Shown one piece after another: positions 1 through 64,000 of a stretch of DNA of 64,000 nt. The first letter of the stretch is position 1. Every line of letters begins with the position of its first letter. The notes under the pieces are model-generated. The model saw only the letters and a program-made list of their open reading frames with translations, was not told the origin of the DNA and did no database searches. Made by a program: the position numbers and the translations under genes. Source of the DNA: Euglena gracilis (taxonomy: Eukaryota); assembly GCA_039621445.1 (NCBI GenBank), contig CP154954.1:9302634-9366633 (forward strand). Reading direction: 5' to 3'.

Positions 1-58
1 AGATAAAATGGTCGCAAAGAGAGGACCATCCAAAAAAAGAACTCACCTCCGCCGGGGT

Positions 59-6275
<6,217 letters not shown>

Positions 6276-6281
6276 GGCGGC

Positions 6282-7012
6282 CCCAGCAGGCCCCGGCCCG
6301 TGTCGGGGGGGGGGGGGGACTCATACGTCAGAAACACTTGGCAATTGTGCTGTGATATCTCGGCTTTTGGTTTCACTCCGGCCAATGCAAGCAAGGAACC
6401 GGACATTCGGTCATCGGCTGCTTCCGGGTTTGACTGCCTGGCATTCCGGCGGATTCAGACGGGACGATTCGGTGGAAGCGCTTTTGCCATTTTGTGGCGT
6501 TCAAACAGTGAAGTTTGGGCACCCCCTCCACCCATCGACCGCCAGTGACAGGCATATCCTGCGTCCTACATGCTGAAAAAAGAACTTGCCAAAAATTTGA
6601 CCCAGATCCTATTGTATAAGCCCAAACTTCCCAAAAAGGGGGCCAAACACCCACCGACGAGGGGGAGGGCTTGGGGGGGGGGGCAACATCAGCTGGAAAA
6701 AAATGATTAAAACCCATATTTTAAAACCCATATTGTCCGGGCGCAAATCCGGGGGGGGGGCAAGGACCACAAAAGAGCAAATAAAGGCAATTAACTGGGG
6801 GTGAAAAATCGAGAAAAAAAATGAAAATGAAAAACAAGAAAGGGGGAAATGAAAAAAAAAAACTGCAAAATAATCCTGCGAAATGAGACCACCCCACACT
6901 AAAAGCTCAGAAGAGAAAAAAAAACACCTGGCCTCATCCAAAAGACCACCATCCAAAAAGCTGAAAGGTTTCGTGTGCCGGGGTTCTGGAGGTTCACAGC
7001 CGCAGCCTGTCC
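6282..7012 (-). other. Putative nonconventional intron in the 5' UTR of EHD copy A
   Basis: GGA-CAGGCTGCGGCTGTG...CACGGGCCGGGGCCTG-CTGGG, ending 6 nt before GCCGCC-ATG. There is no reading-frame check in a UTR. Confidence 0.4.
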
Positions 7013-8321
7013 CCAACTTCAGGCCCAAGCGAGCCGGTGGGACGCCGCGGCCCACGGTCTGTCGCCCACACTGCGATGAGCTGACGAGACATGGGGAAGA
7101 AATAATTTTCGGGGAAAGGAAATCCGAGTCTCAAAAAAAATATTGGTATCGGATGCGCACTTGAAGATACCAAATGCCACGTCCCCTCCTCCGGATAACT
7201 CGGATTATTGCAGACCTTTTCCCTCGTTCCTCCCGGGTGGGAATCATTCCAGGGGACTTTTGGGCGGTGAAGGGTGTGAAAAGGTGGCCGGGCGTTGCGG
7301 AAGGCAGGTGGGCTGAGAGGGCGCCGTTGGCTTGCCCAAAAAAAAACGTTTGGATGGCTTGCGTGCCCCCCGCGCCTCAGATTTGGGGCGGGAAACGGAC
7401 ATCGATGCCCCATTAGTTGTTGGCTGACCCAGACGTTTTATGAACCAGCGGTACTGTTGGAAAATAGCCCACTGAGGCGGATTGGTGGCCAATTGGGCGG
7501 CAGCACCCAGAATGGTGCCTGAACGGCGGGTGACCGCGTTGAAACCACGAAGTTTGGGTGTGCATCGCCCAATGGGTTGTTGACCATTGAGTGGCCGGCT
7601 GGAGAATTCCAGAAGGGGATGGCGCAGTTAAAAAAAAATAGCAATTTCTTTTGGGGACGCGCACGTGTATGAACCAAGTGCATGCCACTGGAAATGTGGT
7701 ACAATTACACACTTTCAATGTGTTCCCAATCCTAGGAAGCACCGGGAGGATCGCCACTTTGGGATCCAACAAACTTGAAAATTTGAACACAGGGGTGAAG
7801 GAAAATGGCCAAAATTGTATCGGGCACTTTTGGTCTTTGGCGCGCTTTGCCTCCCGGGGGGGGGGGGGGGCTCAGTCAGCCACACTGAATAAAAAAAACC
7901 TGACCCCTGGAGCCGTTCATGACCCCAAAAAAAAACGAGGTTCCACATCAGAACGACGAAAGGGAAGTGGAGCGGTTGTCTGTACGCAAGCTTATACAGC
8001 GGAGGCACAATTGGTCGACGGAGGCAGAGAACACTGCATAGAGTGAGTGGTCGAAGTCTCTTCACTAGTGGAGGCAGGGGGAGAGGGGCAGGGACTGCGT
8101 GATGTCGATGGGCATCAGTGATCAGGGCCACGTGAACGGAGCAGGGCCCCAAATGGAGGGGTGGGCGAACATCCAATCGCTGGACACGCCAACAAGGCAC
8201 TTGCTTTGAAGGAGAAAACAGCGTCCCCTGAGTCACACAGAGGAGTGCCCATTCAGGTCATCCACAATCCACTCTTGGACTGCTTGAAATGCACATTTTT
8301 TGATTGTGTCAAAGACACAAC

Positions 8322-8676
8322 CATACAATTGCTTAGCGACCCCCAGGGGGGGAGGGGGGGTCACTTTCCACTCCGAAAAAACCAGTCAGTCACTTTTTTC
8401 GGCCAAGCCAGTCAGTCACTTTACCCCCGGGGGGGGGGGGGTCGGCCACTCAGGAAAACCAGTCACTTTTTGGCCTTTCAAGGCCATTTTTGGCCAAAAT
8501 TTTCTCCGGCGCCTTCGGCACCGGTTGGCTACTCAGCCACTTTTGGGTGATTTCTGGCCTACCCCACCCCGGGGGGGGGGGGGGTCACGGCCAAAAAAAC
8601 CAGTCAGTCATTCTGAAAAAACCAGTCAGTCACCCCCCCGGGGGGTGGGGTGGGACAGGTGTTAAGCAATGGTCTG
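8322..8676. mobile_element. MITE (hAT-like, 8-bp TSD), present only in duplication copy A
   Basis: TIR CATACAATTGCTTAGC / GTTAAGCAATGGTCTG. TSD GACACAAC (8314-8321) / AACACAAC (8677-8684). The matching site in copy B (~22999-23006) is empty, with a single AACACAAC. Confidence 0.92.
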
Positions 8677-8931
8677 AACACAACCGTTGCGTGTTATGCA
8701 GATTGGCACTGTCCATTTCAGTGCATTACGCAGCCTGGCGGAGTCCAGAATATCCAATCACACCATAACTTGAACTTAAAAATGCCATTTTAATATCTTT
8801 GTCATTTTCTTCCACTTCATCTGGCGGAGTGTGACGATTTGGCTGGCACGTGTGGTTAAAATACCCACTTGTGGTGTAGTGAACAATTGAGAGGACCCAG
8901 GGACCAGATCCAAAACAGGCAAACGGTGCAT

Positions 8932-9118
<187 letters not shown>

Positions 9119-10550
9119 TTTGTAACGGTCTGCACCACACAGACAAGAGCGGTCGGGGACGAGGGTTGGCAGGGTCGTCACCCCTGACGATGCCCCACCT
9201 GCCAGCCTGGGGCGAAACCGCAACACAGACTGACAACACACGCGCCCACACCGACTGACAACACACTTCCCCCACAAGCACACACTCTCGGGTCGGCAAG
9301 GAGTTCCCCCCAAGGAGTTCCCCCAGCAACACCGATTCAGAAGAGAGAGAGAGAGGCATAAAACAACGACCAGCAACGTGGATGGGTGGGACTCCTTCCG
9401 AGCTATGAATTGATGAAATGGGCAGTTGAAGGCACACGTGGAGAGGCCAATGCACGTCCATCATCTTGCTAACTCTCTCCTGGGCGTCTTGTTTGCATCT
9501 CCTGCACCTGCTTCCTCTCAGAGGATCATGGTCTGAAATGGAGGGGGGGGGAGGCTTCCATATTCATAGTCACTTGTGTATGTATGTCTGCAGTATGGAC
9601 AAAAAAAAGGGGAGAGGGGCTTCTGTTTGAGCCAATGATCGAAAACCAAGGAGAGATTCTATTCGTTGGAAAGGAATGAGGCCACGGGAGTGCACTCGGA
9701 ACCCCCAACAAACCCACCCAAGTTATTTTCCCCAGTCCATCTGCTTCTGCCCAAAGTCTGCCTAGAGTAAGGAATGCGCCTTATCCCAACGATACAGTGC
9801 CAAGAGCTCAAATGCAACCTCCATGGAAGTGCATACATCGATGCAGCAACGTGAAAAATAATAGAAACCCCATGGGGGCTAGATTGTGGGAAGGCACAAA
9901 TAGTTCTCGATTGGGGGGTGTGAGCATCCACCGAGAAATGGAGAGTCCCCCCCCAGAAACAGGCAACAACCCCCATCTGCCTGCATACGAGGCGTGAAGG
10001 GGCCTATGGGTGGCTGCCTCCCACTCAAGCATTCAGTCCTTCACTCAATCACCATCCTTGCAGCTTGTGTTTGGACAAGTGAGCCACACCCACCCACCCC
10101 CCAGGCAAGTTGTGACCCCAAAAAATTGTCAAGTGCATTCCACCCACGTGACAATTTCCGCCTTTAAAAGGGAGGGTCGGAAATAATCCCTCCCCCCCAA
10201 ATAATACAACCCCAAGTATCCAAATTTTATGTACGTCACCCAGAAAAATTTAATCCCCCAAAAAACACTCCGGACGTTCTTCAAATCCCACTCGTATATA
10301 AAGCCAGCTGGCTTTAAATTTGGGGGCAAACGATTTGGTATTATTGGGGGGGGGGGGGTATCTGGACTGTGGTGCTACAGAGGTTCGACGTGGAGCGCTG
10401 GGGTGCGACCGAGCCCTCTGCAGGATGTTCTCCCCACCCTTCTTCGCCTCCTTCTCCAAATCCGCCATCTTGGGGAACTTCGACATGTGTACCTGCGGAC
10501 TGTCGAAGAACGCCTTGTACTGCGCCGCGCTGGGGAAATCCGCCGCCGTC

Positions 10551-10954
10551 CGCGGGGGGCCCCCTTTTGTGGGGAGGGCAAGGGAGACGGTAAGTGTTTG
10601 CAGCAGTGTTGGCGGGTTTTGCCGATTTTGACGTTTGAGAATAACCACGAGGTGAATCACCTTCCCTCACTATCAGGAGAGTTGTTTTTTTTTGGTGGGC
10701 ATCCGCGGCAAACCATTCATTTTGGGGTGCCAAAATGGCCGAGTTGTGGAGATTCTTTACCCCATACCTTGGTCAAAAAGGATGGTGTGGTTTCTATCAT
10801 TCAGTCAAGAAATGTTTGGTTGATGCGATGTTGATGCAAAATCAAATACATATAATGCAATTAGTTTCGGCACACAAAAAAAAACATGTTCCCACTGAGT
10901 GTTGCTTGACAAGAAGAGTGCGGTGAGCAGGGGGTGGCAAGAAAGGGTCCCTCC
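10551..10954 (-). other. Nonconventional intron 13 of EHD copy B (exact register uncertain)
   Basis: GGA-GGGACCCTTTCTTG...CAAAAGGGGGCCCC-CCGCG. The join gives KYKLTAADFP. Confidence 0.6.
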
Positions 10955-10998
10955 AGTTTGTACTTGGTGGCGACCTCCGAAAATATGGGATCCATATT

Positions 10999-11624
10999 GT
11001 CAGCGCAACCTGTCCGACTCGGGCAAGCGTATTCTGTGCCGCAATCCATAAAAAATGGCGGGTATCACGTCAATCCCACAGAAACAGGCGTTTCCCGTTT
11101 CGAAAATTGCTCTGCAAGAATCTCAATGTCATGAGTGAATGCTTCAACCTTCAAAGAAGAATCAATCTCCAAAATGTCTTCGACAGAAAAGCATGGGGAG
11201 TGTCATAATTCTGCGAGTGCACAGTTGAGCGACGTGGAAGATTATCTCATTGATCCCGTTTTTCTGATGAAATGTTAGGTGCAAAATGTGCCGTCCTCAC
11301 ACGGGGTGTTCATTCAGAGAAGAGTGCTTGACAGAACCTAAAAATTAGCGTTTTCCGACCTGCCAGCGCCCCGTTTTGGGCCCGAAACCCATTGAGTTTG
11401 GGTCAAAAAACGGGTCAAAAAAGGTCGAAAGAAATCGAAAAAAATTTTAAACTGCAATCTGCGTAATTTGTATGTCTTTTCGGCCTTCCATTATGTGCAA
11501 GACCCTTCAAGAGCTCAGCACTATTCAAAACCTGGTTGCCGCTGGGTGCCATACCATCATTAGCCTGCCCCCTCCAGCGTGAGGCACCGGCGAGCTTCCC
11601 ACGCAGCTCTGCCAGGCGGCGGGC
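10999..11624 (-). other. Nonconventional intron 12 of EHD copy B
   Basis: GCC-CGCCGCCTGGCAGA...TCGGACAGGTTGCG-CTGAC. The join gives KKMLANMDPIF. Confidence 0.72.
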
Positions 11625-11685
11625 GGCCAGCATCTTCTTCTTCGCGTCGCCCTTCCCGAAGAAGGCCGGGATCTTCTCCCGCATC

Positions 11686-13540
11686 GTTCCCAGGCTTCCA
11701 TTTCCATTTGGCCCCTGGGCGTTGAAGGTTCCCCTCCCCCTCCCCCCCACAATTCTTTACCGACCCCCGGGGGGGAGGGGGGTCACTCCACTCTTCGAAA
11801 AACCAGTCAGTCATTTTTTTGGGAAACCAGCAAGTCACTAACCCCCCCCCATTTAGAACGACCCCCCTCTGATAACGACCCCCCCCCCATTTATACCGAC
11901 CCATTCGGAGAATTCCACCAGTTTGAGAAATATAACGACCCATGTCGGGAAGCTGCATGCAAAGCGCGGAAAGACACATGAGCGTTCGTGCTGGGACGGG
12001 TTATTTGAAGTACGAGCGGATAGACCGCTGCTCAGAGGGTGCGGGGAGTGTGGGGAGAGGAGACATGCCTGCAAGGGACACAGAAAACTTCAGACACAAG
12101 GTCTCAATACCCCGACTTTGGGTAACTCCCCCCCATTTATAACGACCCCCCATTTATAACGACCCCCCATTTATAACGACCCCCTTTGGATTTTCCACCA
12201 ACTCAAAAGTCGGATAACGACGGGTCGTTATCAATGGGGGGGGTTTACCCTCCCGGGGGGGGGGGGGGGCGTCCACTCTGGAATCCAAAAATTTGACCAA
12301 CAACATGCAAAAAAGGCAAAAAAAATTACACTTTAGTGGTTTTTTGCCGACCCCACCCCCCCGGGGGGGGAGGGGGTCCGGGCCAAAAACCAGTCACCCA
12401 CCCCTGGGGGGGAGGGGGGGGGGGTCGGCCAGTGACCAAGTGATTGCATGCTCCCCACTACCCGCAGTACCTCACCGTGACAAAATCACCCCCCCGTGAG
12501 TCACCCATGGTTCAATGAGCGGGCCCAAGCTTGGGCTGTCGGACCCCGGGTGTTTGCAGTTTGTTACCACCCAGGACACTGTCGAGTCAGGTCAGTGAGC
12601 AAAGCAAAGGACAGGTCTCTGACACCCCTCCCTATGAGGACAGGTCACTGAGCATGGAAGAACGAGACAGTCTGCGGGGGTCCGCGTCAGAGGAAAACTG
12701 TCCAAAAGTTAAAAGCCCCCACAGAAGTGTACACTTTTAACAGATTTGCGATCGGAAGCCTGAAAACAATGTTTTCAATTTATTTTATTTATTTATTTTA
12801 ACAAAAACATACATCAGGAGACTGGAAACAGCAGCAGCAACTGGCTGGGACACTGCTGGGTGGGGTGGGGCTGCGCTAGTGTGCACACACCATCACCACA
12901 ACACATGGGGCTAGAAGAGGCTATGGGGCTGGGGGTTGGGTATGACCCACAAATTTTTCAACTGTCCCATAATTTTGGCCCCTGATGTAGGATGAGATTT
13001 TCATCTTTCCCAAAGTCAAAATCTTCCCAATCAAAATTTCCCGGTAATGATAATATTGTCCCTGTTATTTTTCCTTCCTGCAACCCTATTCGGAGTGGTT
13101 GCCGATTTACAGATGGCGAGAAGCTGATTTACAGATGGCTGAAGGAAAGTTCTTTGTACTAGGAATGATGCTTTTCAGGGCTCGGTTTGGTCAATGAAAA
13201 AAATCCAAAATAAGACCCTCCAAATCCCCTTTCCATAAACAACAAAGAAGGAGGGGAATATGCAATTTGATTTTATGCATGATACAAAATCTTGAAAATT
13301 TGCATTGCATAATTTTATTTTTATTGCATTATGAAATTTTGCAAAAAAAACCATGCATTTTTTAGCATTTTTTGAACACTTCGCCTATCCGATCTTATTT
13401 GGGCAATCGCACAGGCAAACTGCTCTACGGCGAGACATCTGAAAGTTCACCTGACACTTCGGCCGAGATCAGAGACCCTGACAGTTTCTCGAGCGGTTCC
13501 CACAGCAATGGGGGGATGCAAAAAAAAAAGGAGGCTGGTC
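11686..13540 (-). other. Nonconventional intron 11 of EHD copy B
   Basis: GAC-CAGCCTCC...GGAAGCCTG-GGAAC. The join gives IVLTMREKIP. Confidence 0.82.
11838..12248. mobile_element. Element with ATAACGACCCCCC repeats and inverted ends, nested in a CCAGTCA-family element
   Basis: TAACCCCCCCCCATTTAGAACGACCC ... GGGTCGTTATCAATGGGGGGGGTTTA. Confidence 0.55.
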
Positions 13541-13613
13541 GTGAGCACGATGTGGGCGTGGATCTGGACGTCCAGCGCACGGCGCATCACGGCCGTGACC
13601 CGCTTGTCCAGGC

Positions 13614-14334
13614 GCTGGCAGGGCCGGTGGGCCGAAGCAACCGGGGCGAACCATATCGTTGCTAAGCGACCCCCCCCCCGGGGGGAGGGGGGCCACCTTC
13701 CACTCTGTAAAAGTCAGTCAATCACTTTTTCCCAAAAAGCCAGTCAGTCACTTTAACTTTACCCCACACGGGGGGATCGGCCACTTCTGAATGTGCTTAT
13801 GTTGGCAAGGCACTATTGCCAAAAAGCCTCAAATAAATTCCAAAAAAACCTTCGGCACCCGGCCAGCCACTTTCTCATTTTCGGGCCTACCCCACCCCCA
13901 GGGGGAGGGGGTCTTGGCCAGAAAACAAGTCAGTCACTCTGAAAAACCAATGTCAGGTCACCCCCCCCCAGGGGTGGGGTGGGACAGGTGTTAAGCAATG
14001 GTATGGGGCGAACACGCCAATCAATGTGCAAATGTGTCGCAGAACCGTATCAACACCGGAACTGTAAAACGAATTTTTTTGAATTGTAATTGACTTCATT
14101 TTCATGGTACAGCTTTCCATTTTCCAAATCCTCTGCAGAAGCATGCAGGTCAGAGGGCTCAAAACGAAGTTTAAAAAAAAACCTGCCATACAAATTTCTC
14201 CAGTCTGGTGAGCTCCATGACAACAGACATAGAAAGAAAGGTGGAATTGCGTATCAAAAAAAAACAATACGAAGCGATGAATGAAAGCGTATCTGCCAGA
14301 TCAAACCCCTCATGACTTCTGCACCTCCCTGGGA
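13614..14334 (-). other. Nonconventional intron 10 of EHD copy B
   Basis: TCC-CAGGGAGGTG...CACCGGCCCTG-CCAGC. The join gives VPLQCLDKRV. Confidence 0.8.
13652..14005. mobile_element. MITE, same family as 8322-8676, inside EHD intron 10
   Basis: TIR CATATCGTTGCTAAGC / GTTAAGCAATGGTATG. Perfect TSD GGGCGAAC at 13644-13651 and 14006-14013. Shares internal CCAGTCAGTCAC motifs. Confidence 0.92.
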
Positions 14335-14368
14335 ACTGAAGGGGCACCACCTCCAGCAAATCATACAT

Positions 14369-14680
14369 GCGCGCCGGAGGAGGTGAGCTGGTAAACTGCA
14401 CACCATTTTGCCGTGGTATACTTTTGTGGTGATTTTTGAATGGTTTGCTGGTGGTCATGACAAACATGGCAGTCACACAATTCTGTTTGCTGGGCTGGCT
14501 TTGGTCGCAGACAATGCACAATCGCTTGGGGGGAGAAATACCAAAATGAAATGAATCAAATGATATGTAGCGCTCGGGCAGCTGTGGCAGAAAGGTCCAT
14601 ACCGATGCAGATCCGAGCCAAAAGATAAAATGGTCGCAAAGAGAGGACCATCCAAAAAAAGAACTCACCTCCGCCGGGGT
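14369..14680 (-). other. Nonconventional intron 9 of EHD copy B
   Basis: ACC-CCGGCGGAGGTGAGTT...AGCTCACCTCCTCCGG-CGCGC, a 16-bp stem. The join gives KADLMYDLLE. Confidence 0.88.
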
Positions 14681-15154
14681 GAGGTCAGCCTTCTCCTCAT
14701 CAAAGAGTTCATTGTTCAGGGGGGTGCGGTAGGGCTTGTTCCAGAATGACGACACGGCGGCAGCGACTCTGGAAACCGCGGAGGCACGCAGAAACCTATG
14801 TCCTCGCAGCACACAAAAACAATGAAAATTTGCACTTAAGAGCAAGAACAAACTTTCACATGCATGGGTGCATGGACAACGACCCAGCCCCTGGTTTAAG
14901 TATCAGACACCCTCACCATGAGTCACCATTTGAAGGTCTCCTCACAGACACCCCTGGGGACTTCAAAGGGAATAAATATAAGACGCCCCTGGAAATATGA
15001 AGCAGAATTACAGCCGAAATGAAATTGCACAACGTGCACCAAACAACAGAGTTGAGAAAAGTTTTTTTATTGACCTCAAACTTTTGTAAGGTTTTTTTTA
15101 AAAAAGCACAACAGAACATACGGCAAATAGAAAAGATATAGGTAACAACAATCA

Positions 15155-15502
<348 letters not shown>

Positions 15503-16774
15503 TCAGTGACTGTGTGTGTGGACTGAAATAGGATGCCACAGTCGGCTCAGAAGCAAGAGAAGTATGCAGCAGCTGACTTTGGCTGTCGTCATCCCACCGG
15601 AAAGAAAGGAGAATCCTTTCGCGCGACTTGGCCGGAGCGGAAACAAAATCAGGAAGCGTCGCACGGGGGCTGGCCCTGGGGTTCACACGCGTCTGCCTTG
15701 TTGAGAACCATCCGGAGCTTGCTCTCAGCGTCAGGGGTTGTTGGTAGGTTTCGGAATGAAGCAGCAGAGAGCGGGGGGATTCTGTGCGGCGAGATTCCCA
15801 TGCACCAAAATGGCGCAGACAGCAACTTTTTTTTAAAAAAATTGCCGGGAAGGGATTCGGTCCCATGTAGCCTGCCACCGCAAAACTGGAAAACGTCCAA
15901 ACCCCGCTCCCCGTTCCAGCAGGGCGGAAGCACAAATGGAGACCCCCACGAGTGCGCCAGGCAAACTGCCGAGGAAGGAGGCCGGACCCAACAACGTCTG
16001 CCAGTGGCCCCGGAACTGCTGGAACATGTTCCGCAGCTCCACCCCTGGGAACAGGCCCGACAGTTCCCGAAACACAGCTTCCCACCAGACCCCTCCGCTT
16101 CGCTGATCTCCAGAACTTCTGAAATACCGACAGGGTCTGGCAAATACCATTGATCACCGACCTGTCACTTTCCACCAGCAAGTGGCTTTTCAAAAAACAG
16201 TCACCCACTTCCTCCCCCCCCCCCAGGAGGGTTGGTTGCTTTGAACACTCAGGAGGGGGGTTCAGAGCCAAAGCCAGACAGTCCCCTCGGGTGGGCTCGG
16301 GCATACCTTAAGAAATGGTATGGTCTGGCAGGGTTCAACATGGGGCACTAACTTGCTTATTTGAAATGCAACCTCCCACAAAAGCCTCCCTGGCCAAGAT
16401 CTACCCACTCCCCCTGTGACAAGTTGGCATCCAAGATTGCGCCTGCCAACATGGGTGACAAACTGGCATACAAAGTGGTGGTTGAGGGCCGAAACAATTG
16501 TGGATGAGAGAGCATGGATGAACAGGCGAACCGATGTAAACTGTCCCACTGACAGGTTGGCTGGTACTGGGAACCCGGACGACTTCCTATCATGACAGGT
16601 TGGCCAGTGCCAAGGACCCTGAAAGTTCCCAGGCGGGACCCTGACGTTTTCCCGACCCTGACAGGTTGGCTGGTACAAGGGACCCTAACAGTTTCCTGGA
16701 CGGGACCCTGACAGATTCTCAGGCATGACAGTTTCCCGGGGGGGGGGGGGGGGGGAATGAGCTAAAACTTTTTA

Positions 16775-16942
<168 letters not shown>

Positions 16943-19900
16943 TCACATGTATGACTGTTTTAGAGTTCGCGCATACCTTGTGTGGGTGTGGGTGTGCGTG
17001 TGTAGTGATGAATGGTGATGAGGTGTGAGTGTGTGTGTGGTGTGTGTGTGAGGGAAATGAATGAGTGTGTGGTGTGGAGTGTGATGAGTGTGTGTGCGAG
17101 TGTGTGATGGGTGAGTGTGAGTGTGTGAGAGTTGTGAGGGTGAGTGTGTGAGTGTGTGCGTGTGTGTGTGATAGTGTGAGTGTGTGAGTGAATGGTGAGT
17201 GTGGTGAGTGTGTGTGTGTGTGAGTGAGTGTGTATGAGTGTGTGAATGTGTGAGTGTGTGGTGTGTGAGTGTGTGTGAGTGTGTGAGTGTGTCGTGAGTG
17301 TGTGTGCTGTGTGAGTGTGTGGTGAGTGAATGTGAGTGAGTGAGTGCGTGGTGAGTGCGTGAAGTGTGGTGTGAGTGCGTGTGAGTGAGTGAGTGTTGAG
17401 TGCGTGTGAGTGCGTGCGTGAGTGTGTGTGGTGTGTGTGTGTGTGTGTGAGTGTGTGCGGTGTGCTGGGTGGGTGGGCGTGTGGGTGGGTTGTGTGTGTG
17501 TGCGTGAGTGCGTGAGTGTGTGGGGGTGTGCGTGTGTGTGTGTGCGGTGAGTGCGTGGGTGTGAGTGTGGTGGTGAGCGTGGTGCGTGCGTGGCGTTGTG
17601 TGCGTGTGGGTGTGTCTTGTGTGCGTGTGCGGGCGTGTGTGTGTGTGCGTGAGTGCGTGCGTGCGTGAGTGTGTGTGCGTGCGTGTGCGTGGAGCGTGCG
17701 TGCGTGGTGGCGTGAGGTGCGTTGCGTGAGCGTGTTGCGTGTGTGTGGGGGTGGGTGGGTTGGGGGTGGGGGGGTGGGTGGGGGTGTGGGTGTGGGTGGG
17801 GGGTGGGGTGGGGGGGGGGGGGGTGTGGTGGGGTGTGGTGTGAGTGTGGGTGGGGGGGGGGGGGGGGGGGGGGGTGTGGCGGGGGGGGGGTGGGCGGTGG
17901 CGCAGGGCGGGGCGGGAGCGGGCCGCCATCCGCAGGTTGCGTGGCCACAACCATCCCATTAGGGACCAGGACTCCGTAGAAATCCCGCAGGGGGTGGGGG
18001 GTGAAAAACCCCAACAATGCGCTGAAAATGCGCAAAAAGCGCATTTTTTGGTAATTTTGGAAACGCATCCCCCCCCCCCCAAAGCCCAGGGATAAATGCC
18101 TTCAACGGGAAAAGTAACGTGGGGTAGGCATGTGTCCCCATGTGCCCCTCACATGACCCCTGCCCAAGTGCCCTACGAGGAGAATCAGGAAAAAGCTCAT
18201 GAGCCATGGGTGGCAGGATAGCACCCCGGACCAGTGGGGCTGTTTGATGTTTGACAAGTTTGCACTGGAGAACCCTCAAGAAGCAGAAAGTGAAAAACTA
18301 AAAATCCGAAAACAACCGCAGCAAGTGGGACAAATGGGGGAAGGTCGAAACAAAACACACACAAAAAGCAGAGAGAATTTCTCATGGGAAAAACGGAGCA
18401 TGAGACTTTTGCATGCAAAACAAGGGGTGAAGGAGAAAGATCTATTAAAAAAAGGCAGAAAAAAATATTCCAGAGTTGGGAAAAATCAAAGAGACACTAT
18501 TCACACCACACAATCGGAGAACTGCGGGGGAACACACCACAACAACAAACGCACGGTCCGGGCTGCATGCCCGCGAACGTCTCCAGGAAGCCGTTGCCGT
18601 ACTCCGCCAGGCCGCGGAACGGCATGTCGGCGTTGGAGGTGAGGATGCGGCCGGACACCGTGCCCTGCTCCCCGCCGTGGAGGATTGGGGGCGGGGGCTG
18701 GTGGGCGAGGGGGCGGCCGGCCGGAAGCCCCTGCTGTGGGTTGTTCCCGTCCTTCGGACTGCCAGAACATTGCACACTGCAATAGCAAAATGCATAAACC
18801 CCCCCCTAATAGTGCTGCGGGGCCAATAGAGCTGCGGGTCCAAATAGTGCGGCACTCCCCGCCGCCGGAGGCGGCCGTCCAATAGTGCGGCACCCCCCCC
18901 AAAACACAGCAATGTGAAATGCGTAGAAGCCGGTGCAACCAACTGTAGGCAGCTTTTGTAACCCGCAGAGAGGGGAAAGGGGGCAAATTCCCGCCCGAAC
19001 AACTCACGGAAGTCGTCCGAAGTTGAAACGCACGACCTCACTGGCCTCAGAGTAGGACATTGAGCTGGCAAACAGGGTGTCTGTGGTGATAGGCCGGGAC
19101 TAAGAGGTACACAGTCCAATAGTGCGGCGGGTCCAAACAGTGATAGGCCGGGACTAAGAGGTACACAGTCCAATAGTGCGGCGGGTCCAAACAGTGCTGC
19201 ACCCCCCGCCGCTGGAGGCGGCCGTCCAATAGTGCGGCAGTGCAATACTATTTGGGGGGGGGGGTTATTCCTGCCCAAATGAAGGATACTATAACATCAA
19301 AATACAAAAATTAATCGAAATGATGATTAACTATAATATATTAATCAAAAATTGGCTTCAAGTTCCCAAGTATTTTCGAACCCAGTACGAATCGTCGTAG
19401 TAATCTTTTAAAGACCTATGACGGGGCTCTAAAGTGTGGGAAAGTGTAGCCCAATGACAGAGAAGAGCATTAGGCATTCTTAGGTATAAAAAAAAAATGA
19501 ATTTCCAAGCAAATGAAAAATGTCCTCGGAACTCTCAACTCCCAACAATCATGGAAACAAACCACGTTACCCTCCCCCAGCAATCTGAGGTAGGTATCCT
19601 TAAGCTGTGAAGCAAGGCAGGGCCTACCTGACCCAGACTTCAGACAAACCACGCATGGCAAAGCATGTGTGAAGGAATTGTTGCTACATTTCGACGTGCA
19701 GCCGACCAAGGGGAAATGTCGGCGATGCCAGCACCCCAATAAGAAGCCACCCGGGGTTTCTATTCTGTCACACTGCTGAAAGCCACGGGAGACCAGGGGG
19801 TTGGTCATATGAAACCCCTCACCTGCAGCCCTTGACCAAGGGTAGTCGGTGGGCAAATGGGGGGGGGGGGGAGGACCACCGGCCCCCGACCACGGTCCAC

Positions 19901-20302
19901 TTGTCGGTGGTCGGCTGGGGCCCCGTCCACAGGTAGTCGTGGCCGAGGAGGTAGTTGATGAACGTGGACTTCCCCGCGGAGAAGGGGCCGAGGAAGAGGA
20001 CGAACGGCTTGGAGGACTTCAGCGTGTCGGCAAACCAGCTCGGCCGGAACACCTCGTACTGGAACCGCCGCTCCACGGGCTCGATCGGGGGCAGGCGGGG
20101 GGCCGCAACGCACGTGTGCGCACGCACGCACACATACGCGCACGCACACGCACACAACACAACACACCCACAAATACACACATACACAACACACACACCA
20201 ACATACGCAACGCAATAGCACAGCACAGCACAGCACAGCGCAGCGCAGCACAGCACAGCACAGCACAGCACAGCACAGCACAGCACAACACACACAAACT
20301 CC

Positions 20303-20368
<66 letters not shown>

Positions 20369-23253
20369 CATACCCTCCCCCCTTTGTGCAAGTCACACCA
20401 ATGTTCAGGGAATGTGCCATTGACACGGGGGGTGTCAATGACATGGTGTGTCAATGACACTGTCGTTCAATGAAAAAAACCTCAGGTATCATTCCGGAAA
20501 AAAGCTGTTGACATGGGGGTAGGTGTCAACGGTAAAATCTGTCTTGGACAAGGGGGGATACCAGGCTTCTTTTTACCAACCCTGGGGAGGGGTGCCTTGT
20601 GGGGCCTGCCCATAGCAGGCACACCCCCCGGGTCGGTTTTAGGTCCCAGTGCCTGCCGACCAAGCAATTTTCCTTGAAAATGGTCATTTTCGGGCCTTCG
20701 GGCGCCTTCGGAGCCGGGTGGGGGGGGGGTGCTTCAGCACAACTCACCCCGAACCCGACCCCCCCCCCGGGACCAAAAGTGCCCTACCCCCACCAGCCTG
20801 CCTGTGGCACCCACTCCCCCCGGGGAGGGGGGGGGGGCGAACTTCCTTCAAACCCTGCCCACAACCACCGGCCGCCGCCTGGCCGCCTCGTTGTAGATGC
20901 GGCGGATCTCGCTGCACGTCGCGTCAAACTGGTCCTGCCACGACATGGCGGCCCCGGCAGGCCCCGGCCCGTGTCGGGGGGGGGGGGGACTCATACGTCA
21001 GAAACACTTGGCAATTGTGCTGTGATATCTCGGCTTTTCGTTTCACTCCGGCCAATGCAGGCAAGGAACCGGACATTCGGTCATCGGCTGCTTCCGGGTT
21101 TGACTGCCTGGCATTCCGGCGGATTCAGACGGGACGATTCGGTGGAAGCGCTTTTGCCATTTTGTGGCGTTCAAATAGTGAAGTTTGGGCACCCCCTCCA
21201 CCCATCGACCGCCAGTGACAGGCATATCCTGCGTCCTACATGCTGAAAAAGAACTTGCCAAAAATTTGACCCAGATCCTATTGTATAAGCCCAAACTTCC
21301 CAAAAAGGGGGCCAAACACCCACCGACGAGGGGGAGGGCTTGGGGGGGGGGGGGCAACATCAGCTGGAAAAAATGATTAAAACCCATATTTTTAAAACCC
21401 ATAGTGTCTGGGCGCAAATCCGGGGGGGGGACAAGGACCACAAAAGAGCAAATAAAGGCAATTAACTGGGGGGGAAAATCAAGAAAAAAATGAAAATGAA
21501 AAACAAGAAAGGGGGAAATGAAAAAAAAAACTGCAAAATAATCCTGCGAAATGAGACCACCCCACACTAAAAGCTCAGAAGAGAAAAAAAACACCTGGCC
21601 TCATCCAAAAGACCACCATCCAAAAAGCTGAAAGATTTCGTGTGCCGGGGTTCTGGAGGTTCACAGCCGCAGCCTGTCCCCAACTTCAGGCCCAAGCGAG
21701 CCGGTGGGACGCCGCGGCCCACGGTCTGTCGCCCACACTGCGATGAGCTGACGAGACATGGGGAAGAAATAATTTTCGGGGAAAGGAAATCCGAGTTTCA
21801 AAAAAAATATTGGTATCGGATGCGCACTTGAAGATACCAAATACCATGTCCCCTCCTCCGGATAACTCGGATTATTGCAGACCTTTTCTCTCGTTCCTCC
21901 CGGGTGGGAATCATTCCAGGGGACTTTTGGATGGTGAAGGGTGTGAAAAGGTGGCCGGGCGTTGCGGAAGGCAGGTGGGCTGAGAGGGCGCCGTTGGCTT
22001 GCCCAAAAAAAAAAACGTTTGGATGGCTTGCGTGCCCCCCCCCCGCCTCAGATTTGGGGCCGGAAACGGACATCGATACCCCATTAGCTGTTGGCCGACC
22101 CAATGCAGACGTTTATGAACCAGCGGTACTGTTGGAAAATAGCCCACTGAGGCGGAGTGGTGGCCAATTGGGCAGCAGCACCCAGAATGGTGCCTGAACG
22201 GCGGATGACTGCGTTGAAACCACGAGCTTTCGAGCTTTGGGTGTGCATCGCCCAATGGGTTGGTGACCATTGATTGGCCGGCTGGAGAATTCCAGAGGGG
22301 GATTGCGCAGTTAAAAAAAATTAGCAATTTCTTTTGGGGACGCGCGCGTGTATGAACCAAGTGCATGCCACTGGAATTGTGGTACAATTACACACTTTCA
22401 ATGTGTTCCCAATCCTAGGAAGCACCGGGAGGATCGCCACTTTGGGATCCAACAAACTTGAAAATTTGAACACAGGGGTGAAGAAAAATGGCCAAAATTG
22501 CATCGGGCACCTTTGGTCTTTGGCGCGCTTTGCCTCCCGGGGAGGGGGGGGGGGCTCAGTCAGCCACACTGAATAAAAAAAAACCTGACCCCTGGAGTCG
22601 TCCATGACCCAAAAAAAAATCGAGGTTTTACATCAGAACGACGAAAGGGAAGTGGAGCGGTTGTCTGTGCGCAAGTTTATACAGCGGAGGCACAATTGGA
22701 CGACGGAGGCAGAGAACACTGCATAGAGTGAGTGGTCGAAGTCTCTTCACTAGTGGAGGCAGGGGGAGAGGGGCAGGGACTGCGTGATGTCGATGGGCAT
22801 CAGTGATCAGGGCCACGTGAACGGAGCAGGGCCCCAAATGGAGGGGTGGGCGAACATCCAATCGCTGGACACGCCAACAAGGTACTTTCTTTGAAGGAGA
22901 AAAAAGCGTCCCCTGAGTCACACAGAGGAGTGCCCATTCAGGTCAGCCACAATCCACTCTTGGACTGCTTGAAATGCACATTTTTTGATTGTGTCAAAAA
23001 CACAACCGTTGCGTGTTACGCAGATTGGCACTGTCCATTGCAGTGCATTACGCAGACTGGCGGTGTCCAGAATATCCAATCACACCATAACTTGAACTTA
23101 AAAATGCCATTTTAATATCTTTGTCATTTTCTTCCACTTCATCTGGCGGAGTGTGACGATTTGGCTGGCACGTGTGGTTAAAATACCCACTTGTGGTGTA
23201 GTGAACAATTGAGAGGACCTAGGGACCAGATCCAAAACAGGCAAACGGTGCAT

Positions 23254-23339
<86 letters not shown>

Positions 23340-25149
23340 GCATAAAACAACGACCAGCAACGTGGATGGGTGGGACTCCTTCCGAGCTATGAATTGATGA
23401 AATGGGCAGTTGAAGGCACACGTGGAGAGGCCAATGCACGTCCATCATCTTGCTAACTCTCTCCTGGACGTCTTGTTTGCATCTCCTGCACCTGCTTCCT
23501 CTCAGAAGATCATGGTATGAAATGGAGGGGGGGAGGCTTCCATATTCATAGTCACTTGTGTATGTCTGCAGTATGGAATAAAAAAGGGGAGAGGGGCTTC
23601 TGTTTGAGCCAATGATCGAAAACCAAGGAGAGATTCTATTCGTTGGAAAGGAATGAGGCCACGGGAGTGCACTCGGAACCCCCAACAAACCCACCCAAGT
23701 TATTTTCCCAGTCCATCTGCTTCTGCCCAAAGTCTGCCTAGAGTAAGGAATGCGCCTTATCCCAACGATACAGTGCCAAGAGCTCAAATGCAACCTCCAT
23801 GGAAGTGCATACATCGATGTAGCAATGTGAAAAATAATAGAAACCCCATGGGGGCTAAGATTTGTGGGAAGGCACAAATAGTTCTCGATTGGGGGGGTGT
23901 GAGCATCCACCGAGAAATGGGAGAATCCCCCCCCCAGAAACAGGCAACAACCCCCATCTGCCTGAAAAGCAGTGCAGTGAAGCCCCTGCCTGAAATTGCT
24001 TCACCCAAAATTGGCCAAACATATTTAAGGCAACAATACTCCCGGCCGAATATCCTGCGGCTCTTCGTTCCCAAGGCAGAAAGGCTTGGGGTGGGCCACT
24101 GAAAACCATCCGCGGGTTCACTCACAGTGCCCTCTCCCCACAGCTCAGGCTCTGGTACCCAGAACGCTGGAAGGCAATGTGTTTGGAAATGGGGGTCGGG
24201 AGCAGGAACGGGAAGGAAGATGGCAGCCACACAGCTGCTTTGGTGGGGCAGACCTTCCACTGTCACTTTTGGAACCATACCGGTCCCGCCTTTGCCATGG
24301 GGGAGGGGGGGAATGGATGAACCCTCAAGAACGCCATGAATGGTTTCTCAAAAAAAAAATGCAGCACGTGCTGTGGGGCTGCGTGGTACCTGCAAATAAC
24401 CCGTGGAATTCCCGATGGCTTGCAATTCCCTGGTAAACAGAGCAACCCCCATTGCCGGTATACATGCATACGCCGTGTGCAAGGTCCTCCTTGGCCCATA
24501 CGAAGGTGTTAATGGTGGAAAATTGACATTAACAAAATTCAAATCTTTTTCTCGAAGCCCAATGAAAGCAGCGTCATTGTTCCTCTCCCACCCCCCATCC
24601 CAGCAGGATTGTGGGGGGGGGGATATTTTTGGAGGAAAAAACTGGCTCAAACTGTGCAAATCTAATTTTTAAACAATTGATTCCAGAATGCGGAAAATGT
24701 AATTTGCATTATTTCTTGCAATCTTTGGGTATGGTGGCACTCACCAGGCATCCAGCATCCTCCTCTACTGTACTGTAGGCCTTTGAATGAGACGGGGGTC
24801 CAAGATGGTGGGCGGGAACAAAAGTTCACAAACTTTTAGGAGTGAAGACTTTCTGACCTCAGTGGATTTACCCCTTTTGAATATTGTTTTTTTGTCACCA
24901 AACGTTTGAGAGTTCCAGTTTTTGAGATTTTTTTGGGGAACACCAATATTTGGACAGCCAAAAATCCAACCAAGCACAGGTCTTTGACAAGTCTGCGCTT
25001 CTTCTCCCGGTCAAAAACCTGTCAATGAAAGAAAAGGGAAAAAAGTGTGTCAAGCTGTTGTGTGAAGGCAGCGCACAACGAAGTGGGGGGGGGGGGGGGG
25101 AGGGGGTCAACTATGTGGGAGGCCAGGTTATCAGGTCGGGTCAAGTGTC

Positions 25150-27841
25150 CGCTTGGACCACCAGTTGCGTGTCGGTCAGGATGGAGCTGTCGGAGTGGGA
25201 GTCGACCAACGGGGGCATGGCCAAGGCGGGCATGTGGGGGGGGGGGGGCACCCCCACACCACAGTCCCACCCGCACCCCGCCGGATTGGGGCGGAGTTGG
25301 GGCAGGTCATGGCCGATCCCCCGGGGTGGGTTGGCCATTGCCTCAAAGTCCAACCTGGAGGTCCGTCGTGGGAGGTGGCACTCGTAGGGGGGGGGGGGGG
25401 GCACACAGTCCCCGGCCGCCAAGGAGCACGTCCGCCCCGCTGCGCATCACCTCCTGCTGCACGTACTTCAGGCAGAGGAGGGCCCCGTCGGGGTCGGGGG
25501 GACAGGGACGCCTCAGGATACTGACCCCCAGGGACTGGGGAAATGGCCCCTACACAGGTGGGTACCGGGGACACCGGGCAACTTGCTGGGTGGGGTTGGG
25601 ATGACAAGTTGGCGGGCACCGTGGATTCGAGCAGTTCCGAGTGCAGGTGCTGGGTATGGAGCTTGGAGTCGGGGCGTACTGCTTGCAGAGGGGTCAGTGT
25701 TGTTTGGGGGGGGGGAAGCTTGTGAGGAAGCCCCCTTGCCCCCGTGCTCCCACCTTCTTCCTGCATCATTCAGCTGGCGGTTTCACACCGAAGCCGGCCA
25801 ACAACATCCATCCGGAATCAGCAGTTTTCCCGTCTCGTGTTTTCCAACTTTCCGCGTCGCGACGTTCGGTGGACCTCCCACCCCCGGCGGCCCTGGCCGG
25901 GGAAGCCGCCGAACTCCACGCAGCGGCCCATCACGAGCCGGAGCCGCAGGTGCATCGTCCCGTGGCCGAGGCAGCCGCCGGGCACCGCGTCGATCTGCTC
26001 CACGCGGGCCCACGACGGCCGCAGTGCCGGGGGCGCTGGGGTGCCCCCCAGGGGTGGAACCCAGCCTGACCCGGGGTCGAACTGGGTGCCAAAAAAAATC
26101 GAAATTGCAAAGAGACCAAAAGCTGATTGCTGCAAAAAACTGATTATGCAAAAAAATTTGATTTCTTGACCCCGAGTTTGTCCTGGCCAGCCCTTTTCCG
26201 AACCATTTTCACCCATTTCTGACCCATTTTTTTGGACACTGTTGCACCCCAAGAGCCAGAAATCGGTCACCGTCCAGCCGCCCTTCGGGAAGGTGGAAAT
26301 AAATAAAACTGGTTGATGGGGGGAGGCGTGTCCGAGGCTGGAAAAAGGCTGCTGGCTGGCTGGACCCCGGGGGGTGGGGTCAAATTTTCTCAAGCAACGC
26401 CCTGGGAGGAACCCTCCTCCAAGCCCACCTCGCCTGCGTACCAGGTTCTGTGGCCCATCCTGATCGTTGGCATTGGCTTGCGGGCACAGAACGCTTAGCC
26501 ACCGGCACGCCATGTGTCCTTCTTGCTATTTTGTGCGGTGGCCCGAGGGTCAGCACCTGGTATTGCGTGTTCCTTTGGGGAACGGGATATCAGTCTCCGG
26601 CCTCAACAGCCGACTGGCTCGCTTCCCCCGCCACTGCCCACCGTCACGCGGCGGAACCGCGCGTAGAACGCCAGCCGCTGGTACGTGACGTACAGCGTCC
26701 CGCTGCGCCCCCGGCAGGGCGGTTCGCACAGCCCCCACCCCCCACCCCCACCCACCAGAGGTTTTCTTGGGGGGGGAGATCGGGCCCCTCTGAACCAACC
26801 CCCCCCCTCAGGGGGCCCGCCCGGGTGGCCGGGGGGGGGGGGGCTCGAGGGGACCCACTTTTGGGAGGTCCATTTTGGGTCCAAAAAACTCCGCCTCCAG
26901 CTGGGTACCCACTCAGCCCTGTTTTGGGGACCTGCTGGGTGTTCTTTTTGGAAGTCTTTCGGACGTGTGGATTCCCTCTGGAAAGCAGCTCCCCTGGGAG
27001 GATTGGAGGCCAAAGTGTGGGGGTGGATGGCAGAGAGTTTTTTTTTATTTAAGTTTTGTGACCCGGCGGACGGGGGGGGCAGGTGGGTGGGTGCCACCTG
27101 AGCCCCCCCCCCCAACATCCAGTGCCCACCACGTTGAGGTTCTCCCAGGCCTCATTTGCACCACTGATCGAACCCCCTACTGGGCTGTCCGAGGTTTGTG
27201 TGTGTCAAGTTTCATCCATTTATTTCTATTTCATTTCTGGTCATCAAGGATCTCCGGTGCCACAAACAGCAGGTCAGAAACTGTGCCGGCAGAAGGAATT
27301 CAATCAGGGGTTTTCTTAAGGACCCCGGGGGGGTGGGGTTCCGCAGGCCGGCTAGAAAAAGGTGCTGGCTGGACCCCTGGGGGGGGGGGGAGGTGGTTCG
27401 CACACGGCTGGCAGCTGAACCTGGCGGCTACCCAAAAAAAAATGCACCAAAAAGCCCAAATCCAACTGGGTTGGAATTTCTCAGCCAACTTTAGGTAGAA
27501 AAATCCCAAACCACCCAAAAAGACCATTTTTGGCCATTTTTGACCCCTATTCTCCAAAATTTTCAGCACTTTGCGTCGAAAATGTTTTCGGACCAGTCCT
27601 GCTTTGCCGGGCTGGCCCGAACTGCATTTCAGCAGAGCGCGGGGGGGGGGGGCAACCCGACTGGGAGGTGCTGGCTGGAAAAAGGTGCTGGCTGGTTGGA
27701 GCCCCCCCCCCCAGGGGTATGGTCCCCTCCGGCTAAAGAAAACCCCTGACTGCCATCCAGCCAGCCTTTCTCACCCCTTGCACAAAGCGCCAGTTCCTTT
27801 GCGGACGCAAAAAAAACAAGAGTGGCAACTGACAGCAACAG

Positions 27842-27880
<39 letters not shown>

Positions 27881-27933
27881 AAAAAAAAAAAAAAAAAAAA
27901 AGAAAAAAGAAAAAAAAAAAAAAAAAAAAGAAG

Positions 27934-28024
<91 letters not shown>

Positions 28025-28065
28025 AAAAAAAAAAAAAAAAAGAAAAAAAAAAAAAAAGAAAAAAG

Positions 28066-28146
<81 letters not shown>

Positions 28147-29076
28147 AAAAAAAAAAAAAAAAAGATCCGCGTGGCGGAAGGTGCGTTGGAACCGGCGGTC
28201 CACCTCCGGCACAAACGCGTGGTGGAAGCGCTGCAGCTCCTCCACCTGTGGGGGGGAGGGCACCACAGGGCCGGGAAATCCGCTTGTGCCATTTCGTTTA
28301 AACTTAAACTTTAAACTGATGGAGTGCCCCACCCCCCTCCCTGGGGGGTTCGGCCCCGTCCCCCCCCCCCCGGACCATAATATTCATTCTCTCGAGAAAT
28401 TCTCAAAAATTGATTTTTTGAACGAAAATTGCACCCCCAGCGGAATGGCAGAGTCGGAAGGGGCGGGGGGCGGACCAATCAGGGTTGTATGGGAAGCTCC
28501 GCAGACATGAGTTGGGGGTCAAACGGAGGTGATTCCCCCCGACCCCCGGGGTCCATCCCCGTACCCACCCACCCACTTTAGAAAAAAGCCTGGCACCGCA
28601 GTGACCCCCACCCCCGGGGAACCGTTACCTCGACAGTCGGCAGCTGTCGGCAGCACTGGGGGTGTTCAAACGACTTCCCAATCATGACAGGTCCGTTGGG
28701 ACTGGGGACACAGGACAGTTTCCCGGGCGGGACCCTAACAGCTTCTCGGACAGGCCAGGTTGGCCAAGCGAGTGTGTGGCATGCTTGCGACACTCCTGCA
28801 GGCTTGGGGGGTCGCTTTGAAGGATTCACGTGGTTGAAAGAGAGTTCCTTTGAGTTTTGCACGAGGTGGGCATCAACAAAGACAGAAAAAAGACTCAAGT
28901 CACAAGTGTACCGAAAGTCCTAAAATGCCATTGGTTGCCCACCTGGGAGGGGTCACTGATTTCAAAAGATCAGCTAGTCACCCTTTGGAAGCAAGTCACC
29001 CACTTCGCACCACCATTGGAGGGAGGGCACGGTGATTCTTGGGTCAAAATGGCTCAAAATCAATGGTTTTGGGCTG

Positions 29077-29109
<33 letters not shown>

Positions 29110-29132
29110 AAAAAAAAAAAAAAGCAAAAAAA

Positions 29133-29224
<92 letters not shown>

Positions 29225-32200
29225 GGGAGGAGGTGGTCCGAGACAAAAAAAAACCTGATGAAATTATGCAGAGGTGTGGTCTGGGATCATAGCACAGGGT
29301 GGGGGGTGTGCTGGCCAGGCCGCACCCTCGATGCGGTTGGTGAGAATAACATGAGGGCTTTTGAAGTGTTCCTGCTCACACATTGGAGTCTTGAAATTCT
29401 CCTGCAAAGGAACTTGCAACAGCAGCTCAGAACAAAAAAAAGCAGCGACTCGGAAAATGCTACTCAGGTTTCCCGGCTTCCACTCTGTCCGGGGGCGGTG
29501 GAGGGCACACACCTGCATGCCACAGAGCTGCAACTCCTGCACCAGCTGTCGGTCGGGGAGCCATCTGCGAAGCTGGGCCGAAATCCAAGAGGAGACTCCC
29601 ACCCCCCTGTGGCCCCCCGGGAGGGGGCCACAGGGGGGAGATTTGGGGTGGCACCGGAAAGAATTCTCGGGAGGGCGCCCCTTCAGGGAGTTGGGAGAGG
29701 GGCTTTATGGACAACACACCACACCACACCACACCACACCACACCACACCACACCACACCACACCACACCACACCACACCACACCACACCACACCACACC
29801 ACACCACACCACACCACACCACACCACACCACACCACACACCACACCACACCACACCACACACCACCACACCACACCACACCACACACCACACACACACA
29901 CCACACACCCCACACACCACACCACACACACCACACACACACCACACCAACCACACCAACCACACCAACCACACACCACACCACCACACACCACACCATA
30001 CCACACAAACCACACCATACCACCATACAACACCACACACCACACACATACACCACACACCACACACCACACACCACCACCAACACACCACACACCACAC
30101 CACCACACACACCACCACACCCCCAACCACCCCCCACAAACCCACCACACCACACCACACCACACCACACCACACCACACCACACCACACCACACCACAC
30201 CACACCACACCACACCACACCACACCACACCACACCACACCACACCACACCACACCACACCACACCACACCACACCACACCACACCACACCGTATTATTC
30301 TGTGCTGCTCTGTGCTGCACTTGGCCTTATTGTGTCAGTCATCTTGCTGTTTTTGCAGATTCCCATCAGGGTCCGGCGGTGGGAGCGCTGCAGCCAGCCC
30401 TGATTTTGACCCAGCCACGGCGCACTTCCTGCTAATGCCCACTATCTTACTGCGCCTCTTTTTATATCTTTCCTCCTCCTGCAGGTTTTCCTTCTTTTTG
30501 CGGTACCCCAAATTTTAAACCCTATGGTTTCACCCCTGTGCAGCCCGCCCCCCCTCCCCAAAGAGGCGTCTGGCATGCGTTGGCGACCTTTTTCGTACCT
30601 CTAAATTTGGCTTCTCCATAAGGTGCGGTGTTGTGTGGTGTGGTGGCTGACCAATGTGCCACGTTCCGACCCAGCGCCGCGGGGCCCAACCCCGGCCCGA
30701 GGCCGGTTCGAGCGCTGAGATGCTGCAGTCGCTGCACTGCCGTCTCCACGATGGGGAGGGCGTTGCCGCACGCGACGAGCAGCAGCACGTTCTGCTGCGT
30801 CCAGGGGCTGCTGGGACCCCAGGGTCCGGGGGGGGGGGGGTCAGCCGCCCCCCTTGTCCAGGGGAAAAAAAGTGGACTAAGCACCAGAATAATTGCCAGG
30901 CTGATAAAAGGCCCAAAAAAAAACTGTGTTTGTACACCTTTTTATGAAAAATCGGCCAAAGTTTGTGAACAAATCTTAATTTCGCCAGTACTTGAGGTGT
31001 CCTGGACCCCACCTCCGGGCCAAGGGGCCGGATCCACTGAGAGACCCCCCCCATTCAAAACCAACGCTCACCTGGGGGTCGGCCGCTTTGAGATCCAAAA
31101 TCCCTAAGGGTGAAGCAAAATGGTCGAAATTCTTCTCTGGTGTGCTCAACACCGGGTCACTTCGCTAATTTTCTGCTGAGCCCCCCCCCCCCACCCCAGA
31201 GGAGGTTTGGACCAAAAAAAAACAGCCAGTCCCTTGGAAATAACCAGTCAGTCAGCCCCCCAGTCCCCGGGGTCGGCCAGTGACTGAGTGGTTGTATACC
31301 TGCCGCCAGCTTTTAAACACAAATTTCCTTTACATGTGGGGGGAGTCAGGCTCACAAGGTCTTTGTGCTTCGCCCTCGTTTATTTTGAACCCCGTTTTGA
31401 GGAGGTCTCTGACAACTATATTCAGACCATTTTTTAGTGTGATTTTGGTGGGGTCACGGGCAAAATCTCGTCCAGGAATATGAAAAAGTGGATACCCCTT
31501 TTTCTGCGCCGTTTTTCGAATGTTTTCATGACCCCCATGAAAATTTGGGGCAGTATGTCAAATCCAAAACATCCTGCCTGGGATTCCCAGGTCTGCCCCC
31601 CAACCTGATGTCTTAGACCATTCGACACTCCCCAGCACTACACCTTTCCACGAAACCTGCCAACGGTGCCTGCTTGGAGCGTGCAGACGTGGCGGAGAAT
31701 CTTGAGGGAGAGCAGGGCCACTTCGGGAGGGTCGGCGGGCAGGTCCCCGGAGGTGTGCGGAAGGTGACGCGAAACAGAGCCCCAAAAAAAAGCCAAGAAA
31801 AAGCAGGTGCAAAATGAAGCAGTATGGCCATTTGACAGCAAATGTGGGTGCATACTTCATCGGACGGGAGCCTGTGCAGGTGGCTGTTCCAGGCAGTGGA
31901 GCAGCCCAAGGAGCATGAGGCGGTCAATGGGGATGTAGTGTTGCACCCGATTGCTGGCAGGCAGGGCTGCCGAGATGCTCGTTTCTCCAGGGGACAAACA
32001 ACACCCGGCGGGCCGCACTCTCCGAGCTTCCAGAGGAAACCGGTTGCAGAAAAAAATTGCAGGTTGGTCTTCTCTAATTCTGAGCCGCTTGCCACATGGC
32101 CAAGTAAGAACCGTTATCCAATTTCCAATGGCATGGGAGGGAAAAACCCCTTGCACACATACGGCCGCACAAAAAAAGTGGAGAATGAAACAATGCTTCT

Positions 32201-32643
32201 GGGAGTTGGGCTTTTTAGGGGGCATCTGTTGGGGGGTGGCTGGAAAACGGCTGTTGGAACCCCTTTCCGGGGGCCCTGTATGGGGTCAAAATCGGTCCGG
32301 AGGGGCCGGCATGTGGGGCATAACCAGGCCACTTTGGGTCCCCCGTGGTTGGTTTGGGTCCCCGGGTGGGTCCGTGCAGTTCCCACCTCGTTTGCCTTTC
32401 CCTCCCAAATGCAAATTGCCCCTTTTTTCGAAAATTTTCGGCGATTTGCACTGAAAAAATTGGTCCAGCCCGCTTTGCAGGGCTGGCCCCAATTCTTTTT
32501 CGCGGACCCGGGGGGGGGGCAGGCCGGCTGGGAGCTGCTGGCTGGAACATTACCCCCCGAGGAGTTGCCACGACACGTCAGCGCCGGAGTGGACTCTTAA
32601 AACATGGCCAGGTAGCCGGTGGGGGACCCCGGCGACCAATCCC

Positions 32644-32674
<31 letters not shown>

Positions 32675-35600
32675 GTCAGCGGCGCTGCCTGGCCCAACAC
32701 GCACTGCTCCACCCGGCGGAGGGCGGGCAGCGTAGAGGCGGCGTCCAGCGACAGGGCCAGCCGCCGCCACAGCTCCCCCTCCGGCACGGCCTCCCCGCCA
32801 TCAGGGGGCTTCGACGCGCAGGGCAGACTCTGTTGACACATCTGTGGGGGTAAAATGGTTTGTCGTGCGGTTGCTGCTGCTGTTGTGATGCTGGTGTTTT
32901 TTTGTTAAACTGCTGTCCCTGCTGCTGACAGTTGGGGTTGCAACAAACAAAATAAATTTGTGGCAACGTCAACACCTTTTACAGATGAATGTCACGTTTG
33001 CAAATACTTTCACCTGCAAAAAAAAAACAGTTGAATCCGGCGACTGTTATCGTGGAGGCTGCGTTTTTCTTCCGGGGCAAAAAATTGCACACAAACACTC
33101 GCACGGATACGCATGCGCTCGCTGCTGTGACCCCCAGGGGCCGAAGCCCCCAGACGGCCGATGAGCTCCTCGCCAACCCCCAGCCCACCGGACTTCGGCG
33201 GGCGGGGCGGCGGCAGCACTGGCGTGCGGGGCGGGGCCAGCGGCTCTGCCGGGCGGGCAGCCCACCATTTGGGCTTCCACATGTGTTCCATGTGGTGGCA
33301 CGTTTCTGAGATTCAGTAAAAATAATTGTTTAATAAACAAATTTCAAAATAATTCTTTAATCAACAAATCTAAAAGTAATTCACAAATTTAAAAAAAAAT
33401 TCTTAAATTAACAAATTTAGAAATAATTGTGGTATTAACAAATTTAAAAATGATTGCTTCCTGTGTGAAATGGAGCAGGATTGTGCTTGTTTCGTCAGAG
33501 TGCGTTAAAATGGCCAGTGGCGATGTGACCGGAATGGGGGCTTGTTGCGTGGCAACCATCGAGCATTCCACCCTTTGCACATGAAACCTTGTTGAAGGGA
33601 TAATGCAATCAATTACAGACGACGTGACTGTTTTTTTGACAAATGGCTGTCCAAAATCTCAGGATTTCTGCTTGACAAGGGAAAATGTCTGTAACAAAAA
33701 CCCTCGACAGAAATGGAAGCAGGGGTGCGCTTGTGACAAACCACCACCTCTGGCGGAGGGGGTGCGCTTCCATTTGGACCCCATCTTTGTGACTCAATCC
33801 TTCAGATGTCCCGGCGTTTTTTTTTTCACTTTGAAAACAATGGCCCCCCAAAAACCCCACGCCTCACATTCACATGGTTCAAGCGCAACCCCCATTTAAA
33901 AAAAAAGGTTCAAAAAAATAGTAACTTCGACATTTTGATCGAATGGAAAACTGTAAAAAAAAAATCTGAAGCTCTTTAAAAGTCTGGGTCGGCAGGGAGG
34001 GGCAGGGAGAGGTGTTTTGATGAGGATGCACATCTGGTGCAATGTGTTCTTATAATACACATTTGCACATTTTTTTTTCATGGACAATCCTCAAAATGTG
34101 GTGTGTTTGCCTTTTACATAAACATCCCCAAATAGAAGTGCAGGGGCAACTACAAGCGCAGGGTCCAAATAAAAGCGTACCCCCCCACTGCCGTCGAAGG
34201 CAGCTTTCCGCCACAGCGCACCCCCCATATTGAAGAAGCGCACCTCCTGCCGCCAGAGGCGGCAGTCCGCAATAAGCGCACCCATGCTTGTCGCCAACCC
34301 CGTTTCATACCCCTCCCCTTTCATCGCCAACAGTTCGCCCCCCCCCCCCTACAGCAACACCAGCAGGAGCCCTGGACGGGTCCCCGGCCGCCGCCACAGG
34401 GTCGACCCCAATTGAGGCCGAAACGGTGGCGCTGCCCCGTCGGGCAGCCGAGGGCGGGCTGGGGGCGGCCGCACTGCCGGTGTCCACGGCAGGGGTGTGG
34501 AGGAGGGGGGGAGGGTGGTGGACCAGCAAATACTTCCAACAATGAATTGTTTGCTTTGAAATAGGAGGGGGGGTGCCAACATCGAACAGAAGTGGCTGAT
34601 TCCATTTTTGTGTCATCTGTTTGGTTGTCTTCCTGAAGCTGGGGGGGGGGGGGGGAGGATGACGCCGCTGTGAAGAGTGCTCACCTCATGGGAAGCCCAG
34701 CAAATCAAGGAAACAAGCCAAGCAAATCATACCCCAAAACAGGATGGACAATCATTCACCATGTGCGCGCGCATGTGTGTTTGCTGCTTTTTCTTGCCAC
34801 TGCTGCTGTTTGTTGCCAGCTTTCCAAAAAAATGACCAAAAATGCATGGGTTTCGGGCCAAAAAATGGGAGGTTGGAAGGTCGAGAAACGCTCATTCTCG
34901 GCTCGAAAACCGTTTTTCTGTTTTGGGTAAAAAAAAATTGAATTTCGACTTTTTGACCAGAAATGACCCAAAAAAAATGCATGGGTTTCAGGCCAAAAAC
35001 GTCTGAGCAGCGGCTCAATTCCCAGACGAGACCACCTTGGCCTCAGCGGGCACTCGGGTGATCCCCACCCCCTGGGCGGCCAGCTGGGACCGCTCCACTG
35101 CCTCCCAGTCCAGCAGGCGCTGCTGCAGCAAAGCCATCAGGATGCCGTTGCACTTCTCCACGTACGGCACCACGCGCGCCCGCACCCGCGCCCGTCGCCG
35201 GGGGGCAGGGCTTCAAGGTGGCGGAGGGGGACTTGGTTTGAGACCTCGTGACAGGAAAAAATGGTAATATGTTTAAAAACATTTATATTTGTAAATATTC
35301 AAAATATACTTAACGTATTGCTTTGATGATGGGGTTTCCTCTTATTCCAACAGGCAGCAGCTTTCTCACTGAGGTGCCTGCACACATCAACACACCATAC
35401 ATTTGCCTGCCATGTTGCATCCTATGTTGCACGCTGGAGATAAAAATTGAATTCGGCGCGTGCTATGTGCAGCTTTCCTACTCCAAAGATTTCAAACCCA
35501 TGCTATTGCTGCAGTGAGAGGCACGGACATCAGATCGTTTCTTCAGGGCCCGGGAAACCTATCCAGTTGCGAACCTTTTAACAGACTGTGTGTTGAACCC

Positions 35601-38600
35601 CTGGCCAGGGCCAAACAAAGCTAAGGAACCGGACAGAGGAGGAGATCAGGACACGGATGTCGTCCGTGACTGCCGACAGGTAGTCAATGCGGGCGTCAAT
35701 GAGCGTCCTCCGCGGGCGGCCGTTGAGAGCCACACGCACAAGTGTGAAATAACCCAGTGCAAAATGCTTCCCAACTCGTATCGTATGTGTGTATTGTCAT
35801 AAAACAGACAGCCAAAAATATGTGTGAGTGCATATGTGTGTGTCATGTGTGTGCATGTACGTGTGTGCGTGCGCGAGAGCGCGTGCGTGCGAGTGTGTGT
35901 GCGTCATAAATAATAATAGAATGCATACCTCCCCCGGCCGGGTCCAACAAAAAGTCCGGTGGAGAAAGTTGTGTTCCAGTCAGATGGTGTTCATTGGACC
36001 AGGGTGTTTGTTGGCATACGGAGGAGGAACGTACATTCACACATATGTGGCATATTTTCACATATCTACAGAGGTATGCATTAATATATTGCCACATTTT
36101 ATGCTGCATATGTACACATATATAAATATGTTTGCATATGCATATGGCCACACTTGGCGACACCTGAGACGTTGCTCTCCTCTCTACATGCTGCCCGGCC
36201 TCAATGCGGAGCATCGTCTTGGTGGACGCGTCCATCATGACGCAGCTGAGGTGCACCACTGCGTGCTGCTCGCCCTGTGGCAGCTCACAGAAGAAGAACA
36301 GCTGCCGCTCCTCGGGCCGCACCTCCACCCGCTGCCCCGAGCTTCCTGGACAGGTCTGCGTGCGTGTGTGTCTCTGTGTGTGCGATATTGTGCGGGTCAC
36401 GTCACTGACATGCTTCGCGTAATATATAATAAATATAAATATACATATATACATTATATATGTTATATATATATTATAAATATAAATACAACAAATATAA
36501 ATCCCCAAGAGGCATCCCACCTGAAGGGGTCTGGACCTCAAAGGCGGACCTCAAAGGCAAACCAAAAATGACAAAATCAAATTTGTGTACTCCAATATTA
36601 TGTAAACACACACGCGCAGGTACACACGTGGTTTTAACGCTTAGAATTAATACCTTGTACCCACCCCACCCAGGAAACTGTCGTCTGCCAAGTCAGCAAG
36701 TACAGATTTGGGTGACAGGTCCCTATAAGGCCCCTGGCTGACACAAAAATCCGAAAATGCCATTTTTTCACATACCTACAATCAGAGTCCGGATAAAAAT
36801 ATGTGCAATTTTTTTCAACTCGGGAAATGTGCTTTTCCAGTAAAAATTGTGGCAATTCTCAACTTTAATTAATTAAACCCCCCCAAATATAAAGCCCCCC
36901 AGGCTTTACATTTGGACGGGATTTCAAGACCCTCGGGGGGGGGGGGGGCTTTATATTTGGAGGGGGGGCTTTATATTTGGGGGGGGGGGGGATGAAACTT
37001 CTTCGGGTGGCCTCCATGACCTTTGGCTGCCTTCAATTGTGGCCATTTACCAATTTTATGCCATGTGTTATGTTGTGCACCTCCTCTCTCTGATGAATAA
37101 AAAAATGTTGTATCACCCAAAATTTTTCTGCTTTTTCCTCAATGACACCAGCGCCTGGCTCCATGTCAGGGGGGGTCTTATATTTGGGCGGCAAAAACAA
37201 ATCCCCTGGGGGGATTCACATTTGGGGGGTTATATTTGGGGGGAGGGGCTTATATTGGGGGGGGGGGTTAATATGGTCAGCGGGAACAAGGGTGGACAAC
37301 AGGTTCCCATGAGCACAGGTTAGCCTTAACAATAGATCAATTCCTCGGTGTTGACTATGCAAAATATTAAAATTATATTCCCACGCCCCTGGGGAACTGT
37401 CATGCCTGAGAACCTGCCAGGGTACCGCCAGGGAAACTGTCAGGTCTCCGATACCGGCCAACCTGCCAGGGTCATTTTTCATTGACTTTCACTTGAGATG
37501 TCCTCCCCAGGAAACCGTCAGGGTCCTTGGTACCGACCAACCTGTCATGATAGGAAGTTATCAGGGTCCCCAATACCGGCTGACCTGTCGGGTGAGAGCT
37601 TCCCAGGGGGGGGGATACCCCCCAGATTCTGTCCTCCCTGGGAAACTGTCCTCCCTGGGAAACTGTCCTCCACCCTCGTACCACAAAAGTACATCATAAA
37701 AAGGATAATTGATGATAGGAGGTCCGAGGTCCCTTAGCCATTAGCAACCAGGGAGGGCAGTTCAGGCTGTTATGTGGGTGGGGGGGGGGGGTCAGCAAAA
37801 GTAATCGTAAGGAATGGGCGTTTCTGGCATATCTGGAGCGCTTGCAGCTCTCATGGCCCAAAGCTGCACCGCTCCTTCATTAAAGTTTTGCAGTATGTGC
37901 TTAAGTTTAGTCCCACACTAGTGGATAATTCCAAAAGAATTTCGAAATTGTTACCAGTCGCAAAAAAAATGCCTGTGGATTGGCCACACATTCCTGTGCG
38001 TTCCATATCCATCTGCCATGTACCAGTGCGGGTCGGTCACAGAGGACACCATGCACGCAAAAAGGGGGTCCAATGGGTTGCCTTTAAACAAAAACACGAA
38101 TTCAGCCCAACCTCCTTTTCAAAACCATTTCCAGGAAAATCACCCGGCATTGCATTGCACGGCATACAGAACGGCATCAGACTGTATCAAATCACACCAA
38201 TACAGCACAACGACGTAGCAATACAAAACAATTCAAAAAAATACCCCCCCCCTTGTCTTAGCACCGGAAAAGATGGGTAAGAACTGGGGGGGTGGTGCTT
38301 ATTTTGCCAAAATATTGGTAAGAACCAGGGGGGTGGTGCTTAGACAAGGGGGAAATTCTTGACTGCAAAAAAAAAACCGGTGCTTCGCGCCGAAAAGGAA
38401 AAATTACCCTTATTTTGAGGTCCACTGTTGAACTTACACACATTTGGATGCAGAAATCAACAATACCTCACCAAATCAGGTCTCAGAAGTTGCAGAGATT
38501 TCGAACTTTTTGAGAAATTTCCCTTAAAAATGCACACAAAATAAAACCTCCCCGTGACGATGACCTTTAAAAAGATGGGCAAGAACCGGGGGGGTGGTGC

Positions 38601-41600
38601 TTAGACAAGGGTGGTGCTTAGACAAGGGGGGGGGGACAAAAAAAACTGAACACAACACAGCATTAAATGATACAACATCACACAATGAAGCACAACGAAG
38701 GACAAGGCAGAATGCAGTGCCATGCAACACAACAAAACGCAGCGCAGCACAATGCAACATAACACAACGTACCACAAATATTATATTGCAATGCAGAACA
38801 AACAACAGGAAATACAACACAACTCACAGCACTGTAATAAATCGCAAAATGAACTCTTCCAGCTCCTCTGTTGAACCAATGGAGCCGCCATACTCCACCG
38901 CGCTGGTAGGCACGTTCACGGCCGCCCTCTGGCCCCAGTCCAGCCGTCGACGGCCTCCTGCCACGGCCCAAAGTCCAGGCCACGAGCCCCGATCCGCTCG
39001 TGAAAGGCAGTCCACCGCTGGGCGCCGGATTCTGTCTCCGGGATCCAAATGTATTTTTTTTTTGGCGCCGTTGTGTGCAACACCGGACTAAATCACACAC
39101 CTGCCTGCCCAGCGACCGGGTTCCCACAACCGCAGACCAGGGGGGTGGTTGTACGCACCCCCTCACCTGCAACCCCTGACAGGGGGGTGGTCAATATTTG
39201 GGGGGTGTTTGGGGGCGGTAGTTGAAGTGTCCCACTTGTGTCAAAGAAAGGTAGAATGGCTTTTATTTGTCGCACACACCAAATGGTATGTATTCGAAAA
39301 AAAACGTGCATTCTCAGACCTCATTCAGTTGCATCGGTGCGCATATGTACTTTCTGTGCCACCATCAACATCAGAGCCCCCCCGGGGGGGGGGGGGGTTC
39401 TGACAGTCCAACCAGAAAAACACATTTGCAGGTGCTCGGCTGGGTCCATTCTGACCCCCCCAAAGCGGCCACCCCCACGCGGCGGCCAGGCCAGGAGGTC
39501 CTTTCCGCGGCGGGCGTCGCGGCCGCACAGCGCCTGGAATGTGGTGTTGAGCGTCGTCCCGGAGAGCCGCAGGCCGGTGGACGTGTCGGGCCGGCGCAGG
39601 AGAGCACCGAGGTCGGTGAAGGAACCGCCAGGCCGTGGCAATATCCTATTGTCTATACATGCATATATATATACATATATATACATATATATATATATAT
39701 GTATGTATGTATGTATGTGTGTATGTATTTATGTATGGATGTATGTATGTATACATATATATGTACATATATACAGACACGTTGTGTGTGTGTGTGTGTG
39801 TGTGTGTGTAGCAGAGCTGGGCAGGGATACGTAGACATACATGTACATATACATATGCATATGCACATGTATAAACGTATGTGCACCTTTTATACATATA
39901 TGCAGCAGAGCTGGCTAGGGTGCTGCTGTGTGAGGCTGAACTCGTGTACACACCACCACAGCCCATAAAATTAACATAGGCTTTTGGGCTTGGGGTTTTG
40001 ACTCAGGGCGGTCCTTAAGGGGAAAAAACCTCCAGCCGAGCACATTCAATGAAAAACCCACTGGGAAAAATGGCCAAAAAAATGCTATATTTTGGCAAAA
40101 AACGGGTCGACTTCGGGGGGAAAAGGCATCTGGCATACTTCGACCACAAGCCATCCACCCAAAACGTCCAGAAGAATAAGTTTTTGATGGTGTAATTTCT
40201 GATCCCATACAAGCCTCAGTTTAGCTCTTGGCCGTCCCTTAGGTCCTTAGGCCCTGAAGGCGGTCTTTGAGGGGCGGTGCTCACGCACTGCCCTGGGTTG
40301 AGTAAGCACCCACAACAACTCAGGGGTAAAAAAAAGTTGTTGGTACACTATATAAAAAAAAAAAAACAAAAAAAAAAAAAAAAAAAAAAAATCATAGGCA
40401 CAAACTATAAATTATTTCCTATGTACCACACACTACATACACATATATATACATTATATATCATACATAATATGCATCATACTCATACAATATACAGAAT
40501 CCATATGGATAGCATATCTGCATGTATGAACCTAAAAAAGCATAAAGTGCGCACAAAACACACATGCCGCCAACAGATGTGGGCCAGGGGGACATGAGCA
40601 GCGCCACATCGCCCATCGTTGCAGAGCGCGGCGGGAGAGGCGGGAAGCGTGGCAAGCAGCCACGCGTGTGGGGGACACGAGACTGCCGGGGGAGAGACCC
40701 GCACCGGCGGGGACGGCGGCGGGGGGTGGGGGGGGGGGGGGGGTGGGCAGGGTTGACGGGGCTTGTTCTCGAGGACCCCAGAGGGGAGAGGCCACCCACC
40801 CAACACGGACAGACCCTGCCAGGCGGGGGGGGTTCTCCCAGGGGGGCGGGCATCCCCCCAAACAAAACGGGCCGTCTAGGGCACTCCCCCCCCAAAAAAA
40901 TGCGGCGCTCTGCCCGAAACGTACTGGACCCACCCACCCACCCTCCCCCCTCCTCCCAGGGGGCTTCCGAGTGAAAAGAAACCTGGCTGGGGAGGGGGTT
41001 CAATCCCCACCCCGAGGTGGGGAAGATCAGTAGGAGCCCCCAACCAGGGGTTTTTAAAGACCGGGGGGGGTGTCCCCCCCACCCACCCTGGGGGGCCCCA
41101 GGTCCCTGCAGCAGGGAATTACACCCGGTTGCTCACCCGGCAGGCCGGAGCAACAAAAGGCACGGTGTAAGGGGTCCCTGGCCACTCACCACACAGCAAG
41201 CTGGGCCAGACGGAAGTCCGAGCCCCGGCCCTAAACAGACAGAGCCTTCGTGCAACTAAGGGGGGGGGAGGGGTCCAGGGGACAAAAAAATGGCCGAAAA
41301 AAAGCTAATAAAATGGCACTTTTTCAAAATGTTTTCGGCCCGAAAACATCAATCCCACCCCCCCGGGGAACTCCCCCCCCCCGTGGGGGCTCGGCCGGGG
41401 ACCCTTATCCCCTCCCCCCCCCCGGGCAGGTTCAGACTAAAAACCCCTGCCCAACCTCCATTCACACCACAACAGGAAAAATATATATTTCGGCCATATA
41501 AAAAAAATCGCCAATTCAAAGACAGTCGGCATTCAAGAAAAAGGGAAAGGGGTGGTGGTGGTGGTTTTGGGGCGGTTTCGGACCCACACCTTTGCCGTTC

Positions 41601-44600
41601 GCTGACACACTGCCCCGCGGCTTGAATTTTTTTTGTGAATTCCAACCTGCGACAATCTAAATTTACGTGTGTTTTCGGGTAATAGGTGACCGCATATCCA
41701 AAGTGCTTGAAAAGAATGCCCTGCTTTCCCAGGACCCCCCCCGTCCGAAAGGGAGGCTCCACACCCTGAGGGGGGAGGGGGGGGGGGGCTAGAGCCTCCC
41801 CCCACCCCCTGCGCAACGCCACACTCAATTTTTGCCACGCGGGGGGGAGGGGGGTGTCCCCCACGTCCCCCTGCCTGGGCCTCGAATGCGGCACATCCTG
41901 GACAGCCTCACCTGGGCCCGGGTGGTGCGCAGCGCCACAGAGGTGGGGGCCGGCCCCTCCGGCCACCACCTGGAGAATGACGCTCACGCCTCCCCTTGCC
42001 GTGCTGGGGCGCGGGAGCGGAGGGGGGGGGGGCACACCGTTACCGGGTGCAGCTGGCCTCGTCGCCCGCGGGCGGAGTCTTCAGTCTGTCTTCGATTTGC
42101 TTTCTGCCTTATGAACTTATATTTATAGTCTGTTAAACTTTAATATATACCATAATATTATACACAAAACGCCGTACCTCCTATAGGTTCAATCCTAATA
42201 ATAAATAATAATAAATATAATATAGATATAATAATTTAATAAGAATAATAATAAATAATGAATAATAATAAATAATATAATTCCTCATAAAACTCATATA
42301 ATATCCCTAATAATAATCCACAATAACTAAATAATAATAATAATAATGCTGTAGTTAATAGGATAAACATATAAGACCACACACTACAAAAAATAAGAAT
42401 GTACCAACACTATACAACAACATTAAGGATAATGAAGAAATAAATAACAAAAAATGAAGCATATTAGCTGGCTTGGCCGGAGATACATGTAAGTCATGAT
42501 TGTCCTTGGGGGGGCGGGGGAAAAATGCGGCGGGTCCTGGGGGGGGGGGGAGGGAGCACTATACCAGCTGCCGGGCTGGCCCCGGCTGGTACCCAAAAAA
42601 CAGAACACACTGCAGCTTGGATTTCTGGTGAAACTACCCCCCCCCTATGTCCCATACCGGTAAACCCTGTCCTCTGACCGAGCTGGAGGTGTGGCCGTTG
42701 GTACATGGGGATGAGTGACAAAAGCAGACCGGGGGGTGGGTCGTATGTGGCACAAGCTAGTCCGGGGGTCCGCAGGGTGGGTTCTTTTGTTGGATGGTAA
42801 AAGAAAGTGGGTGTTTCTCAGTCTTATACAGGTGGTGGGGGGGGGAGTGGTGGGTACAATGGGGTCAAAACACCCACAAATGCCCAAATCCTTCGCTTCG
42901 CCGAAAATTTATTTAATTCAAATGTTTTGTACATCCTGTCAAGGCATGGCCAAATTTTGGCCAATTTTTTGCTTACCTGGCAAATTTTTCCCCCGGGGTT
43001 CGCGCCGGGGAAAAATTTGGTCAAACTCCGAAAAGTTGTCTTTTGGCTCTTTAATGCACTGTCATGAAAGTCATTTGACAAGGTGTCATTGGACATAGGG
43101 GGGGGGGGAGGTAAATTACAAGGACATTGAAAGCATGAGGCTGGAAGGTGCGAAAACGTCATCTGGTATCCATATCCACAAATAGTGCTGGGATTCTGAG
43201 CAAACAAGCAGGAGATGATTTACTCTAGCATCTCGCTGCTGGGGGTCAAATCTCAAACTTGGAAATGGCAAAAGAAAGCTGAAACCAATGTCTGTCCCAT
43301 GCCAGAAAAGTGCTTTAAAAAAAAGGGCGGCAGCTTGGCCACCTGCTCCTCCTCCGCCAGCTCTCCCCTCGAACGACAGGCACGTTCCCTCTCCCGGCTG
43401 TTGGAGCGGCGGGACCTCATCTCCCCGACGTTCTTCCTCTGACGCTCATTGGAACATACCGCACGGACACGTGGAAGTGGGGCGCATTCCACAAGGGAAA
43501 GCTATTTCACTCTCTCCAGGGCTGGGGCATCGTCTATGGCAAACTAGGGGTCCTGGGGACCCTTATCGTCATAGTCTGGCAAATGTCGGACAATGGGTTT
43601 GCAACCATAGCCCATGGGAGTGAAAAAAAAGGAGCACCCATCACGGATATAGTGTCATTTTAAGCGCTTTCGCTCACTTTATTATTTTTATGCTTCTTAT
43701 ATTATATTATTTTATTTGTGTTGTCTTTAACCCCCTTTGCCCTTCCACTTTCATCTGTTTTTGGCCATTGTTAGGCAACTTTTGGTCGTTTTTGCATCTT
43801 TGGCCGTTTTTCAGGTCCTTCGGGCGCTGGCCGGCTACCAGCCAACCAGGGCAGACCGAGGGTCGCCACCAGGGCACATGGTTACCGGCGGGGATTTGTC
43901 ATCCGTTAATAATGGTTTATTATTTTATTTTTATTTTTTCCTGCACTTCTCCTTGTTTTTGGCCCTCATGCCCCACCTGTTGACCTCTTTTTGCGTTTTT
44001 TTTCCCCCACTTTTTCCCATTTTTTTTTTGCCTTCTTTTTCAGGTGTGGGGTTGTCCGGCCAGGGCCAGGAGACCTTCCGGCCTCTCCTTCATTCAACAC
44101 CACCCAGGAAATTTTCCCTCATCCCATTGCCTTCGTTTTTTTGCCCATCACTCCGCCCTCATCGACCTTTTTGCCCCACTTTTGCCCCACCCATTTTGGT
44201 GTGTCGTGTTTCTTTTCGACACGTTCAAGCAATCCCCCATGTTACCACAAAGGGACCAAGCAGTCAATCAACAAATAAGGCACGCCCCCGCCCACAACCA
44301 CCAAGCCCCCAGTGGCACAAAGCGGCCTCTAAGTGGGCAAGCCCAAACCGAGGCTGCAACAAATGGCACCACACAAAAGGATGTGTGGAAAAACCGTCTG
44401 AAACAAAAAAGAGCAAAGTGGCCAAAACTTGGCAAAAAAAAGTGGCCACTCCAAGCTCGCAACACCAAATCACTCAAGACTCAAGCAGAAAAGAGCAGTC
44501 AGCAGTCAACAATGTGGCCAAATGAATCAAAAAAAGTCAGCAAAAGTGGCCAGCCAGCAGTGAAAAGCATAAAAGGAACGGCCAAAAGTCGGTGTCCGAA

Positions 44601-47600
44601 AGCGGTCAATGCATTATGTATGTGCTCTGTGCACGTGTGCTGTGGTGCGTGCGTGTGAGGCGCTCCTGTGCACTTTCAATAATAATTGTGTAAACGTTGC
44701 AACTGTTGCCAAATGAACCAAGTGTTGCGCCCAATTGTTGTTAACAACAATTGGGCTCTGGACAAAATTTCTCAGCCACACAAACTGAGGAGGGTGAGGC
44801 ACAGATACAACTGACGCGAGCGTGCAAAACCCTGTCTTTTGTTGTTTGCCCACAAGCATAAGCTCATACAACGCACGTGCTCTTCAATAATGATGGTTGC
44901 TGCTGCTGCTGCTGCTGCTGCTGATGACGACGACCACAATGATACGATACAATGGGGACCCTGAGATCTATATCCCATCTTGCCACCTTGAAGAAACGAG
45001 TGCCTTTCAAAATCTTTTCCAGGCAGAGGCGTGTGCGGCGAGCGGTCCGACGATGGCCGGGCCTTGCTCGCCTTGGCATACTCCTTGGTGGCCGCCTCCG
45101 CCTTCTCCATCAGCAGCGCGTTGAACTTGTTGAGCTCCTTCCCCGCAGTGCTGCAACAAAAACGCGAACCAGCTGCGAGGAAGTTGCAGTGTGAAAGACC
45201 GAGAAAAATGCCTTTGAACCGTTTGGCACAGACCGTTGCGGTTCCGCAAGGGAGCTCGTTGGAGAAAAGATCAATCGGCAAAAAAAAAATGATTTTTTGA
45301 ATTCCAATATTTTTTTGAATTTCAAAAAAATGAATTTTTTGAATTTCAAAAACAATTGAAAGAAAATGAGTTTAACATCCCAAGCAAACGGAAGTTGGGG
45401 ATCGGAGGTTGTTTTTTCGAAATGGCGAAATCCAATTTGGTGAAGTGATATGAAATTGTTGCTGTCACGGAAGTGATATTGGCATCAGTTAGCCAGGCCC
45501 ACAGTGAAAAGAAAATGAAAGAAATGCATGAACGAACGAACAAATGATTGAATGAATGAATGGATGATTGAATGAATGAATGAATGAACGAACAAACAAA
45601 CAAACAAACAAACGAACAAACAAACAAACAAGCAAGCAAGCAAGCAAGCAAACAAACAAATGAATGAATGAATGCATAAATAAAACAAAAAAAGAAACAA
45701 AAGTGGGCGGGGAAGAGGCTTGTAACCAAACCTCACTAAAATTGCATCCATCAGCAATTTGTTATCATCTTCACTTGACCCTGACACTGACTCAAATCCT
45801 AAGTCAAGCCCCTCAAGTGCACAGTGGGCATATATGTATGGGGGCAAGGCGTCAGTGGTTGAAATAGTTGGGCTGGCTGGAAAGGGCTGACAACCAAGTG
45901 GGAGGATCCAAGGTGGACCAGAGCAAGAACGTGGTCGAAACTGATCTAAAAGAAAACTCAGGTTTGAGACCCAAACCATGTGTCTCCGTTGTTTTTGGGG
46001 AATTTATGAGGAACTATTTCTTTTCGCACCTGAGGTACAGGAAAGCCACGTGGCAAAACAACAAATTGCTTGTGCCATGAAAGGCGGTCAGTGCTTCATC
46101 AACTTGGAGATCCCATGTTCGTCCCTGGTGAGGTTATGTGCACACCTTCGGATGAGCCGCTGCATCACTGTCCGCTGTAAGAAGTGCACGTGGCTGTCAT
46201 ATGCCGGAGCTACAGGACTGATCGGGGAGAAAGAAAACTGGGGCACGTGGTGTGCAGTTCCATTTCTTGAAACCAGAGTTTCTTGAAGACAGACACAAAG
46301 CGGCGGCTGGCACAGGGCTGGGAAACCGTGCAGAACCCACGGGGAGAGTGCCACCTCCCCCCCCCTCCAGCACGCATGCCGCACGCATGGAAAAGCCATA
46401 CGGGGACCACAAGGCAAGGGGGGGGGGAAGAAAAGCCCAGCCGCCAAACAGACGGGAATCCACCAGGGGACAGGAGGCCAAGGGAGGGGGCAAGCAGGAA
46501 AGGCCAGGGAAACCCCAGTGGTGAAAGAGGGCCAAAGCAAAGGGAAAAATATATAATATGTATACATACATAAATATTTATATAATATATAAATATATAT
46601 ACAAATATATGCAAAAATATATAGAATAACATATAGAATAACATCCGATACAAAATCCGATACAAATATCCACCTCCTAACGACCAGGGACGAATCACGA
46701 GGTGGGACGGCGCCACTGCTGCACTGCCTCCCGAGCACTCCTGGCCAGAGCGACCCCCGCCTTTCCGTTGAGCGGCTCGTTGCCGGCCACGAAGCCCAGC
46801 TCCACCCGGAACGAAGTGCCGTACGGGGCCCCAGCAGGCCGCGGCATGCCTCGCATGCAACAGCGGGGTGCGGTGGAAGGCGGGGCACGTAAGGCCGGCC
46901 CGGGTGGAGTCTCATTTCCGACGGTCGACTCCATCCCAACTGCCAGGGTTGGGGCGGTACGGGCCGTCTGTTTACCTGGTGGGATTTTCCACCCTGGCCT
47001 GGGAGGTGGGGGCTCAGACCCAAGTTTGATGTAAGGGCAGATGGGACTTGGACCCCCCCCCTCCCGTTCCTTAAACAGCGGCGTCAAGGTGGCCGATTTT
47101 CGGCCCGGCGCAAGGCACAAGCGGCAGGTCGAATTTTTTTGCCAAAAGTGGCCGATAATGCCATTTTGGCATTTTGGCGGCATTTTGGCACCTTTTTCCG
47201 CAAACGTTGTTGGATGCTAAAATTTTTCACCCCCCACTTCCGGGCTTCCCATTCAGCCCTGCCTGGGGTCATCTCAAAGAGTAGTGAGAAGGGACAACCC
47301 AGGGAGGAAAAGAACCTTTTTCACGTTTTTCAAAAAGAAAATTTTGGAACCCCTCTCCAGGGAAGGTTGATGGGTGACTTGGTTGTGACGAATTTGGGCT
47401 GTTGAAATTGGGAATTGAAAAGAAGGCAACCCAGGTCGAGCACACACAATGCCAAAGCCTGGTCCCCTGGGGTACAGCTGCTATGCTGGACCACGAGCTT
47501 CGTGCCCTCCGGCGTGCGACAGAAGACAAAGAGCTGCCGCTCCAGCACTTGCACCACCCTCTTGGTCGAGGGCAGCCCAGTCTGGCTGGCAGGAAATAAG

Positions 47601-48305
47601 GCCAGGTCAGACCGGAAAAAGGAGGGGGGGGAAATGCTATTTTTTTGACCCCACAGGAATATGACGAAGAGATGTTTTTGGCATCCTCACCAGGGGTCGG
47701 AGTAACAATGCACTTGATTTTTTACCTGGAAAATTTGCGGTTTCAACAAAAAAAAGAATATTATTTTAAGGGGAAAAAAAACTAGTCATAAGCGGACGAA
47801 AATTGTCAGTATGTCCCAGGCATTGGCCGACTGTCAAGGAAGGATATAAAGAACGTTCACAAGAGTAGCCCAGCACCCAGGAAGTTGGATTCAGGTGGTT
47901 TCCCAATGGGGAGCATACCCAAAGGGAGGAATGATTGTGTGGCAACAGTGGTCCACACAGAATGGGAACTGTCGACAGCTGCACAGTGGTGGTTGGTGTT
48001 GGTGGGGCGGCAGAGCACACACCCAGAGGCCCCACCTGCTGCGCAGGAAAGGATTTGTCCTCATCCCCCTGATGGGAGACGTTGGGGTTTAGGGGTGCAC
48101 TGTCAACCACACCGCTCAAAAATCACCCCCAGCACTGTAGCGCACTGCTGAAGCCGCCCACCGTTTTCTGGCGCAATAAACACCCGTTTCCGGACAAACT
48201 TCATCTGCACACCTTAATTTATATAACTTATGCATGTACGTATTTTTACATATATTTTTATAATATTTATATACATGTGCATATATATATATGTACATAT
48301 ATATG

Positions 48306-48337
<32 letters not shown>

Positions 48338-51300
48338 GTTTTTTGCAAAAATACTGCCTGCGTTCCACGGGCCGGACCACTTCTCCAGCAGCAGTCACCC
48401 GAGGGGGGGGGGGTACGCCATACCCACTGTGGGGTCCAGAACGGCCACCCGGTTTCGCGGTCGCGCCAGCCCGGGCTGGCCGGGGCGTAGATGGTGGACT
48501 CCCACGTGACCTGCCGCTGGCCGGCCCACGCCTGCGCGTACGGCACCGCCTGCCCCTCCGGCCCGACGCACTGCCAGTCGCCGAGTGACAGCCGGCTGTC
48601 CCCCCGGGCACCCCCAGGGCAGGCCGGGCCGAGCACCCACAGACACACGTGCTGCCCCGGGGGGAACTGCCCCCTCACAGGTCAGCGGGTACCAGGAACG
48701 CTGACACTTTCCCGGGCGGAAACAAGCCGGATACCCGCCCCTCCTGGTCCCGCCGCCCTGGGGGGGGGGGGCAAGCCAGCACCTTTTCTTTAGCCAGCAC
48801 GCAGGACCCCCCCCCCCAGGGTCTCCTCAAGAAAACGCTTGCTGTCATGCTGGAAAAAAGGTGCTGGCTGAACAGGAGTAGGGACGAGGTCACGACCAAA
48901 TGCTCACATTTTTCAAAAACACCACCCCACTCCTGGGGGGGGGGGTCCCTCCTGCCCACACACCCAAAATCCAGCCCAAATCGGCTGAGAACCCTTGAAC
49001 AAAAAATTCTGGCCCGGCCTTCCGGCCTGGCCCTCCAAAAAGCGCAAAAGTTTGACTCATGGCACACCCCACCCCTCGGGAGGTGAGGTAACTTGGACCC
49101 TCAAAAAAAAAATGACGGAAAAAAACACAGAAAAAAAACATCAAAAACCCACAAATAAACGCAAAATGACGCCAGCAGCATTTAAATTCCTTCAGGAGCA
49201 TCCTCGAGATAATTTAGTTGTTTCACCTTCTCTGGGATAAAAAAATTTTCATGGAACTAAACTTTGCTGCGTTTCGATTGGATTTTGGAAGCATGTTGTT
49301 TCTAAATCATGCAATTTGTTGTCCAAATTACAAAATTTGAGAAAAAATTGGTCTCATGGATAAAGGTCGGGATCAAAGGGTGACATTTTTCCAAGCCAAA
49401 ACACATTCTCCACATATAAAAACACATTTGTGTCACCCCCTCCTGTTTGTACTAAAAAAAAAAACTCAATCAGCAAAACTAGCAGGAAGGATAGTTGATT
49501 GAAGACAGTGATTCCACGACAATATCGGCCCACGAAGAACATGAAATTGCAGGAGTTTTTAGGCCCGGGGTTCAGTGACGGCTCCGGGTTCCACCATGAG
49601 ACCGGGTCCAGTTCAGGGACATGCACACATCCCCCGCCTGATCCCCCGCCCTTTCCGGCCCACCCTGTGCCTGGTGGTACTCCGGCATCATGGGGCTGTC
49701 GGGGTTGGCGAAGGCAGCGAGGACGGCCTCGATGTCCGCCCCCGGGACAAACACCGCCCGCAGGCAGTGTTGCCCACCGCACTTTTGACGTAGGGCCAGG
49801 AGCCCAGGAGTTGGGTGTTGACCCCCCAACTGAGGAGCAGAGCTGAGGAGCAGTATGGCGAGCACGACCGAAAAATGTTGCCCCAAACAACGCAATAAAA
49901 AAGAATCCTAAAAAAAAGATGCAAGGGAGGGGCAAAAAAGATAGTTCCAGCAACTTGGCACCCCCCGTTTAGGTAAAACTCCTTTACGACGCTGAAAAAG
50001 GGGCCCAAATAACCTGGCAGGGGGGCAGGGCCAAAAGTTGGTTCCAATTACCAGGTTATTTGGGGGGAGGGGGGTTAAAAATGCTGGTCTGGGTTAGGTA
50101 TGTGCAAGCTATGCAAATGCAGTTCAGTATGCCAAACCCACAAACTGAAGATGGCTCTGCAGTCAAGCAGACCACTGAAGTCTGAACTCCAAAGAATTGG
50201 AGTTTGCTATTTTACACCTGCAATGTGCATTCTGTTGCAAAGATAAGTGACAAATGGATGTGCTCGCAGCTGGCATGCAAAAGAGCCTGGTAGTGAGGTG
50301 TGCAAGACTGTCCCTTGCAGGAAGAGGCTTTAGACACGGTCAACGAAAATGTACATATGGCAATGCATCTTTCTGTTGAAGACTTGCAGGTTTGGATGTG
50401 GCTCAGAGATAACCCCGAGGGAGGGGGCACTTTTTCCTTTCCAGCCTTTATGTTCAGGCAATCACAACCAAATGAGGAACCAGGCATGGCGATGAACGCC
50501 GGGTACCCCAGACGAGACGGGAAAAAAATATGAAAACACAAAATGAAAACATGAAAAATATGAAAACACGGGAGCGGTTTTTGCCAGAGCCCAATTTTTG
50601 GTGGGGGCATGGCCGGGCACATGCGTGCGGGAACCACCCCAGGGGCCCCGGAGGAGGCAAGCCCCGGCCTGCCTTTCCACCAGGGTGGAGAATGGGGAGA
50701 ACTCCGCGGCCATCTCGAGGGCGGTGAGGGCCCGCTCGTGGGCGTTGGCCACGGACGCCTTGAGAGGGACGTCCGGGCCGGGCGGAATTCAACCGACTCC
50801 CCCCCCCCGGGAGGGGGACCGGAGTGCCCTGGATCGGAACAACTGAGCCCCCTCCCCCCTGGGGGGGGGGGGGGGGGCAAGCACCGATGGTCATCCAGAG
50901 TCCCAGACCTAAGCCACGCCCAATCACGCCCAACCACACCCAGTCACGCCTTGTCACGCCAAATCCCAGTCATCCGAACTTTAAGCGATGGGCTCTTTGC
51001 CACGTTTGCCACTTCTGGCTGCCAGTGGCTGCTGTTGGCCACTTTTGGCTGTTTTTGGTAGCTTTTTGGTCGCTTTTGGTTTCTTTTGGGCCACTTGTGG
51101 CCAATTTTGGCCTTCTTTGCCCACTGATGGCTGCTTCTGCTGCTCTATGCCCACTTTGAGGCCACTTTTGGCCATCTTGGCCGCCAATTGACCCCCCCTT
51201 TTTTGTGTTCACTTTGACCCACAATTTGCCAATTTGCCTACTTTTTGGCCACCTTTTCCACTTTTTTGCTGCTTTCAGTTGCTTTGACCACTATTTTTTT

Positions 51301-53351
51301 TGCTTTTCACTGCTTTTGGCATCTTTTCCGGTGCTTTCAACTGCTTTTGGCCAGTTTTTGCCGCTTTCGATTTCAAAGATAAGAAGATAGGTGGTCAAAA
51401 ACTGGCCAAAAATGGTCCAAAGATGGCCAATCGTTGCGAAAAAGAAAATTGTTGAAAGTGGCAAAAGTAGATTAATAAAAATGATAAAAATGACCAAAAG
51501 CAATCTAAAGCAGCAAAAAAGCGTCCAAAAACGGCCTGAAAGTGAACCGTGGGCAAAATGGGCAAAAATAGTCAGGAGTTGGCAAAAGCAGCCAAAAGTG
51601 GCCCAAAATAACTAAAAGGGGCCAAAGGGGGCCAAAAGGGCAAAAATGGCGAAAAGTGGCGAAAAAATAGCCAGTCACGCCCAGTCACACCCAGTCACGG
51701 AACCCCACCTATGGGGGTCCCCAAAGCCAGTCACGCCCAGCCATGTCCAGTCACGCCCAGTCATTTCATAGGTGCTTGGGGGAAGGAGAAAGGGTCGGTA
51801 CCTGCCTGGTCGCGGGCCAAAAAAAAAGTGCCCAAAATGGTCTCCTGGCTTCCGGCACCGGAAGTGCCTTGGCCGAGTGCCCAAGCGCTGTTGACCATGT
51901 GCCTGACCCCCCCCCCCAGGGGCCGGCTCTGGGCCGACACCATCTTGAATTTCCTGCCCAGGCAGGCAAAACGCCCCCTGTGTGCACTGTGGGCTGTTTG
52001 TTTGGTCCCTTTTCTCCCCTCTTCTGGCCTGGCACCGTGTTTTAGTCTCTGCCCGTTTTGACTGTCTGTGTGGAGGCGACCGGAGCCTGGCGGGACTAAC
52101 GTTGTTCACTGCGCCGGCCACCAACTGCCCGCCAGGTACGCAGGCGCACCTCCCCCCCCCCCCCTGGGATCAGCACTGCCTTCAAATCCAGCCTAGTCGC
52201 GGCCGGGCAGGCCATCCAGGGCGCTGGCGGCGGAGGGGGAGCTCTTCGCCAGGGCCGCTTTTGGCCGCAGGAACCCCCGGGAGGGGTTGACTCGCGGCGA
52301 GCAAATGGGTGAGAAGGGGGTCGTTTTCCGTGTCATGAATGGTTCTTTCATCCCAACGTGCCATGCAGAGGGCAAAGGTCCGGGTGCGATAGCAAACCGT
52401 GAGGCAAACAATTTGCGGCCCATTTTAAGGAAGGAAGCCACCTGATATTTTCGGGATCATGTTGAAGAATGGTGTCTTTTAGGATGGAATAACAATACCC
52501 AGAACCAAATAGCAATAGCCTGGTTGGGGGCTGCTGGATGTAAAAAAAAAAAGGTGCTGGCTGGCTGGATCCTGGACCCTGCCTCCGGCTTAAGACGTTC
52601 CCTGACCGACACACACTTCTTCCATGAAGTCAACGGGGGACCCGGAGGCCCCTGTCCGTGGGGGTTTTGGTGGGCGCCTCCTGCGCCGTCGCGAACGACC
52701 GGTTGCCCGTCTCGGAGTTGGCGACGGAGGGGCTGTGCTTGTGCCGCGCCTGGCTGCGGCGCGCGCGCTTCCGCTCGCGGTGCCGCTCCACGCGCTGGTT
52801 GCGGCGGAGCCACGCTCCTGTTTTGAAACCCAGTGGGGGTCCCTCTTCACCCACCGATCCCCTGGAAGTGGGAGGAAGCCGCATTGGTCAGAGGCTTTAT
52901 TTGGGCCTGGCGATGAGGAGTCCGAACCCACCCAACCACCCACCCACCAGCCCCCAGGGGACAGCTTCGGAAGTCGATTTTAGGATCCAAATTTTTTCAG
53001 CGATTCGCATCGAAAACAAAAGCAAACCCCACTCCAGCCAGACCCAGGAGGTGGCAAACCCACCCTGGGTTACCAAATCTTAATAAAATTCACAATTTGA
53101 GGACCCAAAAAGGTGCCATCATGCAAAAAAAAATTTGGTCATTTTGTGACATTTCAGGATGTTCATCAATGTGCGGGAAATTAAATTGAAATTGAGTAAC
53201 TTCCAGATTGCATATGAAAGAAAAAACATCTCAGGGTGGGTGTGTCAGTGCCGGAGACCAAAAGGAACCTGGGTGGAACTCCCACACCTGCCGCACCACC
53301 TGGAGGCGGCTAACCAGCTGGGCGTGGAGCAGCTCATCGCTGCTCGCAATC
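25150..53351 (-). CDS. Large multi-exon gene encoding a VASt (StART-like) and GRAM domain protein, putative membrane-contact-site lipid-transfer protein; ends and many middle exons unresolved
   Basis: VASt-like exons at ~49671-49790, 48482-48609, 47465-47567, ~46746-46829, ~46146-46206 and ~45060-45150 join as ...PMMPEYHQ-ARGDSRLSLGDWQC...RQVTWESTIYAP-TKRVVQVLERQLF...KLVVQHSSCTPG-APYGTSFRVELGF...HVHFLQRTVMQRLIRS-TAGKELNKFNALL. GRAM-like exons at ~26640-26709, ~25898-26016 and ~25420-25495 join as GTLYVTYQRLAFYARFRRVTV-SWARVEQIDAVPGG...MGRCVEFGGFP-DPDGALLCL. More GC3-rich minus-strand exons lie at ~28165-28250, 29500-29580, 30700-30820, 32670-32830, 35060-35190, 36190-36350, 39490-39630, 50660-50780, 52680-52825 and 53289-53351. 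This could be more than one gene. Confidence 0.7.
26017..26639 (-). other. Nonconventional intron in the GRAM region
   Basis: GGG-CAGTGGCGGGGG...CCCCGGCACTG-CGGCC. The join gives RVTVSWARVE. Confidence 0.85.
27305..27748. mobile_element. MITE with CAG...CTG ends
   Basis: 13-bp TIR CAGGGGTTTTCTT / AAGAAAACCCCTG. Flanks AATTCAAT / ACTGCCAT (5/8). The internal GAAAAAGGTGCTGGCTGG motif also occurs at ~26340, 48853 and 52550. Confidence 0.75.
27842..28163. repeat. Poly(A) tract (second tract at 29080-29223)
   Basis: Near-pure A runs inside introns. Confidence 0.9.
29714..30291. repeat. (CACAC)n pentanucleotide satellite
   Basis: Perfect ACACC units at both ends with a noisy middle. (CAGCA)n tracts also occur at ~5560-5642 and ~20216-20286. 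Confidence 0.92.
36873..37272. mobile_element. Element with TTATATTTGGGGG repeats and inverted ends
   Basis: TTAAACCCCCCCAAATATAAAGCCCC ... GGGGCTTATATTGGGG(G)nTTAA. Confidence 0.55.
41045..41449. mobile_element. MITE with CAG...CTG ends
   Basis: 12-bp TIR CAGGGGTTTTTA / TAAAAACCCCTG, with CCCAAC directly repeated on both flanks. Confidence 0.7.
45151..46145 (-). other. Conventional GT-AG intron in the VASt region
   Basis: GAAG|GTGTGC...TTTTGTTGCAG|C. The join gives LIRSTAGKEL. Confidence 0.8.
46830..47464 (-). other. Nonconventional intron in the VASt region with a TSD-like remnant
   Basis: GAC-CAGGCTTTGGCAT...ATGCCGCGGCCTG-CTGGG. The join gives CTPGAPYG. The 8-mers flanking the stem are CAGGGGAC and CTGGGGCC. 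Confidence 0.88.
47568..48481 (-). other. Nonconventional intron in the VASt region
   Basis: GGC-CAGCCCGGGCTGGC...GCCAGACTGGGCTG-CCCTC. The join gives IYAPTKRVV. Confidence 0.88.
48610..49670 (-). other. Nonconventional intron in the VASt region
   Basis: GCA-CAGGGTGGGCCGG...CCGGCCTGCCCTG-GGGGT. The join gives EYHQARGDS. Confidence 0.88.
50878..51778. mobile_element. Foldback-like TIR element
   Basis: CAAGCACCGATG / CATAGGTGCTTG (11/12), with CAGTCACGCC subterminal repeats. The left half is TTTTGGCCAC-rich and the right half GGCCAAAA-rich. A similar architecture occurs at ~43662-44608. Confidence 0.6.
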
Positions 53352-53482
53352 TGTAGAGGGGAAGTGCAGTGCGGCAGAGTGGAGTCTGAGGCGCGGGCAC
53401 ACAATCAATCTGTGCACGAGCATGCATGCATGCACGTGCATGGCTGCAGCCGAGGGAGGTTCGCTGGATGGGGCTCTGGGGC

Positions 53483-53699
53483 CAGGCTTCTTTTTAAGTC
53501 AGCAGACCCCCCCCCTCCCCCCCGGGGGGGTGGGTGGGGGGGTGGGGCCGGGCCGGACCCCCCCCCCGGGGGGTCCGGCCAGACCCCCCCCCCCGGGGGT
53601 CCGGGCCGGACCCCCCCCCCCGGGGGGGGTTCGCGCGCCACCTTGGGTGGGTGGGGGGGTCCCCCCCTCCCCCCCCGGGGGGTCTTAAAAAGAAGCCTG
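53483..53699. mobile_element. Young MITE with CAG...CTG ends
   Basis: Perfect 16-bp TIR CAGGCTTCTTTTTAAG / CTTAAAAAGAAGCCTG. Perfect 8-bp TSD TCTGGGGC (53475-53482, 53700-53707). The interior is G/C runs. Confidence 0.95.
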
Positions 53700-56600
53700 T
53701 CTGGGGCGCCTTCAAGGACAAGGTGTTCCCCCCGCCCAGCGAGTAACGCTCTCCCCTCCCACTGATCCGCCGATCCGGTCCGCCCCTCAACACAATGAGC
53801 CTGGCCTCTGTCGGGCATCGCTGACCCTAGCGCAAACCCCCCTCTGCGTGAGAGCAGAGGTGGAGACCAACCTGCCTGACCCTGACCTGCTCCATTTCCT
53901 TACCTTCTTTGATTGTGCTTGCCTGGCTGGGGAACTTGCTGCCAGACGCAACAGGCGCCAATTATCTGACAGCAAAGTGAGTCATTAACTGTGGGGCAAT
54001 TGTGGACGACCAGGGGTGGGGGTCCCTAAACGTCGTGGTGTAACCCAGGGGGAATTGCCTCATTTTTTTCCATAGAGAATTCTGGTAAATGTCCCCAGCA
54101 GGATCGACATAAGGAGAGTATACGGGTTAGAGGAGGGGGTGTCCATCCCCCCCTGCCAAGGGGGTCCAGACCGACCCGGGGGTATCTGGGACCCCCCCCC
54201 AAAAGAGGTCAAATTTTTTCTTCCGGCTCTGCACCGAAATTTTTGTGCCTTTTTTTTGGCAAATTTCTGCCCAAAGGTGCACAAAATGACATTTTTGCCG
54301 ATTGGGGGGGGGGCAATGTTTTCTTCGGCCTGGCGCTTTGGTAACCCAGACCGCGCCATTGTACAGGAGCGAGGAGGGTGCCTCCCACCCCTACTGGATT
54401 GGAGGAGGGGGTCCGGCCACCCCCCACCTGCCTTTATATCGAACCCTGTCCCCGGTGCGAACTTGATGAAAGCAAAGCAAAGCAACTCAGCTTTGATATT
54501 TTTGGTGAAAAGCGTCGGCTTCGGTTCAAGCGCTCCGCCAAAGCGACTGTGGTTGGTGGGCACCGGCGGACCACTCGGCAGGGAAGTCATCCCCCTTTTT
54601 CTGGAAGATGCCTTCCCGACCCCCCAAACGGGGTTTTTTTCAAAAAGGTTGATGGCCAGGGGAGCAGGGCCCTGCCCCCTCAGTGGCCTCAGTGGGCACG
54701 CGGGGGTGTGAAACGCCGAAAGTTTTTGGGACCCCCTCCCAATGGCGAGTCCCCTCCGAGCCCCCAGGTCCACCACCCCCAGAGGGCATCGGGGTGGGTG
54801 CCGACCTCTCCAGAGTCTTAAAACAGCCTCTCCCATCTCCCGGGGGGGGGGGGGTTCAATGAAATGGTGCAACGGCGCCTGGGGGGGGGGGATTTTGCTG
54901 CGGGGGTCCGCCCAGACGACCACCTCAGCGGACAGCCAGGTCCAGCAACCCTCTCCTATTCTGCCCTCGTCCTGGATGCCGGTGGCAGGGCGGTCGGTCC
55001 AGCCTCCCCTTTGTCTTTTTTTCTTGAGTTTCTCATACTGCCCAAAAGTTTGCGTGCTTCCATTTTTGTCATTGCTAGATTTGTTGCCGACTGTTGCTGC
55101 GCCATAAATCCAAACCCAGGATTTTTTTCAAAGAAATGGATCGGATCAACCTTATCGGTGGTTCATTTGGGCAAACAAACCAAAACCTCAGCCCCAAGCC
55201 AATGCCAAAAAAACAATGCCAAAACCAACGCCAGCGCCAACTCCAACACCCACACCCACACCACCGATGCCAACACCTGGGATAGTCATTCCATCCAGAG
55301 CAAAAAATGCATTCCACAGCATCTTGACCTCAGTTTGAAGGGAACGTTGACGAGAGATTTTCGGATTTTTGTTGTTTGATTTGTATTCCCATTCTTCAAC
55401 GTTTGTCATGATGGAAAATCACACATGATAGTGGTGACCTGGTGGGTGTGTATCATCATGGAGTTGTCTCACCTTGATGCGAAGGCAGTCATCCTCGTTT
55501 TACGCCTCTTGTGCTGGCTGACCTACCCCCCGTTGTCTGCCCACCTTTTTTCGACGTTTTTTCATGGAAAAGGTCACGGGTACCCCTAAAGCATCAGCGG
55601 GGTGGAATATTCCCAGAACTATTTCGGAACACCCCGGGACCCATGAATTTCCCGGGATTTTTTTCGGGGCAAAATCAGAAATATCGGGCCAAATCGGGTC
55701 GTTTTTCGGGTGGGCAGGCAACGCGGGGCTAGGTCTGAGTCCCAACACCCTCGTGTTCTTCTGTTGGCGACTTGAAATCGGGCTGCCTCTTTATTTGAGC
55801 AGAACAACACCAGAATTGAGGTGTCGTGAGTTTGCACATCCCACCAAAGGGGAAGTCGGTCCCGAGGGGCATCACCCCTCCCTGGGGATTTTTCAGGATA
55901 CACCCCTTCCCCTTTTGCCTCGGCCACCTGCATGGGTGCTTGCGTTGCTGTGCCCTTTCTTTGCGGATTGTCCAACGCCCTAATCAGGTCGCCAGCCACA
56001 TGTGGGTAGAACAGTGTGGTGCGATGGTGTAAGCCTGCCCCAAATAATATACCCCCCACTCCAGGGGTTTCAGCTGTCTAAATTATTAGATTATGTCTAA
56101 ATTAAATAAATGTACCCCCCTTGCCGCACCCCAGAGATCAAGATCAAGCAAGGCAAAAATATCCTCAATTCCTGTCCAAAAAACAATATATTTTTGAAAA
56201 GATGTCTGGTACCGAAAAAATATGGCAGTGTTTACCTGAAATAAATTGTCAAAAAAAAGTTTAAAAATCAGAAATTATGTAAAGATGTCATTGTAAGCGG
56301 ATCCAAATGAATAAACGCCTAAAATAGTATCCCTCCTTGGCCCCCAACTTCGGATGTCCAAATAATATTCCCCCGGGTGAATTATTTGGGGACACCTGCT
56401 GTTGGCGAATGGAGGTGGCATAAGTGATGGGTGGCACCATGAGGTTTGTTAGACATGACCTCCAAGCTGACGGTGATAGATTATGTTTGGTGCAGTCTGG
56501 ACAAGAACGGGAGGCAAAACTACCATCAAAGTTTTCCCATATTTTTTGTAAGTTTTGTCTTCCGTAATCTCTCGTCCGTCCGCCCTGTGTCATCTTTCAC

Positions 56601-58111
56601 TGGCCTTCAAGCCACAGGTAGTCCACACCAAAATTATCACCAAAACATCGCCCCAAAAAAACCCAGATGCAAAAAATCCAAGAACAAGAACTCCCATTCA
56701 AATTTAAGAAGCCCCTGACGGCGTAACGTGCCGCTGACTGAATACGTTACCTCCAAAATTACCCGTAGCCTCAACTTCAGGCACCGGAATGATGAAATTC
56801 TGGTCTTTGATCATTGCAAGACCCAAGAATCATGTGAAGTCTCCATTTTCAGTACATAAGAAAATGAAAATAAATTTAAAAAAACTAGAAATTAGAATTT
56901 TGGGAAAGCACCTAAATTTTCCCGAAATATTCTTTCCTGTGCGCACCATTTTTTGGCCATTATTTTTCCTTTTCCCACGCCATTTTGAGCTGAGACAAAG
57001 CAAAACAATCGCACAGGCAAACTGCTCTACTGCCAGACACTTGAAAGTTCTATGTACACATTCTCAGACCAATTTCAATGATTATGAAACATAATTGTGT
57101 GGAACTGGTCAAATCAATTATGCCACATTGCAAGTTTGCACAAGTATTTTGGTGTGGCATTTTTTTTGCATTCTTTTGGGGTTTTTTTGGCATTCTACTG
57201 AAAATATGGCCTGTTTTATATATGCTTTTTTATATTTTATTATTTAGGGTTAGAGAAAAGGTGCGAACAATTGTCCAAAGTATCCACTGAGTTGAAGCGG
57301 AAAACAATCAAGTGAAAAGTTTTCCGTGGAGGAGATAAAATTTCTTTCTGAGTCTCTCCACCATGAAAGTGTGCAGCATTGCAGAGCTCCAAAATGAATT
57401 TACATGCAACTTGCATTTTTGCAGTCTTTTCTTCATTGCATATTTTGAGGAGCCTTGTTGCATCTTCCCCTCCCCATTGAGCTTGTCCGACGTGTGGGCT
57501 CCTCTGCACCACGTTGCATTCCAATGACTTTGCCCCCCTGCCCCGTTTCTCGCCCCCCATTGGCGGCATGGCGGGCTCGCCCGCTGTCCTCCACCGAAGA
57601 CAGTCTTTGATGACCTCTGCCAACCCCACACTGCTGCAGCTGTTGCGATTTCCTGTTGGCCTTGACACTCTGTTCCAGCGCCAAAACGGGTCTGGGCCAT
57701 ACCACGGGGGATGACTGACTGGGTTTTGAAAATTCCCAAACACCCAACCCCCCCCCCCCTCAAGGGGGTCGGCAAAAAAAAACACCAAGGTGACCCGGCG
57801 CCGGTGATTTTTCTGGACATTTTCTTCACAGTTCCGGTCGATTTTCCCTGAATCTGGGAGTGGTCAACCTCGGGGGGGGGGGGGGCATTGACAGACTGTT
57901 CTTTGAAGAACGGAAGTGACCCCCATGGGGATCAGTTAAAAAAAATTTGTATTGTCTGGACACACAGCCTCACGTGAATACATCCACAACGCAGGCAGGG
58001 TCAAAGATCAGCAGATTTTTGGCAGGCTCAGCCCCCATCAAGGATTCAGCCACCATTCTTTCCAGCAAGAAAATCCCTGAGTCAGTGTGCAGGTCCCCCG
58101 GGGGGGGGGGG

Positions 58112-58730
58112 GGTGCTTCCGCACCGCGTGCACCGCGTGCACCGCATCATGAGAAGAATCGTTTCCGAATGTGCAATTTTCACAAATTTCCACCAGTGCC
58201 CCATCTGTAGTTCACTTCCGTTCTTTTTTTGTCTGGTTTCCTGCAAATCAGCAACTTTTGGTCTTTTTGGCCATTTTTTTTTGGCCACTTTGGACGACTT
58301 TTGACCACTTTTGGCCACTGTGGCTGCATTTGGCAATTTAGACCGCTTTTGGCTGTTTGAATGCATTTTTGGCTCATTCACACCAATTTCGGATGCTTCT
58401 GGACAGTTTAGCATATTTGTGTCCATTTTAGGTCATTTCTCAGTGCTTTTAGCCACTTTTTGCCCATTTTTTTTACCAATTTTGGCCATTTTGTGGCCAC
58501 TTGCACAGCTTCAGTGGCCATTGGGACAGATTTGGTGAGATCTGGTGGCAAAACCGGGTGATTTGGGCCAAAAACCGCCAAAAAATGATCAAATTCACCC
58601 AAAATGCCTTTTTACTGCAGTTTTGTAATCGATGGGTGCTTTTGCGGGCGCTTTACTCTCATTCAATCATTTTAGGTTTTACCTGATTCTTGTCACACGG
58701 TGCCACACGGTGCACGCGGTGCGAAACACT
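58112..58730. mobile_element. TIR element with GCACCGCGT subterminal repeats
   Basis: GTGCTTCCGCACCGCGTGCACCG ... CGGTGCACGCGGTGCGAAACAC. The interior is rich in TTTTGGCCA. Confidence 0.65.
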
Positions 58731-58770
58731 TAGACGGCTGGGAATGCATTTTTCATTTTTGGTGTTTTTT

Positions 58771-61700
58771 TTGCGCACCTGCGCATTCTTTTGAGACCAA
58801 GTGTGTCGCCACCACTTGACGGGGCGGCCGACCCGTCAAGTGAAACCCCTGGTGCCAAAATGGGTACCACCACCTTCGATCCCTGGGTTTTTTCCTGGCC
58901 AAACCGACTTTTTTCGTTTTGAAAATGACGATTTAGCACCTCCGCGGACCGAGGGAAAACCCCCGTCTGCCGAAGTAGGTGCGACACAAAACGCTGTTTC
59001 ACGAGGACGAACCCTCGTCAGGTGAAGGCGTTGTACCTGTGGCTGCCCCCCTGTTTTGTGGACCCCAGTGAATGCGCAGGTGCGCATTCACCCCCCTCTC
59101 CGTCCCGGCCTTTTCCTGAAGTGTTGGACGGTTATTGTGGCTCCCAGGGGTGGTTGTGGGAAGCGGGCACTGTGGTCTATACGGTTAGAGTGGATGGGAG
59201 GTTCTGTGCCCTGTGCTGGAAGCAGGGCACGAGGGGGCGATGGTGAATGTTTGTTGTGTACGTGTACTCTGCATTCAGAGAGTGGCGGGGGGGGGTGTTT
59301 AAATCCACTCCAGATGTGTGTTGGGGAGGGCTCGTCACCCTCCTCAGGCTGCCTGCTGTTTGCCACTCCACACGGCACACTGCACCCCTCTGTGACACAT
59401 GCAGGCACACAGGGGGGGGGGGAAATGCAACTTGCATAATTTGCATTTTTTTGCATAATCGGCTTTTCCCGAAATTTGCATTTTTTTGCATTTTTTTGCA
59501 TTTTTTTGCATAAAATATTTTCCCCGGAAAAAAATTTTGTAGTTGGTTGCCATATGTTTGAATTTTTTTGCATATTTTTGCATTTTCTACATAAAATATT
59601 TTGCCCTGGAAAAAAATTTTGTTGTTGGTTGCCATATTTATGGATTTTTTTGCATTTTTTTTGCATTTTTTTGCATAAAATATTTTGCCCTGGAAATTTT
59701 TTTTGATCTTAGGCAGCAAAGCTCTGTTAGATTCCAGCTTTTTCTCAGGTTTTTCATGCAAGTTGCATTTTTTTGCATTTTTGGAATGGGGGTACTGGTG
59801 GTGGACAGGTCAAGATGCAGTAAGAGTCTAATGGAGGAAGGAGGAGACCAGCATGTATATATTAGTGAGAGGATAAGTAAGCGACAGGACTTTTTTGACT
59901 TGCATAATTTGAAGGGCCCAGTTGCATTTCCCCCCCCCCCTGAGGCACAGCATCCCTCCAGTGGCGCATGCCGTCCGCTCCCCATGTGCCTTCTCATAGG
60001 CACCACGGCACCTCACCATGTGGGACCACCTGTGTTTGGGTTGACGTTTGGGATGGGGTGCTTGGTATGGAAGGGGGGGGGCTGGCTTGCACCCCTTTCC
60101 TGCGTGTCACTGGTTTTTAAAGCTATGGAGCGGAGCCCCGCCTCAAGCCTTTCTGCCACAGACCATACCCTCCAGAACAGCCCTCACAAACAACATAAAA
60201 TGGCTCCTCTCCGAGGTTGCATGAGGCACAAGAATGCGCACGTGCGCACTCTTGAGGCCATTCCTTCGCTGGCTGGCTGTGATTCTATCTGCAGGAGAGC
60301 AGGAGGGGAGCAGCGCTGGGCATCCACAAGAGTGCGCACCTGCGCATTCCGTGAGGGGGAGTGCGCAGGTGCGCATTCTCTGTGTGCTGTGTCTCGCACC
60401 CCTGAACCCAGTGCCAGCACAGCATTGTGGTAGGGCTACCCCCATGGTGCACTGCTGGCCTTTTTGTTAGCAATTTCAGAGGCATCTCATTGCACAGGAG
60501 GATGCCGCCAGAGTAGGGTGTACGTCTCCTGGGCTGTGCCTCTACCTTGTGTGCTGAGTTGTTTGGCATGGGTCTCTATAGCAACCTCCTAACAGGGTGC
60601 TGTAAGGGGAGACACAGGAAGGGAATGCGCATATGCGCATTCACCCCAATGTGCCATGTTTGACTACAGCCATTGCGGATGGGGTGTGTGGAGAAGGTGT
60701 GTGCACATGTGCTTTCCCTGGTCTTCACAGCCGCCAGGGGTTGTGTAGTTTGCAGTGTTGGTGTGTCGACTCTGAGTTCATGATAAAAAAGGGTTGTGTG
60801 TGGTGGGTGACGTTTATTGCCAGCAAGGCCACAGGTGGTGGTCCTCGTCTGCCGTGTTTCGCTCCAGGGCTGTCTCGTCCTCCGACACCATTGGATCCTC
60901 CCAGGGAGGTCTACACTTCAGCTGTGTGGTTTCAAACCCAGGCCACTCGGGGGGGAGTTGGCGTGGGTGGTGGCAGCCCACCTGGGAGTGAAAATATTCG
61001 ACGGTGTGGCTGTCATTCAAAGAAAGGCACAAGACGATTTTTTGCGCATGTGCGCATTCACCAGCTTTCCACTCATGCCATGAAGGGCTGCTGACCGCAT
61101 TTGGGAATTAGGCTGCCCGTCACTGAGGAACTTCCTGGGGCATTGAAGTCCCTTTCTCATCCGTTTTCCCTTGGTATGACACAGTGGAATACACAGAAAA
61201 AGCAGAACGGAAAAACTTACTTGGTTTATCGGCAAGTTTTTGTTGTGATGTTTTTGTCCCTGTCTCACAATCTCAAGGGCCTGGAGAAATTTTGGGGTGA
61301 CCAGTGGTGTTCGCTTCTTTGAGTCCATCTGGATTGTAAATTAATTCTGTGTTTACAGACCGTTTTTGGGGAATGATGCCGAAGGTGGTGACAGGTGTGT
61401 TTCGCTCTCGAGGTGCAACCCCATGAGCACTGTGTGTGGTACCAGACACAACCCCCTGCGTTGACCCTAATTGTGGGGCACAGTGCTTCTTGCACCTCGT
61501 ACCGCAGCCCAACGTAAGGTTGTTCAGTGCGACCATTGGCTGTGTGCTGCCATGCACGCTCTGGGGCGTGGGGTTGGACAACGCTGGCATCAACCGGCCC
61601 ACCACCTCCGCTGGGTGGGGGACCGTTTCCTGTGTGTTGTTACGTGCTCCACACGTTCATGAGAGCAGCGCAGGCTGGGCTGGGCACTGGACTGCAGCGG

Positions 61701-62555
61701 GTGAAGTGGAATGCGCAGGTGCGCATTCTGATTTGCTCAATGACTTGCACTGCTGGGGGCAGTTCCCCTATCACTGAAGGACATGGATTCGTGCCTTGAC
61801 ACCTGCCATCGCCGAGCCCAGGGTTTTCCACGCCGCTGCAGGTGTGGTGTTCCAGGGTGTGGTCTGGTACCGCGACATGGTTGCCCAGGGTCTATTCTCT
61901 TGGTTCATCTCCCCCTCACACACCCATGTTCTGCAAGCCCGAAACCACATCATAGCGGTGCACAGCTCGGATTCCAGGCAGGCAAACAACAGGCCATACC
62001 CAGTGTGTCCTTCAACATCAATGCGCGTGTGCACATTCCCCCTTCCCACAGGGTGTGTCCATTGCAAAAAATGCGCACCTGCGCATTCTTTTGGGTTTCC
62101 CAAAAATGCGCAGGTGCGCATTCTTCGGCCCTGATACTCAGTGACATCCCCATTGTTTTGACCGTGGGAGAGCTGTGTCTCCATGCCTGCAAGGTGTTCC
62201 TTCCCATGCTCATCCCAGGTTCACCAGGCCCTGCCCCCAGGAGCCATCAGCACGCACCGGTGAACACAAGGTGGCACACCCAGGTCCAGGTTGGTGTGCG
62301 TCGTCCGTGTTCCGCATGCCGTGTGGAGTGTGCCCAGTGTGAGTCCAGCCACGCACTGTACCACAGTCGTCGGGAAACAGCTGTAAACAGCATGCTGCGT
62401 AGTTGAACCAGTAAACAAGGGGATGGTCCTTATGGTCGTGTAATATCCAAACAGCTCATTTTTGTGGTGTTTACCCTCCAGTCTGGAAGAGGCATCAAAC
62501 TATGCAAAATGCGCACTTGCGCACTCCGGGTCCAAAATGCGCGGATGCGCATTTT
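58771..62555. repeat. Cluster of 20-bp palindromes GAATGCGCA-NN-TGCGCATTC
   Basis: At least 12 copies, at ~58771, 59070, 60232, 60330, 60359, 60623, 61042, 61709, 62069, 62104, 62508 and 62536. Confidence 0.9.
59410..59942. mobile_element. MITE with CAG...CTG ends and internal TTTTGCA repeats
   Basis: TIR CAG(G)nAAATGCAACT / AGTTGCATTT(C)nTG, with AGGCACA duplicated flush on both sides (7 bp). Confidence 0.85.
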
Positions 62556-63347
62556 CACTAAAATTGTCATAACTTCAATCCGATCATAACTCAACAAGAA
62601 AAGTGCATTCCCGGCCGTCTAAGAAACACGCGGTGTGGAAGTATCCCCAAGGTCCAACCAACAAAATGTTCGTGTGTAACACGCCAAATTTTTCCAGGTC
62701 CCCCCCCCCCAAGGTTACAACCCTCGGGGCCAAACTAACAGCAGCAGTTTAAGCAGCTTCTGAACCAGCACAAAGAATCAAATCCTGACGGAAAATGCAG
62801 TAACTGCAAAGATGTGCAGGAGAAAACCAAACCACCAATGCTGGCCTTCCACTGTTCCGTTCTTTAACCCGCTGGATTGTGCGCTTGGGGGGAATCTACC
62901 TTTAGAAGTGAAATTGCCAAAAAAAGTTGCCCCCCCCCCCCCCATTTGCAAACCCCCCAAGGGACCAACAAAAGGACGATATGAAACCCCCCAGGAAGAA
63001 AAGTGAAAAACGCTGGTGACAATTTTTTTCGGCCCCAAACCACCGAAAAACTCGATTTTTTGGCAATTTTCATGAGACCAACCACCATGAATTTGGGGAG
63101 AAGTGCAGAGCAAGGACCCCGTCCAGACACTGGTCCAGCCAGTTTTGGAAACCCCAGCCTCGCACAGAAGCCCCTGTCCGTCTCAGCTCCAACAACACAA
63201 GGAGAAACCTTCACCAAAGTTTGCCCATGCACCCAATAAGGTCCCCCCTGATATTTCCACCAAAATACAAAAAAAATCGGGCTTCTATTGAGGGGGGGGG
63301 GCTAACTGCATCCTGCTGCAAATTCTGTGTCAAATGCCTGTTCTGGC

Positions 63348-63605
63348 CAGGGTTTTTTTAGTCGTGGACCCCGGGGGGGGGGGAGGGGGGGGGTCGGGCG
63401 GGGCCCCCCGGGGGGGGGGGGTCCCCCGGAGGGGGGTGGGATATACTTTTCGGCGCCGAAGGCGCCGAAAAACTGCTATTTTTAGCACTTTTCGCGATTT
63501 TTCGGCCATTTTTTTGTGGGTCCCCGGGGAGCCCCCCCCCCCGGGGCCCCCCCAGGGGGTGGGTGGGTGGGGGGACCCCCCCCTCCAGGCTTAAAAAAAC
63601 CCCTA
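63348..63605. mobile_element. MITE related to 53483-53699
   Basis: CAGGGTTTTTTTAG / CTTAAAAAAACCCCTA. Flanks GTTCTGGC / GTGGTGGC (6/8). Similar G/C-run interior with GGCGCCGAAGGCGCC. Confidence 0.75.
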
Positions 63606-64000
63606 GTGGTGGCCATGACAGAACCGTCCAAACTCGGGAGCGGAGTGTGGTCGCAAATGCGGGCTGTGCTGGGGGTGCCAGAGGGTGGTTTTTGGCCCAG
63701 ATGTCAAACAAACAACCGTAAACCCCTCATTTATAACCTCCCCCGGGCTTACAGGTCAGCAGGGCTGTGTAGGAATCCCCGCAACCCCATGGGTGGTTGG
63801 GGGGTCGACCACCCCCCACCACCTCCCTCCTGGTGGATGGGGGGGGGGGGGTCCGACCACCCTATTCACCACCACCAGCCCTGTGGGGTCAGCCGAAAGG
63901 GAGGTCATACTTTTTTGGAATGGTGATCAAAATCTGACCCTCCAAATCCCTCCTGACGCATTTACCCTCCCCCCCCCTCCAGCCATGAACGTTCTGGTGA

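Follow-up and report, generated by a model that had tools for sequence, protein, structure and literature searches.

A polymorphic 217-bp MITE in the coding tail of a gene in a euglenid-type genome carries the nonconventional-intron code and is probably removed from RNA

The best explanation of our data, which we consider probable, is that a 217-bp MITE has recently inserted into an exon, and that transcripts of the alleles that carry it (filled alleles) are cleared of 225 nt, that is, of the element together with one copy of its target-site duplication. The element lies in the window, the whole 64-kb stretch of DNA that was analysed. It would be a non-autonomous cut-and-paste transposon from a family with many copies in a nuclear genome of euglenid type, and its recent insertion, which duplicated 8 bp of target, would have struck the coding tail of a gene on the plus strand. 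Its CAG...CTG ends, 13 more pairs and both copies of the duplication would then supply the code of a nonconventional intron, and RNA from the filled allele would lose the element plus one duplication copy and return to the original message in either orientation. Removal from filled alleles is the most probable course because the ends and the duplication reproduce the intron code.

Both ends of the element consist of inverted repeats directly abutted by the duplication (Table 1), and the perfect 16-bp CAG...CTG repeats and the perfect 8-bp duplication proposed by an earlier, sequence-only reading were verified at their coordinates. The duplication is exactly 8 bp long, the TCTGGGGC repeat being bounded by mismatches at 53474/53699 and 53483/53708. 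For the structure enclosed by the 8-bp repeats a fold of -198.9 kcal/mol is predicted. Controls within the window show how rarely such an arrangement arises by chance. Inverted repeats (arms of at least 12) bordered by direct repeats of 6-10 bp were found five times; 100 dinucleotide shuffles averaged 0.02, with one such structure in each of two shuffles. The 16-mer of the inverted repeat, allowing up to two mismatches, has four matches where 0.03 are expected, a number reached in 0 of 100 shuffles. Among 209 CAG...CTG pairs (at least 10 of 12 positions paired), complete 8/8 identity of the flanks is seen once, at the 53483-53699 element, and at eight control offsets it is seen in none of the 209. 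Pairing of decayed ends in the window, guided by the inverted repeat, gave 43 candidate pairs, three of which (the element included) have flank identity of at least 6/8, a result that is no more than suggestive.

Table 1. Coordinates of the element, its host gene and related features in the window
Feature	Position	Strand	Basis or remark
Mobile element (MITE), 217 bp, non-coding	53483..53699	none	member of multi-copy family
Left terminal inverted repeat, starts CAG	53483..53498	+	16 nt, 100% complementary to right arm
Right terminal inverted repeat, terminal CTG	53684..53699	-	pairs with 53483-53498
Target-site duplication, left copy, 8 bp, TCTGGGGC	53475..53482	none	perfect direct repeat
Target-site duplication, right copy, TCTGGGGC	53700..53707	none	perfect direct repeat
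Tandem array inside element, 27-bp unit x 3.1, C-run/G-run palindromes	53544..53627	none	repeat analysis and fold
Predicted nonconventional intron GGC-CAG...CTG-TCTGG, next exon G	53480..53704	+	register shift 5
Exon piece upstream of insertion, coding	53446..53482	+	third-position GC 0.92
Coding tail downstream of insertion, phase as upstream piece	53700..53746	+	third-position GC 0.94
Remainder of exon, lacking codon periodicity, presumed 3' untranslated	53747..53921	+	codon-position GC, RNA joints
Later exons of plus-strand transcript	54949-54996, 55864-56008, 57523 onward	+	RNA joints
Nonconventional intron of neighbouring gene	52806..53274	-	RNA joint; ends, CACCCACC motif and 6/8 flank repeat resemble element
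Related 405-bp element, CAGGGGTTTTTA termini, 12-bp arms, subterminal CCCACCCACCC, 6-bp flanking repeat	41045..41449	none	sequence comparison
533-bp element, 23-bp CAGG...CCTG arms, 7-bp flanking repeat	59410..59942	none	no further likeness to 217-bp element
Solitary terminus, first 14 nt of inverted repeat	5873..5888	+	duplicate at 20562-20577

Contigs of DNA run X6 show that the element is present in many copies with exact ends. Unrelated flanks begin precisely at its termini, in 13 contigs before 53483 and in 20 behind 53699, with a flank agreement of 0.4 among the contigs that break there; family copies are read here from the contig breaks at 53482/53483 and 53699/53700 rather than from the sequences of the copies. 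A shorter variant, in which 53503 is joined to 53672, reaches a depth of 123.6 in the same run. Our results also show that the insertion at 53483-53699 is polymorphic and that some gene copies are empty: one X6 contig (depth 11.1, shorter side 30 letters) carries the joint 53474>53700, and its sequence is that of the locus with a single copy of the duplication. The flank contig beside it, at depth 32.3, begins exactly at 53700, and by depth filled copies make up about two thirds of the locus in this run. X6 yielded 0 contigs for seven other RNA-supported intron joints and is hence free of cDNA contamination. The raw-read RNA runs were selected by their species label, and the strains from which the runs derive may not carry the same alleles as the assembly. 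Scans of metagenomes for both repeat arms, at a spacing of 12-42 or 170-200 nt, returned 0 stretches.

The insertion interrupts a plus-strand gene 12 codons ahead of its stop codon (TAA at 53744-53746). The sequence-only reading had left open whether the site is exonic; it is, and it belongs to the coding tail of a transcript that is spliced. The upstream flank translates as ...LWG and the downstream flank as AFKDKVFPPPSE, followed by the stop, after which third-position GC falls to 0.67/0.53/0.64, the undoubted exons of this region having 0.91-0.97. If the element is retained, the reading frame stops within the left copy of the duplication. The same reading had put the transcript on the minus strand, and in this it was wrong. 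In the stranded RNA run X24 the transcript with the insertion runs opposite to the minus-strand neighbour gene, positions +4..+6 of introns 54997-55863 and 56009-57522, read on the plus strand, are CAG, and codon-position GC together with the plus-strand stop agrees; this overrules a minus-strand transcript, suggested by the GT..AG borders of intron 53922-54948 on that strand. Two minus frames are indeed open across the empty site, as had been noted, and the error of strand leaves the argument intact, since the element ends are symmetric. Below 53446 the reads of all RNA runs depart from the window sequence, which leaves 29 letters on the upstream side of the joint, and a stem-based search for the exon further upstream gave only 8-mers at chance level. 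The plus-frame translation of 53701-53919, a frame that is non-coding by codon-position GC, had no match in a search among longer proteins.

Together, the element and its duplication fit the published, experimentally defined code of nonconventional introns. CAG and CTG are paired at +4..+6 and -8..-6 within a stem of 16 bp (CAG plus 13 further pairs), and on either strand there is a 3-nt donor spacer, a 5-nt acceptor spacer and a purine that opens the next exon. The geometry that had been proposed, in which 3 + 5 = 8 nt lie outside the stem and excision takes away the element plus one duplication, is exact, and the proposed minus register 53478-53702 has C before and A after both junctions as claimed (shift 3). 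That register and the plus register 53480-53704 yield identical mRNA. On the plus strand the third position of the next exon is C, as in the known code, and the junctions have G on both sides, as opposed to the usual pyrimidine followed by purine. Knock-in experiments found the CAG/CTG stem, the spacers and the purine to be required, and synthetic 50-bp introns built in this way to be spliced (PMC12501133).

In RNA, the joint 53474>53700 skips 225 nt and, owing to the duplication, is ambiguous by 8 letters. It is supported in X21 by 6+5 reads with 11 starts, in X24 by 0+3 reads, and in X15 by a 1751-nt contig of depth 67.5 that runs unbroken across it and includes two further intron joints; X15 was taken as RNA by guess, which is backed by its spliced contigs whose joints the DNA run lacks. 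The junction that had been predicted was thus found, within the 8-nt ambiguity, in three RNA data sets from three studies. The joined form dominates in RNA and is the only form seen in these data sets, where element-retaining reads are uncountable since the element interior attracts C/G-run reads that stem from other places. Exon depth beside the site is about 16 in X21, so that the 11 joint reads cover roughly all of it, on a rough estimate of depth. No back-joint, as a circular RNA of the 225-nt intron would give, was present among the 15/106 joints listed. The filled haplotype of the assembly seems to be expressed, since about 30% of X21 reads carry the window's own alleles at two sites of this transcript (9/31 at 55922 and 10/30 at 55988). 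No read links the joined RNA to this haplotype. Splicing of the element, as first proposed, therefore stands as regards the dominance of joined RNA, but the empty form is also present in the DNA run, so that for the filled allele removal is what we infer: joined RNA would derive from filled alleles as well.

An older relative of the element may be found about 200 bp away, in the minus-strand intron 52806-53274 of the neighbouring gene. Its joint is covered by 6 reads in X21 and by one X15 contig of depth 165, with 0 contigs in DNA run X6. Compared with the first 12 nt of the element, its ends match at 10/12 and 9/12 positions, values reached by 21/2394 and 42/2394 CAG-starting 12-mers, respectively. 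Both ends also have the subterminal CACCCACC block in common with the element, and the flanking 8-mers agree at 6/8 positions in the same register as the duplication, both mismatches being transitions. Judged from these sequence likenesses, which were spotted post hoc, this intron resembles an eroded member of the element type whose 8-bp duplication has shrunk to 6/8 identity; it would be a single extra case of a family member acting as an intron. Three neighbour-gene introns with a clean register (CAG/CTG at +4..+6/-8..-6) have flank identities of 0-3/8, and the two plus-strand introns of 3/8 and 1/8, low values that decay would explain, as would there never having been a duplication. Elsewhere in the window, the 405-bp element has the subterminal CCCACCCACCC block in common with the 217-bp element; to read it as an intron between coding exons is unsupported, as the AT-rich sequence on its high-coordinate side shows no periodicity. 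The two other CAGG...CCTG elements of the window have flanking repeats of 6 and 7 bp, not 8.

Could the polymorphic MITE simply remain unspliced, with joined reads coming from empty-allele transcripts and filled ones retained at a low level, silenced or degraded? The joined form does exist in DNA, at a depth of 11.1 in X6, and retention would lead to an early stop, transcripts with premature stops being apparently degraded in Euglena (PMC12501133). We nevertheless judge this reading unlikely, though it is the one rival of some weight. Filled copies represent about two thirds of the locus by X6 depth, window alleles are seen in the X21 reads of this very transcript, the joint reads of X21 match nearly the whole exon depth, the X15 RNA contig passes through the joint unbroken at a depth of 67.5, and the element has every feature of the splicing code that was tested.

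The other two rivals are far less probable. An artefactual RNA joint would arise if the reverse transcriptase or polymerase jumped between the 8-bp repeats over a very stable hairpin. Template jumps between repeats are a known cause of false junctions, and an 8-bp direct repeat around so stable a structure offers the setting. Artefacts of this kind are usually minor and variable, whereas the joined form is dominant in three RNA data sets from three studies and has in DNA a share of about a third of the locus depth, which makes the explanation highly improbable. It is equally hard to believe that the insert is not a transposon but a hairpin-forming sequence with 8-nt repeats left by double-strand-break repair, the origin to which eight-nucleotide repeats at a new gapC intron were ascribed (PMC4770533): many genomic copies have exact common termini and unrelated flanks, and related termini and subterminal motifs recur in the window.

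The removal of a MITE from filled-allele transcripts, our preferred reading, bears on two open questions: where euglenid nonconventional introns come from, and which machinery excises them. Descent from MITEs was put forward in 2014 (PMC3935182), so far with no identified family. In the openly accessible articles searched, none identifies euglenid introns as a MITE family or assigns a superfamily, and none links the 3 + 5 spacers to an 8-bp duplication. Both pieces are published: the 8-nt repeats at a new intron (2016) and the experimentally fixed 3-nt and 5-nt spacers (2025), whose sum is the duplication length. It is possible, though we would not yet call it probable, that euglenid nonconventional introns descend from CAG...CTG-ended transposons that make 8-bp duplications, and that the 3-nt/5-nt rule is the length of the duplication. 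If so, any insertion into a transcribed exon, whatever its orientation, could vanish from RNA scarlessly, and the window would hold a still polymorphic intron being born in coding sequence and, next to it, a fixed intron that is older but of the same element type. At this locus the family is concrete and its ends are exact, one species has both filled and empty alleles, the insertion is in coding sequence, and RNA lacks the element at the predicted register, which makes a transposon origin of such introns directly testable. Confirmation would explain why coding sequence is so open to the spread of these introns, and the element would then offer a natural substrate in the search for the machinery of excision.

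Among known transposons, MITEs of the hAT superfamily are one close comparison, and the element may be of hAT type, an assignment founded solely on the 8-bp duplication and the CAG start of its short inverted repeat. The terminal consensus of hAT elements is 5'-YARNG, and their target has the weak consensus nTnnnnAn. The terminus CAGGC fits the first four positions and departs at the fifth, and TCTGGGGC, which has C as its second and G as its seventh letter, departs from the target consensus, at this one site. No hAT transposase partner with matching ends was noticed within the 64-kb window. Merlin transposons of Euglena gracilis likewise make 8-bp duplications, in a euglenid, and their inverted repeats have a conserved terminal 5'-GG (PMC8101967), whereas the element starts with CA.

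With euglenid nonconventional introns (Milanowski et al. 2014, 2016; PMC12501133, 2025), the candidate has in common CAG at +4..+6, CTG at -8..-6, an extended stem that joins the two ends, and 3/5-nt spacers; those introns are solitary, decayed sequences, whereas here we have a transposon that is intact, polymorphic and present in many copies, and whose inverted repeats and 8-bp duplication are perfect. Such introns are released as circular RNA with full-length ends (PMC11282704). Intron 4 of gapC in Euglena agilis ACOI 323 is strain-specific and newly gained, occurs in some lineages only, and has full nonconventional-intron features and eight-nucleotide direct repeats at its junctions; its authors invoked double-strand-break repair and reported no family of copies (PMC4770533). 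Introner elements (Micromonas, Aureococcus, dinoflagellates) and the MITE-derived noncanonical introns of Fritillaria are also short inverted-repeat transposons that create introns, the duplication giving part of the splice signal (PMC11282704). All of these are spliceosomal, with one splice site co-opted from a 3-5 nt duplication, whereas here the cut would be non-spliceosomal and measured from the stem, with both spacers drawn from the two 8-bp copies, and so scarless in either orientation.

The mobile element proved to be as the sequence-only reading had described it, in its span, 16-bp inverted ends, terminal CAG and CTG and 8-bp target-site duplication (see table). The duplication, TCTGGGGC, is perfect, a mismatch on either side setting its bounds. 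The interior is made of palindromes of C-runs and G-runs, among them 3.1 copies of a 27-bp unit, and the whole folds at -198.9 kcal/mol (shuffles, -171.4 ± 5.5) with its terminal stem closed. With up to two mismatches, the terminal 16-mer has four matches in the window against 0.03 expected; inverted repeats with flanking repeats number five against 0.02 per shuffle; and the element is the one case among 209 CAG...CTG stems with flanks matching at 8 of 8 positions, there being none at eight control offsets. This anatomy is beyond chance. Contigs of the DNA set X6 diverge from the window exactly at the element's ends (13 before 53483, 20 behind 53699) into unrelated flanks, so the element is one copy of a family; a shorter internal variant is also found in X6, at depth 123.6. 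The window as a whole holds 652 inverted repeats with arms of at least 12 within 4 kb, where dinucleotide shuffles give about 24; the majority are C-run/G-run palindromes resembling the element's interior and lying scattered in introns and spacers.

Coordinates of the element and of the neighbouring minus-strand gene
Feature	Position	Strand	Description
Mobile element	53483-53699 (217 bp)		perfect 16-bp inverted ends, CAG start, CTG end
Neighbour gene exons	49669-49755, 50293-50312, 50675-50770, 52196-52262, 52658-52805, 53275-53352	minus	

A search for sequencing runs gave 24, all of one organism. Read mapping was restricted to 49500-57500 and used two raw RNA runs, X21 and X24 (the latter stranded), the contig set X15, counted as RNA by its behaviour, and X6. 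The transcript bearing the insertion runs on the plus strand, opposite to the neighbour gene. First mates of X24 lie on the minus strand for its exons and on the plus strand for the neighbour's, and introns 54997-55863 and 56009-57522 have CAG at +4 to +6 on the plus strand; together with codon-position GC and the stop, this goes against the minus strand that had been taken as transcribed. Whether this copy sits in an exon, a question left undecided before, is settled: it lies inside a coding exon, as the third-position GC of its two flanks (0.92 and 0.94, same phase) and the downstream stop indicate. Plus-strand translation gives QPREVRWMGLWG over 53447-53482 and AFKDKVFPPPSE, then a stop, over 53708-53746, so that the element interrupts the coding sequence 12 codons ahead of the stop; read-through adds four foreign residues before the frame ends within the left repeat. 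Past the stop, codon periodicity is lost (third-position GC 0.67/0.53/0.64), which implies that translation does not extend into the later exons. No exon preceding 53446 could be located in the window. The 3′ untranslated region is multi-exon, with at least three introns past the stop codon (53747-57655). Intron 53922-54948 of this transcript has its paired motifs swapped (CTG at +4 to +6, CAG at -8 to -6), and also has GT..AG borders when the opposite strand is read.

Along the plus strand, the insertion site runs exon...CTCTGG / GGC CAG (+13 paired bases) ... CTG TCTGG / GGC...exon. According to the available text of PMC12501133, knock-ins showed that CAG and CTG are each necessary, that the donor spacer has a set length of 3 nt and the acceptor spacer one of 5 nt with one extra tolerated, that a purine is preferred at the start of the next exon and that bases beside the motifs have to pair; five 50-bp introns of wholly synthetic sequence, designed by these rules, underwent splicing. 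The element with its duplication matches this euglenid nonconventional-intron code, as given in that text, in spacers, CAG/CTG, stem and next-exon purine. The two spacers, 3 + 5, add up to the length of the duplication, so that the rule takes out the element with one copy of the duplication and gives back an uninterrupted message; the ends being symmetric, the minus-strand register serves equally well. Transcripts of the filled allele, that is, the element-carrying one of the assembly, would lose the element and one duplication copy in this way, as a nonconventional intron.

RNA joins 53474 to 53700, skipping 225 nt with eight ambiguous letters, in 11 X21 reads (11 starts) and 3 X24 reads; in X15 the joint lies inside a 1751-nt contig (depth 67.5) together with joints 53921>54949 and 54996>55864. 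The junction predicted earlier, 53477 to 53703, falls within this ambiguity but is confounded by an empty allele in DNA. Indeed, X6 carries the same joint in one contig (depth 11.1, shorter side 30 letters) next to a flank contig that starts at 53700 and has depth 32.3, which we read as the pattern expected of a 31-letter-word assembly at a two-allele branch. As X6 has no contigs for seven other RNA-supported intron joints (among the joints listed), it is genuine genomic DNA and, from the depth of the joined contig, about one third of its copies lack the element. The joined RNA may hence stem from the empty allele, which confounds any removal of the element from RNA. However, the joined form accounts for approximately the whole RNA depth in X21 and is an unbroken path in X15, against about one third of X6 DNA. 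Furthermore, the window's G appears in 9 of 31 X21 reads at 55922 and 10 of 30 at 55988, both within the insertion-bearing transcript (the rest are A), so the assembled, element-carrying haplotype seems to be expressed. No read links joined RNA to the filled haplotype in X21, X24 or X15, whose strains may differ from the assembly in their alleles. We consider it likely that the element is removed from filled-allele transcripts as a nonconventional intron, with the reads giving indirect support. At 55922 and 55988, X6 and X15 contigs have only A, and over 8 kb X6 shows many other differences from the window (40 listed and 39 more).

The exons of the neighbour gene join into one 165-codon open frame (third-position GC 0.91), and on the minus strand three of its introns unambiguously match '3 nt, CAG ... 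CTG, 5 nt, purine'. The spliced genes 48575-53352 (minus) and 53446-57655 (plus) adjoin within 93 nt on opposite strands. Upstream of 53352, the continuation of the minus gene's RNA contig is absent from the window at up to three errors, placing its next exon beyond the plus gene's tail or elsewhere. Intron 52806-53274 of this gene is truly spliced, its joint being present in 6 X21 reads and an X15 contig of depth 165, and in no X6 contig. Taken from CAG, its 5′ end agrees with the first 12 nt of the element at 10 of 12 positions, and its reverse-complemented 3′ end does so at 9; of the window's 2394 CAG-starting 12-mers, a score of 10 is reached by 21 and one of 9 by 42, counting the arms of the element too. 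Both its ends carry the subterminal block CACCCACC about 30-45 nt from the terminus; the element itself and a related one of 405 bp (41045-41449) have the block at a similar distance. The 8-mers before CAG and after the CTG-position are identical at 6/8, both differences being transitions; flank identity is 2/8, 0/8 and 3/8 for the three neighbour introns in clean register (CAG/CTG at +4 to +6/-8 to -6), and 2/8, 3/8 and 1/8 for three other plus-strand introns. Judged by its sequence, 52806-53274 has the look that a fixed, decayed insertion of the element's type would have, a likeness noticed post hoc.

A further match to the degenerate terminus CAGGTTTCTTTT occurs at 40985 (minus), 3 nt after a 51-nt stretch (40989-41039) of high third-position GC. 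On its far side this stretch adjoins the 41045-41449 element plus 5 nt, and it may represent a short exon with an element-derived intron to either side. The segment 11808-12762, flanked by minus-strand coding stretches, has a pair of decayed termini, each 9/12 to the element's end, with flanking 8-mers at 6/8, and is a possible further element-derived intron. A segmental duplication (1-9983 / 14623-23964; five blocks, 94-97% identity) contains a minus-strand gene whose exons at about 5176-5460 and 19846-20145 resemble those of an EH-domain/dynamin-type GTPase (P-loop GPFSAGKST); its introns contain long TG/CA and TC/GA microsatellites, at 2266-3030 and 8860-9255.

In the portions of the literature available, the inverted ends of nonconventional introns led to the proposal of a MITE origin in 2014 (PMC3935182), which was restated in 2016, 2024 and 2025; a 2024 review (PMC11282704) describes the CAG/CTG ends as TIRs and the repeats at the junctions as TSD-like, and a 2016 paper (PMC4770533) reports a new intron, specific to one strain, whose eight-nucleotide direct repeats it attributes to break repair. 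Across these available texts, supplements aside (2016 Table S3; 2025 sliding-distance data), we came across neither a specified element family nor a superfamily, nor any remark that 3 + 5 is the duplication length. The general theory that nonconventional introns arose from such transposons is strengthened, though unproven. Among introns made by transposons the case is a concrete new variant, belonging to a non-spliceosomal system, and its locus renders a long-standing question testable. The label hAT-like is tentative: the 8-bp duplication and CAG start agree with hAT features, but the target site and fifth base depart from the hAT consensus. The Merlin elements of Euglena gracilis also make 8-bp duplications (PMC8101967), but their ends are GG, unlike those of the element.
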